Source: Rhodanobacteraceae bacterium (GTDB lineage Bacteria; Pseudomonadota; Gammaproteobacteria; Xanthomonadales; Rhodanobacteraceae). Taken from it: a stretch of DNA of 64,000 bases. How positions within the stretch are numbered: position 1 is the stretch's first letter; the number at the start of each line of letters is the position of its first letter. Under the pieces are notes generated by a model. The model did not search any database and had not been told where the DNA came from. It was given only the letters and a program-made list of their open reading frames with translations. Made by a program: the position numbers and the translations under genes. The stretch lies in the NCBI GenBank assembly GCA_035717365.1, contig DASTIS010000230.1, positions 11,923-75,922 on the forward strand, read 5' to 3'. Positions 1 to 64,000 of this stretch are shown piece by piece.

Positions 1-216
1 TTGCGCGATCCGGCCGGCGTCGCTGTCATCGGTAAACAGTTGGTACAGGCCGGGTTGCCCTTCATCCAGCCGGAAGTAATGGCTGAGCGAGGCGTGCGGA
101 TCCATGTCCACCAGCAACGTGCGCTCGCCCGCGGCCGCGAACAGCCCTCCGAGGGCCGCGACCGTGGTGGTCTTGCCTACGCCGCCTTTCTGGTTGGCAA
201 TGGTCCAGACTCGCAT
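1..216 (-). CDS. ParA/MinD-family ATPase, chemotaxis-cluster associated. Only the N-terminal 72 aa are present; the gene runs off the window edge.
   Basis: The reverse complement of 216..1 reads MRVWTIANQKGGVGKTTTVAALGGLFAAAGERTLLVDMDPHASLSHYF..., with a deviant Walker A KGGVGKT. The ATG at 216 lies 5 nt after the motB stop. The position after motAB matches the ParC-type ParA of Pseudomonas/Vibrio che clusters. Confidence 0.8.
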   Translation of the reverse strand, partial: MRVWTIANQKGGVGKTTTVAALGGLFAAAGERTLLVDMDPHASLSHYFRLDEGQPGLYQLFTDDSDAGRIAQ

Positions 217-221
217 GGTCG

Positions 222-1277
222 TCACCGCATGCTGCGCAAGGGGGCGGACTGGGTCGTCGGCGCCGTGTCGGTCGCAGCGTTTGCCGTCGACGCGGAGTCC
301 CGACTGGCGGCGCCGGACACCCGTGTCGTCAGTGCAGCCGGTGAGTGCGCGCTGGCGACGGATCGATTGTCGTTGTGATCGTATCGCCGCTGCGCAGCCT
401 GGTCGCTCAGCAACACGATGGCGATGCGGCGGTTGCGGTTGCGTCCGTCGGGCGTCGCGTTGCTGGCCACGGGGTGGTATTCGCCCCAACCGAAGATCCC
501 GATGCGCCTGGGATCGACCCCCTGGTCGCCGAACAATCGCGCCACGCTGCCAGCTCGGGCGGCCGAGAGTTCCCAATTCGAGGGAAACTTCCAGGTATCG
601 ATGGGACGGTTGTCGGTATAGCCTTCGATCCTGATCGGATTGGAGAATCGCGCCAGCACGCCGGCGACGCCATCGAGTACGTTGCGCGCCGGGTCCGTCA
701 GCATCGCCACGCCACTGGGGAACAGCACATCGGTGCGAATCTCGATTTCCAGCCACAGCTTGGTCTGGCGTATGACGACTTGCTTGCGGTCCACCCATGG
801 CTTGAGCGCCTTGGCCACCTCGGTGGAGATGGTTTTGAGGTCGGCCATCTTCGCATCGTCCGACGCGGCGCCGGGACCGGCCGCAGGAATATCGGCACCG
901 GCGGAGCCGGCACCAGCCATCTGGATGTCGGTGCCGGGACTGGGCTCGCTGGCAGCGCCTTCGTGTCCCGGTACCGGAAGGTGGCGGGGCGGCACCGGCA
1001 CGCGGATGCGTGCGATTGGCGTGGCATTGGCGGCGCGGTATTTGTCCGGCAGCGGCACCTGGCGTGCAGGTTGCGCTGGGGTGATCGGCTGGACCACCTT
1101 GCCGGTGCCGTTGAATGCCTCGTTGATGGATTCGGCCAGCACCCGGAATTTGGCTTCGTTGATCGAGGACAACGAATACATCACCACGAAAAAAGCCAGC
1201 AACAGCGTCATCAGGTCGGCGTACGGAATCGCCCACTTTTCGCTGTCGACGTGTTCTTCGTGGTGCCGTTTTCTCAC
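222..1277 (-). CDS. motB: Flagellar stator protein MotB (MotD-type), with an OmpA-like peptidoglycan-binding C-domain
   Basis: This is the C-terminal 351 codons of the 802-aa track ORF. A GTG at 1277 overlaps the motA stop (GTGA). The N-terminus reads RKRHHEEHVDSEKWAIPYADLMTLLLAFFVVMY (plug/TM with conserved Asp). The OmpA-like block reads IRIEGYTDNRPI...NWELSAARAGSVARLF...NRRIAIVLL. Confidence 0.9.
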   Translation of the reverse strand: MRKRHHEEHVDSEKWAIPYADLMTLLLAFFVVMYSLSSINEAKFRVLAESINEAFNGTGKVVQPITPAQPARQVPLPDKYRAANATPIARIRVPVPPRHLPVPGHEGAASEPSPGTDIQMAGAGSAGADIPAAGPGAASDDAKMADLKTISTEVAKALKPWVDRKQVVIRQTKLWLEIEIRTDVLFPSGVAMLTDPARNVLDGVAGVLARFSNPIRIEGYTDNRPIDTWKFPSNWELSAARAGSVARLFGDQGVDPRRIGIFGWGEYHPVASNATPDGRNRNRRIAIVLLSDQAAQRRYDHNDNRSVASAHSPAALTTRVSGAASRDSASTANAATDTAPTTQSAPLRSMR

Positions 1278-2014
1278 AGCAGGAAGCCCTTGAGCTTGTT
1301 CTCGATGTGACGCGGGTTGTCGCCCTGTGCAATCGAGATCAGGCCCTCGACCAGCAGCTCGTGGAGCTGGGTGCGGCTGCGCGTGATGCTCTTGAGCTTG
1401 TTCGACATCGGCAGCATGAACAGGTACGCCAGACTGATGCCGTAGATGGTGGCCACGAACGCGGCGGCGATGCCGTGGCCAAGCTTGCTGGGGTCCGCAA
1501 GGGCTTGCATCACGGCGATCAGACCCATGACCGCGCCGAGGATGCCCATGGTGGGTGAATAGACGCCGGCGTTTTCGAACATCTTTGCCGCATCCATGTC
1601 GGCGTGTTCGCGGGTGCTGATTTCGACTTCCAGCACACTCCGGATCACCTCCGGTTCGGTGCCGTCGACCAGCAATTGCAGTCCCTTTTTCATCAGCGGG
1701 TCGGACTCGGAATCGATGTTGGGTTCCAGTCCGAGCAGGCCCTGGCGGCGCGAGATCTCGCTCCACCCGACGATGCGGCTGACCAGGTCGGACGCACGCA
1801 GTCGCGGCGGCGTCAGCACCATGCGCACCATCGCAAGCGCGCGCTTGACCACGGGGATCGGCGTGTGCAGCAACACCGCGGCAGTGGTGCCCCCGAAGAC
1901 GATGACGAATGCCTCCAGGTTCCACAACGTCGCGATGGCGCTGCCGTGGAGGATGGTGCCGGCGATCAGTACCAGAAAAGCGAGAACGATTCCGATTAGG
2001 CTCAGGAGATCCAT
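1274..2014 (-). CDS. motA: Flagellar stator protein MotA (MotC-type)
   Basis: 246 aa with 4 TM segments. It begins MDLLSLIGIVLAFLVLIAG and has the MotA/TolQ/ExbB-type C-terminal half (GILGAVMGLI...AAAFVATIYGISLAYL). It lies directly downstream of cheA. Confidence 0.93.
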   Translation of the reverse strand: MDLLSLIGIVLAFLVLIAGTILHGSAIATLWNLEAFVIVFGGTTAAVLLHTPIPVVKRALAMVRMVLTPPRLRASDLVSRIVGWSEISRRQGLLGLEPNIDSESDPLMKKGLQLLVDGTEPEVIRSVLEVEISTREHADMDAAKMFENAGVYSPTMGILGAVMGLIAVMQALADPSKLGHGIAAAFVATIYGISLAYLFMLPMSNKLKSITRSRTQLHELLVEGLISIAQGDNPRHIENKLKGFLL

Positions 2015-2017
2015 GGG

Positions 2018-4021
2018 TCAGGCCGTCATACGCAAGGGTGGAGAGAGGGGAGATTCGGCCAGCGCCACCAAGTCGAGCACCAGTGCGATGCGGCCATTGC
2101 CGGTGATCGTGGCGCCGGCAATGCCGGGCAAATGCTTCAAGTGCGAGCCAAGCGGCTTGACCATGACTTCCTCGCGACCGAACAACTCGCTCGCCAGCAA
2201 ACCCAATTGCTGATGGCCCACGCGCACCACCACCACGTGCATGCGTGCGTCCACGCTGGACGGCACGCCGGCCCCTCCCCAGGCGGCCAGGTCGCGGAGT
2301 GGCAGCGGTCGGTTGCGGTGCGCCACCACCACGCGCCCATCCAGCGAGCGCATCAGCGACTTGTCCAGTTCGAACACTTCGATCACATTGGCCAGAGGCA
2401 GCGCCAGCGGGCGCTCGCCGATTCGCACCATCAACACGCGCATGATCGCCAGCGTGAGCGGGATCGCGATGCGGATGGTGGTTCCCGTGCCCGGCGTCGA
2501 TTCGATATCGATGGTGCCGCCGAGCGAGGCGACGTTGGTCTTGACCACGTCCATGCCGACGCCGCGGCCGGAGATGTCCGAGATCTCGCTGCGGGTGCTG
2601 AAGCCGGGCCGAAAGATCAGGGCGTGACATTCGGCCGGCTCCAGCATGCGCGCCTGCTCGGCGTTGATCAGTCCTTTTTCGACGGCTTTGCGGCGCAGCA
2701 CGTCCGGATCCATGCCGCGACCGTCGTCGCCGATGCTGATCAGGATGCGTTCGCCCTCCTGGCAGGCGCCGAGGGTCACCGTGCCCTGGCGCGGTTTGCC
2801 GGCCTGCTCGCGGGTGTCGGGATCTTCGAGTCCATGATCGATGGCGTTGCGCAACAGGTGGATCAGCGGGTCGGCCAGCGACTCGACCAGGGTACGGTCC
2901 AGGTTGGTGTCTTCGCCGTGTTGCTCCAGTGCCACCTGCTTGTCGAGCTTGCGCGCCAGATCGCGCACGATGCGCGGAAAGCGCTGGAACAGCCGCCCGA
3001 TGGGCTGCATGCGCATGCGCAAGGCAGCCACCTGCAGATCGCCGGCGACACGGTCGAGATTGTTGACGGCCCGCTCCATCTCGCCATCGGCGCCGTGTGC
3101 GGTGAGGTTGGTCAGGCGGTTGCGCACCAGCACCAGTTCGCCGACGGCATTGACCAAGGCGTCGATGCGGTCGGTGTCCACGCGTACCGTGGTATCGGCG
3201 CGGTGCTTGTGGGTCGCGACCGCCTCGCCGGGCGGCGTGCGCGCCGTTGCGCCGGCGTTCGTCGGCGCGGCGCCGGCCGCTTGCGCAGGTGTGGCCACGG
3301 CGTGCGCGGCGTGGTCGATGCTCTTGCCGGGAGCACCGCCCTTGCCATAAATGGTGTCCAGCAGTGCCTCGAATTCGCTGTCGTCGATGCTGTCCGGGGC
3401 GGCGGTGGCCTGTGCGCCGGGCGCGCGGCCGTCGCCGTGCAGTTCGTCCAGCAAATGTTCGAATTCCTCGTCGGAGACGCCGTCGCCGACGGAACCGGGG
3501 CCGTCGTCCGCCGCGGCGCTGCCGTCTGCCGTTGCCGCTTCATCGAGCATGGCGAGGAAGGCCGCTTCGACTGCGTCCGGCGGCTGTTCCGATCGGGGCA
3601 GCGCGGGGGTGGGCGCGACGGATGGCGCGGCATCGGCCGCAGGCTGCGCTTGCAACTGCCGCATCAGTTCGGTCGATGCGACCGGAATGTCGCCACCGTT
3701 GCGCAGTGCCTCCATCATCCCCTGCAGTACGTCCAGTCCCTGCAGCAGGAGGTCGATGTGCGGGGGTTGCAGCACGAACCGCTGGTTGCGCGCGTCGTTG
3801 AGCAATTCCTCGGCGTGGTGACACAGTTCCACCATCGGCCGGATCGCCAGAAAACCGGCACCGCCTTTCAGGGTATGGAAGGTGCGGAACACCGAATTCA
3901 GCAATTCGCCGTCGCGCGATTGCGTTTCGAGCCCGACCAACTGATCTCCGAGCGCGTCGAGCAGTTCCCCGGCCTCGACCAGGAACGCCTCCAGCACCTC
4001 GTTGTCCGTTGCCGTGGCCAT
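2018..4021 (-). CDS. cheA: Chemotaxis histidine kinase CheA (cluster I)
   Basis: 667 aa. The Hpt motif is FRTFHTLKGGAGFL. HATPase blocks are HLLRNAIDHGLE, DDGRGMD and GRGVGMDVV. There is a C-terminal CheW-like domain. Confidence 0.96.
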   Translation of the reverse strand: MATATDNEVLEAFLVEAGELLDALGDQLVGLETQSRDGELLNSVFRTFHTLKGGAGFLAIRPMVELCHHAEELLNDARNQRFVLQPPHIDLLLQGLDVLQGMMEALRNGGDIPVASTELMRQLQAQPAADAAPSVAPTPALPRSEQPPDAVEAAFLAMLDEAATADGSAAADDGPGSVGDGVSDEEFEHLLDELHGDGRAPGAQATAAPDSIDDSEFEALLDTIYGKGGAPGKSIDHAAHAVATPAQAAGAAPTNAGATARTPPGEAVATHKHRADTTVRVDTDRIDALVNAVGELVLVRNRLTNLTAHGADGEMERAVNNLDRVAGDLQVAALRMRMQPIGRLFQRFPRIVRDLARKLDKQVALEQHGEDTNLDRTLVESLADPLIHLLRNAIDHGLEDPDTREQAGKPRQGTVTLGACQEGERILISIGDDGRGMDPDVLRRKAVEKGLINAEQARMLEPAECHALIFRPGFSTRSEISDISGRGVGMDVVKTNVASLGGTIDIESTPGTGTTIRIAIPLTLAIMRVLMVRIGERPLALPLANVIEVFELDKSLMRSLDGRVVVAHRNRPLPLRDLAAWGGAGVPSSVDARMHVVVVRVGHQQLGLLASELFGREEVMVKPLGSHLKHLPGIAGATITGNGRIALVLDLVALAESPLSPPLRMTA

Positions 4022-4029
4022 GTTCGCGT

Positions 4030-4674
4030 TCAGAACCCGAAGTCGGAAAGCAGGCGGTCGACCTCGTCCTGGGTCGACACCGCTTGCACCCGGGGTTCGC
4101 CGCCGGACGTCGCACCGCTGATGGTTCCGGTCAGACGCACCAGTTCCAGCAGCGCGTGTTCGACCGTGTCGATGAACGCCGACACCCGCTGCAGCCGCTG
4201 GCCGGACAGGTCCTGCCAGGACTGCTGCTCCACCAGACGCGTGAAGTCATCCAGGCAGGCGCCCGCGAACTGCTCGGTGTCGCGCGCCAGTTGCAAAGCT
4301 CCAGATGGGTCGAGTGCGGCGGCCGCGGCAATCGCGCGGGCCTGCTCGCCCAGGCGCGAGGCCCGCGGGCGCAGTCGCTCGGCCATGGCCAGCGTTTCGT
4401 GCGCTGCGCCGGCGCTCATTGCCAGTGCCTCCTGCAGGCTCTGCCGTGCAAAAGGCGCACCGGCAGGCGGCTGCCCCGATTCCTGGGTGAGATGCACGAT
4501 CGACTTGTGCAGGTCGCGCGTGAGGTGCCCGAGTGCGCGGAACAGGTCACTCTGGCGCCGCGCGAACAGGGCGTCCAGCGATGCCTCGAAGGCATCCGAG
4601 TCACGGGTCTCGAGCAGCGCGCGGAGCTCGGGCGGCAACGCGCGGGGGTTCAGGTCGGTGTTGGGTACGGACAT
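4030..4674 (-). CDS. cheZ: CheY-P phosphatase CheZ
   Basis: 214 aa, lying between cheY and cheA. It has a helical CheZ-like sequence and a C-terminal CheY-binding tail ...QDEVDRLLSDFGF. Confidence 0.88.
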   Translation of the reverse strand: MSVPNTDLNPRALPPELRALLETRDSDAFEASLDALFARRQSDLFRALGHLTRDLHKSIVHLTQESGQPPAGAPFARQSLQEALAMSAGAAHETLAMAERLRPRASRLGEQARAIAAAAALDPSGALQLARDTEQFAGACLDDFTRLVEQQSWQDLSGQRLQRVSAFIDTVEHALLELVRLTGTISGATSGGEPRVQAVSTQDEVDRLLSDFGF

Positions 4675-4681
4675 GTCGTTG

Positions 4682-5080
4682 TCAGCCGGCAGCGACCAGA
4701 CGCTCGAAGATGCGTTCGATCTTTTCCTTGAGGGTGACGGCAGTGAACGGCTTGACGATGTAACCGTTCACGCCGGCCTGCGCCGCCGCGATGATCTGTT
4801 CGCGGCTGTTCTCGGCGGTGACCATCAGTACCGGCAACGGTTTCAGCGCCGGATCGGCGCGGATCGCCCGCAAAAGATCGATGCCGGTCATCTCGGGCAT
4901 GTTCCAGTCGGTGACGACGAAGTCGATGCTGCTGGCGCGCAGCACGGCCAGCGCGCTGTTGCCGTCGCCGGCCTCCTGGATGTTGGCACCGCTGAAGCCC
5001 AACTCACCCAGCAGGTTGCGGATGATTCGTCGCATGGTGGAAAAATCGTCCACCACCAGGATCTTCATGTTCTTGTCCAC
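4682..5080 (-). CDS. cheY: Chemotaxis response regulator CheY
   Basis: 132 aa single REC domain: [14 protein letters not shown]...[17 protein letters not shown]...LMVTAE...GYIVKPFT. Confidence 0.96.
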
Positions 5081-5099
5081 TCGCTTTCCCCGATATTCT

Positions 5100-5828
5100 T
5101 CAGGCGTTGTCCCGCCAGTCGTTCATGTGTGCGCGCAGCCGGACCACGGCCTGTCCGTGGATCTGGCAGACGCGGGATTCGCTGACGCCGAGCACTGCAC
5201 CGATCTCCTTGAGATTGAGTTCCTCGTCGTAGTACAGCGACATCACCAGTTTTTCGCGTTCCGGAAGCCGCGTGATGGCTTCGGCCAGCGCCTCGCGCAA
5301 ACCGTCGTCCTCCAGACCGTCGGATGGGCCGGGGCTGGCGGTGTCGGCGACTTCCATCGCAACATCCCCGGTCTCCGGGCTCGAGAGGCTGAGGATCCGC
5401 GAACTCGCGGCGTCGGCCAGGATTTGGTTGTATTCGTTGCTGTCGATACCCAGCCGCCGCATGATCTCGGCGCCGTCGGCATCGCTGCCGGTCTCGTGCT
5501 CGACCTGGCGCATCGCCTCGGCCACTTCGCGGACCTTGCGATGCACCGAGCGGGGCGTCCAGTCGCTGCGGCGCAATTCGTCCAGCATCGCGCCGCGGAT
5601 GCGGATGCCGGCAAACGTCTCGAAACTTGCCTCGCGTGTCGGCGTGTAGTTCCTTGCCGCTTCCAGCAGGCCGATCATTCCCGACTGGATGAGGTCCTGC
5701 ACATCGACACTGGGCGGCAGCCGCGCCATCAGGTGATAGGCGATGCGACGCACCAGCGGCGTGTGCGCACGCACCAGCTCCTCGTCCGGTATGCGCTGGA
5801 CTTGCAGGTATTCGGCGCTCGCGTTCAT
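5100..5828 (-). CDS. fliA: Flagellar sigma factor sigma-28 (FliA)
   Basis: 242 aa. Region 2 reads [17 protein letters not shown]. The region 4 HTH reads [25 protein letters not shown]. The start overlaps the fleN stop. Confidence 0.95.
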
Positions 5829-6721
5829 GCCGCTTGTGCTCCCCGGCCCATGCGGTGTTCCGCGAAGAATCCGATCCGGCCGTGCGCTTCGGGCGAGTTC
5901 TCCCAGTTATCGGCAGCCATCGCCAGTTTCTTGAACGCCAGGGCGGACGGGCTGCCCGGCCAGGCGTCGACGACGCCCATCTGGCGACGCACCGCGCGAC
6001 GCAGGTACTCGTCGTGCGGGATCGCCCCGCACAACTGCAGGTTGACATCGAGGAAACGCGTGGTGACGCGCTCGAGCTTCTCGAACAACTGGCGTCCGTG
6101 GCTGGCGTTGTGCACCATGTTTGCCACGACCTTGAAACGGCGCATGCCATGTTCGTGTGCGAGCACCTTGATCAGGGCGTAGGCGTCGGTCAGCGAGGCA
6201 GGCTCGTCGCAGGCCACCAGCAGGACGTCATCGGCGGCGACGCTGAACATCGAGACGCTTTCGGAGATGCCGGCGGCGGTGTCGACGATCAGGAATTCGG
6301 GCGGCTGTGGATAATCGTCGAAGGCACGAATCACCGCCGCATACTCGGCGCGCGACATCCCCACCATGCGTTGCTTCCCGGAGGTGGCCGGCACCACCTT
6401 CAGCCCGTGTGCTGCCGGCAGCACCAGGTCGCCGAGGCCGCATTCGCCGGCCAGCAGTTTGGCGATGTTGCATTTGGGCTGCAGGCCAAGCAACACGTCC
6501 ACGTTGGCCAGCCCCAGGTCGGCGTCCAGCAGCAGCGTGTCGCGCCCGGCCATGGCCAGCGCCAACCCGAGGTTGACGGCAACGCACGATTTGCCGACAC
6601 CGCCCTTGCCGCCGGTCACGGCGATGACCCTTGGCCGCTGCTGAGGTTGCGCAGCGGGCGAGGCAAAAATATTGTTCTTGAGCGTCTGCATGATGCGGTC
6701 CAGACCTTCTGCCTGATTCAT
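5825..6721 (-). CDS. fleN: Flagellar number regulator FleN/FlhG (MinD-type ATPase)
   Basis: The internal ATG at 6721 gives MNQAEGLDRIMQTL...VIAVTGGKGGVGKSCVAVNLGLALA (deviant Walker A). The upstream 140 codons of the track ORF are Arg/Trp/Cys-rich out-of-context sequence overlapping flhF. Confidence 0.92.
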   Translation of the reverse strand: MNQAEGLDRIMQTLKNNIFASPAAQPQQRPRVIAVTGGKGGVGKSCVAVNLGLALAMAGRDTLLLDADLGLANVDVLLGLQPKCNIAKLLAGECGLGDLVLPAAHGLKVVPATSGKQRMVGMSRAEYAAVIRAFDDYPQPPEFLIVDTAAGISESVSMFSVAADDVLLVACDEPASLTDAYALIKVLAHEHGMRRFKVVANMVHNASHGRQLFEKLERVTTRFLDVNLQLCGAIPHDEYLRRAVRRQMGVVDAWPGSPSALAFKKLAMAADNWENSPEAHGRIGFFAEHRMGRGAQAA

Positions 6722-6740
6722 GGTTGATGATTCCCTGCGC

Positions 6741-7979
6741 TCACGCCGTGGCGTAGGCCGCGCGTCCAAAACGCTCGGCCATGACCATGTCGGGGCTGGG
6801 CGGCCCGGCAGGATTACTGCGGGCGGCGGCGCGACACACCAGCCGGCGGACATCGGCGGCGGCGATGTCTTCCGGCACGCGCTGGCCGTCGGTGGTGAAG
6901 TCCAGTGCCAAGCGGTAGCGGAGCAGCACGGACAGTGCACCACCGAGCCGCGGGGCTTCGTCCAGCTTGGTGAGAACGCAGCCGCGCGGTCGCAGCGGCA
7001 GGTACGCGCGCGCGGCATCGTCCATGGCCTGCGCCTGGGCATTCGCAGCCAGCACCAGCGTGGCGCACATGCATGGTTGCGCCGCGCGCAGGATGTCCAG
7101 TTGACCCACCAGTTGTGGATCGTGTGCACCCATGCCGGCACTGTCGACCAGAATTGCGCGGCGATCGCGGAGTCGGACGAGCAGCGAACACAGTTCGCTG
7201 GCTTCGTGCACCTCGTACACCGGCACTCCCAACAGGCGCGCGTACTGACCGAGTTGCGCGCCGCCGCCGATGCGGTAGTGATCGGTGCTGACGAGCGCGA
7301 CCTGGTCGACGCCGTAGTGCAACACCGCGTGCGCGGCGAGCTTGGCCACGGTAGTGGTCTTGCCGACGCCGGTCGGGCCGACCATGGCCGTGACGCCCTC
7401 GAGGTTGGACAGCTGACGGCCGCCGCTGGCCACGCGCTGCGAAATCAGGCCCAGGGGCAGGTAACGCGCCTGCTCGCTGCTCAACTCCGACGGTAGGTCG
7501 TCGGCCACGGCGCGTGCGATGTCGGGGTCGATGTCCATGCGGGTGAGCTGGCGCAGGACGCTGGCATGCATCGGGTGGCGCCGGTCCATGTCGTTCCACG
7601 CCAGGCTGGCCAGTTGTGTCTCCAGCATTTCACGCAGACTGCCCAGTTCCTGGCGCATGTCGCTGATGAGCGGCGACGATTCCGGGGCGCCCGCGACGGG
7701 GCGCGTCAGCTGCGCCAACAGATCCTGGAGGTCGGGTTTGTTGGTACGCGCGGGGCGTGCCGCGGCTTCGCCGGCGGATGGCGCCGACGCCGTGGTGCCG
7801 GGCATCGCATGCACCGCTGCCTCGCGTACCAGGGCTTCGTCGTAATCGATGGCGGCGATGATCTCGATGCCCTCGTCGAGTCGGCGCGTGGACAGGATCA
7901 CCGCGTCCGGTCCCTGTTCGTCACGAACCTGTTGCATCGCCTGGCGCATGCCTGCGGCCACAAATCGCTTGATCTTCAT
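6741..7979 (-). CDS. flhF: Flagellar placement GTPase FlhF (SRP-type)
   Basis: 412 aa. It begins MKIKRFVAAGMRQAMQQVRDEQGPDAVILS. The G1 motif is MVGPTGVGKTTTVAKLAA, followed by DSAGM. Confidence 0.94.
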   Translation of the reverse strand: MKIKRFVAAGMRQAMQQVRDEQGPDAVILSTRRLDEGIEIIAAIDYDEALVREAAVHAMPGTTASAPSAGEAAARPARTNKPDLQDLLAQLTRPVAGAPESSPLISDMRQELGSLREMLETQLASLAWNDMDRRHPMHASVLRQLTRMDIDPDIARAVADDLPSELSSEQARYLPLGLISQRVASGGRQLSNLEGVTAMVGPTGVGKTTTVAKLAAHAVLHYGVDQVALVSTDHYRIGGGAQLGQYARLLGVPVYEVHEASELCSLLVRLRDRRAILVDSAGMGAHDPQLVGQLDILRAAQPCMCATLVLAANAQAQAMDDAARAYLPLRPRGCVLTKLDEAPRLGGALSVLLRYRLALDFTTDGQRVPEDIAAADVRRLVCRAAARSNPAGPPSPDMVMAERFGRAAYATA

Positions 7980-8088
7980 GGGTGATGATCCTTGTCCCTA
8001 CCTGCAACGTATGTCTTGATGTGTCGTGAGATGTGCATGTCTGGAATCCAGTGCTTCTTGTGGCTACCGCTTTCCCGAGTTACGGGAT

Positions 8089-10191
8089 TCATCGCCCCAG
8101 CGCGGAAACAAGCCGCACGCGACGGTTGTCCGGCACCTCGTTGTAGGCCAGCACGTGCAGTGCCGGTGCGGCGTGGCGCGTGAAGCGCGCCAGCCATGAC
8201 CGCAGCTGCGGCGCCACCAGCAGTACCGCCGGCTCGCCGGCCATTTCCTGGCGTTGCGCGGCGTCGGCGACGTTCTGCTGCAGCCGCTCTGCCAGCCCCG
8301 GTTCCACCGAGGCGCCGGCAGGACCACTGCCCTGGAGTGACTGGAGCAATATTTGTTCCAACTCCGGCGCCAGGGTAATGACCGGAATTTCGCTTCCCAA
8401 ACCACTGATTTCCTGCACGATCTGTCGGCCGAGCGCAATGCGCACCATCGCCGTGAGCGCGCCGGATTCCTGACTCTGCGATGCGTGTTCCGCCAACGAT
8501 TCGACGATCCCCCGCATGTTGCGGATGGGAACGTGCTCGGCCAGCAGGTTTTGCAGCACCTTCACCACCACGCCGAGTGCAAGGCGCTTGGGTACGAGGT
8601 CTTCGACGAGTTTGGGCGCTTCGGCGGAGAGCCGGTCCAGCAATTGCTGGACTTCCTGGTGGCCGAGCAGTTCGTGCGCGTGTGTCTGCAGGATCTGCGA
8701 AAGGTGGGTGGCGATCACGGTGGCTGCATCGACCACGGTGTAGTCCAGCGTTTGCGCGTGCTCGCGCAAACCGGGTTCGATCCACACCGCCTCGAGGCCG
8801 AATGCCGGGTCGCGCGTTGCGATGCCGTCTACATGGCCGTGCACGCGGCCGGGATTGATGGCCAGCAACCGCTCGTGGTGGACTTCGGCTTCGCCCACCG
8901 GCACGCCGAGAAGACTGATGCGGTAATGGCTGGCGCCGAGATCGAGGTTGTCGCGGATGTGTACGGGTGGCACCAGGAAGCCCAGGTCCTGCGACAGCTT
9001 GCGGCGCACGGACTTGATGCGACCCAGCAATTCGCCACCCTGGTTGCGATCCACCAGCGGAATCAGGCGGTAACCGACTTCCAGGCCGATGGTGTCGACG
9101 GCGGTGACATCGTCCCAGCTCAGTTCAATTCGTTCGGCGGCAGGTACGGGCTCGGCGTCGGCCGCGGCGCTGGCGCGCTCCCGTGCGGCCTTCTCGGCGT
9201 CGCGCCGGCGACGGTCCAGCATCCAGGCGCCGCCGCCGCACAGGCCCCCGAGCAGAAGAAACGCGACGTTGGGCATGCCCGGAATCAGGCCCATCACGCC
9301 CAGCACGACAGCCGTGACCGCCAGCGCGCGCGGCTGTCCGAACACCTGCGCCAGCACCTGCTTGCTCATGTCCTGCGAACGCGAGACGCGGGTCACGATC
9401 ACCGCGGTGGCGACCGACAGCAGCAGCGCCGGGATCTGCGCCACCAGGCCGTCGCCGATGGTCAGCAACGTATAGGTATGCGCGGCCTCGCTGATGGACA
9501 GGCCGTGCTGCAGCACGCCCACCATGAAGCCGCCGACAATGTTGATCAGCAGGATCAGGATGCCGGCCGTGGCGTCCCCGCGCACGAATTTGGAGGCGCC
9601 GTCCATGGACCCGTAGAAGTCCGCTTCCTCACGCACTTCCTGGCGACGCTCGCGCGCTTGTTCCTGCGTCAGCAATCCGGCGTTGAGGTCGGCGTCGATC
9701 GCCATCTGCTTGCCCGGCATCGAGTCCAGGGTGAAACGCGCGGTCACTTCCGACACGCGTGTGGCGCCCTTGGTGATCACCACGAAGTTGATGATCGTGA
9801 GGATCGCGAACACCACCAGGCCGACGGCGAAGTTGCCTCCGATCACGAACTCGCCGAAGGCTTCGATCACCTTGCCGGCGGCGCCGGGACCGGCATGACC
9901 ATGCAACAACACCACGCGTGTCGAGGCGATGTTCAACGCCAGGCGCAGCAGCGTCGCGCCCAGTACGACGGTGGGGAATGCGGCGAATTCCAGTGGCCGC
10001 ATCACGTACACCACCGCCAGCACGATCACCAGCGACAGCGCGATGTTGAAGCTGAACAGCACGTCCAGCATGAAAGGCGGCAGCGGCAACACCACCATTG
10101 CCAGCAGCACCAGCATCACGATGGGCGCGCCGATCCCGCGCCTGCCGATGCGGCCGAATTGTTGGACGAGTGCCGGCGCGGCCATCTTCAT
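8089..10191 (-). CDS. flhA: Flagellar export gate protein FlhA
   Basis: 700 aa with a typical FlhA N-terminal TM domain (FAAFPTVVLGATLLRLALNIASTRVVL) and cytoplasmic ring domain. The start overlaps the flhB stop. Confidence 0.97.
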   Translation of the reverse strand: MKMAAPALVQQFGRIGRRGIGAPIVMLVLLAMVVLPLPPFMLDVLFSFNIALSLVIVLAVVYVMRPLEFAAFPTVVLGATLLRLALNIASTRVVLLHGHAGPGAAGKVIEAFGEFVIGGNFAVGLVVFAILTIINFVVITKGATRVSEVTARFTLDSMPGKQMAIDADLNAGLLTQEQARERRQEVREEADFYGSMDGASKFVRGDATAGILILLINIVGGFMVGVLQHGLSISEAAHTYTLLTIGDGLVAQIPALLLSVATAVIVTRVSRSQDMSKQVLAQVFGQPRALAVTAVVLGVMGLIPGMPNVAFLLLGGLCGGGAWMLDRRRRDAEKAARERASAAADAEPVPAAERIELSWDDVTAVDTIGLEVGYRLIPLVDRNQGGELLGRIKSVRRKLSQDLGFLVPPVHIRDNLDLGASHYRISLLGVPVGEAEVHHERLLAINPGRVHGHVDGIATRDPAFGLEAVWIEPGLREHAQTLDYTVVDAATVIATHLSQILQTHAHELLGHQEVQQLLDRLSAEAPKLVEDLVPKRLALGVVVKVLQNLLAEHVPIRNMRGIVESLAEHASQSQESGALTAMVRIALGRQIVQEISGLGSEIPVITLAPELEQILLQSLQGSGPAGASVEPGLAERLQQNVADAAQRQEMAGEPAVLLVAPQLRSWLARFTRHAAPALHVLAYNEVPDNRRVRLVSALGR

Positions 10192-11339
10192 TGGCCCCTG
10201 TCGGGCAGCTGGTACGGACCGAGCAGCTGCGGGTCGATGTCCGGGTTGGGCGGTGGCGGCGCGTCGCCCGCTTGCGCGGCCGCGTCGCGCACGCGGAAGA
10301 CATAGGCCAGGATCTGCGCGACGGCGACGTACAGCGCGGCCGGCACCTCCTGGCCGATGCGCGTGGTGTGGTAGAGCGCGCGCGCCAGCGCTGGCGCCGA
10401 AACCAGCGGCACCTCGTGTTGCCCGGCGACGCCGCGGATGCGTGCGGCCACGAGGTCCAGCCCCTTGGCGACCACCCGCGGTGCGCGCATGCCATCGTCA
10501 TATTTCAGGGCCACCGCAAAATGGGTGGGGTTCAGCACCACCACGTCGGCTTTCGGCACCGCTTCCATCATGCGCCGCTGCGCCATCTGCTGCTGCACGT
10601 TGCGCACGCGACTCCTGGTTTCCGGGCTGCCCTCCGTCTCCTTGTGCTCGTCGCGTTGTTCCTGGCGCGTCATGCGCATGCGCCGGGCGTAGTCGAAGCG
10701 TTGCCACAGCATGTCGGCAAGCCCCACCACTGCCAGCGCACCGCAGAACAGCAACGTCGCGCGGCCGATCACGTCCAGCGCGGTATCGATGCCGGCGTGC
10801 ACGTTGCCGCGCCCCGTATCCAGCAATTCGACGCGCGACTGCCACAGCACCAGCGTCAGCACGCCGCCGATCAGCACCACCTTGAGTATCGATTTGCCGA
10901 GTTCGACGAGACCGCGCAGCGAAATCAGCCGCTTGAGGCCCTCGATCGGATTCAGGCGTTCCGGTTTCGGCACGAGCGCTTCGGTGCTGAACGCGAAGCC
11001 GCCGGCCAGCGCCGGCGCAAGCAGCGTCGCCAGCAACGCGACGCCGAACAGCGGCGCCAGCAACTTCAAAGCCTCGGCGCCGGCGGCCGTGGCCGCAGCG
11101 CCCATTGCCGCACTGTTGGTGGCCTGCGCTGGGCCGTAGGCGAGGCCGATGCGCATGAGGTTGCGCAGGTGTTCGCCCAACCACGGACGCATCACCAGCA
11201 AGGTGCCGACGCTGGCCAGTGCGATCAGCGCCGCCGAGAGATCGCGCGAACGCGGGACGTCGCCCTTTTCGCGTGCGTCGCGCAGGCGCTTCTCGGTAGC
11301 TCGTTCGGTGCGTTCCTGGTCGTCGTCGTGCTCGGCCAT
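10188..11339 (-). CDS. flhB: Flagellar export switch protein FlhB
   Basis: 383 aa. It begins MAEHDDDQERTERATEKRLRDAREKGDVPRS. The NPTH autocleavage motif is present (VVVLNPTHFAVALKY). Confidence 0.97.
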   Translation of the reverse strand: MAEHDDDQERTERATEKRLRDAREKGDVPRSRDLSAALIALASVGTLLVMRPWLGEHLRNLMRIGLAYGPAQATNSAAMGAAATAAGAEALKLLAPLFGVALLATLLAPALAGGFAFSTEALVPKPERLNPIEGLKRLISLRGLVELGKSILKVVLIGGVLTLVLWQSRVELLDTGRGNVHAGIDTALDVIGRATLLFCGALAVVGLADMLWQRFDYARRMRMTRQEQRDEHKETEGSPETRSRVRNVQQQMAQRRMMEAVPKADVVVLNPTHFAVALKYDDGMRAPRVVAKGLDLVAARIRGVAGQHEVPLVSAPALARALYHTTRIGQEVPAALYVAVAQILAYVFRVRDAAAQAGDAPPPPNPDIDPQLLGPYQLPDRGQ

Positions 11340-11342
11340 GGC

Positions 11343-12116
11343 TCAGGCTCCGGAAATCGCGCGTGCCAGCTCGAACGCGGCGCGCTGCAGCGCATCGAAC
11401 GCGCCGGGCAGGGCGCGCAGGCCCAGCCACACCGCGACGAAGCCGAGGCAGATCGAGATCGGGAATCCGATCGAAAACAGGTTCATCGACGGCGCAGCAC
11501 GGCTGATCGCACCGAAACCGAGGTTGACGACCAGCAGTGAAGCCATCGCCGGCAGCGCCACCAGCACCGCTCCCGCGAACAGGTGCGAGGCAAATGCAAG
11601 AAGGCTCCACAGCGTATCGCCACTCGGCATCGCCGCCTGCCACGAGGCACCGTGCATGCCGGTCGCCAACAGCGCGATCAACTGCAGGTGACCGTTCATG
11701 GCAAGGAAAATCAACGTGGCCAGCAACAGGTAGAACTGGCCCAGCGTCGGCGCGCTGTGGCCCTGTTGCGGGTCCACCACCTGCGCGAATCCCAGCCCCA
11801 TGGTCGAGGCCACCAGTTCGCCGCCCATCGACAACGCCTCGAACGCCAGTTTCAGCGCGAAACCGATCGCGGCGCCCACGACCAGTTGCTGCATCACGGT
11901 GACCAGAGCGGCCACGCTCAGCGGATCGACCTTGCCCGGCAAAGGCGCCAGCGGCATCAGGACCAGTGCCAGCACCAACGCAAGACCGGCGCGTACGCGC
12001 ACCGGGATCGTGCGCGCGCCCAGCACCGGAGCGGTCAACATCAAGCCGCTGACCCGCGCCAGCGGCCACAGCAGCGCGGCGATCAGCAATTGCAATTGGG
12101 CCAGGTCGAAGTTCAT
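11343..12116 (-). CDS. fliR: Flagellar export protein FliR
   Basis: The start is re-set to the ATG at 12116 (MNFDLAQLQLLIAALLWPLARVSG), which immediately follows the fliQ stop. Polytopic membrane protein. Confidence 0.92.
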   Translation of the reverse strand: MNFDLAQLQLLIAALLWPLARVSGLMLTAPVLGARTIPVRVRAGLALVLALVLMPLAPLPGKVDPLSVAALVTVMQQLVVGAAIGFALKLAFEALSMGGELVASTMGLGFAQVVDPQQGHSAPTLGQFYLLLATLIFLAMNGHLQLIALLATGMHGASWQAAMPSGDTLWSLLAFASHLFAGAVLVALPAMASLLVVNLGFGAISRAAPSMNLFSIGFPISICLGFVAVWLGLRALPGAFDALQRAAFELARAISGA

Positions 12117-12382
12117 CGCACCATCGCCGGCAGATTGGTGATCAACTCGCGTGTGAACGACACCAGCGTATGCAGCATCCACGGGCCGGCGATCACCAGT
12201 ACCAGCGCCATCGCCAGCAGCTTGGGGATGAACGACAGCGTCATCTCGTTGATCTGCGTGGCAGCCTGGAACATACCCACCACCAGGCCCACCACCAGCG
12301 CGGTCAGCAGCAACGGGGCGCCCACCAGCATCGCCACGTACAGAGCGTGCTGGCCGAAATGGATGATCGATTCGGGCGTCAT
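12113..12382 (-). CDS. fliQ: Flagellar export protein FliQ
   Basis: 89 aa from the internal ATG at 12382: MTPESIIHFGQHALYVAMLVGAPLLL...FIPKLLAMALVLVIAGPWM. Confidence 0.93.
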   Translation of the reverse strand: MTPESIIHFGQHALYVAMLVGAPLLLTALVVGLVVGMFQAATQINEMTLSFIPKLLAMALVLVIAGPWMLHTLVSFTRELITNLPAMVR

Positions 12383-12407
12383 CGGTGGGCCCCCGTCCTC
12401 GTCATGC

Positions 12408-13166
12408 TCATGTGACGAAGCTCCCCGCCAGCGTTCCCAGCAGCAGTGTCCAGCCATCCACCAGCACGAACAGCATGATCTTGAACGGCAGCGAGATGAT
12501 CATGGGCGACACCATCATCATGCCCATCGACATCAGCACGCTGGCTACCACCAGATCGATGATCAGGAATGGCACGAACAGCAGGAAACCCATCTGGAAC
12601 GCGGTCTTCAATTCGCTGGTGACGAACGCCGGCACCGCGATGCGGAACGGCACGTCGGCGCGCGAGGCATAAGGCGCGTGACCGGCCAGGTGCGTGAACA
12701 TTTGCAGGTCGGCGTCGCGGGTCTGATCGAGCATGAAGGTTTCGAATGGCGCCGCCACCTTCGGCAACGCCTGCGTGGCGCTGAGCTGGCCGTCCATGTA
12801 TGGCTGCAGGCCCTGGTCGTAGGCGCGGTGCAACACCGGCGACATCACGAACAGGGTCAGGAACAGCGCAAGGCCCATCAACACCTGGTTGGGCGGCGAG
12901 GATTGGGTGCCCAGCGCCTGGCGCAGGAACCCCAGCACGATGATGATGCGCGTGAACGAGGTCATCATCAGCAGGATCGCCGGCAACAGCGTCAGCGCGG
13001 TCATCAGCGCCAGCAGCTGGATCGACAGGCTCCAGGTCTGGCCGCCGTCGTTCGCGGTGTGCACCGTCAGCGCTGGCAGGCCGGGGGCGGGCGGCGCGGC
13101 GTGTGCGAGGATCGGCAGCAGCGTCAGCAGCAGCAGCGGCAGCGCCAGGAGACATGCGCGCTTCAT
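12408..13166 (-). CDS. fliP: Flagellar export protein FliP
   Basis: The ATG at 13166 overlaps the fliO stop (ATGA) and is preceded by GGAGA. The signal peptide is [23 protein letters not shown]. Conserved blocks are [18 protein letters not shown] and [26 protein letters not shown]. The track start at 13181 is a TTG. Confidence 0.95.
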
Positions 13167-13564
13167 CGCGGATTTCTCCAACGCTCCAGTACTTCGCGGA
13201 AACTGCGCGGTGCGCCGGGCGTTTGCCGTGGCGGTTTCGGTGCCGGCAGGGCTTCATCCAATACCAGCAGCGTGCGCAGGCCCGCCGGCGAGGCGCCCAC
13301 CAGCAACTGGCGGTCGCCGACTTCCAGCAACAGCACGCGTTCCTTGACGCCCACCGCCAGCGATTCCAGGCAGCGCACACGCTGTCCGCCGGGACGCACG
13401 CGCGCCTGCATGCGACGTGTCAGCCAGCCGACTGCCAGGATCATCACCACGACGGCGACGAGGCTCAGCACGACGCGCAGGAATTCGCCTGCGCCACCCA
13501 GCGTCGCTGCGGTCGGCGTCGCACTGGCGACGACCGGCGCGATGTCGTGCAGCAAGGCGCTCAT
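13163..13564 (-). CDS. fliO: Flagellar protein FliO
   Basis: 133 aa with a single TM ([20 protein letters not shown]), lying between fliN and fliP. Both ends have overlapping stop/start codons. Confidence 0.85.
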
Positions 13565-13911
13565 TTCAGCTTGCGCACACGTTCGGCCGGGCTGATCACG
13601 TCCGTCAGCCGGATGCCGAATTTCTCGTTGATCACGACCACCTCGCCGTGTGCCACCAGGGTGCCGTTGACGAACACGTCCAGCGGTTCGCCCGCCGCAC
13701 GATCCAGTTCGACCACGGAGCCCTGGTTCAACTGCAACAGGTTGCGGATGCTGATGCGGGTGCGACCTACCTCCATGGCCATGGTCACCGGTACGTCCAG
13801 GATCACGTCCATGTTCACTTCGGCATTGCCGCCGCCGGCTGCCTGGAGCGTATCGGGTTGCAATTTTTCCGCGGTCGCGGCGTCGTCGACGCTGGCTGCG
13901 TTTGCGTTCAT
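13561..13911 (-). CDS. fliN: Flagellar C-ring protein FliN
   Basis: 116 aa with a SpoA-type C-terminus: ILDVPVTMAMEVGRTRISIRNLLQLNQGSVVELDRAAGEPLDVFVNGTLVAHGEVVVINEKFGIRLTDV. Confidence 0.95.
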   Translation of the reverse strand: MNANAASVDDAATAEKLQPDTLQAAGGGNAEVNMDVILDVPVTMAMEVGRTRISIRNLLQLNQGSVVELDRAAGEPLDVFVNGTLVAHGEVVVINEKFGIRLTDVISPAERVRKLK

Positions 13912-14942
13912 GCCTTGTCTGCCTCTTGCTTGGATTGCTTGTTTGGGTGTTGGTCCGGGATGCCGAGCGCTGGCTCGGCGCGGTGCAACAGCCCCTCGAA
14001 TCCGATTGCCTTGTTGCCGCCGTGCACGCCGAAGCGGCCGCGGAACACCGGCACGTCCTCGGCGAAAACCGTGACGCGATCGGGATGGGGAAGGGTGATG
14101 ACGTCGCCGGGACGCAGCGCCATGAAGTCGCGTATGCTCAGGCTTGCCTCGCCAAGCAGTGCGCTGATCTCGACCTTGGCGTCCAGGACCTCTTCGTGCA
14201 GGCTCTGCATCCAGCGCTCGTCGCGTTCGACGCGATCACTCTGTACGCCAGCATCCAGCAGTTCGCGGATCGGCTCGATCATGGCGTACGGCATGGTCAG
14301 GTGTACCTGGCCACCGCCGCCATCCATGTCCACGCGGAAGCGCGATACCACCACGGTTTCGGTGGGGCTGACGATGTTGGCGAACTGGGGGTTGATCTCG
14401 GAATTGACGAACTCGAAGTCCAGCTTCATCACCGGCGTCCAGGCTTCAACCATTGCTGCGAAAGCCTCGGCCAGCACGATCTGGATCACCCGGTTTTCGG
14501 TGGGCGTGAAGTCGCGGCCTTCGATGCGCGCGTGGTAGCGTCCGTCACCGCCGAAGAAGTTGTCGATGACGCTGAACACCAGGTTGGGTTCGAACACGGT
14601 CAGCGCGGTGCCGCGCAACGGGTGTGCGCGCGTGAGGTTGAGATTGCTGGGCACCGCCAGCGAATGCACGTATTCGGAAAATTTCACCATGCTTACGCCT
14701 TCGACCGAGACCTCGCAGGTCTTGCGCAGCACGTTGAAAAGACCGGTGCGAAAAAATCGCGCGAAGCGCTCGTTGATCATTTCCAGCGTCGGCAGGCGCC
14801 CGCGTACGATGCGGTCCTGCTGCGTGAAGTCGTAGGTGTTCGCGGTACCGGCCGGCGGGGTGTCGGTTTCGGTCTCGACGTTGCCTTTGTCGACGCCGTC
14901 CAGCAGCGCGTCGATTTCGTCCTGGCTCAGGATGTCGCTCAT
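13908..14942 (-). CDS. fliM: Flagellar C-ring protein FliM
   Basis: The internal ATG at 14942 gives MSDILSQDEIDALLDG (the CheY-P binding LSQDEIDALL motif), 344 aa. The upstream 233 codons of the track ORF overlap fliL and look non-coding. Confidence 0.95.
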   Translation of the reverse strand: MSDILSQDEIDALLDGVDKGNVETETDTPPAGTANTYDFTQQDRIVRGRLPTLEMINERFARFFRTGLFNVLRKTCEVSVEGVSMVKFSEYVHSLAVPSNLNLTRAHPLRGTALTVFEPNLVFSVIDNFFGGDGRYHARIEGRDFTPTENRVIQIVLAEAFAAMVEAWTPVMKLDFEFVNSEINPQFANIVSPTETVVVSRFRVDMDGGGGQVHLTMPYAMIEPIRELLDAGVQSDRVERDERWMQSLHEEVLDAKVEISALLGEASLSIRDFMALRPGDVITLPHPDRVTVFAEDVPVFRGRFGVHGGNKAIGFEGLLHRAEPALGIPDQHPNKQSKQEADKA

Positions 14943-14953
14943 GGGCGGGGCCG

Positions 14954-15430
14954 TCACTGCATTACGAAGCTGGTGAAGTACACGGCTTCGATGCCGGGCC
15001 GGCCCAGCGATTGCTGGACCACGTCCTGCACCTTCGCCAGTGCCTCTTGCTGCAATTTTCGCTTGCCGTCGGCGGTCGCCAACACGTCGTACTTCTGGCT
15101 GCTGAACAGCAGCAGCAGCGTGTTGCGGATGGCAGGGTCGGCGGCCTGCGCGGCCTTGATTGCGGCCGGGTCGTGCGACATCAGGCTGACGCCGACTTGC
15201 AGGAACCGGATCGCGCGAGCGTCGGTGAAGTTGACCACGATGGACGGATCGAGCGTGTAGTACTCGGCGGTCTTGCTCAGTTCCGGCTTGGCCGGACGCT
15301 TGCCGTGGCCTACGAACAGAAAACCGCCGACGCCGGTCAGTACCACGACCACGACGAGGATGACCAACCAGAGAAGTTTCCTGCTCTTCCTGGGCGCTGG
15401 GGTCTCGGCAGATGGGGTTTCGGTGGGCAT
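14954..15430 (-). CDS. fliL: Flagellar basal-body-associated protein FliL
   Basis: It has a single TM (LLWLVILVVVVVLTGVGGFLFV) and a FliL-type C-domain (YYTLDPSIVVNF...FLQVGVSLM...IEAVYFTSFVMQ). The start is set at the ATG at 15430 because the track ATG at 15481 lies inside the sigma-54 promoter motif. Confidence 0.88.
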   Translation of the reverse strand: MPTETPSAETPAPRKSRKLLWLVILVVVVVLTGVGGFLFVGHGKRPAKPELSKTAEYYTLDPSIVVNFTDARAIRFLQVGVSLMSHDPAAIKAAQAADPAIRNTLLLLFSSQKYDVLATADGKRKLQQEALAKVQDVVQQSLGRPGIEAVYFTSFVMQ

Positions 15431-15469
15431 GGGCGTCTCGCGTGCAAAAGAGGGTTCGGAACCCTGAAA

Positions 15470-15485
15470 TGCAAACGCCATGCCA
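15470..15485 (-). promoter_or_regulatory. Sigma-54 promoter motif for the fliL operon
   Basis: The minus strand reads TGGCATGGCGTTTGCA (TGGCAY-N5-TTGCA), 39 nt upstream of the ATG at 15430. Confidence 0.7.
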
Positions 15486-15715
15486 TCGCGAAAGTGTGTT
15501 GCAAGTTATTGGTTTGTCGGATTGTTTTCGAGGGTTTGTGGGCGCGTGGCGAGATCTTGACGCGTCTGCATCGCATCGATTGCGTGCGGCGTCGAACTGT
15601 TGGCGCGGTCGCTTTTGCGTGTCGTGGTGAATCGTCGACACGGGTCACGCAGGCACGGCGACGCAAGCGCGCGTCGGGCGCACCGGTGATTGAAGCATGT
15701 TGCGACCGGATCGAC

Positions 15716-16783
15716 TCAGGCGAAGTCGTCCACGCGGCCCGGTGTGGCGATGCGTACTCGATGCAACGTGGATTGGCTGTCGGGTTCGACGCTGGCGGAG
15801 TCGCCGTCTGCGCGGTACGCGGGGGTCGCATGCGGCTGGCCATGCGATTGCTGGCCGACTGAAGCATGTCCGAGATTGAGCCCTTGCTGCGCCAGCATGT
15901 CGTGCAGTTGTGGCAGGGTTTGTTGCAGGGCGTGCACCGTCTGCGGATGTTGCACGGCGAAGCTGACATCGACGCGGTCGTGGTGGGTGGTGATCTCGAC
16001 CTGGATGGGTCCAAGCTTGCGCGGGTTGAGCTGGATTTCCGCCCGCTGGATGTCCTGCCCGGCCAGCCACGCGACGTGTTGCACCGTTTCCTGCGCGAAT
16101 TGCGGCTGGCTCGGCATGGCCTGCATGATCAGTTGGGCTGGCGGCGGCTGGGATGGCGCGGTTCCGGCATGGGCGCCGGTGAGCTGGACCAGGTGCGCGA
16201 GCAGATTGTCGGGTGCGGCGTGCGAGGCGACCGATCCATCCTTGCCGTCGGCGGCGACCTGCGAGCCGGCGTCACCCGCCAGCTTCCGCATGGCGGCCGG
16301 CAGGTTTGCATCGGGTGACGTCGCGGCGGATGAAGTCGATTGCGGGGTGCCAACCGTAATCGTGGTGCCGCTCGCGAGCGGGGCCAGACCGGGCGTGGCG
16401 GTGGCGATGTTTGCCGCGGTTGTGGCAGGCATCGCCCCCCGCGCGGATTTGCCGCCGTTTGCCGGCAACGCTTCGCCGCTGCCGGCAATCGATTGCCGCA
16501 TCGGTGCCGGTGCAATCACCATCACCGGGGCCATTCCGGGCACGGGATTCGTGTCGTTCCCGGAATGCTCGTCGCCCTGCGTGCTGGCAATTGCCTTGCG
16601 GCTTCCGTGTGCCGGCGCGTCGGCGTCATCATCGGCTTTGTGCCTGTCGCCGCGTGTTTTGGGCGCGGGCTGCGATTGCCGCAAGGTTTGGTCGAATGGT
16701 TTGTCGCCGGTTGCCGGCGTGCTGCCGGTGTCGGTGCTCGGGGCGGCTTGTGGTGGTGCCGAAGGGATGGCGAGGCTGCTCAT
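15716..16783 (-). CDS. fliK: Flagellar hook-length control protein FliK
   Basis: 355 aa. The N-terminal and central regions are Pro/Ala/Gly-rich and low-complexity. The C-terminal Flg_hook-type domain reads LNPRKLGPIQVEITTHHDRVDVSFAVQHPQTVHALQQTLPQLHDMLAQQGLNLG. Confidence 0.88.
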   Translation of the reverse strand: MSSLAIPSAPPQAAPSTDTGSTPATGDKPFDQTLRQSQPAPKTRGDRHKADDDADAPAHGSRKAIASTQGDEHSGNDTNPVPGMAPVMVIAPAPMRQSIAGSGEALPANGGKSARGAMPATTAANIATATPGLAPLASGTTITVGTPQSTSSAATSPDANLPAAMRKLAGDAGSQVAADGKDGSVASHAAPDNLLAHLVQLTGAHAGTAPSQPPPAQLIMQAMPSQPQFAQETVQHVAWLAGQDIQRAEIQLNPRKLGPIQVEITTHHDRVDVSFAVQHPQTVHALQQTLPQLHDMLAQQGLNLGHASVGQQSHGQPHATPAYRADGDSASVEPDSQSTLHRVRIATPGRVDDFA

Positions 16784-16821
16784 GGCGATCGCGTGGGGCT
16801 TCGTGTGGGTAGGACGTTTAC

Positions 16822-16837
16822 TGCAGGTTGTGTGCCA
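16822..16837 (-). promoter_or_regulatory. Sigma-54 promoter motif for fliK
   Basis: The minus strand reads TGGCACACAACCTGCA (GG and GC at canonical spacing), 38 nt upstream of the fliK ATG. Confidence 0.65.
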
Positions 16838-16885
16838 GCCTGGTTATCGCGATCGCATCGTCGCGCAGTGCTTCCGCCAGACCAG

Positions 16886-17338
16886 TCAGCGCGACCGCCG
16901 GGAATCCGTGCAGTGCTGCATGCGATCGTCGATCGCCGCTTGTTCGGCGCGTTCCTCACTGGCCTGTTCCCGACTGCGGTAGCGTTCGGTGACGGTGTCC
17001 AGTGCCGCGCTGCGGTTGCGCGACTTCCTCCACGCCGCGCGTGCCTGGGCCAGATTCTGCGCGTGTTGCTCGATTTCCCGCTGTTGCTGCGCGATGGCCT
17101 GGTCGATGCGTGCGACGAATTGCTGGCGGTTGCGCAGTTCCGTGACCGACACACAGGGTCCGTGGGGCGAGGTCGGCGGCTGCGCGTAATCGCGACGAAA
17201 TTGCCGCAATTCCTCGAGTTGGCGCTTGGCGGCATCCAGTCCGTACAGTCGTGTCGCCACGACGTTCGCGGCCTCGTCGGCATGCTTGCCGGCGATGTCC
17301 GCCACTCGCTGCAGGCGCTGCGAGCGTGGCGGGGTCAC
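16886..17338 (-). CDS. fliJ: Flagellar export chaperone/stalk protein FliJ
   Basis: 150 aa coiled-coil protein directly after fliI, with the start overlapping the fliI stop. Its charged helical sequence is typical of FliJ. Confidence 0.85.
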
Positions 17339-18738
17339 GCCACGGCCCCGCTATCGGCGGCTGTCCCGGCATCGGCGTCGCCCAACAGCCGTGTCAGTGC
17401 GCGGCCGGCCGTGTCGAGGTCGACGGCCTGCATGATTTCCTGCTGCAGGAACGCGCTCAATGCGGGCCACAGCGCGATCGCTTCGTCCACCCGCGGGTCA
17501 CTGCCCTCTTGGTAAGCGCCGACGTTGATCAGGTCGCGTTGCTGGCTGTATGCCGAATAGACCTGGCGGAACCGCTGCGCCAGTTTCAGTTGCGCCGGCG
17601 GCGCCACCGCAGGCATCACGCGGCTGATCGACGCCTCGATGTCGATTGCCGGGTAGTGCCCGGCTTCGGCGAGGTCGCGCGACAGCACGATGTGGCCGTC
17701 GAGGATCGCGCGCGCGGCATCGGCGATGGGATCGTGGCGATGATCGTCGCCTTCGGTCAGCACGGTGTAGAAGGCGGTAATCGAGCCGCGCCCTTCGGCG
17801 TCGTTGCCGGCGCGCTCGACCAACGCTGGCAACAGCGCGAACACCGAAGGCGGATAACCCTTTGTCGCAGGTGGCTCGCCGATTGCCAGCGCGATCTCGC
17901 GCTGGGCCTGCGCATAGCGGGTCAGCGAATCCATCAGCAGCAACACGCGCAGGCCGCGGTCGCGGAAGTGTTCGGCGATGGCGGTGGCGACCTGCGCGCC
18001 GCGCAGGCGCGACAGCGGCGGCGCGTCGGCGGGCTCGGCCACGATCACCGCGCGGCGTCGGCCTTCCTCGCCGAGAATCTGGTCGACGAATTCCTTCACC
18101 TCGCGGCCGCGTTCGCCGATCAGGCCCACCACCACCACGTCGGCGTTGGTGAAGCGCGTCATCATGCCGAGAAGGGTGGACTTGCCGACGCCGGAGCCCG
18201 CGAACAGGCCCATGCGCTGGCCACGGCCCACCGTCAGCAGTGCGTTGATGGCGCGTACCCCCACGTCCAGCGGCTGCGAGATTGGTTGGCGCTGCATCGG
18301 ATTGATCGGCGGACGCTTCAACGAGGTGTGTTGTTCGGCGCACAACGGTCCGCGGCCATCCAGCGGTGCGCCAGTCGCGTCGATGACGCGGCCCAGCAGG
18401 GCATCGCCGGCGGGGACGCCGGAATCGTGCGGACACGGACGTACACGTGCGTTGGGCAACACGCCGTGCAGGATGCCGGTCGGCATCAGGTACAGGCGGC
18501 CATCGGAGAAGCCCACTACCTCGGTTTCGATGCTGCCACCGTCGGCGTTGTCCACGAGGCAGCGCGAACCCACGGGCGCCTCGCAACCCACGGCCTCCAG
18601 GGTCAGCCCGACCACGCGGCGCAGCATGCCTTCGACCACGATCGGCCGCGCCCTTTCCACCTGCCGGGCGCGCGCGGCAAGTCGGGTCCGCCATCCCGCG
18701 GCGCGTGCCGTCGAGGATTGCGGCGCAGCATCGCTCAC
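17335..18738 (-). CDS. fliI: Flagellum-specific ATPase FliI
   Basis: 467 aa. Walker A is [17 protein letters not shown]. Walker B is [19 protein letters not shown]. Confidence 0.97.
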
Positions 18739-19385
18739 GATGCGTCGTCCGGCACGGCGCGCGACGACGCGGCGACGTCGTCATCGAGTGCCGCGTCCAC
18801 CAGCGCGGTCAGGCGCGTTTCGATGCTGGCGTCAACGCGGGAATCGGCGCAGGCAATGCGACAGTCGCCGGGCGCAAGCTCTGCGTCCTCGACGATCCGC
18901 CAGCCGCGCTCTTCCGACTCGGTCAATCCCTCGCGCAGCAGCGCGGCGGATTGCGGGTGTACGTGGATGTCGATGCCGGCGGCGGTCGCGGGCAGCGCGG
19001 CGATGGCCTTGCGCACCACTTTCAGCAGGTGTTCCGGTTGCAGGCGAAGCTCGGCCTGCAACACCCGGCGCGCCACCAGCATGGCCAATTCGGCCAGTTG
19101 CCGCTCCACTGCGGTGTCGACGTCTTCGAGCGGTCTCGCCAGCGCGTCGCACAGCCCGCACAGGTGCTGCAACTTCCGTTGCAGTTCGCCGTGCGCCGCA
19201 CGTCGGCCTTCGGCCAATCCCTGTTCGTAGCCTTCATGCCGCGCCTGCTCGCCGATGGCTTCGAGCTCCGCGACTGTTGGACGTGCCGTGCTGTCGACGG
19301 ATAGCGGGCGCTCCACGGTAGGCATGTTCCAGCGCCGCACGTCGCGCAGTTGTTCGCGCGACATTACACGCAGAGCCTCGCTCAT
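18735..19385 (-). CDS. fliH: Flagellar export ATPase regulator FliH
   Basis: 216 aa lying between fliG and fliI, with overlapping stop/start codons at both ends. The central segment is [26 protein letters not shown], typical of FliH. Confidence 0.85.
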
Positions 19386-20389
19386 ACCATTTCCTCGCTG
19401 CCGCCCAGCGCGATGGTGCCGGCGTCGGCGAGCTTGCGCGCGATAGCCAGGATTTCCTTCTGCGCGGCGTCGACTTCGGACAGGCGCACCGGCCCGGATA
19501 CTTCCAGGTCGTCGCGCAGCATGTCGGCGGCGCGCTGCGACATGTTGGAGAAGAATTTCTCACGCAGGCCGGCCTCGCAGCCCTTGAGTGCGACCACCAG
19601 GCGCGGGGTCGGTACCTCACGCAGCAGGGTCTGCATGTTGCGATCGTCGACCGCGGCCAGGTCCTCGAAAGTGAACATCAGCTCCTCGATGCGATCGCCC
19701 AGTGTCTTGTCGATGTTGCGAATCGAGCCGATCAACTCGTTCTCGCGGCTCGTTTCCATGTTGTTGAGGATGGTGGCGGCCGCTTTCAGCCCGCCCACGC
19801 GCGTCGACTTCAGCTTGCTGGTGTTGCCGGAATACTGGCGTTCCATGATTTCGTCGAGTTCATGCAGCGCATGCGGCTGCACACCATCGAGCGTGGCGAC
19901 GCGCATCACTACGTCGCTGCGTGTCCGCTCGGGAAGGTAACCGATGACCTCGGCGGCCTGGTCGGCCTCGAGGTGTGCCAGCACCAGCGCTATGATCTGC
20001 GGATGCTCCTGGCCCACCAGTTCTGCGATGGAGCGGCTTTCCATCCACTTCAACGATTCCAGACCCTTGCTGCTGCGGCCAAGCAGGATGCGGTCGATCA
20101 GGCTGCCGGCCTTGCTCTCGCCCAGCGCATTGATCAGCACCTTGCGGACGTATTCGTCGGTACCGACGCCCAGCGGCGTCTGCTCGTCGAGTTCCCGCGA
20201 GAAACGCTCGAGCACTTGGCTGGCCTGGTCGCGGCTGACCGTCTTCAGGGCAGCCATCGTGGTGCCCACCACCTGCACGTCGCGTGCGTCGAGGTGCTTG
20301 AGCACCAGCGAGGCATCTTCTTCGCCCAGTGACAGCAGCAGGATGGCAGCGCGCTGTGCGCCGGTCATGTTGGTTGTATCAGGGGCCAT
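19382..20389 (-). CDS. fliG: Flagellar rotor protein FliG
   Basis: 335 aa. Blocks are LTGAQRAAILLLSLGEE..., EHPQIIALVLAHL, and the C-terminal torque helix region MLRDDLEVSGPVRLSEVDAAQKEIL. An alternative ATG at 20368 is possible. Confidence 0.95.
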   Translation of the reverse strand: MAPDTTNMTGAQRAAILLLSLGEEDASLVLKHLDARDVQVVGTTMAALKTVSRDQASQVLERFSRELDEQTPLGVGTDEYVRKVLINALGESKAGSLIDRILLGRSSKGLESLKWMESRSIAELVGQEHPQIIALVLAHLEADQAAEVIGYLPERTRSDVVMRVATLDGVQPHALHELDEIMERQYSGNTSKLKSTRVGGLKAAATILNNMETSRENELIGSIRNIDKTLGDRIEELMFTFEDLAAVDDRNMQTLLREVPTPRLVVALKGCEAGLREKFFSNMSQRAADMLRDDLEVSGPVRLSEVDAAQKEILAIARKLADAGTIALGGSEEMV

Positions 20390-22109
20390 CGGCAGCTACC
20401 CAGTTCTTGACGATCTGCGCTACCTGGCGCGGGTTCTCCGACGCCATGCGCCGGGCCAGACCGACCTTTTGCTCGTAGTTCATGGGCGCGCCATGGCCAG
20501 GCAACGCCTTGCCTCCGCGATCGTCTTCGAGGTCGGCCACGGTTTCACTGATGCCTACGTGTGACGATTGCTGGGGTTGCGGCCCGGGCAGGGTGCGTGG
20601 CGCTTCCGCGAGCGGCTTCTCGCCGCGCAGCAGGCCGCGCAGCATCGGCCTGAGCAGGCCGAATGCCAGCAGCAATGCCGCCAGTACGCCCAAGCCCTGC
20701 TTGATCAGATCCATCACGCCGGGGCGCTGCCAGAACGGAGGCGCTTGCGGGCCATCGATTTCGGAAGGGCGGAGGAACGGCGCGTTGACCACGCTGACCA
20801 CGTCGCCGCGTTTGGCGTCGAAGCCGACCGCGCTCTGCGCCAGTTCAGTCAGGTGGGTCAGTTCGGCCTTGCTCAACGGCACGCTTTCGAGTTTTCCGTC
20901 CTTGCCGGGAACCTGCTTGTTGTCGACGATCACCGCCACCGACAGGCGACTGATGTCACCGGCGGGGTTGTTGGTGTAGCTGATGGTGCGGTCGACCTCG
21001 TAATTGCGTGTCGCATGGTTGGAGGTATCGGTCGGGGTGCCGGGACCGCTGGCAGCCGCCACGCTGGACGCCGAGCCTGGATTGGCGGCCGTCGCCTGTT
21101 GCACCGTGGCCGGAGGCTGGTTGCTGAGCGCGCCGGGGATGGCGCCGGTCGAGGCTTCGCCAGTGTGCGTCTCGCTGCTGACCTGCTCGCTGCGCAGGGC
21201 CTGTTTGTCCTTGCCGTAGACCTCGCTGGCCAGCCGGGTGTGCTTGAAATCCATGTCCACATGGACTTCCGCGTGCACGTGGCCAGCGCCGACCAGCGGC
21301 GAAAGGATGGCTTCCACCCGTTGCGCGTAGGTGTTTTCCACACGGGCGGTCAGGCGCATGCGCGTGTTGTCGATGTCGTCGCCGGAGCCATTGGCACCAC
21401 CGGTGAGCAGCTGGCCTTGCTGATCGACCACCGAAACGTGGGAGGGAGCCAGGTTGGGTACGCTGGCAGCCACCAGGTGCACGATGGCCGCCACCTGGGA
21501 CTGCGACAGTTGGCGCCCCTGGTACAGCTCGACCAGCACCGATGCGCTCGGTTGATCGTTGTCGCGGATGAAGGCCGAGGGCTTGGGTAGTGCCAGGTGC
21601 ACGCGCGCGCTGCGGATCGACTGCAGGCTGGCGATGGTGCGTTCGAGATCCTGTTCGAGCAACTGGCGGTTGCGATTTGCCTCGGCCGTGTCGCTCATGC
21701 CGAAGGCCGAATCGGGCGTGGCGATGGCGCGGCTGCTGGCGCTGCCCTGCGGCATGCCCTGCGAAGCCAGGCGCAGGCGCAGCGAATCGACGTCGCCGGC
21801 CGGTACGAAAATACTGGTGCCGTTGCTGCCCAGCTTGTAGGACACCTGGTTGGTCTGCAGCGCCTGCACGATGTCGGCGGCGTCTTTTTGTGCCAGCCCG
21901 GTGTACAGCAAGCCCATGTTCGGCCCACGCGACCACAGCACGATGGCCACGCCCAGCGCCACCGCGGCGGCGATGCCGGCCAGCAGCAACAATTGCCGCG
22001 CGACCGGCGAGCGCGCGACCTGCATCAGCGACTCGCGGCGCGGCGCAACGTCCGGGGCGCGCCGCGCGGGTGCCTGGGTGCCAGTTGGGGCGATACCTGA
22101 GTCGGCCAT
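20379..22109 (-). CDS. fliF: Flagellar MS-ring protein FliF
   Basis: 576 aa with an N-terminal TM (LLLLAGIAAAVALGVAIVLW), YscJ/FliF periplasmic domains and a second TM near the C-terminus (GLGVLAALLLAFGLL). Confidence 0.95.
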   Translation of the reverse strand: MADSGIAPTGTQAPARRAPDVAPRRESLMQVARSPVARQLLLLAGIAAAVALGVAIVLWSRGPNMGLLYTGLAQKDAADIVQALQTNQVSYKLGSNGTSIFVPAGDVDSLRLRLASQGMPQGSASSRAIATPDSAFGMSDTAEANRNRQLLEQDLERTIASLQSIRSARVHLALPKPSAFIRDNDQPSASVLVELYQGRQLSQSQVAAIVHLVAASVPNLAPSHVSVVDQQGQLLTGGANGSGDDIDNTRMRLTARVENTYAQRVEAILSPLVGAGHVHAEVHVDMDFKHTRLASEVYGKDKQALRSEQVSSETHTGEASTGAIPGALSNQPPATVQQATAANPGSASSVAAASGPGTPTDTSNHATRNYEVDRTISYTNNPAGDISRLSVAVIVDNKQVPGKDGKLESVPLSKAELTHLTELAQSAVGFDAKRGDVVSVVNAPFLRPSEIDGPQAPPFWQRPGVMDLIKQGLGVLAALLLAFGLLRPMLRGLLRGEKPLAEAPRTLPGPQPQQSSHVGISETVADLEDDRGGKALPGHGAPMNYEQKVGLARRMASENPRQVAQIVKNWVAADGP

Positions 22110-22150
22110 GAAAGGTGGGATCCGTTATGCGGGCGGGTGCGATGCCGGGA

Positions 22151-22480
22151 CTACAGCGGCATGTTCATGATGTTCTGGTAGGCATCCACCAGTTTGTTGC
22201 GCACCTCGGTCATGGCGCGGAACGAGAGGTCGGCCTTCTGCACCGCCAGCATCACGTGCGGAAGATCGGCGCCGGGATCCCCGCGCTCGAAGGCCGTGGT
22301 CATCTGCTGCGCGTGGTTCTGCGTCTGCGAGACATCGGCGATCGATTGCTTGAGCAGGTTGCCGAAGCTGTCCTGGGGCTTGGTGTCGCCGGCAACCGGC
22401 GCCGCGGCTGCGTTGGGTTCGAGTTGTGCGCTCAGGCTGCGCATCTGCGTCAGCAGGCTGTTGATGTCGATCTGCGTCAT
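22151..22480 (-). CDS. fliE: Flagellar hook-basal body protein FliE
   Basis: 109 aa with the C-terminus LHVMLAVQKADLSFRAMTEVRNKLVDAYQNIMNMPL, typical of FliE. Confidence 0.93.
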   Translation of the reverse strand: MTQIDINSLLTQMRSLSAQLEPNAAAAPVAGDTKPQDSFGNLLKQSIADVSQTQNHAQQMTTAFERGDPGADLPHVMLAVQKADLSFRAMTEVRNKLVDAYQNIMNMPL

Positions 22481-22519
22481 TTCGGAGGTCTCCGTGAAAC
22501 GTTTTCCCGCATCAGGAAT

Positions 22520-22535
22520 AGCAAGGCGTGTGCCA
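22520..22535 (-). promoter_or_regulatory. Sigma-54 promoter motif for the fliEFGHIJ operon
   Basis: The minus strand reads TGGCACACGCCTTGCT (perfect TGGCAC-N5-TTGCT), 39 nt upstream of the fliE ATG and 13 nt after the fleR stop. Confidence 0.8.
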
Positions 22536-22548
22536 AGGGGTTTCGGGG

Positions 22549-23891
<1,343 letters not shown>

Positions 23892-23895
<4 letters not shown>

Positions 23896-25118
23896 GACAA
23901 GGTTCCCTGGTGTTGCGGATCGGTGCCGGACCGCGAGTGGAGCACATGCAGGTCGCTGGGCAGGATGCGGGCGTCGCCCGCCAGCGGCAGGCGCAGCTCG
24001 AAGCGGGCGCCACGCGGGCTGGGCGCAAGCAACAGTTCGCCGCCGTGCGCACGTGCGACGCTGCGGGCCATGGCAAGGCCGAGGCCGGTGCCGCCGGCGC
24101 GGGTGGTGAAAAAAGGTTCGAAGATGCGTTCGGCTGTGGCGGCGTCAACGCCCGGCCCGTCGTCGTGCACGGCCAACGTCACGCCGCCGTCGTGGCGGGC
24201 GGCCTGCAAAAATACGCGCGGCGAAAACGCGAGGGCGTTGTCGAGCAGGTTCACGAGCGTGCTCACCAGCAGGTTGCGCTGGCCGTGCACGCAGGCGCCG
24301 CTGCAGGTGTCGTCGATGTCGATGCCGCACGTCGCGCCGGCGGCGATGTTGCCGATGGCGTCGCGAAGCAGGCCGGACACGTCCAGGGTTTCGTTGGTGT
24401 CGGCGTCGCCGCGCGCCAGCGCCAGGGTTTGGTCGATCAGCCGTTGGAGATCGACGAGACGCATCAGCGCCTTCCCGGCCATGCGTTGTGCAGCTTGCGC
24501 GTCGAGTCCGCCGTCTGCGATGCGCGACAGGTACAGCACCGCGGTGGACAAGGGCGTGCGCAATTGGTGCGCGAGGCGGGCGCGTTGCTGGTCGACGTCG
24601 GAGATCTGACGTTGGCGCTCGATGCCGCTGCGGCGCGCATGCGCTTCGCTTTCGTCGGTCAGGAGCAGTACGCAACCGCCGTCGGCGGTTGCGCGGCGCG
24701 ACACCCCGAGACGGCGGCCATCGGACAGACACGGCGTGCCGTCGCTGTCGCTGCGCGCGTGCAGCGCGTGGGCAGCAACATCGCGCCATGGCTGACCGAG
24801 CAGCGATTGGCCCAGCAATTCGTTGGCGCCGGCGTTGCATTCGCGCACGCGACCGTCGCCGTCGATCATCAACGCCGCGCCCGGCAGCGCGCCCAGCAAG
24901 GCCTGCAGGCGGTCGGCGACGCGTTCGCGCTCTGCCAGTTCAGCCAGGCGCGCCCGTTGCGCGGCATCGCGTTCGCGGGTCAGTTCGTCCACGCGCTCCT
25001 GCAGCGCGGACCACGACGACTGCAATTGCCGCGAGGTCTCGTTGAACTGCGCGAAGGCGAGTTCCAGCGCCTCGACGCGTTGCGGGTCGGCAGGACGCAG
25101 TAGCGGGACGGCACTCAT
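23892..25118 (-). CDS. fleS: Sensor histidine kinase FleS (cytoplasmic, PAS-type)
   Basis: The internal ATG at 25118 gives MSAVPLLRPADPQRVEALELAFAQFNETSRQL... The H-box is RLAHQLRTPLS. The N, G1 and G2 blocks are LLDNALAF, DDGPGV and GGTGLGLAM. The stop overlaps the fleR start. The upstream 72 codons of the track ORF are Arg/His-rich and unconvincing. Confidence 0.85.
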
Positions 25119-25320
25119 ACCCGCTTCGATGCAATTATCGAACCAGTCTTTAAAAGCTTGCCAGGTCAACGACTTGTTGGTTGCCTGCGGCACGCGCGCC
25201 AGAAAATCGACGCGGCATCCGGCGTGTCCATGGCGGTGCGGGTGGCGACGATGCAAACGGCATTTGCCCCTGCTGGCCAGTCGTGCCACGGGGATCGCCG
25301 CTGACGGGATTCCGGCCTGG

Positions 25321-26436
25321 TCAGGCCACGGCATCGGCTCCCCACAGCGCTTCCATGCCGACGTTCATGCCCATCTCGTCGAGATCGACGACTTCGGTTA
25401 TCGCGTGTGACGGGACCCTTGCGCTGCGGCGAATCGGAACGCTGACGCGCAATCCATCACGGGTCGTGATCGACGCGACTTTCGGCCGCTCCCCCGAGTC
25501 ACCCCGATGGGTCACCACGCCGATGCTGCCGTTGCGCAGGCGTACACCGGTGCCAGGCGGGTAAACCCCGAGTGCCTTGATGAACAATGCCGTGTAGCGC
25601 TCGTCGAACGCCGTACCCTCGTTGAGGAACAGCCACCGCAGCGCCACGTTGGGCTGCATTGCCGGTCTGTGCCTGCGGTCGGACACGCGAGCGCAATAGA
25701 TGTCGCCAAGCGATACCAGTTGCGCAGGGACGCTGATTTCGTCGGCAGTTTTGCCCGTGGGATAGCCGCTGCCGTCAGGGTGCTCGTGATGATCGCGCAC
25801 GACTTCCAGCCACAGCGGGTCGCCTACCCCATGTTCGCGCAGTATCGCCACCCCACGCTCGCAATGGCCCTCCACCTCGGCGCGTTGCGCGTCACTCAAC
25901 TTTCCCTTCAGCGCGTGGAGGTGTTCCTGCAGCGCGAGCATGCCGATGTTCATGCTCAGCGCGGCTGCCACGGTGGAGGTCAACGGCGCCTCGTCCAATC
26001 CGATCGCCGTACCCGTGATGCAGCTCGTGATCGCAACGTTCACGGAGTGTCGAATTGCATAGGGTTCATCGCGGCACATCAGGATCGATGCCAGTGCCAC
26101 GTCGGCGTTCAGCCGGCATGCCCTGCGTACCTTGCCTGCGATCCGCAGCAATGCTGGGGCAAAATCCACATCGGCCGGGTCGGAGAACAGGGCCTGCAAA
26201 TGCCGACGTGCTCCAAGCACCAGGGCAAGCGGCGATTTGCGGAAGTACGTGTCGTCGGGCGTGGCTGGCGCGTACGCGTACGGTTGCGAGGCGTGCCGCA
26301 CCAGCGTTTCGAGTTGCTTGTCGCTGGTGGCGACGAGTCCCTCGCGCAACAGCAACGTGCCCTTGCCGTCGCGCACGTTGCAAGGCAGCGAGTCGCCGAC
26401 TTCGAGCCGAGACAGGTCAAAAGTACGGTCTGGCAT
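25321..26436 (-). CDS. HD-GYP domain c-di-GMP phosphodiesterase-type protein
   Basis: 371 aa from the ATG at 26436 (TGGAG lies 7 nt upstream; the track start at 26454 is a GTG). HD and GYP signatures are HSVNVA...HHEHPDGSGYPTG. The N-terminal region is of the kind commonly fused to HD-GYP proteins. Confidence 0.88.
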   Translation of the reverse strand: MPDRTFDLSRLEVGDSLPCNVRDGKGTLLLREGLVATSDKQLETLVRHASQPYAYAPATPDDTYFRKSPLALVLGARRHLQALFSDPADVDFAPALLRIAGKVRRACRLNADVALASILMCRDEPYAIRHSVNVAITSCITGTAIGLDEAPLTSTVAAALSMNIGMLALQEHLHALKGKLSDAQRAEVEGHCERGVAILREHGVGDPLWLEVVRDHHEHPDGSGYPTGKTADEISVPAQLVSLGDIYCARVSDRRHRPAMQPNVALRWLFLNEGTAFDERYTALFIKALGVYPPGTGVRLRNGSIGVVTHRGDSGERPKVASITTRDGLRVSVPIRRSARVPSHAITEVVDLDEMGMNVGMEALWGADAVA

Positions 26437-26522
26437 GCGAGTGCTCCAAGGCACTTGATCGGGGCAGGTGAACGGGTACCGTCGGGAGGCTCCCCGGGGC
26501 TACGCACAGCTCCATGCAAGCG

Positions 26523-26549
26523 ATATCGGCAGGCCCGGATAAATCTTGA
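26523..26549 (-). promoter_or_regulatory. Sigma-28 (FliA) promoter motif in front of the HD-GYP gene
   Basis: The minus strand reads TCAAGATT-TATCCGGGCCT-GCCGATAT (8-N11-8 architecture; consensus TAAAGTTT-N11-GCCGATAA), about 85 nt upstream of the ATG at 26436. Confidence 0.6.
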
Positions 26550-26585
26550 GGTGGCGGGGCCAACGCACGGATCCTGGGCATCGGA

Positions 26586-26612
26586 TCAAGTTCCGGCGAA
26601 AGGTGCCGACAA
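26586..26612 (+). promoter_or_regulatory. Sigma-28 (FliA) promoter motif in front of the GGDEF gene
   Basis: The plus strand reads TCAAGTTC-CGGCGAAAGGT-GCCGACAA. Only 7 nt separate the -10 element from the ATG at 26620. Confidence 0.5.
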
Positions 26613-26619
26613 CCTCGAT

Positions 26620-28626
26620 ATGAAACATTGGGTCCTGGCATCGCTGTTGGCGCTCATGGCGCCGGCGCTGCTGGCTGGCCCCGAGCGGGTGGCGAATGTC
26701 CTCAACGACCTGAGGGTGCATGGTTACGCGTCGCCGGCGACAGCGGCCGCGCGCCTGCAGGCGGCGCGGGATGCCGACGATCCGAACATGCCGCTGGACC
26801 AGAAGCGCCGCTATTCCGCCGCGCTGATTTGGCTGGCGTTGCCCAACCGGAACATGCCAATGTTGAAGGAGGCATTGGACCAACTGCGACCGGTGGCGCA
26901 GCCAGGGCAATGCCCGCCGTGCCGTGCCACGTGGCTGATCGGCAAGGCGCAGGAGAGCATCTTCCGGCACCGTTTGAAGCAGGCTCGGACCTACCTGAGG
27001 CAGGTCGCGAGCCTCGTTCCAGCGAACGACCCCGCGATGCGCCTGGAACTGCTCCGTGCGCAGGTGCGCTTCGAGCGTGCCCAAGGGGCATTGAATACGG
27101 CTTTTGGCAAGGCAATGGCGGCATTGAGCTTGGCCGACCAGCTGGGGAACAGCGCCGAGCGCATCGAAATACTGGACCATCTGGCAACCATGAACGCTCA
27201 ACTCGGCTTCGTGGACCGGGCGGTGCCGCTGGCACGGGAGGCCGCGTCGCAGGCACAAGCTGCCGGGTTCACGGCCGGCCTGGGCACGATACGCATTGAC
27301 GAGGCCTTCATCTATGCGAGTCGCGACGAACGTGACAGGCAACGGCACGCGTTGATGCAAGCCTTGGCCATCTCGAGGAGCGTACCCGGGCTGGGTTATC
27401 TCGAAGTCACCGCACGCGGCAACCTGTCCGACTACTACCTCAACCAAGGCGACTATGCCTCCGCGTTGAAACAGGCGCAGGAAGCCGCGGTGCTGGCCCG
27501 CGCGAGCAACGATCAGTACAGCGAATCGATTGCGCTCGCCAACAAAGGTATCGCCACGGTCCGGATGGGACAGACCGACGCGGGGTTGTCGTTGCTGCAC
27601 CGGTCGCTCGAGCTCGCGCGGCGGGCCGGACATCTGCGTACGGAAGTGGATATCAACCGGGAGATCGTAAAGGTACTCGAGTCTGCAGGACGCTACCGCG
27701 AGGCGCTGCAGGCGCAGAGCGCCGTCGAGGAGGTAAATCGCAAGATCACCGAGCAGGAGCGCGACAGCGCGGTCCTGGAGCTCCAAGCCAAATACGACGA
27801 CGAACACAAGAACCGCGAGATCGATCGGCTTTCAGCACAGGACCGCCTGAAGGGGGCCGAGAACGCCGCGCAACGCTGGCAACAGCGGTTGTGGATCACG
27901 CTGGCCGGTGTTGCATTGCTGGCCGCGTCGTTCATGGTCCTTTGGTTGATGCGCGCACGCAGGGCCAACCGGAGGCTTGTCGAGGATGTGGCCAATCTCA
28001 CCGAACAATCCTCGATGGATGCGCTGACCGGGATCTTGAACCGACGGAGTTTTTCTGCCCTGATGCAAGGCTACACGCGCAGCGACAACACCCGGCTTGG
28101 TCTGGCCCTGGTGGACATCGACGATTTCAAGCAGGTCAACGACAGTCTTGGTCACGACGTCGGCGACGTGGTGTTGGTTGAGATTGCGCGGCGATTGCAG
28201 TTGCTCGGGCGCAGCCGCGACCACGTGGCACGTTGGGGCGGCGAGGAGTTCGTGTTGGCGCTGCCTGATGTTTCGCCTCAATCCCTGCCGAACGTGGCTC
28301 GGTGCCTGCTGGATGCGGTGACCCGACCTCCGGTCCGAGTGGGTGGGCGTGAAGTCCGCGTCAGCGTCTCGGCAGGTTTCGTCGCGCATCCGCCGACGCC
28401 CGGCACGCCGTGGGGGCGAGCCCTGCGCCTTGCCGACGTGGCGATGTATCGGGCCAAGCGGGACGGGGGCAATCGCGCGGTTTGCGTCATCACGGTTGGC
28501 CACGCGCTCGATCGCGACGTTCTGGATGATGCGGACCTGGATGCGGCCATTCGCTCCGGGTCGATCGTGGTCGCCGAAATCCAGGGGTCGGCGATGGCAT
28601 CGTCGTTCGTGGGGGCTCCCGGCTGA
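26620..28626 (+). CDS. Membrane diguanylate cyclase with a periplasmic TPR-like domain (GGDEF, I-site present)
   Basis: 668 aa from the ATG at 26620. The signal peptide is MKHWVLASLLALMAPALLAG, followed by about 400 aa of TPR-like helical repeats and a TM (LWITLAGVALLAASFMVLWLM). The GGDEF domain reads LTGILNRRSF...VDIDDFKQVNDSLGHDVGD...RSRDHVARWGGEEF (RxxD five residues before GGEEF). The first 371 codons of the track ORF are antisense to the HD-GYP gene. Confidence 0.9.
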   Translation: MKHWVLASLLALMAPALLAGPERVANVLNDLRVHGYASPATAAARLQAARDADDPNMPLDQKRRYSAALIWLALPNRNMPMLKEALDQLRPVAQPGQCPPCRATWLIGKAQESIFRHRLKQARTYLRQVASLVPANDPAMRLELLRAQVRFERAQGALNTAFGKAMAALSLADQLGNSAERIEILDHLATMNAQLGFVDRAVPLAREAASQAQAAGFTAGLGTIRIDEAFIYASRDERDRQRHALMQALAISRSVPGLGYLEVTARGNLSDYYLNQGDYASALKQAQEAAVLARASNDQYSESIALANKGIATVRMGQTDAGLSLLHRSLELARRAGHLRTEVDINREIVKVLESAGRYREALQAQSAVEEVNRKITEQERDSAVLELQAKYDDEHKNREIDRLSAQDRLKGAENAAQRWQQRLWITLAGVALLAASFMVLWLMRARRANRRLVEDVANLTEQSSMDALTGILNRRSFSALMQGYTRSDNTRLGLALVDIDDFKQVNDSLGHDVGDVVLVEIARRLQLLGRSRDHVARWGGEEFVLALPDVSPQSLPNVARCLLDAVTRPPVRVGGREVRVSVSAGFVAHPPTPGTPWGRALRLADVAMYRAKRDGGNRAVCVITVGHALDRDVLDDADLDAAIRSGSIVVAEIQGSAMASSFVGAPG

Positions 28627-28708
28627 CGTTTGCCCGGACGTCTGCGGTTCCGTGGGCGCGGCATGGGTTTCGGCGCTGCCGCCCCGTGATGGCCGTGCTT
28701 GTAAGGGT

Positions 28709-30121
28709 TTACACGGCTCCGCTGGCAGTGAGGTTCGCGTGCAGCTGGTATTTGCGCAGCTTCTCCACCAACGTCGTGCGACGCATGCCAAGCAGTTTGG
28801 CCGCGTGCGCGACGACGCCATCGGAGGCCGCCAGCGCCTGCCGGATCAAACCGACTTCGATGTCCGCCAGGTGGTCGCGCAGGTTGAGCCCGCCGTTGGG
28901 CAGCAGATCGGTCCCATCATCGATGTCCGCAGGCATGGCGTTGTCGTGGACCATCATCTCCGGCAATCGTGGGATATCGGACCGCCCATCGTTGCGGTGC
29001 TTGTGGTATTGGCGCGGCAAGTCCTCGGTACGCACCGGCAGGGCGGGGTACAGGATCGCCAGGCGCTCGATGAGGTTGCTCAATTCGCGTACGTTGCCGG
29101 GCCAGTCGTAGCCGGCCAACGTGTGCAGCGCCTCGTTCGTCAGGCGCGCTGGCGACAGGCCGCGGCGACGCAGACGCTGGTTGAATTCCTCGATCAGGAC
29201 GGGCAGATCCTCGGCGCGCGCGCGCAGCGGCGGCAGCTCCACGGGAAACACGTTGAGGCGGTAGAACAAGTCCTCGCGGAACTTGCCGTCAAGGATCGCC
29301 TGGCCGAGGTTGCGGTGCGTGGCCGCGATGATTCGAACGTTGCAGCGTATCGACTTGTTGCTGCCAACGCGCTCGAAACGGCGTTCCTGCAGCACGCGTA
29401 GCAGCTTGACCTGCATCGGCAGGCTCATGTCGCCGATCTCGTCCAGCAACAGGGTGCCGCCCTCGGCCATCTCGAACCGGCCCTTGCGGGTGCTGATGGC
29501 ACCGGTGAAGGCGCCTTTTTCATGCCCGAACAACTCGCTTTCCAGCAGGTCCGGCGGAATGGCGCCGCAGTTGATGGCGATGAACGGTTTGTCGCAGCGC
29601 GGCGAGCATTCGTGGATGAACTGCGCTACCAGTTCCTTGCCGGTGCCCGATTCGCCCAAAACCAATACGCTGGAGTCGAAGGGCGACACGCGCCGGATCA
29701 GGCTGTGCAGGAGGCGCACCGGCTCGGAATGGCCGACGAACCGGCGGTCGTCGCTGCTGCGGTTGCCGATGCTGCGCGGCGCGCACATGCGCAGCATCGC
29801 ACCCAGCGACGCCATCTGGGGTGGTGCCCCAATGGGGTGCACCGCGAAGCCCAGTCGACGCAGTGCCTGCAAATGCGGCGAGCCCTCGCAGACCAGCAGC
29901 GGCACCTCTCGATGGCGTGCGCCCTGCAGTTTCAGATGCGACTGCAGCGTGGACATTGTCTCATCGGGACCTGCATACACGGCGCAGCAGTTCATTGGAT
30001 TGTCTTGATCGTCGGCTTGGTCGATGGTCAGCGGAAGGTAACCGATGCTTTCAATGAAGGAGCTGACGGTTGAGGCGCGGGTCGTGTCTGATTCGACGAC
30101 CAGGACGGGAAACACGTGCAT
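28709..30121 (-). CDS. fleQ: Flagellar master regulator FleQ (sigma-54 activator with a non-phosphorylatable FleQ-type N-domain)
   Basis: 470 aa. The AAA+ domain has GESGTGKE, the GAFTGA loop (EKGAFTGAI), [20 protein letters not shown] and [13 protein letters not shown]. The C-terminal HTH reads [19 protein letters not shown]. The N-domain lacks the REC acidic pocket pattern. Confidence 0.9.
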
Positions 30122-30261
30122 GACGATCCTTTCGTGGTGTTGCGGGCACGTTTTGGCCTATTCATATTCCATGCCACATGCGTCGGAAATCCGACGTTCC
30201 TTCGGACGTGACTTCGGTAATCGCACGAATCTGCAAAAGTTTGGATGCGCAAACGCACTTG

Positions 30262-30338
30262 TAAACGTCTGTGTCGCGGCGGCGAGTCCGGTTACCTGGC
30301 CCCGCGTATTTAAACGTCTGTGCCGCGGTGGCGACTCC
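30262..30338. repeat. Two 28-nt imperfect direct repeats (25/28 identical), 49 nt apart, upstream of fleQ
   Basis: The first copy, 30262-30289, is TAAACGTCTGTGTCGCGGCGGCGAGTCC. The second, 30311-30338, is TAAACGTCTGTGCCGCGGTGGCGACTCC. They lie 141-217 nt upstream of the fleQ ATG. Confidence 0.8.
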
Positions 30339-30422
30339 CGCATTCGAGCGTGATCGACAAATCATGGGCGGAGGCGCGCCGGTCGCGGTGCGGCGACCAC
30401 GCCGCTTTCGAAGCGGGCAGGG

Positions 30423-30992
30423 CTACTGCTGTGGCGGCTGCGGCTCGCGCCGTGATTCGGCCAGCTGACGCCGGTGTTGGCGGAACACCAGGTGCTCGAT
30501 GCTCTGCCGGATCCCTTCGTCCAGCTCGTCGAAGGCGACGAATCCGCCGGCTCCCCGGGGGGCCGGCGCCACGCGCCCGGGCAGTTCGAGGGGCATCCCG
30601 ACACAGCTGTCGAAATAGATGCGGACCAGCACCGCCATATCCGCTTCGGGCGCCTTCCAGTCGGGGATCACGATGCCGCGCGCATTGAAGCGCACCGTGC
30701 GCGGCGGCGGCATTTGCACGTGACCCAGCAGGTACCGGTTGAACATCGCCAGCAGAAGGTCCAGCTTGGCGTCGATGCGCGCCAGCGCGGCGGAGACGGC
30801 TTCATCCTCGGGCGGTTCGCTGCCGCCACGCTCGCCGAGCATGTTCAACGTGGCCAGGACGTCGGCATCCTGCTCTTCCATCCGTGCTTGCCGGGCTGGA
30901 TCCAGTGGTGCATCAAGCGTCTCGCATTCAACGCGCATCGCTCCTTCCCAGGTGATGCGATCGCCGAAGAACTGCCAAGGGTCGTGGGTCAT
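30423..30992 (-). CDS. Hypothetical protein, possibly an atypical PilZ-type c-di-GMP receptor (function uncertain)
   Basis: 189 aa from the ATG at 30992 (GGGAGA lies 7 nt upstream; the track start at 31019 is a GTG). The C-terminal half is beta-rich (VRFNARGIVIPDW...MAVLVRIYFDSCVGMPLELPGRV...GFVAFDELDE), followed by FRQHRRQLAESRR. It is the last gene after fliS and the fliT-like genes. The family call is by eye only. Confidence 0.55.
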   Translation of the reverse strand: MTHDPWQFFGDRITWEGAMRVECETLDAPLDPARQARMEEQDADVLATLNMLGERGGSEPPEDEAVSAALARIDAKLDLLLAMFNRYLLGHVQMPPPRTVRFNARGIVIPDWKAPEADMAVLVRIYFDSCVGMPLELPGRVAPAPRGAGGFVAFDELDEGIRQSIEHLVFRQHRRQLAESRREPQPPQQ

Positions 30993-31115
30993 CCCGGGTT
31001 CTCCCGTGTTACGTGTCACGGTCGGTCGCAGCCGTTGCCGGATTGTATGCGATGATGTTTGCGCATGGCTACGCGGCCTGTCGGGTCGCAGATGCGCAGC
31101 ATGGCGCGACGGCGT

Positions 31116-31430
31116 TCAATCCTGCGCAGCGTCCAGGTAGGCGCTGGCGGCCGCATAGGCGCGTTGTGAATCGAGCAGGTTTTGGCGTGCCTCGTCGTGG
31201 GCGGAGGCGATGATCGCCGACAGTTCCTTTTGTGCCGCATCGAGCTGCGGGAGCAACCGCGGCGCGTCCGCGTGCGTGTACAGGCCGGGCTTGAGCAGCT
31301 GTGCGCGACGCTCGTGGAGGCGCCCGAAATGCGGCCAGTCCGCTGCCTTCGCCGCTGCCAACATCGCGCGGGTCAGGTCCAGTGCTTCGGTCAACGGCGA
31401 GTTCACGGCGTCACTTCCGCCGATCGCCAT
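31116..31430 (-). CDS. FliT-like flagellar chaperone paralogue, copy 2
   Basis: The ATG at 31430 gives MAIGGSDAVNSPLTEALDLTRAMLAAAKAADWPHFGRLHERRAQLLKPGLYTHADAPRLLPQL... An alternative GTG at 31406 would overlap the copy-1 stop as GTGA. The helical pattern A..(G/A)DW..F..L..RR..L is typical of FliT. Confidence 0.7.
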   Translation of the reverse strand: MAIGGSDAVNSPLTEALDLTRAMLAAAKAADWPHFGRLHERRAQLLKPGLYTHADAPRLLPQLDAAQKELSAIIASAHDEARQNLLDSQRAYAAASAYLDAAQD

Positions 31431-31717
31431 GGGTCCCGCGGCTCCGGCAGTGCTTCCACCAGGGCCTCGCTGATCGGCCCCAACATTTCCGCGGCGTCGT
31501 TGAGTGCGTCGTCGTCGTGCCGGATTGCGGCCAGTTCGGTCTGCGCTGCAAATAATTGCGGCAGCCGCCACGGTGCGTCGGGGCATGTGTAAAGCCCGGG
31601 CTCGATCAGTTTTGCACGGCGCTCCTGGAGGTACCGGAATTCCGGCCAGTCGCAGGCTTGCGCCGCCGCCAACATCGCGTAGGTCAGGTCCAGCACTTCG
31701 ACCAGTGGCGTCGTCAT
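31403..31717 (-). CDS. fliT: FliT-like flagellar chaperone paralogue, copy 1
   Basis: The ATG at 31717 immediately follows the fliS stop: MTTPLVEVLDLTYAMLAAAQACDWPEFRYLQERRAKLIEPGLYTCPDAPWRLPQL..., 104 aa. Confidence 0.75.
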   Translation of the reverse strand: MTTPLVEVLDLTYAMLAAAQACDWPEFRYLQERRAKLIEPGLYTCPDAPWRLPQLFAAQTELAAIRHDDDALNDAAEMLGPISEALVEALPEPRDPWRSAEVTP

Positions 31718-32142
31718 GGCGCGATGTCCGCCGGCGACCGCGGATCGTGCAGGGCGGCCGGGATTTCTGCCCACGCGCCGCGGATGGGCCGCAGCAGGTC
31801 CGCTACTTCGTCCAGGGTCGCGATGTCGTCATGCAGGTTGGCGTACAGCAGGCGACGGCCCATGTATTCGTACAGCGAATCCAGGCGTGCCGCCAATTCG
31901 CCGCCGCGGTCATGGTCGAGGCTGCTGCGCAAGCCGCCGATGATTTCGATGCTGCGCGAGATGCACTCGCCCTTCGCGGCGATCTCGCCGCGCTGCATGT
32001 GCCCGCGCGCGCTGGCGATGCGGCTGAGCGCACCGTCGAACAGCATCGCCGTCAGTTGGTGCGGGTTGGCCGACTCGACGCCGCCGTGCGTGCGCACGCG
32101 GCTGTACTGGTGGATGGCTTGGGCTGAGTGGGGGTTGGCCAT
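31714..32142 (-). CDS. fliS: Flagellin chaperone FliS
   Basis: 142 aa: YSRVRTHGGVESANPHQLTAMLFDGALSRIASARGHM...IIGGLRSSLD...LDSLYEYMGRRLLYANL. Confidence 0.94.
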   Translation of the reverse strand: MANPHSAQAIHQYSRVRTHGGVESANPHQLTAMLFDGALSRIASARGHMQRGEIAAKGECISRSIEIIGGLRSSLDHDRGGELAARLDSLYEYMGRRLLYANLHDDIATLDEVADLLRPIRGAWAEIPAALHDPRSPADIAP

Positions 32143-32173
32143 GGGGGGAGCCTCGGGATCGATCGCCGCGCGT

Positions 32174-33592
32174 TCACTTGCTGCCGGGTGGCTTGTACAT
32201 GCTGGCCAGCATGTCCAGCTGTGAGCTCAGGAAGCTGCTGGTCTGGTTCATCTGCGACATGGTCACGTCGAGCGCGGTGAATTGCTTGAGATAGCGGTCC
32301 TGGACGCTCTGCATGCGTGCGTCCAGCCGGGCTTGCTGCTGGTCGAGCTGCTTGCCGCGTGCATCCAGGCTGTCGCTGCGGATGTCGAGCAGGCCGCCGG
32401 TGCCGAGGTAGCCGTCGAGCAGGTTGTCCAGCTTGCCGGCGTAGCCCAGGTCGCCACCGAACAGGTTGGCCACCTGGGCGGGTTGCGAACCCAGGGCACC
32501 GCCGAGCTTGTTGGCGTCCAGTTGCAGCGTGCCGTCGGCCTGCAAATTGACGCCGATGTCGCCCAGCGTGCGCAGGCCCGACGTGTTGCTGCCGGCGACA
32601 TCGGCCAGTACCGACGAGAGCTGCGAGCGGATGCCAAGCAGGCTGGCATCGCCCAGCAGCGGCCCGGCGGTCTTGCTGCCGGGGTCGTAGCTGGCCAGTT
32701 GCCCGGCGCCTCGAACGAAATTGTTGTAGGCGTTGACGAATGCCTGGACCAGGTTTTGCGTCGACGTCGCGTCGCGGCCCACGGTCAGGGTCTCGGTCTG
32801 GCCGGGTTCCGCGCTGGCGATGTTCAAGGTGACGCCATCGATGGCGCCGTCCACGACATTGTCGGGGGAGGTGCTGGTGAAGCCGTCGATGTTGACCTGG
32901 GCATCCGTCGCCGCGTTCTGCAAGGTCAGGTTGCCAGTGTTCGTCGAGGCATCCCAGCTCAACGCGTTCAGGCCGCCGTCGCCGCCGCTTGCACTGATGC
33001 TGAAAGCATTGGCGACTCCGGTTGCGGTCGAAGTCAGCACCAGGTGGTCGCCGTCCGTGGCGTGCACGATGGTGGCGCCGACGCCGGGGTTGCCGCTGGC
33101 GCCGTTGATGGCGTCACGGATGCCGGAAAGGGTGTTGTTGCCCGAATCAATGTCGATGGCGATCGAATCGCCACCAACGGAAAGCGTGAGGGTGCCGGTA
33201 CCCACGGCGGCATCGTCGGCGTACGCGGCGGAAGTCAGTTTCTGGGCCGCAGCGGTCTGCAGCACCTCGATCTGGTAACGGCCGGGCATCGCGTTGGCGC
33301 CGGCCGTGGCGGTGAAGAGGTCCGTATCGCTCGAAGTCGCGGTGTACTTCGTGAAGGCGCTGCCGTCGGCCAGCGATGACAAGCTGCTTTGCAACGCCGC
33401 CAACAGCGATTTCAGAGAGCCGATCGCCGAGGTCTGGTTGGTGACATAGGCACGCTGGTTGTCGATCTGGGCCTGTGCCGGTTGGCGCTCTGCATCCACC
33501 AGTTTCGAGACGAGCGTATTGACGTCCAGCCCCGAGCCGATGCCTGGCGAACTGATGAGTCCGGTGCCTGGGTTGGTGCTGATGGTGGACAT
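32174..33592 (-). CDS. fliD: Flagellar filament cap protein FliD
   Basis: 472 aa. The N-terminus reads ISSPGIGSGLDVNTLVSKLVDAERQP. The C-terminus reads RYLKQFTALDVTMSQMNQTSSFLSSQL. Confidence 0.95.
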   Translation of the reverse strand: MSTISTNPGTGLISSPGIGSGLDVNTLVSKLVDAERQPAQAQIDNQRAYVTNQTSAIGSLKSLLAALQSSLSSLADGSAFTKYTATSSDTDLFTATAGANAMPGRYQIEVLQTAAAQKLTSAAYADDAAVGTGTLTLSVGGDSIAIDIDSGNNTLSGIRDAINGASGNPGVGATIVHATDGDHLVLTSTATGVANAFSISASGGDGGLNALSWDASTNTGNLTLQNAATDAQVNIDGFTSTSPDNVVDGAIDGVTLNIASAEPGQTETLTVGRDATSTQNLVQAFVNAYNNFVRGAGQLASYDPGSKTAGPLLGDASLLGIRSQLSSVLADVAGSNTSGLRTLGDIGVNLQADGTLQLDANKLGGALGSQPAQVANLFGGDLGYAGKLDNLLDGYLGTGGLLDIRSDSLDARGKQLDQQQARLDARMQSVQDRYLKQFTALDVTMSQMNQTSSFLSSQLDMLASMYKPPGSK

Positions 33593-33649
33593 GAAAAGGT
33601 GGCTCCGGAATCGTGGTGATGGAAATTCGACGGTGATCGCAGTGCATCA

Positions 33650-33665
33650 AGCAATTCGCGTACCA
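33650..33665 (-). promoter_or_regulatory. Sigma-54 promoter motif for the fliD operon
   Basis: The minus strand reads TGGTACGCGAATTGCT (GG-N10-GC spacing is canonical), 57 nt upstream of the fliD ATG. GGAG lies 10 nt before the ATG. Confidence 0.65.
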
Positions 33666-33742
33666 CTCGCGAGCCGCGTGTCGATCAAGGTTTGCGGGCC
33701 TCCGGCGTTCGTCATTTCCGTGAAAACGGTCTATTGCCTGTC

Positions 33743-33772
33743 CCGCCGGCGGCGAACGATTGCCGCCGGCGG
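33743..33772 (-). terminator. Intrinsic terminator-like hairpin after fliC
   Basis: A perfect 11-bp GC stem (CCGCCGGCGGC / GCCGCCGGCGG) with an 8-nt loop begins 14 nt after the fliC TAA. The U-run (GTTTTC) lies about 17 nt further on, so it is not a textbook terminator. Confidence 0.55.
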
Positions 33773-33786
33773 AACCCGGTTGCCGC

Positions 33787-35166
33787 TTACTGCAGAAGCT
33801 TCAGCACCAGCTGCGGCGCCGCGTTGGCCTGGGCCAGCATCGACACGCCTGCCTGTTGCAGGATCTGCGCCTGGCTCATCGAGGCCGTCTCCGATGCGAA
33901 GTCGGTGTCTTCGATGCGGCTGCGGGAAGCCGACAGGTTTTCCGAGATCGCCTGCAGGTTCGAGATGGTCGAGTCGAAGCGGTTCTGGATGGCGCCGAGA
34001 TCGCTGCGCACCGAGCTGACCGTGGACAGCGCCGCGTCGACGCGGTTGATCACGTCGTTCGCGTCAGCCACCGAGGTGACGTCGACGTCGGACAGGCTGC
34101 CCGATACCTGCGTCGTGCCGGCGGTGAAACCGAGCGCGGTGAAGTCCGTGCCAGTGCCGCCGATGGTCAACGTGCTCTGCGACTGGATCTGCAGCGCGCC
34201 GGTGCCGTCGAGGTAGGCGGTCACGCCGCTGATGCCCTCGGCGTTGATGCCGTCGGCCAGCGACTGGGCGTCGGAGAACGTGCCGACGATGTCGGTGCCG
34301 TTGAGGCTGAGTTCGCCTGCAGCCAGATCCAGCATGCCGGTGGCTGCCGTAGCAGTGGCCGCGCCTGTGGTGTCGTCGGAATTACCATCGGTAATGGTGC
34401 CAGCGGTCAGGCCCATCAGGTTGTTGCCCGCGACCGATACATCCGCGCCCGCGGCGGCCAGATGCACTTCGCCCCCGACGTTGGACGCCGTGAGGTTGGC
34501 GATCCCTGCGGAGTTGATTGCGGAAACGAGGCTGTCGACGTCGGTGAAGGTGCCGGTGATGTCGGTGCCACCCAGGGTCAGGTCGCCCGCGGCGAGAGTC
34601 AGGCCGGCGCTACCGAACGCACTGCTGACGTCCTGCGAAACCGTGGCCACCGAGCCGATCTGGCTGGCCTTGGTGCCTTGGGTCAGGTCGATGGTAATCG
34701 TCTCGCCGACGTTGGCGCCGACCTGAAAAGCGGCGGAACCGAAGCTGCCGTCCAGCACGTGGCGACCGTTGAACGTGGTCTGCTGCGAGATGCGGGTGAT
34801 CTCAGCGAGACGCTGCTGCACTTCGGCGTCCAGCGCAGCGCGATCGCTGTCGGAGTTGGTGGCGTTGGCCGACTGCACCGCCAACTGGCGGATGGCCTGC
34901 AGGTTGTTGGTCAGCTCGCCCAGCGCCGACTCCGTGGTCTGCGCCAGCGAAATGCCGTCGTTGGCGTTGCGCACGGCGGTGTTCAGGCCGTTGATCTGGG
35001 TGGTGAAGCGGGTCGAGATGGCGAGGCCCGCGGCGTCGTCCTTGGCGCTGTTGATGCGCAGGCCCGAAGACAGGCGCTGCATCGCGGTGGCCAGCGCGTT
35101 CTGCGACTGGTTGAGGTTGCGCTGAGCAGTCAGCGACATGATGTTGGTGTTGATGACCTGAGGCAT
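33787..35166 (-). CDS. fliC: Flagellin FliC
   Basis: 459 aa from the ATG at 35166 (GGAGAA RBS). The conserved N-terminus is MPQVINTNIMSLTAQRNLNQSQNALATAMQRLSSGLRINSAKDDAAGLAIS. The C-terminus is LGAIQNRFDSTISNL...QAGVSMLAQANAAPQLVLKLLQ. The central domain is Gly/Thr/Ala-rich and variable. Confidence 0.97.
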   Translation of the reverse strand: MPQVINTNIMSLTAQRNLNQSQNALATAMQRLSSGLRINSAKDDAAGLAISTRFTTQINGLNTAVRNANDGISLAQTTESALGELTNNLQAIRQLAVQSANATNSDSDRAALDAEVQQRLAEITRISQQTTFNGRHVLDGSFGSAAFQVGANVGETITIDLTQGTKASQIGSVATVSQDVSSAFGSAGLTLAAGDLTLGGTDITGTFTDVDSLVSAINSAGIANLTASNVGGEVHLAAAGADVSVAGNNLMGLTAGTITDGNSDDTTGAATATAATGMLDLAAGELSLNGTDIVGTFSDAQSLADGINAEGISGVTAYLDGTGALQIQSQSTLTIGGTGTDFTALGFTAGTTQVSGSLSDVDVTSVADANDVINRVDAALSTVSSVRSDLGAIQNRFDSTISNLQAISENLSASRSRIEDTDFASETASMSQAQILQQAGVSMLAQANAAPQLVLKLLQ

Positions 35167-35262
35167 GGGAAGGTTCTCCTGACGGTACGTTGTGCCGGAC
35201 TTCCGGCGTGGGTCGTTCCGGCGGTGCTTCCGAAGTACCGGTTGCATGCCGCCTCGGAGATT

Positions 35263-35289
35263 GTTTCGGCACGTGGGTGGCGAACTTGA
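35263..35289 (-). promoter_or_regulatory. Sigma-28 (FliA) promoter motif for fliC
   Basis: The minus strand reads TCAAGTTC-GCCACCCACGT-GCCGAAAC, about 95 nt upstream of the fliC ATG. Confidence 0.75.
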
Positions 35290-35476
35290 GTGCCGGATGA
35301 AGTCGTTTCGTCGTTGTCAACGCCGCTGCCGCGCCATGCCGCAGCAGGGGTCGACGCGCTGTTCCGGGGTGCCGCGATGCGTGTGACGAGCGCGTCGAGT
35401 GCAGCGCCGACGGCCGGATGGTTCGACGCGAGGCCGCGCGGAGAACCCACGCTGGCCGCGGTCGTGTCGCGCCGCC

Positions 35477-36664
35477 TTACTTCAGGAAATCGAACAGCGA
35501 CATGCCCTGAACTTTGATGTAGGTCTGCTGCGCGGCCTGCAGCGCCACCTGCTGCAGGTTCAATTTGCCGATGGCGCTGGCCATGTCGACGTCCTGCAGG
35601 TTGGAGATCGCGCCCTGGTTCTGGACGTGCAGATCGGCCTCGGTGGATTTTTGCTGGTCCAGGGTATTCATCCGCGCGCCGATGCGGGCCTGCACGTCGA
35701 GCACGCGTTGCAGCGACCGGTCGATGCCCTCGATCTGGCGGTTGACGACATTGCTGGAAGCCGGACCCGGCGGCATGCTTTCGAAGGCATCGATCAATCT
35801 GCCGACGCTGGCGAACATGCTTTGCGTGGATCCCGATTGCACGGAGAGGGTATCGCCCGCGGCGGGTTCGCCGTCGAGCTGGATCTGCATGCCGCCGAAC
35901 GCGATCGCGCCGTGGCCGTCGTAGCTGCCGGTGCCGGCGATGTTGCCGGCGCTGTCTGCAGCCTGCCATGTGCCGTCGGCCGCGAAAGTGATGGTGTACG
36001 CGCCGCCGGTGTAGGCGCCGCTGTCGATCACGCTGCTCGCGCCGACCACCAGCGCCCCGGTGTTGGTCGCGCCTGCCTGCACGGCAAAGCGGCCGTTGCC
36101 GGCCGGGATGTTCATGAACACGTCGCTGCCGGGGTCGCCCGTGGCTACCTGCATGCCGGGCGCGGCGGCAACCATGCGCTGGCCGTCATCGCCCTTGTAC
36201 GAGACATCGAAGCCCGCGTTTTGCACGAATGGCGTGGCGCGCACCGCATTGCCTGCGAACAGGGCGTCGCCCTGCGCGTCGGTGCCGTTGGATACCTGCA
36301 CGAGCTGTGAAAACAACTGGCGCAGTTCGGTGGCGGTGGCGACGCGGTCGCTCGGGGTCTGGCTGGCATTGGTGCCTTGCAGCGCAAGGGTACGCACGCG
36401 CTGCAGGATGCCGGTCACCTGGTTGAGCGAGGTTTCTTCCAGGCCGAGCCGGCCGTTGGCGCTGTCGATGTTGCGCTGGTATTGCTGGTTGGCCGCTTCC
36501 ACGTGTTGCAGTTTCAGTACCTGGGCGGCGGCGACCGGGTCGTCGGAGGCATTGAGGATGCGCTTGCCGCTGCTCAGCTGCCGTTGCGTGTCGGCCATCT
36601 GTGACTGACGGTCGAGGATGTCGTTGATGGCGCTTTGCTGCATCCACGTGGTCGATATCCGCAT
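35477..36664 (-). CDS. flgL: Hook-filament junction protein FlgL
   Basis: 395 aa: MRISTTWMQQSAINDILDRQSQMADTQRQLSSGKRILNASDDPVAAA..., with a flagellin-like C-terminus. Confidence 0.94.
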   Translation of the reverse strand: MRISTTWMQQSAINDILDRQSQMADTQRQLSSGKRILNASDDPVAAAQVLKLQHVEAANQQYQRNIDSANGRLGLEETSLNQVTGILQRVRTLALQGTNASQTPSDRVATATELRQLFSQLVQVSNGTDAQGDALFAGNAVRATPFVQNAGFDVSYKGDDGQRMVAAAPGMQVATGDPGSDVFMNIPAGNGRFAVQAGATNTGALVVGASSVIDSGAYTGGAYTITFAADGTWQAADSAGNIAGTGSYDGHGAIAFGGMQIQLDGEPAAGDTLSVQSGSTQSMFASVGRLIDAFESMPPGPASSNVVNRQIEGIDRSLQRVLDVQARIGARMNTLDQQKSTEADLHVQNQGAISNLQDVDMASAIGKLNLQQVALQAAQQTYIKVQGMSLFDFLK

Positions 36665-36668
36665 GGCT

Positions 36669-38531
36669 TCAGCTCCTTACCGCGTTGATCAGGGTGTCGA
36701 AGAGGGTGTTTGCGGTGGCAATCACCTGTGCCGAGGCCTGGTAGGACTGTTGGTAACGAATGAGGTTGCTGGCCTCCTCGTCGAGATTGACGCCGGCCAC
36801 GGATTGCTGCGATTGCTGGGCCTGCTGGTAAAGACTGGTCTGCGCGTCCAGGTTCATCTTGGCTTGTGCGCCCATGGTGCCGGTGCCGGCAACCAGGCTG
36901 GCGTAGGCATCGCCGGCCGAAACCGTGCCGCCGCCGAGCACGCCGAGGTCGGCGGTCTTGCCCAGCGCCAGCGCATTGCTGTTGTCGCCGGCACCGTCGC
37001 TGTTGCTCCTGACGGTGAAGCCGTCACCGGCGGCAGGCGCGCCATCCAGCGCGAGGCTCCAGCCATTCAACTGGATCGGCGATGCGGGGGTGTAGGGGTA
37101 ACTGCCCGTGCCGTTGATCGAATAAGTGGTGGCGTCGATGAAATCGATTTGCGCCGTCGCCTGCAGGTTGGCGTCGCCGACATCGGTGACGTTCAGCTCT
37201 GCGACGCTCGCCTGGTTGCCGCTGGCGGCGACGGCCTTGACCGGTGCCGCCAACGCGAGCTGGCCTGGATCCGTGAGTGTCAGTTGCAGCCCGCCCGCTG
37301 CACCGAGTGTGGGCTGGATGCGGAAACTGTCACCGGCGGCGGCCGTGCCGGCGATAACCAGGTGCAGGCCGTCGAAGCTGAGCGGGTCGGCGCTGGTGCC
37401 GCCGCCGGTCGCAGTGACCGGGCTGCCGCCGGTGGTACGCACCGACCAGGCGCTGCCGTCGTAGCGCAGGGTGTAGTCGCTCGCCTGCAGCGACCCGACA
37501 TCCGTGATGGTGGCGCCGACCGTGGCGTTGCCGGTGTTGCCGCCCGCCGCCGATACCTGCGGCGCGGGCAGCGTGAACATGTCGCCGCCGAGCTGGCCGT
37601 TCAAATCCATGCCCTGGCGGTGCTGCGCGTTCACCGCGCTGGCGAAGGCGATTGCGATGCGTCCCAACTGGTTGCGCGCCGGTTCGAGCACGTTGCCGCG
37701 GTAATCGAGCAGGCCGCCCAGCGCGCCTCCCTGCAACTGGCCATCGAGGCTGGCGCCGGTGGATGAGGCCACGTTGGTGCGGGTAGCGTCGTAGGGATCG
37801 GGCACGGCTTTCAATGCGAGCGCGCTCGAGCCGCTGACCAGGGTCTGGCCATTGCCCGCAAACACGTTGATGCTGTTGCCCTGCGTCGAGGTGGTAATCC
37901 CGACTTGCGCGGACAGTTGCTGCAAAAGCTGATCACGACGATCAAGCAGGTCGTTGGGTGGGTTGCCGCCGGCAGCTTCGCTTGCGATCTGCTGGTTGAG
38001 GTCGGCGATGCCCTTGGCCAGGCCGTTGATGCTGGAGACGCTGTCGGCGACGCGCTGGTTGATCTGGCTCCATTGCCGGGCGAGCTGCTGGTCGAGGGTG
38101 TGGAAGGTGCCGACCAGCGATGTCGCGTTGCCCAGCACGGCCTGGCGCGTGGGCGTCGAAGTGGGGTTGTTGGCGGCGTCCTGGACACTCGAATAAAAAC
38201 CGTCCATGGCCGACTGCACGTTGTTGTTTCCCCCCAGCAGGTCGTTGAGGTTGTCGGTGAGCTGGCTGAAGGTGGTGGCGCGTTGCAGCGACGAATCCTG
38301 GTTCCGGACCGCGGCGGTGAGGTACTGGTTGTATGCGCGCCGTACATCGACCACGTCCACGCCCTGGCCGATGAAGAAGTTGCCCGCACGCTGCGGGTCG
38401 CGCGTGGCCAGTGTGACCGTCTGCCGGCTGTAGCCCGGCGTGCTGGCGTTGGCGATGTTGTGGCCGGTGGTAGCCAGCGCCACACGCGAGGCGAGCAGGC
38501 CGGAAATGCCGGTGCCGAGAAGGTCAGCCAT
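36669..38531 (-). CDS. flgK: Hook-filament junction protein FlgK
   Basis: 620 aa. The N-terminus is MADLLGTGISGLLASRVALATTGHNIANASTPGYSRQ. The C-terminus is NLDEEASNLIRYQQSYQASAQVIATANTLFDTLINAV. Confidence 0.96.
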   Translation of the reverse strand: MADLLGTGISGLLASRVALATTGHNIANASTPGYSRQTVTLATRDPQRAGNFFIGQGVDVVDVRRAYNQYLTAAVRNQDSSLQRATTFSQLTDNLNDLLGGNNNVQSAMDGFYSSVQDAANNPTSTPTRQAVLGNATSLVGTFHTLDQQLARQWSQINQRVADSVSSINGLAKGIADLNQQIASEAAGGNPPNDLLDRRDQLLQQLSAQVGITTSTQGNSINVFAGNGQTLVSGSSALALKAVPDPYDATRTNVASSTGASLDGQLQGGALGGLLDYRGNVLEPARNQLGRIAIAFASAVNAQHRQGMDLNGQLGGDMFTLPAPQVSAAGGNTGNATVGATITDVGSLQASDYTLRYDGSAWSVRTTGGSPVTATGGGTSADPLSFDGLHLVIAGTAAAGDSFRIQPTLGAAGGLQLTLTDPGQLALAAPVKAVAASGNQASVAELNVTDVGDANLQATAQIDFIDATTYSINGTGSYPYTPASPIQLNGWSLALDGAPAAGDGFTVRSNSDGAGDNSNALALGKTADLGVLGGGTVSAGDAYASLVAGTGTMGAQAKMNLDAQTSLYQQAQQSQQSVAGVNLDEEASNLIRYQQSYQASAQVIATANTLFDTLINAVRS

Positions 38532-38561
38532 GTCCCTCGCTCCACAGGTGAATGTGCATTC

Positions 38562-39614
38562 TTATGATCCCGGTGTCGGCGACGACGGAGAATCCTTGAG
38601 CGACGCCAGCGCATCGCGCATGGTGTCGCTGTTGGCGATGGCGGTCAGCTTGTTGGCATAGTCCGGGTCGGTGGCATAGCCGGCGCGATGCAGGGCGCGT
38701 GCGAAGCTGGCGACGTCCTCGCCGTGTCCGAGCGCGTCGGCGTAGCGAGGATTTCCGGTCAGCATCCGCGCGTAGTCGGCGAACGACCGAGCCGGCCCGG
38801 CATAGGCACGGAAGGCGGCGTTGCTGCGGACCGCCACGCCGTCCTTGAACTCGAGGGTGGGCACGTTGGCGTATTTGCCGTGCCAGCTCCCGCCGGCCTT
38901 GATGCCGAACAGGTTGAAGCTGTTGCTGCCGTCGGCCTGGTGTGGCATGTGCTTGCCCCAGCCGGTTTCCAATGCCGCCTGGGCGAGGACCGCGCGGACG
39001 CTTACGCCCAGTTTGTGTGCCACGGCCTGCGCGTAAGGCGCCAGCTTCTGGACGAAATCGTCGGGGCCGGAAAACACCCACTTCTGTGCCGCGTGCAATG
39101 CATCGAGTCCGGCCGTCTTCGCAAAATCGAGGACGCGGTCGAAAACGCTGTCGGTGGCGTCCGCACCGTTCGCGGCATTCGCGATGCCCCCTGTCGGGAA
39201 CATGGCGGCCGGCATGGCGGAGGCGGTTGGAAGCGTGCGTGCTGCGAGCAGTCGTGGTGACAGCGCGGTGGGATCGGTGGTCGCTGTCGCCGAACCCTGC
39301 GCATTGCCGCCGAGTTGGCGGACCAGCATCGCGGCGATGCCCAGGCCCTTGCCATCGTTGGCGAGCGACAGCGCGAGCTGGTTGTCGAACATGCCGCGCC
39401 ACTGGTCCGACTGCGCGCTGTCGAGAATGCCGCCGCCGAAGCTGGCCTGGCGCATGGACTTGATCAGCATTCGCGCGAACACTGCCTCGAACTGGCGTGC
39501 CACGGTGGGCAGCGCCGCCTTGCCGTCATCGCGCGCCGCACGGGCCAGGCCGGACAATCCCTGGATGTCGGTCCAGGTGTCCGGTCCGCGCACGGGCAGG
39601 CGAGGCGCATCCAT
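38562..39614 (-). CDS. flgJ: Rod-cap/peptidoglycan hydrolase FlgJ
   Basis: The ATG at 39614 overlaps the flgI stop. The N-terminal rod-binding domain reads ARQFEAVFARMLIKSMRQA. The C-terminal glucosaminidase-type domain reads AALETGWGKH...FNLFGIKA...FRAYAGPARSFADYARML. Confidence 0.92.
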   Translation of the reverse strand: MDAPRLPVRGPDTWTDIQGLSGLARAARDDGKAALPTVARQFEAVFARMLIKSMRQASFGGGILDSAQSDQWRGMFDNQLALSLANDGKGLGIAAMLVRQLGGNAQGSATATTDPTALSPRLLAARTLPTASAMPAAMFPTGGIANAANGADATDSVFDRVLDFAKTAGLDALHAAQKWVFSGPDDFVQKLAPYAQAVAHKLGVSVRAVLAQAALETGWGKHMPHQADGSNSFNLFGIKAGGSWHGKYANVPTLEFKDGVAVRSNAAFRAYAGPARSFADYARMLTGNPRYADALGHGEDVASFARALHRAGYATDPDYANKLTAIANSDTMRDALASLKDSPSSPTPGS

Positions 39615-40789
39615 CAGATCACCACCAGATCGGCGTGCAGTGCGCCCGCTTGCTTGAGGGCTTGCAGAATGGCAATGAGGTCGTTGGGCGATGCGCCGAC
39701 CTGGTTCACCGCGTGCACGATCTGGTCCAGGCTGACGCCCGGGCCGAATTTGAACATGTGGCCGCCGTGCTCGGCGATCTTCACGTTGCTGCTGGGCACG
39801 ATGGCGGTCTGGCCCTTGCTGAACGGCGCCGGCTGGCTGACCAGCGGCTGCTCGCCGATGCTGACTTCGATCGAGCCGTGGGCGACGGCAGCGGCGCTGA
39901 CCTTGACGTCCGATCCGATCACCACGGTGCCGGTGCGCGAATTGACGATGACGCGCGCAGGCGCTTCCCCCGGCGTGACGTCCAGGTTCTGGATACCGGC
40001 GATCCACGACACGCGTTGGGTCGGATCCAGCGGTGCGCGCACCTGCACCGACACCGCGTCGTTCGCCTGTGCGGTGCCGGCGCCGAAACGGTCGTTGATG
40101 GCCTGGGCCACGCGATTGGCGGTGGTGAAGTCCGGGGTGTTGAGGTTCAGCGTCAGACTGCCGGAGCCGTTGAAGTTGGACGCCACCGTGCGTTCCACCG
40201 TAGCGCCATTGGGGATGCGCCCTGTCGAGGAGATGTTCACCTGCACGCTGGAGCCGCTCTGGCCCTGGGCATTGATGCCGCCGACCAGCACGCTACCCTG
40301 GGCGATCGCGTAGGTGTTGCCGTCGGCGCCGCGCAATTGCGTCATCAGCAATTGGCCCCCGCGCAGGCTCTTGGCGTTGCCGATCGAGGCCACGGTCACG
40401 TCGATGGCCTGGCCGGGCTTGGAGAACGCCGGCAGCGACGCCGTGACCATCACCGCGGCGGCATTGCGCAATTGCGGGCGCACGTTGGCGGGCACGGTCA
40501 CGCCGAACTGCTGCAGCATGTTCTCGAGGCTCTGGGTGGTGAAAGGCGCCTGGCTGGTCTGGTCGCCGCTGCCCTCCAGACCCACTACCAGGCCGTAGCC
40601 GATCAACTGGTTGCTGCGCACGCCGGCAATCTGCGCGAGGTCGCCGATGCGTTCGGCGTGCGCTGAGGGCGCCACCATGGCCAGCGCGACCAGCAGCAAC
40701 CAGGCAACGATGGCGCACCAGCGTACGCGCCAATCCGTGCGCGGTGCGCGGACGAGCTGCATGTGACGGGTGTGAATCTGCGTGCTCAT
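39614..40789 (-). CDS. flgI: Flagellar P-ring protein FlgI
   Basis: The ATG at 40789 overlaps the flgH stop (ATGA). The signal peptide ends ...APSAHA. The mature protein reads [32 protein letters not shown]. An alternative ATG at 40762 is possible. Confidence 0.95.
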
Positions 40790-41469
40790 CAGAACGGCAT
40801 CCACTTGGAGTTGAAGAAGCGCGACAGCCAGCCTTGGGTGTTGGCGTCAGCCAGCGAGCCGCTGCCGGTATACGTGATCTGGGCGTTGGCGATGCGAGTG
40901 GACAGGATGGTGTTGCCCGGCCCGATGTCCTGGGGTCGCGCGATCCCCGCAATGCGCACCAGTTCGCGGCCCTGGTTGATGGTCAGCCACTTCTCGCCGC
41001 GCAGCACGAGGTTGCCGTTGGCCAGGCGCTGCGCCACCGTCACCGTGATCTGGCCGTTCAACTGGTTGCTCTGGCTGCTGGAACCGGAACCGTCGAAACC
41101 GCGATCGCCCGAAAGGCTGGCGATCTTGCCGCCATTGAGGGGAAAGGCCTTGCCCCAGAGGGTGGCTGCGCCGAGATCGGCACTGTCCTTCTTCGACGTC
41201 GTGGTCTGGGCCTTCTTGCTGGCCTGGGTGTTCTCGGCCAGCACGATGGTGACGATGTCGCCGACGCGGTGCGCGCGCGGGTCGGCGAACAGTTCCATGG
41301 AGTTGGTGTCGTGGTAGATGGCGCCGTCCGCCGGCGGCGGCGCCGACTGGGCGACGGGCATGGTGGGCGCCCACTCCGGATCGACGCGTGGCGCATTGCT
41401 GGCGCAACCGACCAGGGTGGCGACGGCGACCAGTGGCAAAAGGATGTGGACGAGGCGCGAATTGGTCAT
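40789..41469 (-). CDS. flgH: Flagellar L-ring lipoprotein FlgH
   Basis: 226 aa from the ATG at 41469. The lipobox is [10 protein letters not shown] conserved block is [17 protein letters not shown]...[27 protein letters not shown]. The remaining 258 codons of the track ORF overlap flgG out of frame. Confidence 0.95.
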
Positions 41470-41471
41470 GG

Positions 41472-42257
41472 TCAGAGCTTGTTGGTGAGGTTCTGCAGCA
41501 TGGAATCGGTGGCCGAGATCGCCTTCGAATTCATCTCGTAGGCGCGCTGGGTCTCGATCATGTTGACCAGCGCCTCGACCACGTTGACGTTGGAGGTTTC
41601 CAGCGAACCCTGTTCCAGCGTGCCCATGCCGTTCAAGCCCGGCTGGCCGATCTGTGGCGCGCCGCTGGACGCGGTTTCGACGTAGAGGTTGTCGCCCGTC
41701 GGCTGCAGGCCCGCGGGGTTGATGAAGTCCGCCATCTGCAGCGTACCCACCTGGGTCGGCGCGTTCTGGCCCGGCATGGTGACGCTGACGGTGCCGTCGC
41801 TGCCGATCGTCACCGCCTGCGCGTTGGGCGGCAAGGTGATGGCCGGGTTCAGGGGATTGCCGCTGGCAGTCACCAGTTGTCCGTCGCTGCTCAGGTGCAA
41901 CGAACCGTCGCGGGTGTAGGCGATCGAGCCGTCGGGCATCGACACCTGCAGGAAGCCGCGCCCCCGGATCGCGACATCGAGCGCATTGCCGGTCTGGGTG
42001 AGGTTGCCTTGCGTGAAGAGTTTCTCGGTGCCGACCACGCGCACGCCCGTTCCCAGCATCAGGCCCGAGGGCGATTGCGTCTGCTGGCTGGTCTGGCCGC
42101 CCGGCTGGCGCACGTTCTGGTAAACCAGGTCCTGGAACGAAGCGCGTGAACTCTTGAAACCGGTGGTATTGACGTTGGCCAGGTTGTTGGAGATGACCTC
42201 CATGCGCGTCTGCTGCGCGTCCAGCCCGGTCTTGGCGACCCACAGTGCGGAAAACAT
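41472..42257 (-). CDS. flgG: Distal rod protein FlgG
   Basis: 261 aa from the ATG at 42257: [35 protein letters not shown]...[25 protein letters not shown]. Confidence 0.96.
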
Positions 42258-42322
42258 CGGGTTACTCCTTCGCCGCGCAGCGGCGTGTTGCAAGCGGTTG
42301 GAAACGGAATGCGGGGGTCATG

Positions 42323-43063
42323 TCAGGTGGCCTGCAGCAGTTGGCTGGCGGCCTGCGCGTTTTGGTCGGCGTTGTGGATGGCCTGTATCTGCATCTCGAA
42401 TTGGCGCGACAGTTCGATCATCTTCACCAGCGCGGTGGATGGATTGACGTTGCTGCCCTCGAGCACGCCCGCGGCCAGGCGCACGCTGGCGTCGGCCGGT
42501 GCGCGGCCGCCGTTGGCGAGGTGCATCAGGCCGTCGCTGTCCTGCCGGAGCTGGTCGACAGGCGGGTTGACCAGGCGGATTCGATCGACGGTGACGAGGG
42601 TGTCGGGCCTCTCGCCCAGCGGCACCACCGACACCGTGCCGTCGGCACCGATGTCGACGTGCGAGGCGGGTGGCAACGTGATCGGGCCGCCGTCGCCCAG
42701 CACCGGGTCGCCGCGTGCGTCGGTGAGCATGCCATCGGACGTCAGTTGCAGGTTGCCGGCGCGGGTGTAGCCCTCGCTGCCGTCGGGGCTTTGCACCGTG
42801 ATCCAGCCTTGGCCCTGCACGGCAACATCGAGGTCGCGTCCGGTGGTCGAGAGCGTGCCGGCGGAAAAGTCGTGGCCGCTGCCGCGCGCCACCGCGTTGA
42901 TGCGCGTGGGCAACCCTTCGCCCAATACCGGCAGGTCGCGGAAGGCGCCCAGTTCCGCCTTGAACCCGACGGTCGAGGCATTGGCGAGGTTGTGGCTGAC
43001 TTCGGTCTGCGCCCGAAGGATTTGCGAGGCGCCGGTCATTGCGACGTAGAGCGAGCGATCCAT
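42323..43063 (-). CDS. flgF: Proximal rod protein FlgF
   Basis: 246 aa: MDRSLYVAMTGASQILRAQTEVSHNLANASTVGFK...LVKMIELSRQFEMQ. Confidence 0.95.
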   Translation of the reverse strand: MDRSLYVAMTGASQILRAQTEVSHNLANASTVGFKAELGAFRDLPVLGEGLPTRINAVARGSGHDFSAGTLSTTGRDLDVAVQGQGWITVQSPDGSEGYTRAGNLQLTSDGMLTDARGDPVLGDGGPITLPPASHVDIGADGTVSVVPLGERPDTLVTVDRIRLVNPPVDQLRQDSDGLMHLANGGRAPADASVRLAAGVLEGSNVNPSTALVKMIELSRQFEMQIQAIHNADQNAQAASQLLQAT

Positions 43064-43090
43064 GGGAATTCCTCAGGTCGAGGGGTCTCG

Positions 43091-44311
43091 TCAGTTGCGG
43101 ATGTTGATGACGGTCTGCACCATCTTGTCGTCGGTGGAGATCACCTGGGCATTGGCCTGGTAGTTGCGCTGGGCCTTGATCATGTTGACCAGCTGTGCGG
43201 TCAGGTCGGACGTGTTGGAGGCTTCCAGCGCGCCGGACTGGATCGTGCCGAACTTGCCGCTGCCGGCGCTGCCGCGCACAGCCTGGCCGGATTCGTAGCT
43301 TTCGGCCCAACTGGTATCGCCGAGTTGGCGCAGGCCCTGGCGGTCGGCGAAGTCGGCGAGGGCGAGCTGGCCCAGGGGTTTGGACTGGCCATTGGAGAAG
43401 TTCGCGGACACCACGCCGTCGGCAGACACGTCGATGTTCGACAGTTTTCCGGCCGGGAAGCCATCCTGGTTGACCGCGCCGGCGGAGAAGTTGGTGCCGA
43501 ACTGTGTGGCCTGCGACATATCCATGGTCAGCTGGATCGGATCGGTGCCCGGGCTGACCGTGACCGGATTGAAGCTCAGCTTGCCGTTGGCAGGGGTCGC
43601 CAGCGAACCATTGCTGGAGAAGGCCATGGTGGCGGTACCGGCGTTTTGCCCATCCACCATCAGGTTGACCTGCCACTCGTTGGGCGTGGCGGTCTTGACG
43701 TAATAAGCGGTGGCGTTGTGCTCGCCGCCCTGCGAATCGTAAATCGTGAACGGCGTGGCCTGGTTGAAGCTGGTGGGATCGGCGGGATCGAACGGGGAGC
43801 TCGTCGGCACGGTAGCCCCGGCCGGCAGGTTGAAGGCAATCAGGACGTTGCCGGTGGCCTTCGCCTGGCTTTGCGACGTGACCAGTTGCAGGTCATTCAT
43901 GGTGCTGATGTCGAAGCCGCCCGCGCCGTTGGGCGGGAACACCTGCAGGCGCCGGCCATCCGGGGTGACGACGTAGCCGTCCTTGTCCTGCTGGAAGTTC
44001 CCGGCACGGGTGTAGGCGATGCCATCGTCGCCCTTGACGGTGAAGAAGCCGTTCCCGCTGATGGCCATGTCGAGCGTGTTCTGGGTGTACTCGATATTGC
44101 CGTTCCCGAATTGTTGGGTGACGCCGGTGAGGCGCACGCCGCTGCCGATGGCGGTGTTGCTGAGGTTGGCGCCGGTCGTGGAGAACACGTCGGCGAAATC
44201 GGCGCGCGAGCCCTTGAATCCGGCGGTGTTGGTGTTGGCGATGTTGTTGGCGGTAACCTCGAGGTCCGAGGAGGCCGCATTGAGTCCGCTCAGGGCGATG
44301 TTGAAGGGCAT
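43091..44311 (-). CDS. flgE: Flagellar hook protein FlgE
   Basis: 406 aa: MPFNIALSGLNAASSDLEVTANNIANTNTAGFK...LEASNTSDLTAQLVNMIKAQRNYQANAQVIST. Confidence 0.96.
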   Translation of the reverse strand: MPFNIALSGLNAASSDLEVTANNIANTNTAGFKGSRADFADVFSTTGANLSNTAIGSGVRLTGVTQQFGNGNIEYTQNTLDMAISGNGFFTVKGDDGIAYTRAGNFQQDKDGYVVTPDGRRLQVFPPNGAGGFDISTMNDLQLVTSQSQAKATGNVLIAFNLPAGATVPTSSPFDPADPTSFNQATPFTIYDSQGGEHNATAYYVKTATPNEWQVNLMVDGQNAGTATMAFSSNGSLATPANGKLSFNPVTVSPGTDPIQLTMDMSQATQFGTNFSAGAVNQDGFPAGKLSNIDVSADGVVSANFSNGQSKPLGQLALADFADRQGLRQLGDTSWAESYESGQAVRGSAGSGKFGTIQSGALEASNTSDLTAQLVNMIKAQRNYQANAQVISTDDKMVQTVINIRN

Positions 44312-44332
44312 GTCTGGTTGCTCCGGTTGAGG

Positions 44333-44995
44333 TCAGAGGATTTGCGCGATCTGGTTGAGTGACACATCGCCCACCCCGTCCACCAGCAGGTTGGCGCCGG
44401 TGCTCGTGGTATCGATGCCCGCCACCTGTCCGCCGACATAGGTGGTGAGCGGGGCGTTGGCGCTGCCGGCGGACAAGGTGTAAAGCCCGGCCGGAACGGG
44501 CTTGCCGTCGGCATCCAGTCCGTCCCACTGGAATCCGGCGAGTCCGCCCGGTTGCGCACCGAGGTCAATCGTGCGCACGGTGTTCCCGTTGGCGTCCGCG
44601 ATCGAAACGCGCACGTCGTCGGATGCGCCCGGCACGTTGACGGCGCCGGTCACGCCAGCGGCCGTGCCGCCGCCGATGGCGACATGGCTGGAGGGCACCA
44701 GCACCTGGCGGCCGATGAGGTCGGATGCACGCAGGACCTGATCGCTCTGCAACGATGTCGCGAGCTGGTCGAACGACGTCTGCATCTGCTGGGTGGCGGC
44801 GATCTGGCTGAATTGCGCCAGTTGGCCCACGAACTGGGTGCTGTCCATCGGCTTGGTGGGATCCTGCGCGCGGTACTGCTCGACCATCAGTTTCAGGAAG
44901 TCCTGCTGGGTAAGCTGCTGGCCGGACAGGGTGGCCGCCGCGGTCAGGGGTGAGCTGCTGCCGGTGACGCCGTTGAGATCGTTCATCGTGGTCAT
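44333..44995 (-). CDS. flgD: Hook cap/scaffold protein FlgD
   Basis: 220 aa from the ATG at 44995 (ATGA overlap with the flgC stop). A conserved block is QDFLKLMVEQYRAQDPTKPMDSTQFVGQLAQFSQ. The C-domain is FlgD Ig-like. Confidence 0.94.
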   Translation of the reverse strand: MTTMNDLNGVTGSSSPLTAAATLSGQQLTQQDFLKLMVEQYRAQDPTKPMDSTQFVGQLAQFSQIAATQQMQTSFDQLATSLQSDQVLRASDLIGRQVLVPSSHVAIGGGTAAGVTGAVNVPGASDDVRVSIADANGNTVRTIDLGAQPGGLAGFQWDGLDADGKPVPAGLYTLSAGSANAPLTTYVGGQVAGIDTTSTGANLLVDGVGDVSLNQIAQIL

Positions 44996-45420
44996 TTCCC
45001 GAGGTCGAGGGTCTTGAGCATCAACTGCTTGGCGCTGTTCATCACTTCCACGTCGTTCTGGTACGAGCGCGACGCGGAAATCATGTTCACCAGCTCGTCG
45101 ATGGGATTGACGTTGCTGCCGTAGACGTAACCGTTGGCGTCGGCCATTGGATTGCCGGGTTCGTAGTGGCTTGGAATCGCGGCCTGGCTTTCGGTGACGC
45201 CGGTCACGCGCACGCCGACCGCGGCTTCGCTGGCAGTGCCGACTTCGCCCGCCATGGCGGCGTGCACCGCGGCGAACAGCGGTTCGCGCGCACGGTAGGC
45301 CTCCTCCGGACTGCTGGCCACGCTGTTGGCGTTTGCGAGATTGCTGGCGGTAGTGTTGAGGCGCAGCGATTGGGCCGCCATGCCGGAGCCGGCAATATCG
45401 AATACCTTGAACATCGACAT
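44992..45420 (-). CDS. flgC: Proximal rod protein FlgC
   Basis: 142 aa from the ATG at 45420: MSMFKVFDIAGSGMAAQSLRLNTTASNLANANS...VNMISASRSYQNDVEVMNSAKQL. Confidence 0.96.
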   Translation of the reverse strand: MSMFKVFDIAGSGMAAQSLRLNTTASNLANANSVASSPEEAYRAREPLFAAVHAAMAGEVGTASEAAVGVRVTGVTESQAAIPSHYEPGNPMADANGYVYGSNVNPIDELVNMISASRSYQNDVEVMNSAKQLMLKTLDLGK

Positions 45421-45830
45421 CAGCCGCCACCTCCGGTGATGGCCGTGCGCAGCATGCGGATTTGTGCGGTGATGAAGGTCAGGCTGGCCTGGTAGTGAAC
45501 GCTGTTGGCAGCGTAGGCGGCCTGCTCGACCTGCGTGTCGACCGTGTTGCCGTCCATGCTTGGCTGCAGCGGCACGCGCCACTCCAGCGGAATGTTTCCT
45601 GTCGGGGTGCTTCCGTTGCTACTGGCCTGGCCAGAGCTGGGTGCCGCGAGTTGCAGGTTCGCGTCGTTGCCGCCGGCCTCGGCGAGCACCTTGCGAAAAT
45701 CCACGTCGCGCGCCTTGTAGTCGGGCGTATCGGCATTGGCGAGGTTGTCGGCGATGGCTTCCGCACGTCGCTGCCACACGCCAAGCGCGCGGGCATGGAT
45801 GCCGAACAACGGATCGGATGGGCTGCTCAT
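45420..45830 (-). CDS. flgB: Proximal rod protein FlgB
   Basis: 136 aa: ...QRRAEAIADNLANADTPDYKARDVDF...DGNTVDTQVEQAAYAANSVHYQASL. Confidence 0.94.
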   Translation of the reverse strand: MSSPSDPLFGIHARALGVWQRRAEAIADNLANADTPDYKARDVDFRKVLAEAGGNDANLQLAAPSSGQASSNGSTPTGNIPLEWRVPLQPSMDGNTVDTQVEQAAYAANSVHYQASLTFITAQIRMLRTAITGGGG

Positions 45831-45862
45831 GCTGGCTCCACGAAGTGTGTCCAGCCCGAAGC

Positions 45863-45878
45863 AGCAATATGTGTGCCA
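45863..45878 (-). promoter_or_regulatory. Sigma-54 promoter motif for the flgB operon
   Basis: The minus strand reads TGGCACACATATTGCT (perfect consensus), 32 nt upstream of the flgB ATG, with GGAG before the start. Confidence 0.8.
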
Positions 45879-45990
45879 GTCGCAGGAAAGTTAGTTGGAA
45901 TGCGGGTTTCCGCGCGAAATGCGCGATCCCCGACGTGGCCACGGCGGCAAGATTCTGCCGCCGTGGCGGAAGCTTGCCGCCGGCGGCGAC

Positions 45991-46034
45991 AAAAACCCGA
46001 CGGGCGCAGCAACCTCTGCATCGCCTGCCGGGTT
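45991..46034 (-). terminator. Intrinsic terminator-like hairpin after cheV
   Basis: The minus strand reads AACCCGGCAGGCG-(15 nt loop)-CGCCCGTCGGGTTTTTG. The 13-bp stem has one mismatch and one G-U pair and runs into a T5 tract, about 50 nt after the cheV stop. Confidence 0.5.
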
Positions 46035-46082
46035 TCGACGCGGCGCAATTCGCTCGCGGTCGTGGTGGGTTCCGGAACGTTG

Positions 46083-47003
46083 TCAGTCCGACGGCGCGGG
46101 CAACAGCTCCAGGATGGTCGTCGCCAGCACGTCCGGCTGGAACTTGGCGACGAAGCGATCGGCGCCGACGCCGGCGACCATGGCTTCGTTGAATACGCCG
46201 CTCAACGAACTGTGCAGCAATACTTTCAACCCGCGCCAGGCACTGTTGGCGCGGATCTCGCGCACCAGCGCGTAACCGTCGAGCTTGGGCATTTCGATGT
46301 CCGAGATCACCAGGTCGAAGCGTTCTCCTTTGCGGGCCGACGATTCCAGCATCTCCAGCGCCTCGGCGCCGTTGCGGACCATGACGCATTCGACGTGCAG
46401 TTGCTGCAGCGTGGCATTCAATTGCATGCGCGCCACCGCCGAATCGTCGGCCACCAGCACGCGACGCTGCGGTTGTCCGGACTGGCTGGCGCTGCGCTGC
46501 AGGCGCGGCGATATCTCGGACTGCCGCTGCGCGATGCCGTCGAGGATCTGCTCGACGTCAATTACCGCCAGCAGCGTGCCGTCGGTGCGCGCAATGGCGT
46601 TGACGCGCGGACCGAAACCCAGTTCCGGGGACGGCGCGGCCATGTCGGCGCCGTCGTAGTGGGCGATACGCTCCACCTGCGAAACGAGGAATGCCTGTAC
46701 GCCGAGACTGAACTCGGTGACGATCACGGTGGCCGCCGGCTCGTTCAGCAAGGGCGGGTAGGCCATCGCTTCGGCAAGGTCGATGACCGGGATGGTGTCG
46801 CCGCGATAGTCGAAGCTGCCGGCCAGCAACGGGTGCATGCTCGGCATGTGTTCCATCGGCGGCCGCCGCATCACTTCGCGCACCTTGAATACGTTGATGC
46901 CGAAGATCTGCGGGCCGCCCAGATGGAACGTGAGGATCGCCATGCGGTTGTGGCCGGCAAGGCGGGTGAACTGCTCGACCTTCTGGAGAACGCTCGTTGG
47001 CAT
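46083..47003 (-). CDS. cheV: CheV (CheW-like domain fused to a REC domain)
   Basis: 306 aa from the ATG at 47003. It reads MPTSVLQKVEQFTRLAGHNRMAILTFHLGGPQIFGINVFKVREV (CheW-like), then VLVADDSAVARMQL...LVISDIEMPKLDGYAL (REC). The remaining 500 codons of the 806-aa track ORF are antisense to the MCP-like gene. Confidence 0.93.
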   Translation of the reverse strand: MPTSVLQKVEQFTRLAGHNRMAILTFHLGGPQIFGINVFKVREVMRRPPMEHMPSMHPLLAGSFDYRGDTIPVIDLAEAMAYPPLLNEPAATVIVTEFSLGVQAFLVSQVERIAHYDGADMAAPSPELGFGPRVNAIARTDGTLLAVIDVEQILDGIAQRQSEISPRLQRSASQSGQPQRRVLVADDSAVARMQLNATLQQLHVECVMVRNGAEALEMLESSARKGERFDLVISDIEMPKLDGYALVREIRANSAWRGLKVLLHSSLSGVFNEAMVAGVGADRFVAKFQPDVLATTILELLPAPSD

Positions 47004-47032
47004 CGATGCATTGCGAAGGAATACCAGCCCGG

Positions 47033-47059
47033 TGATCGGCCGGGAGCGCGGAATCTTGA
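47033..47059 (-). promoter_or_regulatory. Sigma-28 (FliA) promoter motif for cheV
   Basis: The minus strand reads TCAAGATT-CCGCGCTCCCG-GCCGATCA, about 30 nt upstream of the cheV ATG. Confidence 0.7.
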
Positions 47060-47115
47060 GCAATGGAGCGACGGCCGGCGCGAGTCGCGCGGTGACAGGC
47101 ACGTGTCCGGATTCG

Positions 47116-47131
47116 TGGCACGCAGCTTGCT
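47116..47131 (+). promoter_or_regulatory. Sigma-54 promoter motif for the MCP-like/flgA operon
   Basis: The plus strand reads TGGCACGCAGCTTGCT (perfect consensus), 94 nt upstream of the ATG at 47226. Confidence 0.7.
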
Positions 47132-47136
47132 TTGAG

Positions 47137-47163
47137 TCAAGTCGTGCGGTGATCTGCCGATGC
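47137..47163 (+). promoter_or_regulatory. Sigma-28 (FliA) promoter motif, tandem to the sigma-54 motif
   Basis: The plus strand reads TCAAGTCG-TGCGGTGATCT-GCCGATGC. It starts 6 nt after the sigma-54 motif and lies about 62 nt upstream of the ATG at 47226. Confidence 0.55.
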
Positions 47164-47225
47164 AGTGGCGGATATCTCGTCGGCATCGCCGACGTCGACT
47201 TGGGTTTCAGGAGTAACGCGCGATC

Positions 47226-48533
47226 ATGGGATTCTTGTTGAGCAATCAGGTCCTCGCCTTGGCCGCAGCGCTGGCAGCGGGCGACCATGAACGAGTGCGC
47301 GCGCTGACACGGCGCCATCCGGCCGCGGCACGTGCCATGGCGCCGTTGTTGTCGGCGCGGGCGCAACGAGAGCGTGAAGATGCATTGTTGCAGGCCGTGG
47401 AGCAGCAGGGGCTGGTGCTCGGCGGAACGCGTACGTTGGGACAACGGGTACAGGAGTTGCAGACTCAGTTGGGCAGCGCGCGTCAACATGTCGACGTGTT
47501 GGCACAGGCTCGCGACGGAATTACGTCGATCCTTCAGCAAGCCCACGCCCCGTTGCAACAAGGCGTGGCCGGCGTCGACGAGGGTAGCCGCGGCATCCGC
47601 GAACTGGATGGCCGCTTGTGTCTGTTGCGCGGAACGTTGTCGGGGATGACCCGCACGCACGAACGCTTCAATGGGTTTTTCGAGGAGATCGCGCGCCTGA
47701 CCGCGGCGATCCAGGACATCGCGCACCAAACCAATCTGGTGGCCCTCAATGCCGCCATCGAGGCGGCGCGGGCCGGTGAATCGGGGCGGGGATTCGCCGT
47801 GGTTGCGGACGAAGTCAAGCAACTGGCCGAGAAGACCGCACAGACCACGGCGGAAATCGAGACCGTGACCGCAACCGTGGGTGAATTCTCGGGCGGCCTG
47901 GAAGAAACGATCGACGGCAGCCTGAAGCGGTTGGACCAGGCCAGCGCGGGCGCCGACGCGGTGCGTGTCGCACTCGAGGGGGCCGACCGGGCGCTGCAAC
48001 AAGCGCTTTCGCAGACTGAAGCCCTGCAGCAAGCCGGCGATGTCCTGGACAGCCAGGTACGCAGCGGGGGTGAAATGGTGGCCGCGCTGCAGCGCGGCCG
48101 CGACGAATGTGCGCGTCAGGTAGACGCGGTAGCGCATGCTGCGATCGCTGCCCAGCAATCCGCGCTGCAGGTCGTGGTGCGGCCGGACACGGCGGATGCC
48201 GCTACCGTCATCCAGGTGCTGCGCGAGTCCTGTGCCGCCCTGGGCCATAGCCTCGATCTGGTGGCGCGCGCGCCGTCGCGGGTGGACCGCCGCTGGCTGA
48301 GCGGGACGGCGTTGCGCACCTGCCTGACACGATTGCAGCGCAGCATGCCGATGCTGCCGGTGCTGGACACGATGCAGGAGAGCGTGCGGCGCCTGGAACA
48401 ATGCCGCGAGAAGCTGGACTCCGCGCTCGCCGACGGTGAAACCCAGCGTTGCGGAGAATTGGTTCCCGTAATGCAGGGCGACCTGGACGCGATCCAGAAA
48501 CAACTTGGCTTGGTGGTGGAAGCATGCGCGTGA
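47226..48533 (+). CDS. Methyl-accepting-chemotaxis-protein-like signalling protein without obvious transmembrane topology, with a Cys-rich C-terminal region of unknown family
   Basis: 435 aa. The hairpin-tip signature of MCP signalling domains is present: [46 protein letters not shown]. There is only one weakly hydrophobic N-terminal stretch ([18 protein letters not shown]). No HAMP domain is recognisable. The stop at 48531-48533 lies inside flgA. Confidence 0.85.
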
Positions 48534-49225
48534 GATGCGAGGCTGCCGTTTCTGCGGTGATGCTGCTGTTCGTGGCGGGGGGCGTCCAGGCCGTCACGCG
48601 GCAGCCGCTCGGCACCTTGCAATCGGCGGCCGTCGAAGCGGTGCGGCAAGCTGCGCCGACGGGGACGCGCGTCGTCGCCGAGGCGAATGAGCTGGATCCG
48701 CGCTTGCGGTTGCCGGCCTGCGCCGGCGCATTGCAGGCACAGGCGCCGGACCTCGGCCGTGGCGCTTCGCGCGTGTCGGTACAGGTATCGTGCAGCGCGG
48801 GCCAGAGCTGGAGCGTGCGCGTGCCGGTGCGCGTGCAACTGTTTCGCAAGGTCCTGGTGAGCAGCCACGGCCTGGCGCGCGGCGACGTCATCGGAGCCGG
48901 TGACGTGCATGCCGAAGAATATGATGTTGCCCGACTGGGTTACGGCTATCTCGTGGACCCTGCGAAGTTGTCCGGTCGTCGATTGCGACGCGCACTGACC
49001 ACCGACACGGTGATCACGCCGGGCATGCTGGCACCGCGCGAGGTTGTCCGGCGCGGCCAACAGGTGCGCCTGGTGGTGGACGCTGGCAGCATCCAGGTGA
49101 GCGCCGCGGGCATCGCCCTGCAGGCCGGCGACCGCGGTGACCTGGTGCGCGTCAAGAGCCTTAGCTGCCAGTGCGAGGTGCAGGGCAGGGTGGATGCGCC
49201 CGGTGTCGTGGGGGTTCTGCCATGA
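48524..49225 (+). CDS. flgA: P-ring assembly chaperone FlgA
   Basis: The ATG at 48524 gives [23 protein letters not shown] (signal peptide). The SAF/FlgA C-domain reads [10 protein letters not shown]...[23 protein letters not shown]...[11 protein letters not shown]. It overlaps the upstream ORF by 10 nt. Confidence 0.9.
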
Positions 49226-49253
49226 TCACGATGGGCGACGTGAACGAGGTTGC

Positions 49254-49280
49254 TAAAGTTATTTCGACCGGGGTCGATAC
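49254..49280 (+). promoter_or_regulatory. Sigma-28 (FliA) promoter motif for flgMN
   Basis: The plus strand reads TAAAGTTA-TTTCGACCGGG-GTCGATAC, 36 nt upstream of the flgM ATG. Confidence 0.7.
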
Positions 49281-49316
49281 CCGGATGGAGTCGGCAGGAA
49301 TAATGCGAAGGCCATC

Positions 49317-49628
49317 ATGAATACGACGATCAATCCTGGCGGTCCCACGGTGCCGCAGCCATCCACGGCCGGCCCCCGGCCCGCCTCCAAAGGCGATGCC
49401 GATGGCAGTGTGTCCGGGCGGGCGCCGGCGCATCCGGCACAGGTCGATGACCGCGTGCAGTTGACCGAATCGGCACGCGCCATCGGCGCGGCTGCGCGGA
49501 ACAGGGACGCGCCGGTCGACACCCAGCGTGTCGAGCGGATCCGCCAGGCCGTCGCCGACGGCACTTACAAGGTGGACGCGCAACGCGTGGCCGACCGCCT
49601 GATCAGCCTCGAAAAGCAGATCGGCTGA
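49317..49628 (+). CDS. flgM: Anti-sigma-28 factor FlgM
   Basis: 103 aa. The N-terminus is disordered and Pro/Gly-rich. The C-terminus is VDTQRVERIRQAVADGTYKVDAQRVADRLISLEKQ, typical of FlgM. Confidence 0.92.
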   Translation: MNTTINPGGPTVPQPSTAGPRPASKGDADGSVSGRAPAHPAQVDDRVQLTESARAIGAAARNRDAPVDTQRVERIRQAVADGTYKVDAQRVADRLISLEKQIG

Positions 49629-49629
49629 C

Positions 49630-50073
49630 ATGCACGACGCTCGGCAATCGGAGCTCGCACAGGTGTGCGAACACGTCATGGTCGACATGCAGGCCGCGGT
49701 GGTCGAATTGCGTGCCGTGCTGGATGCCGAACGCGAGGCGCTTGAACGCCTCGACTCGCTGGCGCTCGATGCGGCGACCTCCGCCAAGGCCGAGCTGCTG
49801 CAGCGGCTGGAATCGCTCGACGCCGAACGCCGCCAGTTGGACGACGTGGCTTCGCGGGAGCGATCGTCCGACACGTTTCAGCACATTTGCGGGCAGCTCG
49901 AAGCCTGCCGGCACATCAATGAAATCAACGGCAGCATCGTCGAGCATCGGTTGCGCGACGTGCGCCAGGCGCTCGGGATCCTGCGCGGTTCCGGCGAAGG
50001 TTCTCCCGTCCTGTACGGTCCGGGTGGTCACGCACAAACGCATGCCGTCCCACGCCCGTTGTCGCAGGCCTGA
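49630..50073 (+). CDS. flgN: FlgK/FlgL export chaperone FlgN
   Basis: 147 aa helical protein immediately after flgM: LDAEREALERLD...AKAELLQRLESLDAERRQL...INGSIVEHRL. Confidence 0.85.
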   Translation: MHDARQSELAQVCEHVMVDMQAAVVELRAVLDAEREALERLDSLALDAATSAKAELLQRLESLDAERRQLDDVASRERSSDTFQHICGQLEACRHINEINGSIVEHRLRDVRQALGILRGSGEGSPVLYGPGGHAQTHAVPRPLSQA

Positions 50074-50092
50074 ACCCGAAGGCACGCAACGC

Positions 50093-51358
50093 ATGCCCAC
50101 CGCCCCCGCTCAGACCGACAGCCCTTTGGGCATCGAGGTAGACGTCCTCCCGTTCGTTCGCATGCCGATCGTCGATCGCGACGCGCAACTGGTCGCCTAT
50201 GACATCTGCCATCAGACCGGTGATGACGCCAATCTGGCGCAGGCGACGCTGCAACTGTTCGAACAGGGTTATCTGGACCTGCTTGCCGGTAACCGTCTTG
50301 CCTTCCTTGCGGTGGATGAGGAACTGCTGCGCGAACACAGGGCCGGGCTGAGATTCGACGAGCGCGTGGGACCGCGTGTGGATGCCCGACTCGCCGCTTG
50401 TAACGACGCCCATGCATTGCTCACGGGCATGGCCGAGCGCGGCGTGCCGGTGATGATTGACAATTTCGTGTGGCCCGATGGGGCGACCGAAGCTGTCACT
50501 CAACGTCTGCGGGAGCTGGTGCAGTTGGCACAGTGCGTCAGCATCGATGTGCGCGGGCACGACGAGTCGAGCCTGGTACGTGCAGTGGCCAGCTTGCGCG
50601 CCGCGGACAGGAACGTGGTTGCGACGGCTTCCTACCTCTACGAGCACCGCACCCAGCGTGCCTGCATGAACCTGGGCTTCGACGCTTTCGAAGGCTCCTA
50701 TCTGTTCAAGCCGGCGGAAGTGCAGCGGGTCGACACGCTGAAACCGAATCGTCTCAACCTGTTGCGCCTGCTGGCCGCGGTGCAGGATCCGGACAACGGT
50801 CCGGTCGAACTGGAAGAATTGATCCGCAATGATGTCGTGCTCAGCTACAAGTTGCTCAGCTGCGTCAATTCGGCCTACTTCGGACTGCCGCGCGAGTTGA
50901 AGTCGCTGCAGCAGGCGGCGGTCTATTTCGGCGTGACGCGCATCCGCAACTGGGTTTATTCGATGGCCATCGGCGACCTCGACGACGCGCCGCCGGAACT
51001 GCTGAAACAGGCCTTGCTGCGTGCGCGCATGGCGGAACTGCTGGGCCGCAACCTGCCGCCCGAGCAACGCGAAATGGCTTTCATCACGGGCCTGTTCTCG
51101 TTGCTGGACACCATCATGGGGTTGCCCATGGCCCGCGTGCTGTCGGACCTGCCGATGCCCGACCCGGTGCGCCACGCGCTGGTCGAGGGCGCCGGTCCTC
51201 TGGCTGCCGTGCTCAAGCGGATTCGTGGATGGGAAAGCGCCGATGTGTCGGCGGCCACCGATGGCGATGGGGGCGACGTCGATTTGGCCGACGCGTACCT
51301 GCGCTCGTTGGAGTGGGCCGAACACGTCTACAGCTTCGTGGAGCGCAAGGCAGCGTGA
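50093..51358 (+). CDS. EAL-like (apparently degenerate) plus HDOD domain signalling protein
   Basis: 421 aa from the ATG at 50093, 19 nt after flgN. The N-terminal half has an EAL-domain layout, but AYDICHQ replaces the (G)YE(L/A)L motif, MIDNFVWP replaces DDFG and SIDVRG replaces KID. The C-terminal half is HDOD: IRNDVVLSYKLLSCVNSAYFGLPRELKSLQQAAVYFGVTRIRNWV. Confidence 0.8.
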   Translation: MPTAPAQTDSPLGIEVDVLPFVRMPIVDRDAQLVAYDICHQTGDDANLAQATLQLFEQGYLDLLAGNRLAFLAVDEELLREHRAGLRFDERVGPRVDARLAACNDAHALLTGMAERGVPVMIDNFVWPDGATEAVTQRLRELVQLAQCVSIDVRGHDESSLVRAVASLRAADRNVVATASYLYEHRTQRACMNLGFDAFEGSYLFKPAEVQRVDTLKPNRLNLLRLLAAVQDPDNGPVELEELIRNDVVLSYKLLSCVNSAYFGLPRELKSLQQAAVYFGVTRIRNWVYSMAIGDLDDAPPELLKQALLRARMAELLGRNLPPEQREMAFITGLFSLLDTIMGLPMARVLSDLPMPDPVRHALVEGAGPLAAVLKRIRGWESADVSAATDGDGGDVDLADAYLRSLEWAEHVYSFVERKAA

Positions 51359-51381
51359 GGCGGGCACACGGGGTTGCCTCA

Positions 51382-51401
51382 GGGGCCACTTGGAAGTGGC
51401 C
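51382..51401 (+). terminator. Terminator-like hairpin after the flgMN/EAL-HDOD operon
   Basis: The arms are GGGCCACTT and AAGTGGCCC (about 7-8 bp usable stem with a small loop), 24 nt after the stop. The downstream T-tract is weak (GTTCGTGT). Confidence 0.4.
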
Positions 51402-51560
51402 CGCCGTTCGTGTGCATTGCCGCGACGCGGGTAACAGCGGGTCGCCCGTTGCGGGCCGGCGGATCTCGGACGCACGGATCCCTGCCACCCAATCCGGCCA
51501 CTCAACATCGTTGCGCCGTCCGCTGGCGGGATACCGCGCGCAAGTGTGCCCGACGGCACC

Positions 51561-51587
51561 TAAAGATTTCATCCGGGCTGCCGATGA
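51561..51587 (+). promoter_or_regulatory. Sigma-28 (FliA) promoter motif for the small secreted-protein gene
   Basis: The plus strand reads TAAAGATT-TCATCCGGGCT-GCCGATGA, 59 nt upstream of the ATG at 51647. Confidence 0.7.
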
Positions 51588-51596
51588 AAAGGGCAA

Positions 51597-51615
51597 CGCT
51601 CCTCCCGAAGGAGCG
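51597..51615 (+). other. Stem-loop at the predicted 5' end of the small-gene transcript
   Basis: The stem is CGCTCCT-CCCGA-AGGAGCG (7 bp, 5-nt loop), followed by CGCTGTTTCGTC. It begins about 10 nt after the sigma-28 -10 element. Confidence 0.45.
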
Positions 51616-51646
51616 CGCTGTTTCGTCAACATCCGGGAATCCCGTC

Positions 51647-52009
51647 ATGAAAAGAATCGTCGCCGCCGCCGCTATCCTCCTGCTGGCTCCCATTGTCGCC
51701 CATGCGGCTTGCACCCCCGCCAACTTCAAGCTGGCTTCCTTCGAAGTCAAAACCGGTGATGTCTCGAACCCGGTCATGCAGATGCCGGGCAAGTTGGTCA
51801 ACGATTGCAAGGAACCGGCCGCGGCGCAGCTGGAAATCCAGGCGAAGGCGGCTGACGGGTCCGTGGTGCAGGAGCGCAAGTTCTGGCCGGCCGGCACCGC
51901 CAACATTGCCCCCGGCGGCAGCGTGCATTTCGATGCGGGGCGAATGTTTCATTTCAAACCGTCGATGAAAACCTACGCGATCACCATCGTCGCGGTACGC
52001 AGTTGGTGA
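51647..52009 (+). CDS. Small secreted/periplasmic protein of unknown function
   Basis: 120 aa. The signal peptide is MKRIVAAAAILLLAPIVAHA|A. The mature protein is about 100 aa, beta-rich, with two Cys. I recognise no family. Earlier in-frame starts in the track ORF fall inside or upstream of the promoter motif. Confidence 0.7.
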   Translation: MKRIVAAAAILLLAPIVAHAACTPANFKLASFEVKTGDVSNPVMQMPGKLVNDCKEPAAAQLEIQAKAADGSVVQERKFWPAGTANIAPGGSVHFDAGRMFHFKPSMKTYAITIVAVRSW

Positions 52010-52074
52010 GCCGATAGTCCGGCCGTATGGTTGCGGCAGCGTTCGTTCCCACACCCTGTTTGCGCGAGTGGACA

Positions 52075-52118
52075 CCCCTCGCATGAGGGGACGGCCGGTG
52101 GCCGTGTCTTGCTGTTGT
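52075..52118 (+). terminator. Tandem hairpins plus a T-rich tract after the small secreted-protein gene
   Basis: The first hairpin is CCCCTC-GCAT-GAGGGG (52075-52090). The second is ACGGCC-GGT-GGCCGT (52091-52105), followed by GTCTTGCTGTTGT. Confidence 0.55.
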
Positions 52119-52211
52119 CCGGCCATCCCCGACGACCGCGCCGCCCCGGCGCATCGCCAACCCTGCCCCGCGCATGTGCAGCGATCGACGATGGTCACGA
52201 TACTCGAGGGT

Positions 52212-52478
52212 TCAGCGCAGGCGTTCGCCCGCGGCATAGACTCGCGACAATACGGCGGCCAGTGCCGCGTACAGTTCCGGCGGGATATCCGCGCGCACCC
52301 GGACTGCGGCCAGCAGTGCGGCGGTCGCGGGGTCGGGATGGCGCGGCAGCCCCATGCGTTCGGCCTGTTGCAACATTTGTTCGATTTCGTCGGCACCCAG
52401 GTCGGGACGCAGGGTCGCCTGCGCCGGCGCGGCATCGTCGCGGAAGCGCAATGTGACCGAGCGCGGGGGGGTGTTCAT
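52212..52478 (-). CDS. Free-standing FlhB C-terminal-domain-like protein (YlqH type; no TM region, no NPTH)
   Basis: 88 aa from the ATG at 52478 (ATGA overlap with the upstream stop). It aligns by eye with the post-NPTH part of the FlhB in this window: SVTLRFRDDAAP...GLPRHPDPATAALLAAVRVRADIPPELYAALAAVLSRVYA versus FAVALKYDDGMRAP...EVPLVSAPALARALYHTTRIGQEVPAALYVAVAQILAYVF. Confidence 0.8.
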   Translation of the reverse strand: MNTPPRSVTLRFRDDAAPAQATLRPDLGADEIEQMLQQAERMGLPRHPDPATAALLAAVRVRADIPPELYAALAAVLSRVYAAGERLR

Positions 52479-53641
52479 GCGCTGGCCTCCAGCAGTCGGC
52501 GCGCCAGGCCCGTGTGCCGCAACGGCGTGCCTTGGCGCACGCGCAGTTGCACCAACTGCAGGCCAGAACTCTCCAGCAGCCGCGCGAGGACCGAGGTCTG
52601 TTCCTCGAGTGCATGGACGGCGCCGTCGTGCTGCGCCCACAGGTCCACGTCCACCTTCACGCGGCGCAGCCGGATCTGGCCGTGGATCGCTCCAAGGCTC
52701 GGCAGCTCCAGGGTAAAGCCCAGGGTCCATTGCGGCGGGTTCATGCCCGGGTTGGCGGGGGCGTCCTGTTCGATGCGGATCTGCAATACATCGAATCCGT
52801 CGTCACCACGCACCGGGACCTCGAACATGCACGCCTGCGGTGACGCCGATGGATGGGCCTCGAGCTGCATGATCTCGATGCGCGACATTGCAGCCTGCAC
52901 ATGTTTCAGCATGCCGGTTGCCATGGTGAGCGCATCGGCTGCCGGGGGCGCCGGCAAACGCGCCTGGGGTCGCAATGGCAGGTCCAACAGTGGCGGTGGC
53001 GTTTCGGCGCCCGCGGGCGCCGTCGACACGCGCGCCTGCGGCAGCGGCTGCAGGGCTTGTGCGAGGCGTTGCAGCGCGGCCTTCAAGTCGTAGTCGATCT
53101 GCGTGGCCGGCAGCCGCGCTGGCGTTCGAACGTGCTGCAGCAGGGTGTGTTCCAGTTGCGTTCCGGCGCGCCGCACGGTGTCGCGCAATACGTCGGGGTC
53201 GAGGATGTCGTGGCGGTCGGTGATGGACGCCTCCAGGCGCGCCAGCGCCGCCCGAACCGGTTCCGGCAGTGAGCGCGCTCCTGGAGTGCCCGCCAGCGCA
53301 TGCATATCAGCCAGCAGAGGTTGCAGGCCACCCTGGTGCGGCAGGCGTGCGCGCAGGGCGGCCGCCGTTGCGGTGCTTTTGCCGGGCTGGCCGAGCAATT
53401 CCAACAGCGGTTGTGGACCGTTGCTCAGTACCCGTGCCTGAAAGTTGTGCGGTACCGGTCCGTTCGACGGCGGGTCGGCTTCGACGGTCTGCCCGTTGAT
53501 TTGCAGTATCAGGCGGGTTCCTTCGATCAGCTCCAGCACGCGACCCGACACCACCGACCCCACCGGCCACGGCCGGGGCAGTGTGCCCGCTGCCGCTGCC
53601 ACCCAATCGAGGGTCGCCAGTTGTATCGGTGGCACGCTCAC
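52475..53641 (-). CDS. FliK-like protein (C-terminal hook-length-control/Flg_hook-type domain)
   Basis: 388 aa from the GTG at 53641 (AAGGAG lies 7 nt upstream, downstream of a sigma-28 motif). The C-terminal segment LELPSLGAIHGQIRLRRVKVDVDLWAQHDGAVHALEEQTSVLARLLESSGLQLVQLRV parallels the FliK C-domain. The ATGs further upstream in the track ORF overlap the promoter. Confidence 0.75.
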   Translation of the reverse strand: MSVPPIQLATLDWVAAAAGTLPRPWPVGSVVSGRVLELIEGTRLILQINGQTVEADPPSNGPVPHNFQARVLSNGPQPLLELLGQPGKSTATAAALRARLPHQGGLQPLLADMHALAGTPGARSLPEPVRAALARLEASITDRHDILDPDVLRDTVRRAGTQLEHTLLQHVRTPARLPATQIDYDLKAALQRLAQALQPLPQARVSTAPAGAETPPPLLDLPLRPQARLPAPPAADALTMATGMLKHVQAAMSRIEIMQLEAHPSASPQACMFEVPVRGDDGFDVLQIRIEQDAPANPGMNPPQWTLGFTLELPSLGAIHGQIRLRRVKVDVDLWAQHDGAVHALEEQTSVLARLLESSGLQLVQLRVRQGTPLRHTGLARRLLEASA

Positions 53642-53667
53642 GCGCGAACTCCTTGATCTTTTGCGGG

Positions 53668-53694
53668 TTATCGGCCGCATTCGCATGAACTTGA
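53668..53694 (-). promoter_or_regulatory. Sigma-28 (FliA) promoter motif for the FliK-like/FlhB-C-like operon
   Basis: The minus strand reads TCAAGTTC-ATGCGAATGCG-GCCGATAA (the -10 is identical to the consensus), 26 nt upstream of the GTG at 53641. Confidence 0.75.
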
Positions 53695-53736
53695 ACCCGG
53701 GCGCACCTGGCCGTCGGCCGGTGGAGTGCGAGCGCC

Positions 53737-53763
53737 TCAAGTTGGGTCGGCGATGGCCGTTAC
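53737..53763 (+). promoter_or_regulatory. Sigma-28 (FliA) promoter motif for the STAS-che2 operon
   Basis: The plus strand reads TCAAGTTG-GGTCGGCGATG-GCCGTTAC, 29 nt upstream of the ATG at 53793. Confidence 0.55.
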
Positions 53764-53792
53764 ATCCTGTGCAAGAGACTAGCGGAGTCCGC

Positions 53793-54116
53793 ATGGCGAG
53801 CACGCGAAAACGGAAGTCCCCGCCCGGTTGTCGCGTTCAGCTGGGCGCGGAACTGGTGATCGGCGCCGCCGGCGAGCTCCATGCACAGCTCGGCGAGGCG
53901 CTGCCCCGGTCCGTGCCGGTAGTGCTCGACGCGGCGGCCGTCACGCGGCTCGATACCGCGGGCCTGCAACTGCTGCAGGCGTTCGTGCAGGCGCGCGACG
54001 AACGTGCGGGCGAATGGTGCTGGGAAAACGTCGGCGCGGTGCTGCGCGAGGCGGCCGCGGAACTTGGCATGGAACGGATGCTGAGACTTCCGGACGCGAC
54101 GGCGGCGATCAATTGA
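53793..54116 (+). CDS. STAS-domain protein (anti-sigma-factor-antagonist fold), first gene of chemotaxis cluster II
   Basis: 107 aa from the ATG at 53793 (GCGGAG RBS): VVLDAAAVTRLDTAGLQLLQAFVQ.... It has a DTAG motif rather than the phosphorylatable DSSG motif. Confidence 0.8.
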   Translation: MASTRKRKSPPGCRVQLGAELVIGAAGELHAQLGEALPRSVPVVLDAAAVTRLDTAGLQLLQAFVQARDERAGEWCWENVGAVLREAAAELGMERMLRLPDATAAIN

Positions 54117-54137
54117 CAGAAACCGAGGTTATTCGAC

Positions 54138-54500
54138 ATGGCAAAGATTCTTGCGGTGGACGATTCCGTTTCCATGCGCAACATGGTGTCTTTCACGCTG
54201 CGCGGCGTCGGCCACGAGGTGCACGAAGCGGCGGATGGCCAGGCGGCCCTGGACAAGGCCAAGGCCGGCCGTTTCGACCTGGTGCTGGCAGACGTCAACA
54301 TGCCGGTGATGGACGGCATCACGCTGACGCGCGAGTTGCGCGCGTTGCCTGCATTTGCCGGCGTGCCGATCCTGATCCTCACTACCGAATCCGATGGCGG
54401 GAAGAAGATGGAGGGCAAGGCCGCCGGCGCCACGGGGTGGCTGGTGAAGCCGTTCGACCCCGAACAACTGCTCGCCACGGTTGCGCGCGTGGCGGGTTGA
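54138..54500 (+). CDS. cheY: CheY-like response regulator (cluster II)
   Basis: 120 aa REC: KILAVDDSVSMRNMV...LVLADVNMPVMDGITL...ILTTES...GWLVKPF. Confidence 0.93.
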   Translation: MAKILAVDDSVSMRNMVSFTLRGVGHEVHEAADGQAALDKAKAGRFDLVLADVNMPVMDGITLTRELRALPAFAGVPILILTTESDGGKKMEGKAAGATGWLVKPFDPEQLLATVARVAG

Positions 54501-54507
54501 CGCCGTC

Positions 54508-56454
54508 ATGGGCGCAATCGACCTGAGCCAGTTCCACCAGACGTTCTTCGACGAAAGTCTGGAGGGTCTGGACGTGATGGAGGATGCGCTGTTGGCGCTG
54601 GAAAACGGCGCCAGCGATCCGGAACGGATCAATGCGATCTTCCGTGCGGCGCATTCCATCAAGGGGGGCGCGGCCACGTTCGGTTTCGGCGACGTGGCGG
54701 CCTTCACGCACGTGCTGGAGTCGCTGCTCGAGGAAGTCCGCGACGGACGCCGTGCGGCGGACGAAGAGACCATCGAGTTGTTGCTGCAGTCGGTGGACTG
54801 CATGCGCGGCATGTTGGCGCGGTCGCACAGCGGCGGCGCCGTGGCCGATGCCACCAGTGAGACATTGCGCGAACGTTTTTCGGCGCTGCTCGGCAAGCCG
54901 GCCGAGTCGGCAGCCGCGACGGCGGCGCACATGACCCCGACCGACGGATGGCGCATCGGCTTCCGCCCGCACCCGCACCTGCTGCGGACCGGCAACGACC
55001 CGCTGCGGATGTTCCGTGAGCTGGCCCGACACGGCAGTCTGGTCGTGAAACAGGTGCAGCCGCTGCAGCAACCGCGTCCGGCGTTTGCGGATCTCGACCC
55101 CACCGCCGCCATGCTCGGCTGGGAGGTCGAGTTGCACGGCGATATTCCGCGCAGTCATGTCGAGCAGGTCTTCGATTGGGTCGAGGGCGATTGCGACCTC
55201 GAAATCGAGTTGTTGCATGACCGCCGCGTGCCGGCGCCCGCGGCAACGGCAGTGCAGGACGCCGGCCCGCATGCCGATGCCGGCTCGATGCGGGTGTCCA
55301 TTGCCAAGGTCGACGCCCTGATCAACATGGTCGGCGAACTGGTGATCGCGCAGTCGATGCTGGGCGACATCGGCGAGAACTTCAGCATGGGACGCCTGCG
55401 GCAATTGCAGGGGGGGCTGGCACAGCTCCACCGCACCACGCGCGAATTGCAGGACAGCGTGATGCGCATCCGCATGCTGCCCATCGCGGCGGTGTTCAAC
55501 CGTTTCCCGCGCCTGGTGCGCGACCTCGAGCATCGTCTTGGCAAGCGCGTGCGCCTGGAACTGTACGGAGAGTCGACCGAGGTCGACAAGACCGTACTGG
55601 AGAAGATCGGCGACCCGTTGGTGCACCTGGTGCGCAACGCCATCGACCATGGTTTGGAGAAACCCGCGCAGCGTGTCGCCGCGGGCAAACCCGAGGCCGG
55701 CGTGCTGCGCCTGGAAGCGCGCCACGAAGGCGGCAACGTGGTGGTCGAGGTGGTGGACGACGGCGCCGGGCTGCAGCGTGGGCCGATCCTTGCCAAGGCG
55801 GTGGAGCGTGGCCTGGTACTTCCCGGCCAGGAACTCGGCGACGAAGAGGTGGCCGAGCTGATCTTCCAGGCCGGCTTTTCCACCAACAGCGAGGCTACCG
55901 ACCTGTCCGGACGCGGGGTCGGCATGGACGTGGTGCGTCGCAACGTCAGCGACCTCGGCGGCAGCGTCCGGGTGCGCAGCCGCGAAGGCAAGGGCTGCAC
56001 CTTCACCATCGTGCTGCCGCTGACGCTGGCCATCATCGAAGGCCTGGTTACCGAACTCGGCGACGAGCGCTACATCGTGCCGCTGGTTTCGATCGTCGAA
56101 TCGATGCAGTTGAAGGGAGGCAGCGTGCGCCACGTCGCGGGTGGCGGGGAGCTGTTCCATTTCCGCGACAACTGGCTGCCACTGGTGCGCCTGCACGACG
56201 TGTTCGGCTGCGCGAACGCGGTGACCGAAATCGAGCGGGGCATCGTGATCGTGGCCGAGGCCTGCGGCCGCCGTGTTGGGTTGCTGGTGGACGCACTGGT
56301 TGGCCAGCAACAGGCCGTGATCAAGTCGCTGGAGGCGCACTACCGGCGTGTCGAAGGGATCTCGGGCGCCACCATCGCCAGCGAAGGCAACGTTGCCTTG
56401 ATCGTCGACGTCGACGGTGTCGTGCGCGCCGCCGCGCGCCGCCGTGCGGCCTGA
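54508..56454 (+). CDS. cheA: Chemotaxis histidine kinase CheA (cluster II)
   Basis: 648 aa from the ATG at 54508. The Hpt motif is FRAAHSIKGGAATFGF. HATPase blocks are HLVRNAIDHGLE, DDGAGL and GRGVGMDVV. There is a C-terminal CheW-like domain. Confidence 0.95.
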   Translation: MGAIDLSQFHQTFFDESLEGLDVMEDALLALENGASDPERINAIFRAAHSIKGGAATFGFGDVAAFTHVLESLLEEVRDGRRAADEETIELLLQSVDCMRGMLARSHSGGAVADATSETLRERFSALLGKPAESAAATAAHMTPTDGWRIGFRPHPHLLRTGNDPLRMFRELARHGSLVVKQVQPLQQPRPAFADLDPTAAMLGWEVELHGDIPRSHVEQVFDWVEGDCDLEIELLHDRRVPAPAATAVQDAGPHADAGSMRVSIAKVDALINMVGELVIAQSMLGDIGENFSMGRLRQLQGGLAQLHRTTRELQDSVMRIRMLPIAAVFNRFPRLVRDLEHRLGKRVRLELYGESTEVDKTVLEKIGDPLVHLVRNAIDHGLEKPAQRVAAGKPEAGVLRLEARHEGGNVVVEVVDDGAGLQRGPILAKAVERGLVLPGQELGDEEVAELIFQAGFSTNSEATDLSGRGVGMDVVRRNVSDLGGSVRVRSREGKGCTFTIVLPLTLAIIEGLVTELGDERYIVPLVSIVESMQLKGGSVRHVAGGGELFHFRDNWLPLVRLHDVFGCANAVTEIERGIVIVAEACGRRVGLLVDALVGQQQAVIKSLEAHYRRVEGISGATIASEGNVALIVDVDGVVRAAARRRAA

Positions 56455-56465
56455 AGGCGTACCGC

Positions 56466-56492
56466 TCAAGAATCCGGCGCACACGCCGACAC
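56466..56492 (+). promoter_or_regulatory. Candidate internal sigma-28 motif in the cheA-cheW gap
   Basis: The plus strand reads TCAAGAAT-CCGGCGCACAC-GCCGACAC, within the unusually long 90-nt cheA-cheW spacer. Confidence 0.4.
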
Positions 56493-56544
56493 AGCAACAG
56501 AAGCCGAACAGCGACGCGCTAGCGCGCCACGAGGTAACCAAGCG

Positions 56545-57048
56545 ATGTCCCAGAGCGAACAGGAGGCCGGCAATCTGCTTCAGCAGCTGACCTTCATGCT
56601 GGCCGGCGAGGAGTACGGCATCGACATCCTGTCGGTGCGCGAAATCCGTGCCTGGTCACGCGTCACCCGCATCCCGCAGGCGCCCGAGTACCTGCTCGGC
56701 GTGCTCAACCTGCGCGGTGCCATCGTGCCGGTGCTGGACCTGCGCCTGCGTTTCGGCCTCGCCCGTGAGAGCTATGACGGCACCACCGTGACGGTTGTGG
56801 TGGCGGTCGGTGATCGCCTGTTTGGCGTGGTGGCCGATGCCGTGGCCGACGTACTCGATGCGCGCGAGGACGAGATCAAGCCGGTCCCGGATCTCGGCGC
56901 CGTGGTGGATACGCGGTTCCTGAAAGGGCTGGCGGGGGACGGCGAGCGGATGGTCATGTTGTTGGACCTGGAACGATTGCTGCGCCCGGAGGAAGCCGAG
57001 GCGTTGGATGCGGTACTGCCGGACGCCGCGGAAGTGGCGGCGGCCTGA
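56545..57048 (+). CDS. cheW: Coupling protein CheW (cluster II)
   Basis: 167 aa: [23 protein letters not shown]...[22 protein letters not shown]. Confidence 0.94.
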
Positions 57049-57065
57049 CGATTCGGAGAGTTCGA

Positions 57066-58847
57066 ATGAAGATGAGATTCCGGGCCCTGCCCAAACTGCG
57101 CATGCCGTACCTGAGCGTGAAGGTTCGCCTTTTCGGCATCATCGGCGTGTTGCTGCTGATGTTGCTGGGCACCGCCTGGCTCGGGCTGGACGGCATGTCG
57201 CGCAGCAATGCCAGCCTCGGTCGCGTCTACAACGGGGGGCTCCTGCCACTGTCGGTGTCCGACAAGGTGGCGCGCCGGTCGCTGCAGAATTTCATCGCGC
57301 TTGGTGAAGCGGCTTTCCAGATCGAAAACAAGGCGCTCGTCAAGCAGCAACTCGACGAGGTCTCCAAGTGGATGAAATCCAACGACGACCTGGTCAAGCA
57401 GCTTCAGGGTTACCCCGCCTCGCCGGCCATCAGCAAGCAAATGAAGGCATTCATCGGCGACCGCGCTGACGCGTCGTCGTCGATTGGCGACGTGCGCGCG
57501 GCGCTGGCGCAAGGCGACCCCGGAGCCCGTTCGCTGCTGTACACCGACCTGCTGCCGACCGTCACGATCATGCAGGACGACATGAACAAGCTGATCGAGA
57601 TGCAGGGTGCCGAAGGCAAGCAGTTGCGTGAAGACGCACTCCAGCGCTACGAACAGGTCCACAAGCTGATCCTGGCGGCGCTGATCATCGGCATCGTGCT
57701 GGCCCTGCTGGTGGCGGTACTGGCGATCCGCTCGATCGTGGTCACGCTGAACCGCGCGGTGGCGGTTGCGAACGAAATCGCCGAGGGTCGGCTGGGCCAC
57801 GAAATCATTACCAACGGCAAGGGCGAACTCGGTCAACTGCTGGCCGCGCTGCGCACGATGGATGAACGCCTGTGTGGCATCGTCGGCCAGGTAAGGCTTG
57901 GATCGGACGAGGTGAGTGTGGCTGCACAGCAGATCTCGCGCGGCAACGACGACCTCAGCCAGCGTACCCAGGAACAGGCTTCCAGCCTGGAGGAAACCGC
58001 ATCGTCGATGGAGGAGATGACCTCCACCGTCAAGCAGAATGCCGAAAACGCCAGCCACGCGAATCAACTGGCGCGGGGTGCCCGCGAGCAGGCCGAGCGT
58101 GGCGGCGAGGTCGCCGGCCACGCGGTCGACGCGATGAGCGAAATCGATTCATCCAGTCGCAAGATCGCCGACATCGTCGGCCTGATCGACGAGATCGCCT
58201 TCCAGACCAACCTGCTGTCCCTGAACGCGGCGGTCGAGGCGGCGCGCGCCGGCGAGCAGGGTCGTGGCTTCGCCGTGGTCGCTTCCGAGGTGCGCAACCT
58301 GGCGCAGCGTAGTGCGGCCGCCGCCAAGGAGATCAAGACCCTGATCGGCGAAAGCATGGACAAGGTGCGCACCGGCACCGAACTGGTCCAGAAAACCGGA
58401 AAGACGCTGGTCGAGATCGTCGACAGCGTGAAGAAGGTCACCGACATCGTCGGCGAGATCGCCGCCGCCAGCCAGGAGCAATCGGCAGGCATCGACCAGG
58501 TCAACCGCGCGGTGATGCAGATGGACGAAATGACCCAGCAGAACGCCGCGCTGGTCGAGGAATCTGCCGCGGCGTCGCGCTCCCTTGAGGAACAGGCCTC
58601 CGACCTTGCGCGCCAGATCGCATTCTTCGCGATCCAGCGCGGTGAGGCGGCGTCGACCGAAGTCGGTGCGGTCCTGTCGAGGGCGTCGCAGTCGACCGGG
58701 GCGCCCGACATGGTCGCAGCGACATCGCGATCGGTGGTCGCGGCCCAGCCAGCCCGCACGGTCGCCACGCAGGCAACGGCGCGTGCCAGGCCGGCGCGTG
58801 CCGAAACCCGCGGCAAGGTCGAAGACACGGTTTGGGAAGAGTTCTGA
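57066..58847 (+). CDS. Transmembrane methyl-accepting chemotaxis protein with a C-terminal xWxxF tether peptide
   Basis: 593 aa (GGAGA RBS). TM1 is [20 protein letters not shown]. It is followed by a four-helix-bundle-type periplasmic domain, TM2 ([21 protein letters not shown]) and a HAMP domain. The signalling domain reads [43 protein letters not shown]. The last residues are ...EDTVWEEF. Confidence 0.94.
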
Positions 58848-58850
58848 ACC

Positions 58851-59708
58851 GTGGCCGCCGCCACCGCCGCGTTGGCAGGGGTGGGCCCGCAGAGGCTGGG
58901 CGACACCGAGTTCCAGTTTCTGCGTGACTTCGTCGCGCGACATTGCGGCATCAGCATGGGCGAGCATAAACGCCAGTTGTTGCAGGGCCGCCTGCAGCGC
59001 AGGCTGCGTGCACTGGGCTTCGGCAGCTTCGAGGAATATTGCCGGCTGCTGCGCGAGGATCCGGACAGTGAACTGGACGAGTTTGCCAGTGCGGTCAGCA
59101 CCAACGTTACCGCCTTTTTTCGTGAATCGCACCACTTCGACTTCTTGTCCGGACAACTGCGCGATTGGTTGGCGCGGCGTCCCGATGGGCGCATCCGCAT
59201 CTGGTCGGCCGGTTGTTCTTCCGGCGAAGAACCGTACTCGCTGGCGATGGTGCTGGCCGAGGCCCTGGAGGTGCATCGCGGGCCCGCGGACGCGCTGATC
59301 CTGGCTACGGACCTGTCTCCCGCGGCGCTGGAAACCGCGCGCGGCGGCGTATATCCGCTGCAGCGCATGGAAGGGGTCGGCGCAGAGCGTCGGCGACGCT
59401 GGCTCCAGCGCGGCAGCGGCGCGCACGCGGGCGAGTTCCGGGTGCGTCCGCGTTTGCGCGAGCTGGTGCGCGTGCGCCGGCTCAACCTGCTCGGGGACTG
59501 GCCGATGCAGGGACGCTTCGACGCGATCCTGTGCCGCAACGTGATGATCTATTTCGATACGCCTGCCAAGAAACGTTTGTTCGATCGGTTCGATGCTGCG
59601 CTCCTGCCGCACGGCAAGCTGTTGCTGGGCCACTCCGAATCCATGCACGGCCTGTCCGACCGCTTCTCGTTGATCGGGCGAACCATCTACGAGAAACGGT
59701 CTGTCTGA
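58851..59708 (+). CDS. cheR: Chemoreceptor methyltransferase CheR
   Basis: 285 aa with a GTG start 3 nt after the MCP stop: FQFLRDFVARHCGI...TNVTAFFRESHHFDFL...IWSAGCSSGEEPYSLAM...ILCRNVMIYFD. Confidence 0.94.
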   Translation: MAAATAALAGVGPQRLGDTEFQFLRDFVARHCGISMGEHKRQLLQGRLQRRLRALGFGSFEEYCRLLREDPDSELDEFASAVSTNVTAFFRESHHFDFLSGQLRDWLARRPDGRIRIWSAGCSSGEEPYSLAMVLAEALEVHRGPADALILATDLSPAALETARGGVYPLQRMEGVGAERRRRWLQRGSGAHAGEFRVRPRLRELVRVRRLNLLGDWPMQGRFDAILCRNVMIYFDTPAKKRLFDRFDAALLPHGKLLLGHSESMHGLSDRFSLIGRTIYEKRSV

Positions 59709-59712
59709 AACC

Positions 59713-60366
59713 ATGTCCATGTCGTTCGTCCCGGTTGTCGAGAGATACGACGCGCGCCGCGTGTTGCGCGGTTTCGAGCACCTGCGCCGCTTCCACGAGC
59801 CCGCCACCGGACGCATGTCCGTGAAGATCCTGCCCGGTCAGTACTACGCCTCGGTGCAGGACGAGGTCATCACCACGGTGTTGGGATCGTGCGTGTCGGC
59901 TTGCGTCCGCGACCCGGAAACCGGCGTCGGCGGAATGAACCACTTCATGTTGCCCGGGCCCACCGGCAACGGCGGGCGCTGGGGCGACACCGTGGCAGGG
60001 CGTACCGCGCGTTACGGCAGCGACGCCATGGAGCAGCTCATCAATGCGGTGCTCAAGGCCGGTGGCGTGCGCCAGCGGCTGCGGGTGAAGATTTTCGGTG
60101 GCGGTTGCGTGCTCGCGCGGATGACCGATGTCGGCAAGCTCAACATCGAGTTCGTGCACCGCTACCTCGAAGCCGAGGGCCTGCAGTTGGCGGCCGAGGA
60201 CGTTGGCGGCGTCCAGCCACGCCAGATCCGCTTCTACCCGCATACAGGCCGGACCCAGGTCCGACGCCTGGGCAACGCTGCCGACCCGGGTCTGGCCGAT
60301 CGCGAGCGGCTTTACCTCAAGCAACTGGCGAATGATCCGATAAAGGGTGAAGTGGAGCTCTTCTGA
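59713..60366 (+). CDS. cheD: Chemoreceptor glutamine deamidase CheD
   Basis: 217 aa: [29 protein letters not shown]...KIFGGG. Confidence 0.92.
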
Positions 60367-60373
60367 TATCGCC

Positions 60374-61483
60374 ATGGCCAGGATCCGCGTACTCATCGTC
60401 GACGACTCCGCACTGGTGCGGAAGATGCTGACGGCCATGCTGTCGGAGGATCCCGACATCGAGGTCGTCGGCACCGCGCCGGACCCGCTGACGGCGCGCG
60501 AACGCATCAAGCAGTTGCGGCCGGACGTGCTGACGCTGGACGTGGAAATGCCGCGCATGGACGGCCTGACCTTCCTCGACAACCTGATGCGCCTGCATCC
60601 GATGCCGGTGGTCATGGTTTCGTCGCTGACCGAACGTGGCGCCGAGGTGACCCTGCGCGCGCTGGAACTGGGCGCGGTCGACTTCGCCGCCAAGCCGGGG
60701 AGCGACCTGACCGGCACTTTCGGTAACAGCGCCGACCAGATTCGCGCCAAGGTGAAGGTAGCCGCACATGCGCGCCCGCGTGCCAGGGCGTCGCATGTGC
60801 AGCCGTTGCAGGTGTCGCCACGCTTCAATGCCGATGCCGTCCTCGCGCGCGCCACAGGCAGCGCCGGCAGCGGTGGGCGCATCATCGCCATCGGTGCGTC
60901 CACCGGCGGCACCGAGGCGATCCGCGTCGTATTGACCATGCTGCCGCCGGATGCCCCGCCGGTCGTCATCACGCAGCACATCCCGGCGCAATTCAGCGCG
61001 GCGTTTGCGCAGCGGATGGACAAGTGCTCGGCAATGCGTGTTTGCGAAGCGCGCGACGGCCAGCCGATCCAGGCCGGACACGTGTATATCGCACCCGGCG
61101 ATCGCCACCTGCTGGTAGTGCGCGACGGCAGCAGGCACGTGTGTCGGCTGCACGACGGCCCGCTGGTGAATCGCCACAAGCCCAGCGTGGACGTCTTGTT
61201 CCGCTCGGTGGTGGCGAGCATCGGTGCGGCCGGTGTCGGTGCGCTGCTGACCGGCATGGGTGACGATGGTGCGCGCGGGTTGAAGGAAATGAGCGAAGCA
61301 GGTTCGGCGACGCTGGTGCAGGACGAGGCAACTTCCGTGGTGTGGGGCATGCCCGGGGTCGCCTGGAATTTGGGTGCGGCCGATCGGGCGCTGCCGATCG
61401 AGGCGGTGGCTGGCCGGCTGCTGGAACTGGCGACACAGCCGTTCGCTGCGCCGCGGGCCGACAGGGCTGCGGCGGCGTCATGA
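60374..61483 (+). CDS. cheB: Chemoreceptor methylesterase CheB
   Basis: 369 aa from the ATG at 60374. REC reads [16 protein letters not shown]...[13 protein letters not shown]. The esterase domain reads [13 protein letters not shown]...[17 protein letters not shown]...GMGDDGA. Confidence 0.95.
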
Positions 61484-62673
61484 GGATGATCATCATGCGG
61501 GTAATGGAGTTTCCGGAGCGCGCCGTCGGGCTCCTCGGCAGCATCCTGGCGCTGGTCGTTGTGCTGGTCTGGCCGAATGCGTGGGCGGGCACTTTGGCGG
61601 TGGTGCTGCTGACCGCGTTGTGGATCAGTTTGAACCAGCGCGTATTGCACCGGCCGGGTGCGCAAGCGGCGGCACTTGCCACCAGTGGCGTCGATCTGCA
61701 CGGCGCCATCCGTGACTTGCGTGGCGCGCTGGTGGACGAGCTGGGTCATGCGACGCGCGAGCTGAACCAGGCGCTGGACGTGCTGCGCGATGCCGTCGGC
61801 GAGTTGGGCAGCGGATTCGACGGTCTATCCCACAAGACCGGTTCGCAGCAGCAGTTGCTGCAGCAGATCGTTGACAGCAACAACTGCGAGGGCGGCAGCG
61901 TCCAGGGCTTCATCAGCAAGACCAGCGACTTGCTCGGGCACTTCGTGGGGCTGGTGGTGCACCTGTCGCGCGACAGCCTGCGCATCGTCTATCGCATCGA
62001 CGCGATGTCGCGCGAAATGGACGCGGTGTTCGGCCTGCTCAAGAACGTCAACACCATTGCCGAGGAAACCAACCTGCTGGCGCTGAACGCGGCCATCGAG
62101 GCGGCGCGCGCCGGCGAGTCCGGACGTGGCTTCGCGGTGGTGGCCGGCGAGATCCGCAAACTTGCGCGCCATTCCAACCAATTCAACGAACAGATCGGCA
62201 GCCACGTCGAGCGTTCGCGCCGCAGCATGGAGCAATTGCGTGAGCTGGTCGGCGCCATGGCTTCGCAGGATATGAACGTGGCGCTGGCTACCAAGGGCGA
62301 CATCGATGCGATGATGGCGCGGTTGGGTAACAGCGACAGCCGCATTGCGGCGGTCACCGAAGAGGTCGCCTCGATCGCCCACGGTCTCGGTGCCGACGTT
62401 GCGACCACAGTGCGTTCGCTGCAGTTTGAAGACATCCTCAGCCAGCTCATCCGCCAGACCAACACGCGCCTGGTCGAGCTGCAGGACATCGCCAACCAAT
62501 GCAGCGATGACATCGAATCGATGTTGTGCCTGTCCGCCAGCAGCGAACAAGTCCAGGAGCATGCCGAACGCATGCGTGGCCGCCTGCAGTTGCAACGCGA
62601 GCGCGCGCGCCTGCGCAGCAAGGGACCGGCATTGCAAACGTCGATGAGTGCCGGCGAGATTGACCTTTTCTGA
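61480..62673 (+). CDS. Methyl-accepting chemotaxis protein with a membrane hairpin and no periplasmic sensor domain
   Basis: 397 aa. The ATG at 61480 overlaps the cheB stop (ATGA). Two adjacent TM helices ([34 protein letters not shown]) have essentially no loop between them. The signalling tip reads [40 protein letters not shown]. Confidence 0.9.
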
Positions 62674-62682
62674 GGACCTGGC

Positions 62683-62976
62683 ATGAGCCTGAGCTTCGAA
62701 TGCGACAACGACCATGACTGCGTCACGCTGCACATAGCCGACCGCTTTGATTTTTCCGTGCACCGCAGCTTCCACCAGGCATGCCTGGCGCGACCGCGCG
62801 CGCGTAGCTACGTGGTCGACCTGGGAAGCGTCACCAGCATGGACAGCTCGGCGTTGGGCATGCTGCTGCTCCTGTGCGAACATGCGGGTGGCGATGACGC
62901 GGACATCCGGATCGTCAATGCCGATGCCGAGCTGACCAATACCTTCCGCGTGGCGGGCCTGGACCGATTCTGTTGA
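62683..62976 (+). CDS. STAS-domain anti-sigma-factor antagonist-type protein, with the phosphorylatable DSS motif retained
   Basis: 97 aa: ...VVDLGSVTSMDSSALGMLLLLCE...IVNADAELTNTFRVAGLDRF. The SpoIIAA-like DSSxLG motif is present. Confidence 0.85.
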   Translation: MSLSFECDNDHDCVTLHIADRFDFSVHRSFHQACLARPRARSYVVDLGSVTSMDSSALGMLLLLCEHAGGDDADIRIVNADAELTNTFRVAGLDRFC

Positions 62977-63046
62977 AAAATCGGCCGTTTGCGGAACGTG
63001 ACGCGGGGTCCGCCCCGGACCAGCGGTCGAACTCCATGCACGCGTC

Positions 63047-63622
63047 ATGGAGGCAATCCTCTCCAGCGAGGTGGGGATGGAGGTCGATGCCGCGGGGCGG
63101 CTCATCGTCGTGGATGGTTCTGCGACGAGCGGGGCCCGCGACGCGGATGGTGACGCGTTCCAAGAGACGATCGGACTTTCCCAGAACGACGCAAACCTGA
63201 TTGTGCGGGGGGAGTCGGATGCACTCGATCAAGCGATGAAGGCGATGCTTGGTGAGTGGAAATTGTTCCCTGAAGGTCCCGCGGTGAAGAATTGGGCGCC
63301 AGGCATCACACAGATGCGGACCGGGAAAAAGTGGCCTCCGCGCAAGCACCCATCCCCCCAAATGAGGCTCTCGCAATGTCAGCCGCGGAAGGTCATGGAG
63401 GCAGCGACGAGGGCGGCGCCGAGGCGGGCCGGACTTACGGCGATCAGCAGGGCGCGGGTGGGCCATGGCTGGGTACGCGCAAGACCTTGGCACGCGCTGC
63501 AGTGGTTTCCCCGGACAACGATTCGAGTGTTACAGCGGCGCGCCATTTCCGTTCCGTTAATGCCCGTGTGGTGCGGGCGCATTAGCATGGACGTCCATAC
63601 GGAGGAAGCGAAATGGATATGA
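63047..63622 (+). CDS. Doubtful ORF. Only the first 80-90 codons look protein-like, and the true extent is unknown.
   Basis: The region has lower GC. GAGG lies 5 nt before an internal ATG at 63077 (MEVDAAGRLIVVDGSATSG...DALDQAMKAMLGEWKLFPEG). The distal half is Arg/Trp-rich and overlaps a more plausible ORF in another frame. No family is recognised. Confidence 0.2.
   Translation: MEAILSSEVGMEVDAAGRLIVVDGSATSGARDADGDAFQETIGLSQNDANLIVRGESDALDQAMKAMLGEWKLFPEGPAVKNWAPGITQMRTGKKWPPRKHPSPQMRLSQCQPRKVMEAATRAAPRRAGLTAISRARVGHGWVRARPWHALQWFPRTTIRVLQRRAISVPLMPVWCGRISMDVHTEEAKWI
63376..63585 (+). CDS. Small Gly-rich hypothetical protein (uncertain)
   Basis: 69 aa from the ATG at 63376 (GAGG lies about 8 nt upstream): MSAAEGHGGSDEGGAEAGRTYGDQQGAGGPW.... 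It is low-complexity with moderate third-position GC. No family is recognised. Confidence 0.3.
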   Translation: MSAAEGHGGSDEGGAEAGRTYGDQQGAGGPWLGTRKTLARAAVVSPDNDSSVTAARHFRSVNARVVRAH

Positions 63623-63831
63623 CGCACGGGCTTCAAAACGGCAGCGATGCACTGGAGAATGCGTCCCATCAGGTTCGGCGTGGAGCGCGCACCGCGATGC
63701 ATGGCGTGCGGCGTGCCGGGAACGAGGTGAACTCGTTCGTGCATCGGCGTCCGGTCGAAACCGCGTTGCTTGGCGCCGGGGCAGCCTGCCTGATCGCCGG
63801 GCTGGCGTTCTGGCTCAGTCGCCGGGACTGA
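63613..63831 (+). CDS. Small tail-anchored membrane protein, DUF883/ElaB-like
   Basis: 72 aa with a strong RBS (GGAGGAAGCGAAATG). The hydrophilic helical N-part is followed by the C-terminal anchor RRPVETALLGAGAACLIAGLAFWLSRR, typical of ElaB/YqjD-type proteins. Confidence 0.6.
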   Translation: MDMTHGLQNGSDALENASHQVRRGARTAMHGVRRAGNEVNSFVHRRPVETALLGAGAACLIAGLAFWLSRRD

Positions 63832-63867
63832 ACTGCCACCCGACGACGGGAGCGATGACGCGTCGCC

Positions 63868-64000
63868 TCAGGTGCGGTAGAAATCCTGCATCGGGTAGCG
63901 GCGCGCGTAGAGCGCGAACACGAGTGCCGCGAGGGCGGCGAATGCCGCGAAGAAGAACATCAGGAACGCGTTCTCGCCGAATCCGGTCGACGCGATCCAG
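63868..64000 (-). CDS. C-terminal end of a membrane protein (partial; the gene starts beyond the window)
   Basis: The reverse strand reads ...WIASTGFGENAFLMFFFAAFAALAALVFALYARRYPMQDFYRT*, with the stop at 63868-63870. It shows a hydrophobic helix and high third-position GC. It is too short to name. Confidence 0.4.
   Translation of the reverse strand, partial: WIASTGFGENAFLMFFFAAFAALAALVFALYARRYPMQDFYRT

What the first reader, a model, noticed from the sequence alone, without database searches (positions are those of the whole stretch)
25321..28626. Divergent GGDEF (TPR, I-site) and HD-GYP genes with back-to-back sigma-28 motifs, wedged between fleSR and fleQ
Seen in the sequence:
- A 165-nt (183 nt with the re-set HD-GYP ATG at 26436) divergent spacer carries TCAAGATT-N11-GCCGATAT (minus strand, 26523-26549) and TCAAGTTC-N11-GCCGACAA (plus strand, 26586-26612). 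The two -35 elements are 36 nt apart.
- One gene encodes a signal-peptide/TPR/TM/GGDEF protein with an intact GGEEF and an RxxD I-site (RSRDHVARWGGEEF).
- The other encodes an HD-GYP protein (HHEHPDGSGYP).
- The plus-strand -10 element ends only 7 nt before the ATG at 26620. The cyclase mRNA would therefore be leaderless or nearly so.

Established: GGDEF domains make c-di-GMP and HD-GYP domains hydrolyse it. c-di-GMP antagonises FleQ in Pseudomonas. In enterobacteria, FliA controls a phosphodiesterase and a PilZ brake.

Inference: both a synthase and a hydrolase appear to be late flagellar (FliA) genes here, physically inserted between the master regulator and the class II two-component system. 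That suggests a built-in c-di-GMP feedback loop on the flagellar cascade. The periplasmic TPR domain would act as an input.
Basis: partly seen in the sequence, partly recalled or inferred. Interest (0 to 1): 0.62.

Follow-up and report, generated by a model that had tools for sequence, protein, structure and literature searches.

The report
Flagellar-sigma-controlled c-di-GMP gene pair
Two cyclic-di-GMP signalling genes sit between the flagellar regulators fleQ and fleSR, each behind a conserved late-flagellar (sigma-28) promoter. One looks like a working cyclase made from a leaderless mRNA, and the supposed "hydrolase" lacks its catalytic HD residues and is more likely a sensor or adaptor.

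Summary
Both sigma-28 motifs, the 183-nt spacer, the 7-nt gap to the ATG at 26620 and the fleQ/fleSR flanks are as described. Independent assemblies from two runs span the whole arrangement.

- **Motif significance.** TCAAG-N13-15-GCCGA occurs 10 times in the window against 0.65 expected. The other sites precede fliC, flgK, cheV, cheW, an MCP and fliA itself.
- **Promoters travel with the genes.** 21 of 33 distinct orthologues of the HD-GYP-like gene carry the motif, against 2.5% of control windows, mostly in non-flagellar contexts. The TPR-GGDEF family keeps a "-10 octamer, 7 nt, ATG" layout in about 10 members, including Stenotrophomonas and Burkholderiales homologues. This predicts a leaderless mRNA.
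- **The cyclase looks active.** GGEEF, the RxxD I-site and the catalytic residues are invariant across the family.
- **The "HD-GYP" is degenerate.** Met-Asn replaces the HD dyad and Met replaces the HDxGK lysine, invariantly across the family. It is probably not a hydrolase; a c-di-GMP receptor or adaptor role fits better (compare PA2572 and DvhD).
- **Placement is lineage-specific.** Relatives show fleQ–GGDEF–fleS, or fleQ–MN-GYP–fliE.
- **Feedback on FleQ is untested.** This FleQ lacks two of the five c-di-GMP-binding residues.

No transcript data exist. This is a new variant of a known theme, FliA-controlled c-di-GMP genes.

The parts
26586..26612 (+). Sigma-28-type promoter of the cyclase gene: TCAAGTTC-N11-GCCGACAA. 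The predicted transcription start is the A of the ATG at 26620.
   Evidence: Sequence. Motif enrichment. The same layout occurs in L006, L001, L173, L175, L007, L008 and L010. The P. aeruginosa fliC -10 spans -15 to -8 (PMC12784957), so +1 falls 8 nt after the octamer's last base.
26620..28626 (+). Membrane-anchored diguanylate cyclase. It has a signal peptide, a periplasmic TPR region (about 21-423) with an invariant CxxC, a transmembrane segment (424-444) and a GGDEF domain (465-619) with GGEEF and an RxxD I-site.
   Evidence: Pfam. Alignment A1 with invariant D499, D501, K504, N507, D516, R531, D534, R538, GGEEF and K613. Hydropathy.
26523..26549 (-). Sigma-28-type promoter of the MN-GYP gene: TCAAGATT-N11-GCCGATAT. 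The predicted start is near 26515.
   Evidence: Sequence. Kept upstream of orthologues in 21 of 33 distinct regions, against 2.5% of control windows. Kept in L177 and L181 at the same distance from the start.
26437..26515 (-). Predicted 79-nt leader of the MN-GYP mRNA. It begins with an ATG (26515-26513) that opens a 32-codon upstream reading frame (to 26417) overlapping the main start. A GGAG lies at 26447-26444.
   Evidence: Same length and same ATG position in L177 and L181, but not in L087. No codon-position bias, so the peptide itself is not shown to be conserved.
25321..26436 (-). Degenerate HD-GYP-family protein ('MN-GYP'), 371 aa. It has an N-terminal beta/helical domain like that of Bd1817, an HD-GYP fold with M162-N163 in place of H-D and M166 in place of K, intact HHExxDGSGYP, and an extra C-terminal beta domain (297-349).
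   Evidence: Pfam HD_5. Alignment to 4mcw and 5z7c. Invariance in A2 and in metagenome loci. Model with pLDDT 83.9. Foldseek matches to 9rbz, 4mcw and 3tm8.
28709..30121 (-). fleQ, the master sigma-54 activator, flanking the pair.
   Evidence: Pfam FleQ, Sigma54_activat and HTH_8. Matches P. aeruginosa FleQ structures at E=4e-111.
23892..25118 (-). fleS-like histidine kinase, with the start re-set to the ATG at 25118 (408 aa).
   Evidence: Pfam. In-frame GC3 is 0.68 in the 25119-25334 extension against 0.83 in the body.
25130..25145 (-). Candidate sigma-54 promoter of fleSR (TGGTTCGATAATTGCA), lying between the MN-GYP stop codon and the fleS start.
   Evidence: GG-N10-GC scan scores 9 of 11 specified consensus positions, like the sites before fliD and fliE. 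Not tested further.
22549..23895 (-). fleR-like sigma-54-dependent response regulator.
   Evidence: Pfam.
5100..5828 (-). fliA (sigma-28), the factor inferred to read both promoters.
   Evidence: NCBIfam FliA, 296 bits against a cutoff of 201. Pfam sigma-70 regions r2, r3 and r4.

Best explanation
These are two separate late-flagellar (class IV, FliA/sigma-28-dependent) transcription units that encode c-di-GMP signalling proteins. In this Oleiagrimonas-like Rhodanobacteraceae lineage they have ended up side by side in the gap between fleQ and fleSR.

(1) The plus-strand promoter starts transcription at, or within 1-2 nt of, the ATG at 26620. This gives a leaderless mRNA for a catalytically competent, product-inhibited diguanylate cyclase. 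Its large periplasmic TPR/CxxC domain is the signal input.

(2) The minus-strand promoter gives an mRNA with a leader of about 79 nt for a degenerate HD-GYP-family protein. This protein has lost the HD dyad and the active-site lysine but keeps HHE...GYP. Most likely it does not hydrolyse c-di-GMP. It more likely acts as a c-di-GMP-binding sensor or as a protein-protein adaptor.

Because FliA becomes active only when the hook-basal body is complete and FlgM is exported, c-di-GMP production and read-out by this pair would be confined to cells that have just built a flagellum.

Shown here: motif presence, enrichment and conservation; domain and residue content; gene order.

Inferred: dependence on FliA, the transcription start sites, enzymatic status, and any link to FleQ.
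For: - Motif enrichment is 10 against 0.65 expected. The other sites precede fliC, flgK, cheV, an MCP, cheW, a fliK-like gene and fliA.
- fliA is present.
- MN-GYP orthologues in dsbA/MFS, Dyella and other contexts keep T[CA]AAG-N14/15-GCCGAxA 50-135 nt before the start. This holds in 21 of 33 distinct regions against 49 of 1997 control windows, p=4e-26. It also holds in L177 and L181.
- GGDEF family: the octamer plus 7 (6-8) nt plus ATG layout is seen in window, L006, L001, L173 (two genes), L175 (two genes), L007, L008 and L010. Spacer sequences differ between them. L003 keeps only the -10 element and L171 keeps neither element.
- The -10 to +1 geometry comes from P. aeruginosa fliC (PMC12784957) and E. 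coli aer, whose functional -10 is GCCGACAT (PMC2859248).
- Leaderless mRNAs make up 14% of mRNAs in Xanthomonas (PMC3300014).
- There is no Shine-Dalgarno sequence before 26620.
- The catalytic and I-site residues are invariant.
- HD is replaced by MN and K by M, invariantly.
- The fold is HD-GYP; the best match is the non-hydrolysing c-di-GMP receptor DvhD (PMC13090378).
- The YN-GYP variant PA2572 is inactive yet has regulatory effects (PMC3411652). Degenerate HD-GYPs can act through protein-protein contacts (bioRxiv 10.1101/2021.11.05.467447).
Against: - There is no transcript, TSS or fliA-mutant evidence. Only soil-metagenome DNA runs hold this sequence.
- 12 of 33 MN-GYP orthologue regions lack the motif.
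- Among GGDEF family genes, L171 and most of the distant homologues lack the motif.
- MN-GYP keeps five of the metal-ligand positions (H130, H191, H216, H217, D245), so residual or altered catalysis cannot be ruled out from sequence alone.
- No intrinsic terminator was found after either gene, so read-through into fleSR is possible.
Confidence: 0.6

Rival explanations
1. One reading: the pair is a true synthase/hydrolase couple, and the MN-GYP protein still degrades c-di-GMP using its remaining ligands. Together they would form a FliA-driven turnover loop acting on FleQ.
For: HHE, H130, H191, D245 and GYP are retained and invariant. The fold is HD-GYP. HD-GYP metal sites are known to be heterogeneous, for example PA4781 (4r8z, among the Foldseek matches).
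Against: - H-D is replaced by M-N and the HDxGK lysine by M.
- Known HD-to-other variants (PA2572, HnoD, DvhD) do not hydrolyse c-di-GMP (PMC3411652; bioRxiv 10.1101/2021.11.05.467447; PMC13090378).
- FleQ lacks the R185-N186 equivalents.
Confidence: 0.15
2. The minus-strand sigma-28 promoter matters mainly because it reads through into fleSR. This would give a positive loop from FliA back to the class II regulators, with the MN-GYP gene as a passenger.
For: Same strand, a gap of only about 200 nt, and no terminator-like site. The unrevised ORF map even shows a 14-nt overlap.
Against: - The promoter stays with the MN-GYP gene in genomes where no fleS follows it.
- L006 has fleS without either the gene or the motif.
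- The overlap disappears once the fleS start is re-set, and a sigma-54-type site lies directly before fleS.
Confidence: 0.15
3. The cyclase is translated from Met13 (ATG at 26656), as the automatic gene call has it, so the mRNA has a leader of about 36 nt and is not leaderless.
For: The collection's gene call for this protein is 656 aa. Three homologues were also called from the equivalent internal Met.
Against: - MKxWVL plus a hydrophobic core is conserved at the protein level upstream of Met13.
- Starting at Met13 would remove the charged N-region of the signal peptide.
- There is no Shine-Dalgarno sequence before 26656.
- The octamer-7-ATG spacing is conserved across orders.
Confidence: 0.1
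4. The motifs are non-functional look-alikes, and both genes are read by the housekeeping sigma factor.
For: One or two of the 10 window matches lie inside genes and are probably chance: 62039, and possibly 5910.
Against: - No sigma-70-type promoter was found in 24900-28900.
- The enrichment and cross-genome conservation are strong.
Confidence: 0.05

Closest known systems
FliA-dependent c-di-GMP genes of E. coli/Salmonella (pdeH/yhjH, ycgR) and Pseudomonas (bifA; flgZ)
   Same: c-di-GMP signalling genes placed in the last tier of the flagellar cascade. bifA expression falls in a P. aeruginosa fliA mutant (PMC4866697).
   Different: - The known cases are an EAL phosphodiesterase and PilZ receptors. 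Here the FliA-type promoters serve a cyclase and a degenerate HD-GYP.
- The cyclase mRNA is predicted to be leaderless.
- The genes lie inside the fleQ-fleSR regulatory locus.
PA2572 (YN-GYP) of P. aeruginosa; HnoD of Shewanella; DvhD of Desulfovibrio vulgaris (PDB 9rbz)
   Same: An HD-GYP fold with the HD dyad substituted. These proteins have no detectable c-di-GMP hydrolysis but do have a regulatory role. DvhD binds c-di-GMP as a receptor (PMC3411652; bioRxiv 10.1101/2021.11.05.467447; PMC13090378). DvhD is the best Foldseek match.
   Different: - M-N rather than Y-N, S-E or S-Q.
- HHE is kept here, whereas it is lost in HnoD and DvhD.
- No REC or PAS domain; instead a Bd1817-like N-terminal domain and an extra C-terminal beta domain.
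- Sequence identity is only 21-25%.
Bd1817 family (DUF3391-HD-GYP), e.g. Bd1817 and PA4108
   Same: The overall architecture aligns over 315 columns with 3tm8: N-terminal beta strands, then long helices, then HD-GYP.
   Different: - Pfam DUF3391 does not score on this protein.
- PA4108 is an active phosphodiesterase with an intact HD.
- This protein has an additional C-terminal beta domain.
RpfG-GGDEF protein complexes of Xanthomonas campestris
   Same: An HD-GYP protein that works through direct contact with GGDEF proteins (as summarised in PMC6637768). This is a possible model for how the neighbouring pair might cooperate.
   Different: No interaction has been tested here. RpfG has a REC domain and an intact HD.

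Membership tests
Sigma-28 (FliA) dependent promoter / late flagellar regulon | -35 TAAAGTTT-like and -10 GCCGATAA-like octamers separated by 11 nt | tested here: met
   TCAAGATT-N11-GCCGATAT and TCAAGTTC-N11-GCCGACAA. Consensus and a functional GCCGACAT variant are given in PMC2859248.
Sigma-28 (FliA) dependent promoter / late flagellar regulon | The same motif stands in front of canonical late genes of the same genome, and fliA is present | tested here: met
   Sites before fliC, flgK, cheV, cheW and an MCP. fliA at 5100-5828.
Sigma-28 (FliA) dependent promoter / late flagellar regulon | Conservation of the site upstream of orthologues | tested here: met
   MN-GYP: 21 of 33 regions against 2.5% of controls. 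GGDEF family: about 10 genes with fixed spacing to the ATG.
Sigma-28 (FliA) dependent promoter / late flagellar regulon | Transcription start at the predicted place and dependence on FliA | not testable with these tools
   No RNA runs hold this sequence.
Active diguanylate cyclase (GGDEF) | GG(D/E)EF active site plus Mg/GTP-binding residues | tested here: met
   GGEEF, D499, D501, K504, N507, D516, R538 and K613 are invariant in A1. Pfam GGDEF 130.7 bits.
Active diguanylate cyclase (GGDEF) | RxxD inhibitory site five residues before GGDEF | tested here: met
   R531-S-R-D534-HVARW-GGEEF. R531 and D534 are invariant.
Active diguanylate cyclase (GGDEF) | c-di-GMP synthesis | not testable with these tools
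   Requires an enzyme assay.
HD-GYP c-di-GMP phosphodiesterase | His-Asp metal-binding dyad and the lysine of HDxGK | tested here: not met
   M162-N163 and M166 align to H-D and K of PmGH and V-cGAP3. They are invariant in 35 orthologues and about 50 metagenome loci.
HD-GYP c-di-GMP phosphodiesterase | HHExxDGxGYP motif and HD-GYP fold | tested here: met
   HHEHPDGSGYP. Foldseek E=6e-9 to 9rbz, 4mcw and 3tm8.
Degenerate HD-GYP receptor/adaptor (PA2572, HnoD, DvhD type) | Loss of catalytic residues with the fold retained | tested here: met
Degenerate HD-GYP receptor/adaptor (PA2572, HnoD, DvhD type) | Binds c-di-GMP or a partner protein without hydrolysis | not testable with these tools
   Requires binding and activity assays.
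Leaderless mRNA | Transcript begins at the start codon, with no Shine-Dalgarno sequence | tested here: inconclusive
   Geometry predicts +1 at A26620: octamer plus 7 nt, with the fliC -10 spanning -15 to -8 (PMC12784957). No Shine-Dalgarno sequence is present and the spacing is conserved. The start site was not measured.
c-di-GMP-responsive FleQ | R144, R185, N186, E330 and R334 of P. aeruginosa FleQ | tested here: inconclusive
   R126, E and R are kept, but R185-N186 are Q167-F168. Residue list from PMC8335546.

The most novel reading that the evidence does not exclude
MN-GYP proteins are an unrecognised, widespread class of non-hydrolytic c-di-GMP sensors or adaptors that belong to the FliA regulon. 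The TPR-GGDEF family is a partner cyclase whose leaderless, sigma-28-timed expression has been kept from Xanthomonadales to Burkholderiales. Together they would form a dedicated 'just-flagellated cell' c-di-GMP module, for example for surface or envelope-redox sensing through the periplasmic TPR/CxxC domain. The fleQ-fleS junction would be a recurrent landing site for such genes.
Probability: 0.2. Interest if true: 0.65.

Novelty: new variant of a known kind. Interest (0 to 1): 0.48.

Why it matters
FliA-timed c-di-GMP control is known mainly from a phosphodiesterase and PilZ brakes that keep c-di-GMP low or slow the motor in swimming cells. Here the late flagellar tier appears to switch on a cyclase and a catalytically degenerate HD-GYP instead. 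That would raise or locally read c-di-GMP exactly when the flagellum is finished.

Two features are directly testable and uncharacterised:
- the conserved leaderless sigma-28 layout of one cyclase family, which spans two bacterial orders;
- the invariant Met-Asn substitution in a large HD-GYP subfamily.

Both can be studied in cultured Dyella, Frateuria, Rhodanobacter or Stenotrophomonas.

The result also corrects an annotation habit. 'HD-GYP domain-containing phosphodiesterase' is the database name for a family that lacks the HD.

Tried and rejected
- **Genome-contig scan with the GGDEF alignment.** The best hit was only 37% identical and no close relatives were recovered. It did later yield the distant homologues L007, L008 and L010.
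- **RNA evidence.** Only soil- and sediment-metagenome DNA runs were found. No transcript data.
- **Rfam scan of 25000-28800 at E<=1.** Nothing found, so there is no known riboswitch or leader RNA.
- **Sigma-70 promoter and terminator scan of 24900-28900.** No promoter, and one intragenic terminator-like site that is below chance expectation.
- **HD-GYP/fleS operon by a 14-nt overlap.** Rejected. The 25119-25334 extension has low GC3, and a sigma-54-type site lies before the ATG at 25118.
- **Upstream reading frame in the MN-GYP leader as a conserved peptide.** Mismatches are spread evenly over codon positions, so there is no support.
- **Conserved synteny of the pair.** None of about 80 metagenome loci with MN-GYP relatives has fleS, fleQ, fleR or the cyclase within the fetched flanks. 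Only the L177 and L181 types (fleQ-MN-GYP-fliE) and L006 (fleQ-GGDEF-fleS) are flagellar.
- **NCBIfam.** No specific family model exists for either protein.
- **Literature searches.** Searches for a FliA-dependent HD-GYP or leaderless FliA transcripts found nothing specific.

Full report
**1. What is in the sequence**

- TCAAGATT-N11-GCCGATAT lies on the minus strand at 26549..26523.
- TCAAGTTC-N11-GCCGACAA lies on the plus strand at 26586..26612.
- The -35 elements are 36 nt apart.
- The plus-strand octamer ends 7 nt before the ATG at 26620.

Pfam assigns these genes:
- 26620-28626(+): TPR_12 plus GGDEF.
- 25321-26436(-): HD_5.
- 23892-25334(-): PAS/HisKA/HATPase kinase.
- 22549-23895(-): REC, sigma-54 AAA+ and HTH_8 regulator.
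- 28709-30121(-): FleQ.
- fliF lies downstream and fliD upstream.

The 'wedged between fleSR and fleQ' description is therefore right. The source is annotated elsewhere as a metagenome-assembled Oleiagrimonas sp. (Rhodanobacteraceae). Logan contigs of 4704 nt from two separate runs cover 24734-29437 without a break, so the gene order is not a binning or assembly chimera.

**2. Are the motifs more than chance?**

TCAAG-N13-15-GCCGA occurs 10 times in the window against 0.65 expected, and no shuffle out of 100 reaches 10. Besides the two sites in question, the matches stand in front of these genes:
- flagellin (35266);
- flgK (38576);
- a cheV-like gene (47036);
- an MCP gene (47137);
- a fliK-like gene (53671);
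- cheW (56466);
- fliA itself (5910, with a 12-nt spacer).

One further match (62039) lies inside an MCP gene and is probably chance. fliA is encoded at 5100-5828 and scores 296 bits on NCBIfam against a cutoff of 201. TCAAGnnn-N11-GCCGAnnn is therefore the local FliA-type site, and the two sites in the spacer are among the best matches to it.

**3. Do the promoters go with the genes?**

This was the most informative test, and both genes pass it.

*The HD-GYP-like gene.* It has hundreds of orthologues (51-72% identity) in Rhodanobacter, Dyella, Frateuria and Fulvimonas.
- In a Rhodanobacteraceae MAG it lies between dsbA and an MFS transporter gene.
- In Dyella mobilis it lies among unrelated genes.
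- Both still carry the site about 90 nt before the start: TCAAGGTT-N11-GCCGATAC and TAAAGTTT-N12-GCCGATAA.
- Over metagenome loci, 21 of 33 distinct upstream regions have the motif, against 49 of 1997 control windows from the same loci (2.5%; p=4e-26).
- The two closest relatives (71-72% identity) show fleQ, then MN-GYP, then a remnant of the fleR C-terminus, then fliE-fliF. They have TCAAGCCA-N11-GCCGATAA or TCAAGTTG-N11-GCCGATAG at the same distance from the start as in the window.

*The cyclase.* It has only 13 close homologues.
- Those on long contigs lie between dus and metK, not near flagellar genes.
- One 3-kb contig (76% identity) shows fleS divergent from the cyclase, followed by fleQ, with no HD-GYP-like gene.
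- Wherever the cyclase sits, its upstream region ends with a sigma-28-type -10 octamer, then 7 nt (6-8), then the ATG, while the spacer sequences differ.
- Close family members with this layout: window, L006, L001, L173 (two genes) and L175 (two genes).
- Homologues at 32-37% identity with this layout: Stenotrophomonas nitritireducens (L007), Piscinibacter (L008) and Paucibacter (L010).
- L003 keeps only the -10 element, and L171 keeps neither.
- The motif occurs about 0.3 times per kb per strand in all fetched loci. Its landing at one fixed offset from the start codon in about ten genes is therefore not chance.

**4. Leaderless mRNA**

- In the P. aeruginosa fliC open complex the -10 element GCCGATAA spans -15 to -8 (PMC12784957).
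- In E. coli aer the start lies 6 bp after the octamer, and the aer -10 is GCCGACAT (PMC2859248).
- With 7 nt between the octamer and the ATG, the start falls on the A of ATG or 1-2 nt before it.
- There is no Shine-Dalgarno sequence before 26620.
- The N-terminus MKxWVL plus a hydrophobic core is conserved, so 26620 is the start rather than the Met13 chosen by an automatic caller.
- Leaderless mRNAs are common in this order: 14% of mRNAs in Xanthomonas (PMC3300014).

**5. The cyclase**

- All 13 family members keep GGEEF, the RxxD site five residues upstream, and D499, D501, K504, N507, D516, R538 and K613.
- One transmembrane segment at 424-444 separates a periplasmic TPR region of about 400 residues from the GGDEF domain.
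- The periplasmic region carries an invariant CxxC (C98, C101).
- By sequence this is an active, product-inhibited enzyme with a periplasmic input.

**6. The 'HD-GYP' protein is degenerate**

- In the alignments to PmGH (4mcw) and V-cGAP3 (5z7c), the H-D of 'HDIGK' is M162-N163 and the lysine is M166.
- These residues are invariant in 35 orthologues.
- They are also invariant in metagenome relatives down to 31% identity. A sister clade has R...F/Y-D.
- H130, H191, HHE, GYP and D245 are kept.
- The AlphaFold model (pLDDT 83.9) matches HD-GYP structures. The best match is DvhD bound to c-di-GMP (9rbz). Bd1817 (3tm8) aligns over 315 columns including the N-terminal domain.
- A C-terminal beta domain (297-349) has no match.

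Precedents for what such a protein does:
- DvhD does not hydrolyse c-di-GMP and acts as a receptor (PMC13090378).
- PA2572 (YN-GYP) has no detectable activity but regulates virulence (PMC3411652).
- HnoD and ECA3548 are further inactive variants that work through protein contacts (bioRxiv 10.1101/2021.11.05.467447).

I therefore do not file this protein as a c-di-GMP phosphodiesterase. It works, most likely, like a receptor or adaptor.

**7. Relation to fleSR and FleQ**

- The ORF map suggests a 14-nt overlap between the HD-GYP-like gene and fleS.
- The 25119-25334 extension has in-frame GC3 of 0.68 against 0.83 in the gene body.
- A sigma-54-type site (TGGTTCGATAATTGCA, 25145-25130) lies 11 nt before the ATG at 25118. 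fleS therefore probably starts there, with its own promoter.
- Read-through from the sigma-28 promoter cannot be excluded, because no terminator was found.
- FleQ aligns to P. aeruginosa FleQ at E=4e-111. It keeps the R144, E330 and R334 equivalents but has Q-F in place of R185-N186 (residue list from PMC8335546 and PMC9303241). Whether c-di-GMP acts on this FleQ is open.

**8. Mechanism and ranking**

The best-supported picture is two independent class IV units whose products make, and probably read, c-di-GMP only once the hook-basal body is finished. The cyclase is gated by a periplasmic signal. The placement between fleQ and fleS is a lineage-specific rearrangement. Three variants of this junction exist among close relatives, which hints that the junction repeatedly captures such genes. 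Regulation rests on the promoters and not on position.

| Explanation | Confidence |
|---|---|
| Two independent class IV units (best) | 0.60 |
| A still-active hydrolase | 0.15 |
| Read-through to fleSR as the main function | 0.15 |
| Translation from Met13 | 0.10 |
| Non-functional motifs | 0.05 |

**9. Comparison with what is known, and novelty**

FliA control of c-di-GMP genes is established for pdeH and ycgR in enterobacteria (my own knowledge) and for bifA in Pseudomonas (PMC4866697). New here are:
- the kind of genes under that control, a cyclase and a degenerate HD-GYP;
- the conserved leaderless layout;
- the invariant M-N family.

I found no paper describing any of the three. This is a new variant of a known kind, of moderate interest, and it is readily testable in cultured relatives.

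Noticed in passing
window 47036-47160: A second back-to-back pair of sigma-28-type sites: TCAAGATT-N11-GCCGATCA on the minus strand before a cheV-like gene, and TCAAGTCG-N11-GCCGATGC on the plus strand before the MCP gene at 47226-48533. A sigma-54-type TGGCACGCAGCTTGC lies at 47116-47130(+) between them.
   Followed up: partly
window 30423-31019 (-): A protein with an atypical PilZ domain (tPilZ, PF16823, E=5e-18) is encoded just upstream of fleQ. This is a third c-di-GMP-related gene in the regulatory part of the cluster.
   Followed up: no
window 25119-25334 and 25130-25145 (-): The long fleS ORF is probably over-extended: in-frame GC3 is 0.68 in the extension against 0.83 in the body. A sigma-54-type site, TGGTTCGATAATTGCA, ends 11 nt before the ATG at 25118, so the fleS mRNA may also have almost no leader.
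   Followed up: partly
window 5910-5934 (-): A sigma-28-type site (TCAAGAAA-N12-GCCGATAA) lies inside the 3' end of the fleN-like gene, just upstream of fliA. This may mean FliA regulates its own gene.
   Followed up: no
window 26417-26515 (-); L177, L181: The MN-GYP promoter has the same 'octamer, 7 nt, ATG' layout as the cyclase promoter. The ATG opens a 32-codon upstream reading frame that overlaps the main start by 17 nt. Its position and length are the same in two relatives, but not in L087 (ACG). No codon-position bias was seen, so the peptide is not shown to be conserved.
   Followed up: partly
L177 2076-2252; L181 2045-2254: In the closest relatives, a fragment resembling the C-terminal HTH part of FleR lies between the MN-GYP gene and fliE. 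It looks like a remnant of a deleted fleSR.
   Followed up: partly
window 26911-26922 (protein residues 98-101); alignment A1: An invariant CxxC (C98, C101) lies in the periplasmic part of the cyclase family. It is a possible disulfide or redox input.
   Followed up: no
L001 ~9935-9948; L003 ~4686-4697; L173, L175 upstream regions: Cyclase orthologues outside the flagellar cluster (L001 and L003 lie between dus and metK) share a GAAAGTTGACA-like element ending 52-53 nt before the ATG. It is absent from the window and from L006.
   Followed up: no
L142-L155 (metagenome loci): A sister clade of the MN-GYP family has R in place of the first His ligand and F/Y-D in place of H-D, again with HHE and GYP intact.
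   Followed up: no
window 53671-53694 (-): A perfect TCAAGTTC-N11-GCCGATAA lies 26 nt before the GTG of a fliK-like gene (Flg_hook domain). This is an unusual gene to find behind a late-flagellar promoter.
   Followed up: no

Follow-up and report, generated by a model that had tools for sequence, protein, structure and literature searches.

Why should a gene for a methyl-accepting chemotaxis protein (MCP) without a membrane anchor overlap the start of the flagellar gene flgA, and what would such a receptor do there? The question arises from a 64-kb window, the whole stretch of 64,000 nucleotides of a Rhodanobacteraceae contig that was analysed. An earlier note, made from the sequence alone, had described in it a 435-aa open reading frame (ORF) with a chemoreceptor tip and with no transmembrane (TM) segment, HAMP or PAS domain. 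Only a few of the many soluble chemoreceptors are understood; their main structural model is provided by TlpD-type receptors with a CZB domain. The features of the locus are collected in Table 1.

Table 1. Features of the receptor locus in the 64-kb window
Feature	Position	Strand	Basis or remark
cheV (CheW + receiver domain), divergent from the receptor gene	46083..47003	-	ORF translation; orthologues carry CheW and Response_reg
sigma-28-like motif of cheV	47035..47059	-	pattern scan of the window
sigma-54 type -24/-12 motif, TGGCAC-N5-TTGCT (TGGCACGCAGCTTGCT)	47116..47131	+	exact match; 95 nt upstream of the receptor ATG
sigma-28 (FliA) type motif, TCAAGTCG-N11-GCCGATGC	47137..47163	+	starts 6 nt after the sigma-54 motif
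AGGAG ribosome-binding motif	47209..47213	+	read from the sequence; 12 nt before the ATG
receptor coding sequence, 435-aa soluble MCP-family protein	47226..48533	+	ATG start; Pfam; 109 aligned homologues
N-terminal segment, aa 1-43, four short helices	47226..47354	+	AlphaFold2 helices 6-17, 21-30, 32-37 and 39-42
coiled-coil hairpin, aa 44-317	47355..48176	+	AlphaFold2; Pfam MCPsignal; fold and sequence matches to the TM1143 and Tsr cytoplasmic domains
C-terminal four-helix bundle, aa 318-435	48177..48530	+	AlphaFold2; Foldseek; Pfam; profile search
flgA, P-ring chaperone	48524..49225	+	Pfam ChapFlgA, ChapFlgA_N and SAF; TIGR03170
second sigma-28-like motif, TAAAGTTA-N11-GTCGATA, flgA-flgM gap	49254..49279	+	read from the sequence
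flgM, anti-sigma-28 factor	49317..49628	+	Pfam FlgM, E 2.7e-15
flgN, export chaperone	49630..50073	+	Pfam FlgN, E 8.6e-16
HDOD-domain protein, last same-strand gene of the conserved block	50093..51358	+	Pfam HDOD

A soluble MCP encoded ahead of flgA

The ORF is a real gene for a soluble MCP. Its N-terminus was aligned with those of 109 homologues (36-77% identity to the query), among which M1 is almost invariant, as are P32 and A35 in the N-terminal segment. A protein identical to the query is present in a Rhodanobacteraceae metagenome-assembled genome, where it is annotated as a methyl-accepting chemotaxis protein. Pfam searches with the full-length receptor matched MCPsignal (PF00015) at aa 146-270 (97.6 bits against a gathering threshold of 34.6; E 9.4e-28); this family aside, there was no significant domain, and HAMP, PAS and PilZ were unmatched at E up to 1.

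No TM segment was detected by hydropathy: the highest Kyte-Doolittle mean of any 19-residue window of the receptor is 1.58, at the N-terminus. Across the family the median of this value is 1.08, with no window of TM grade in any of the 110 aligned sequences; for comparison, the transmembrane MCP encoded in the same window scores 3.37. Absence of a TM segment is the topology criterion of cytoplasmic (class IV topology) chemoreceptors, and this is what the receptor displays. The initial description of the ORF as carrying a chemoreceptor tip, with no TM segment, HAMP or PAS domain, is thus borne out.

Leucine codon usage differs along the gene. TTG outnumbers CTG by 12 to 4 in the first 130 codons (about 15 versus 5-6 in the earlier hand count), and the remainder contains 8 TTG and 21 CTG. 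The TTG excess falls together with a lower GC3 in the first 120 codons, a stretch of poor conservation.

The coiled-coil hairpin and its kinase-control tip

The central part of the receptor was modelled by AlphaFold2 (mean pLDDT 88.7) as a single hairpin of ~274 residues or ~39 heptads, ~20 per arm. The hairpin is therefore of full length, and the arms are not short, contrary to what had been noted before. Both by fold and by sequence it is matched to 2CH7, 3ZX6 and 1QU7. The family profile matches the cytoplasmic domains of TM1143, PcaY, Aer and Tsr, with E values from 8e-30 to 5e-19, and Foldseek finds the same receptors. In the alignment to the 309-residue Thermotoga TM1143 fragment, aa 68-340 of the profile correspond to residues 38-301, ungapped across query aa 68-273.

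The kinase-control tip, AGESGRGF, occupies aa 183-190, and 24 positions within aa 163-203 are invariant in 110 sequences. Near the tip-distal end of the N-terminal arm, E59-Q60-Q61 is invariant as well. The signalling domains of canonical MCPs (Thermotoga TM1143, E. coli Tsr, P. putida PcaY) share the hairpin four-helix-bundle fold of the receptor and are almost identical to it in tip sequence, and the length of the receptor arms is comparable to that in full-length canonical receptors. In contrast to canonical MCPs, the receptor lacks a transmembrane or periplasmic sensor and HAMP, has an additional C-terminal domain, and shows family-specific variants in the tip, namely, H167 in 'IAHQTN' and 'LVALNA' instead of 'LLALNA'. 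The tip-flanking sequence is closer to PcaY and TM1143 than to Tsr, and the tip segment likewise resembles PcaY/TM1143, whereas the MCP of the Che2 cluster in the window is Tsr-like. One representative, P0129, has a degraded tip, so that kinase control may not persist in all members of the family.

Assignment of a heptad class was attempted from pairwise HMM alignments; those to TM1143, PcaY, Aer and Tsr place the gaps inconsistently, and no class is claimed. Class 40H, which is recognised with the class-specific HMMs of Alexander and Zhulin (2007), comprises the receptors of F6 flagellar chemotaxis systems, and TM1143 belongs to class 44H.

A previously unclassified C-terminal domain

When aa 312-435 were modelled alone, AlphaFold2 produced a four-helix bundle (pLDDT 90.2, pTM 0.82) with helices at aa 325-348, 361-373, 378-402 and 406-434. 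The residues conserved across the family within this bundle are R333, E334, P350-x3-D354-R355-R356-W357 and G404. A Foldseek search with the model found no significant structural relative: all matches were generic four-helix bundles of the up-down type, the best at E 0.026, and neither DgcZ nor TlpD was among the top ones. Pfam searches with 25 C-terminal domains of the family at E up to 10 identified no family; PilZ, PAS, HAMP and CZB were all unmatched. Isolated sub-threshold Pfam matches to TarH, 4HB_MCP_1 and PilJ, in one member each, were discounted. The best PDB sequence match of the C-terminal profile, a fragment of the bHLH-zipper protein TFEB (E 0.006), shares 'LD-RW' and was set aside as a coiled-coil or short-motif coincidence. 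Of 1.84 billion cluster representatives, the profile retrieved only 27, every full-length one of which is ~435 aa long and has the same architecture. The bundle is thus a previously unclassified domain, hitherto seen only in this receptor architecture; no family had been recognised in this region at first inspection either.

The closest parallels in overall layout are Helicobacter pylori TlpD (433 aa) and Salmonella McpA, which are likewise cytoplasmic, lack TM segments and HAMP, and are of similar size. Their parts also come in the same order: the N-terminal segment is followed by the MA hairpin and this by a C-terminal four-helix bundle, which sits at the end distal to the tip. No NWETF-type pentapeptide is found at the C-terminus, which in the query reads ...VVEACA. 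The zinc ligands of CZB domains follow the motif H-x2-[WFYL]-x21-28-C-x-[LFMVI]-G-x-[WFLVI]-x18-27-H-x3-H. Unlike in TlpD and McpA, this motif, searched as a regular expression, occurs in 0 of the 110 family members, and there is no Pfam CZB match in the full-length query or the C-terminal domains and no top Foldseek match to DgcZ or TlpD. The two systems further differ in the hairpin, which has 178 residues in TlpD, in the N-terminal part, which consists here of ~43 helical residues rather than a PAS domain, and in the fixed position of the gene in the flgAMN operon. The family shares the layout of TlpD-type receptors, but its four-helix end domain is a different one and as yet uncharacterised. 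Because the bundle has no significant relative in structure or sequence, a sensory role for it rests on analogy with TlpD-type receptors.

Operon structure and promoter motifs

The stop codon of the receptor gene, TGA at 48531-48533, lies inside flgA, as had been recorded; flgA starts either at ATG 48524 or at GTG 48530, the latter giving a 4-nt GTGA overlap. This arrangement is not peculiar to the genome studied here: flgA directly follows the receptor gene in all 103 related loci with enough sequence, and stop and start overlap in 100 of these. Comparative genomics shows the receptor gene to be the first cistron of a receptor-flgA-flgM-flgN(-HDOD) block in which its position is fixed, and the proposal that a cytoplasmic receptor-like protein is wired into the flgA operon is supported and extends to the related genomes. 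In loci L001-L007, the same HDOD gene comes after flgN, in some cases with a PilZ gene in between. A search for sigma-70-like promoters gave none, and the plus strand from the receptor start to the end of flgN is free of terminator-like sites; in the region, such sites are no more frequent than expected from shuffled sequence.

In most related loci, cheV divergently adjoins the receptor gene. The Dyella locus L003 has no cheV beside the receptor, and further Dyella loci show none within the sequence available; given L003, a dedicated CheV partnership is not required. A complete second che cluster (STAS, cheY, cheA, cheW, MCP, cheR, cheD, cheB) is located at 53.4-61.5 kb of the window. Another gammaproteobacterium with a Che2-like cluster, Pseudomonas aeruginosa, also has a soluble MCP, Aer2/McpB (Che2, F7 cluster); Aer2, however, contains PAS-haem and HAMP domains and is located in its own che cluster, whereas the receptor described here has neither domain and lies in a flagellar operon.

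The tandem of sigma-54 and sigma-28 motifs reported upstream of the receptor gene was recovered at the same coordinates and is conserved in position. In 71 of 72 loci the orthologue is preceded by an exact TGGCA[CT]-N5-TTGC[AT], which lies between -76 and -98 in 69 of them and around -250 in the other two; in the 72nd, L005, the sigma-54 motif is kept and displaced upstream of an inserted element. The pattern TCAAG-N12-16-G[CA]CGA[TC] directly follows the sigma-54 motif, with a fixed spacing, in 48 of the 72 loci. In the window, the sigma-28 pattern occurs 14 times, with 1.36 occurrences expected. With both motifs conserved in position in related genomes, neither looks like a product of chance.

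In the flgAMN operons of Salmonella and Pseudomonas, an early promoter precedes flgA and a sigma-28 promoter serves flgMN. The present locus is similar in that an early-type motif, here sigma-54, is found ahead of flgA, a separate sigma-28-like motif immediately precedes flgM, and cheV is divergently adjacent. It differs in that a receptor gene, overlapping the start of flgA, separates flgA from the early promoter, and in the additional sigma-28-like motif that directly follows the sigma-54 motif. When the sigma-28 pattern is applied in a strict form, 42 of 100 loci have a match ahead of flgM. Since flgM has its own sigma-28-like motif, the one upstream of the receptor is not needed for late flgM expression; its more plausible role is to drive the receptor gene late. 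The dual early and late input envisaged previously is to be qualified in this respect.

Distribution of the family

In these searches, the ~435-aa family was confined to Rhodanobacteraceae. At least 115 genome loci, from Dyella, Rhodanobacter, Luteibacter, Frateuria, Fulvimonas and Pinirhizobacter, carry the receptor; this count is a lower bound, the loci having been gathered with a degenerate DNA pattern for P-x3-DRRW-[LF]-DT, which favours members with the exact motif. Four of the 120 stretches obtained in the pattern scan, from Roseilinea, Elioraea, Lucifugimonas and Oscillospiraceae, have no receptor or flgA similarity by tblastn and are chance matches. Every locus examined contains one receptor copy in one fixed position, and the family appears to be under selection. 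Literature searches yielded nothing specific on this family or on the operon arrangement. The gene is currently annotated as 'methyl-accepting chemotaxis protein' only.

Predicted function and alternatives

The reading that we favour, with a probability of roughly 0.58, is that the protein is a lineage-specific cytoplasmic chemoreceptor of TlpD/McpA-like layout, co-expressed with flagellar genes. It would form a homodimer, by analogy with solved MCP structures, and dock through its tip to CheW or CheV, controlling a CheA kinase like other MCPs; both activities are to be expected of a canonical, nearly invariant tip on a full-length hairpin. The tip-distal N-terminal helical segment and the family-specific bundle would stand in for the periplasmic sensor, and it is probably through them that a cytoplasmic signal or partner acts on the receptor. 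The R333-E334 pair and the P-x3-D-R-R-W loop form the most conserved surface of the bundle. The receptor would be made together with the early basal-body genes, and then again late, with the other chemotaxis genes. Transcription from the motifs, membership in an array, the nature of the signal and any methylation are predictions. The operon position could simply reflect the insertion site of the gene.

Alternatively, the protein could be a scaffold without a sensor: a purely structural MCP, produced early along with the basal-body genes, would nucleate the array or position it by the nascent polar flagellum, with the bundle acting as a localisation or oligomerisation module. The fixed position of the gene in a sigma-54 driven flagellar operon (103 of 103 loci with room) is compatible with such a role, as is the combination of a canonical tip with a bundle that matches no recognisable ligand-binding family. 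Furthermore, polar localisation of H. pylori TlpD is reported to require the C-terminal region (PMC13001251; also cited in a TlpD preprint). The conserved charged and aromatic DRRW loop and the RE pair, however, suggest binding rather than packing by their appearance, and we consider a pure scaffold unlikely.

Rather improbable, in our estimate, is a bolder version of the receptor hypothesis, in which the protein is an internal receptor coupled to the flagellum, with the bundle binding an assembly or motor-state signal via the RE pair and the P-x3-DRRW loop and relaying it to CheA. A protein of the flagellum would be one candidate signal, and a second messenger on which the neighbouring HDOD/PilZ genes act would be another. 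If true, this would mean a new sensor domain and a direct link from basal-body assembly genes to chemotaxis signalling, and would explain why the flgA overlap is retained across the whole bacterial family.

Redox or metal sensing through the cysteines of the C-terminal region, as suggested in the earlier note, is likewise improbable. The query receptor does contain seven Cys, six of them within aa 295-434, including 336, 366, 393, 409 and 434 inside the bundle, and the seventh at aa 132; the analogous CZB domain of TlpD uses Cys and zinc chemistry. In the close clade of the query (21 sequences, >=61% identity), C295, C336, C409 and C434 show 86-100% conservation, where the background is 71%, and therefore may have a role limited to this clade. 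Beyond it, however, members have 0-4 Cys, mostly 1-2 and in some cases none, with no shared Cys column, so that Cys-based sensing is not a property of the family. The bundle (aa 318-435) has no conserved His or Cys across the 110 sequences, and the CZB searches described above were negative. The cysteine-rich C-terminus is accordingly real in the query but is not a defining feature, and a Cys sensor would at best be an add-on of one clade.

A non-chemotactic role, whether in regulating flagellar assembly or expression (e.g. FlgA, FlgM, FliA) or in feeding the c-di-GMP-related HDOD/PilZ proteins or the Che2-like pathway 5 kb downstream, is just as doubtful: the linkage to flgA, flgM, flgN and then HDOD, in some genomes with PilZ (FlgZ-like), is tight and universal, and the second che cluster is complete, but the CheA- and CheW-binding tip residues are invariant, which argues for kinase control, and Pfam detects no PilZ, GGDEF or EAL signature in the receptor. 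Moreover, the cheV to flgA-flgM-flgN(-PilZ) arrangement also exists in P. aeruginosa, where it is not known to include this receptor gene, so that the linkage may only reflect an insertion site.

A lineage-specific cytoplasmic chemoreceptor of this kind overturns no principle. Its single copy, fixed site, overlap with flgA and conserved motifs define it unusually well in genetic terms and make it a tractable case for examining what signals cytoplasmic receptors respond to and at what stage of flagellar assembly a receptor is produced. Deletion of the receptor gene, or transposon insertion into it, would probably be polar on flgA.

The probable receptor and its protein family

The best-supported interpretation of the gene preceding flgA is that it encodes a lineage-specific cytoplasmic chemoreceptor (hereafter, the receptor). 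The reading frame is genuine, with an ATG start and a ribosome-binding-site-like AGGAG ahead of it. An identical protein, annotated as a methyl-accepting chemotaxis protein, is encoded by a Rhodanobacteraceae MAG; the database label for the whole family is simply MCP. Full-length homologues (431-445 aa) occur in Luteibacter, Dyella, Rhodanobacter, Frateuria, Fulvimonas and Mizugakiibacter. The start codon is fixed by the N-terminal Met, a nearly invariant residue in the family alignment of 110 sequences (the query and 109 homologues, 36-77% identical to it).

Features of the receptor locus and promoter-like motifs in the window
Feature	Position	Strand	Description
sigma-54 motif, third site	22520-22535		exact TGGCAC-N5-TTGCW
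sigma-54 motif, upstream of flgB	45863-45878	-	TGGCACACATATTGCT; exact TGGCAC-N5-TTGCW
cheV, then flgB, flgC, flgD, flgE	upstream of receptor	-	opposite strand to receptor; orthologous loci compared
sigma-28 motif for cheV	47035-47059	-	TCAAG-N14-GCCGAT, <=1 mismatch; divergent, ~30 nt upstream of cheV start
sigma-54 motif, upstream of receptor	47116-47131	+	exact TGGCAC-N5-TTGCW
sigma-28 motif, ahead of receptor	47137-47161	+	TCAAG-N14-GCCGAT, <=1 mismatch
AGGAG before receptor ATG	47209-47213	+	sequence
receptor CDS	47226-48533	+	435 aa, ATG start
flgA	ATG 48524	+	next gene after receptor; ChapFlgA, ChapFlgA_N, SAF (Pfam), TIGR03170
sigma-28-like motif, flgA-flgM gap (91 nt)	49254-49279	+	TAAAGTTA-N11-GTCGATA
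flgM, flgN, HDOD-domain gene	3' of flgA	+	same strand as receptor

The only significant Pfam domain in the full-length protein is MCPsignal (aa 146-270, 97.6 bits, E 9.4e-28); among NCBIfam profiles, named chemoreceptors match partially, in the tip region only, and all far below cutoffs. As the earlier note had it, there is no transmembrane segment: the peak 19-residue hydropathy mean is 1.58 (aa 1-19; the family median of this maximum is 1.08), compared with 3.37 for the transmembrane MCP encoded at 57066-58847. The tip, that is, the kinase-control turn of the MCP hairpin (aa 163-203), contains 24 positions invariant across the alignment. Invariant or nearly invariant residues outside the tip are P32, A35, E59-Q60-Q61, R86, R290, E294 and R297, and, in the C-terminal part, R333, E334, P350, D354, R355, R356, W357 and G404. 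The non-chemotactic regulator is a less well supported reading of a protein with so conserved a tip. In one 434-aa protein from a metagenome contig (P0129), the tip is degraded and the C-terminal DHRW loop is kept; this lineage may be losing kinase control.

The preference for TTG over CTG reported for the beginning of the gene was roughly right (12 against 4 up to codon 130) and is reversed thereafter (8 against 21), and the neighbouring genes do favour CTG (cheV, 18 against 7; flgE, 16 against 0; flgA, 13 against 6). GC3 lies between 0.70 and 0.73 over the first 120 codons, is mostly 0.73-0.93 later, and returns to 0.70 in the last block. The TTG-rich stretch encodes the part of the protein that is least conserved, and we attach no functional meaning to the bias.

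Predicted structure and the C-terminal domain

The AlphaFold2 model built with the family alignment (mean pLDDT 88.7) consists of four short helices (aa 6-42), a single long helical hairpin (aa 44-317), with pLDDT dropping at the turn (181-190), and a helical C-terminal domain (aa 325-434). The hairpin matches the cytoplasmic domains of Thermotoga TM1143, Tsr, PcaY and Aer in Foldseek and profile searches. The coiled-coil arms had been described as short; at ~274 residues, or ~39 heptads, the modelled hairpin instead has arms of full length. The receptor profile aligns with the TM1143 fragment without gaps over aa 68-273, whereas single-sequence alignments place gaps inconsistently; TM1143 is presumably of heptad class 44H.

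Modelled alone from 25 sequences, aa 312-435 are confidently predicted to form a compact four-helix bundle (pLDDT 90.2, pTM 0.82). None of the 25 members has a Pfam relative in this domain at E up to 10, a PDB sequence-profile search yielded only noise, and the Foldseek matches were all generic four-helix bundles, the best at E 0.026, including a histidine-kinase periplasmic sensor, cytochrome b562, FAT domains and PsbQ. When the domain profile was compared with 1.84 billion cluster representatives, 27 proteins were found, indicating that the domain is specific to this receptor family. The full-length proteins among these are 431-445 aa long and have the domain as their C-terminal part; P0134 and P0142, both long and repetitive, match over short stretches only, and the rest are shorter proteins, apparently fragments.

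In the proposed mechanism, the receptor would combine a hairpin of full length, ending in a kinase-control tip of the canonical type, with a tip-distal module made of the N-terminal helices and the new four-helix bundle, in which the conserved RE pair and the P-x3-DRRW loop are the obvious candidate ligand or partner site. A sensor-less array scaffold, which would share the tip and hairpin and leave this module without a sensory role, is less well supported. In TlpD and McpA, soluble receptors regulated by the zinc-binding CZB domain, the sensor is a C-terminal four-helix bundle located where the MA hairpin ends (bioRxiv 10.64898/2026.01.16.699579). The layout of the receptor, with a C-terminal four-helix bundle after the hairpin, is parallel, but the family does not classify as CZB; by analogy, it may work like the CZB class without belonging to it.

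Cysteines

The earlier note described a Cys-rich C-terminal region and proposed redox or metal sensing through it. The enrichment is present in the query (seven Cys in all, with six between aa 295 and 434) and does not characterize the family: each of the 21 close relatives (>=61% identity) contains 4-9 Cys, compared with 0-4, mostly 1-2 and sometimes none, in the other 89 aligned sequences. Across the 110 sequences, Cys is found at C295 in 20, C336 in 25, C366 in 34, C393 in 3, C409 in 21 and C434 in 18. No Cys column is common to the whole family, the C-terminal domain has no conserved His or Cys, and the CZB zinc-site motif is found in none of the 110 sequences, so that Cys-mediated sensing is not supported as the family mechanism. 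Within the close clade, conservation of C295, C336, C409 and C434 is 86-100%, compared with a background of 71%, leaving room for an add-on function limited to this clade; a clade-limited Cys sensor is nevertheless less well supported than the chemoreceptor common to the family.

Linkage to flgA

Seven loci fetched via individual proteins, including the most divergent members found with the domain profile (L006 and L007), share a gene block: flgE, flgD, flgC, flgB and cheV on one strand, and the receptor, flgA, flgM, flgN and HDOD genes on the other, with an optional PilZ gene between flgN and HDOD. This PilZN-PilZ (FlgZ-like) gene was observed in L004 (8930-9622) and L006 (11087-11800) and is missing from the window. 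The block of L003 (Dyella sp. BiH032) is without cheV: the gap between flgB and the receptor (5270-6000) contains repetitive-looking sequence, and the rest is intact. In two other Dyella loci (L019 and L027), cheV has no tblastn match and may be missing as well.

A degenerate DNA pattern for P-x3-DRRW-[LF]-DT, scanned in one genome per GTDB species, returned at least 120 stretches, nearly all from Rhodanobacteraceae genera. The linkage sample comprised 127 loci, the seven fetched individually and 120 listed stretches, and 120 of the 127 had a receptor-family tblastn match among the matches listed. Four stretches, from Roseilinea, Elioraea, Lucifugimonas and Oscillospiraceae, resembled neither the receptor nor flgA by tblastn and were chance hits, and at three further pattern-scan loci the contig ends before the receptor. 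One contig labelled Candidatus Eremiobacteraeota (CAJCJD010000196.1) has the cheV-receptor-flgA order and Rhodanobacteraceae-like protein identity, and is probably mis-binned.

Among the matches listed, 103 of the 120 receptor-positive loci extend far enough downstream to be checked, and in all 103, flgA lies directly 3' of the receptor gene. The receptor stop and flgA start overlap as ATGA or GTGA in 89 of these listed loci; in 11 they share a single base, and in 3 they are 1-3 nt apart. In the window, the flgA ATG is indeed 10 nt inside the receptor gene; if it started instead from the GTG at 48530, the overlap would be the 4-nt GTGA common in relatives. The overlap, seen in 100 of the 103 listed loci, is the arrangement that the suggested translational coupling would require.

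Promoter motifs

The exact sigma-54 pattern occurs at three sites in the window, and the sigma-28 pattern 14 times, compared with 1.36 expected from shuffles, suggesting many FliA-dependent promoters across the flagellar/chemotaxis region. Further matches to the latter lie at 26525, 26586, 35265, 38575, 51561, 53670 and 56466. The sigma-28-like motif before cheV and the sigma-54 motif before flgB point to divergent flagellar promoters in the 222-bp cheV-receptor intergenic region. A search of 46900-51500 revealed no sigma-70-like promoter, and there is no terminator-like site on the + strand from the receptor start to the end of flgN; the four terminator-like sites in the region are no more than shuffles give.

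The tandem motifs recognized earlier ahead of the receptor were compared across the 72 related loci in which the receptor start is defined and preceded by 300 nt of sequence. An exact TGGCA[CT]-N5-TTGC[AT] is present in 71 of the 72, at -76 to -98 in 69 loci and near -250 in two, and TCAAG-N12-16-G[CA]CGA[TC] starts 3-4 nt after it in 48 of the 72. The one locus without a match (L005, from a Rhodanobacteraceae MAG that is the closest relative derived from a genome, its receptor being 74-75% identical) retains both motifs, with an element of ~260 bp between them and the ATG (5733-5990; 20-nt terminal inverted repeats, TGTTGACGCTATGCCAAACG) that looks like a MITE. Such conservation of position across genera is good evidence that both motifs are functional.

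In Salmonella, flgMN has a class 3 arrangement, with its own late promoter. The sigma-28-like motif in the flgA-flgM gap suggests such a separate late promoter for flgMN here; a strict form of this pattern precedes flgM in 42 of 100 related loci. Of the dual early and late input proposed previously, both motifs are conserved by position, and the assignment of the late one changes: with flgM having a motif of its own, the most natural role for the sigma-28 motif before the receptor is a late, chemotaxis-type input for the receptor itself, and the sigma-54 motif would supply the early input needed by flgA.

Relation to known chemosensory systems

We found no paper on this receptor family or on a receptor gene heading an flgAMN operon. 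The receptor is a soluble MCP whose sensor-like C-terminal domain is unclassified and whose operonic link to flgA is unusually rigid. These findings contradict nothing in the current understanding of chemotaxis or flagellar regulation, and the conserved synteny and promoter architecture make the receptor a clean experimental target.

The second chemosensory cluster of the window resembles Pseudomonas Che2 and is complete (53445-61483, +): STAS, cheY, cheA, cheW, MCP, cheR, cheD and cheB, with an MCP of the 4HB and HAMP type. The sequence flanking the receptor tip is closer to PcaY and TM1143 than to the Tsr-like MCP of this cluster, which weakly hints at the flagellar chemotaxis system. A third MCP tip lies near 62086 (region ~61264-62673, +), and a fliK-like gene is found at 52475-53803 (-).
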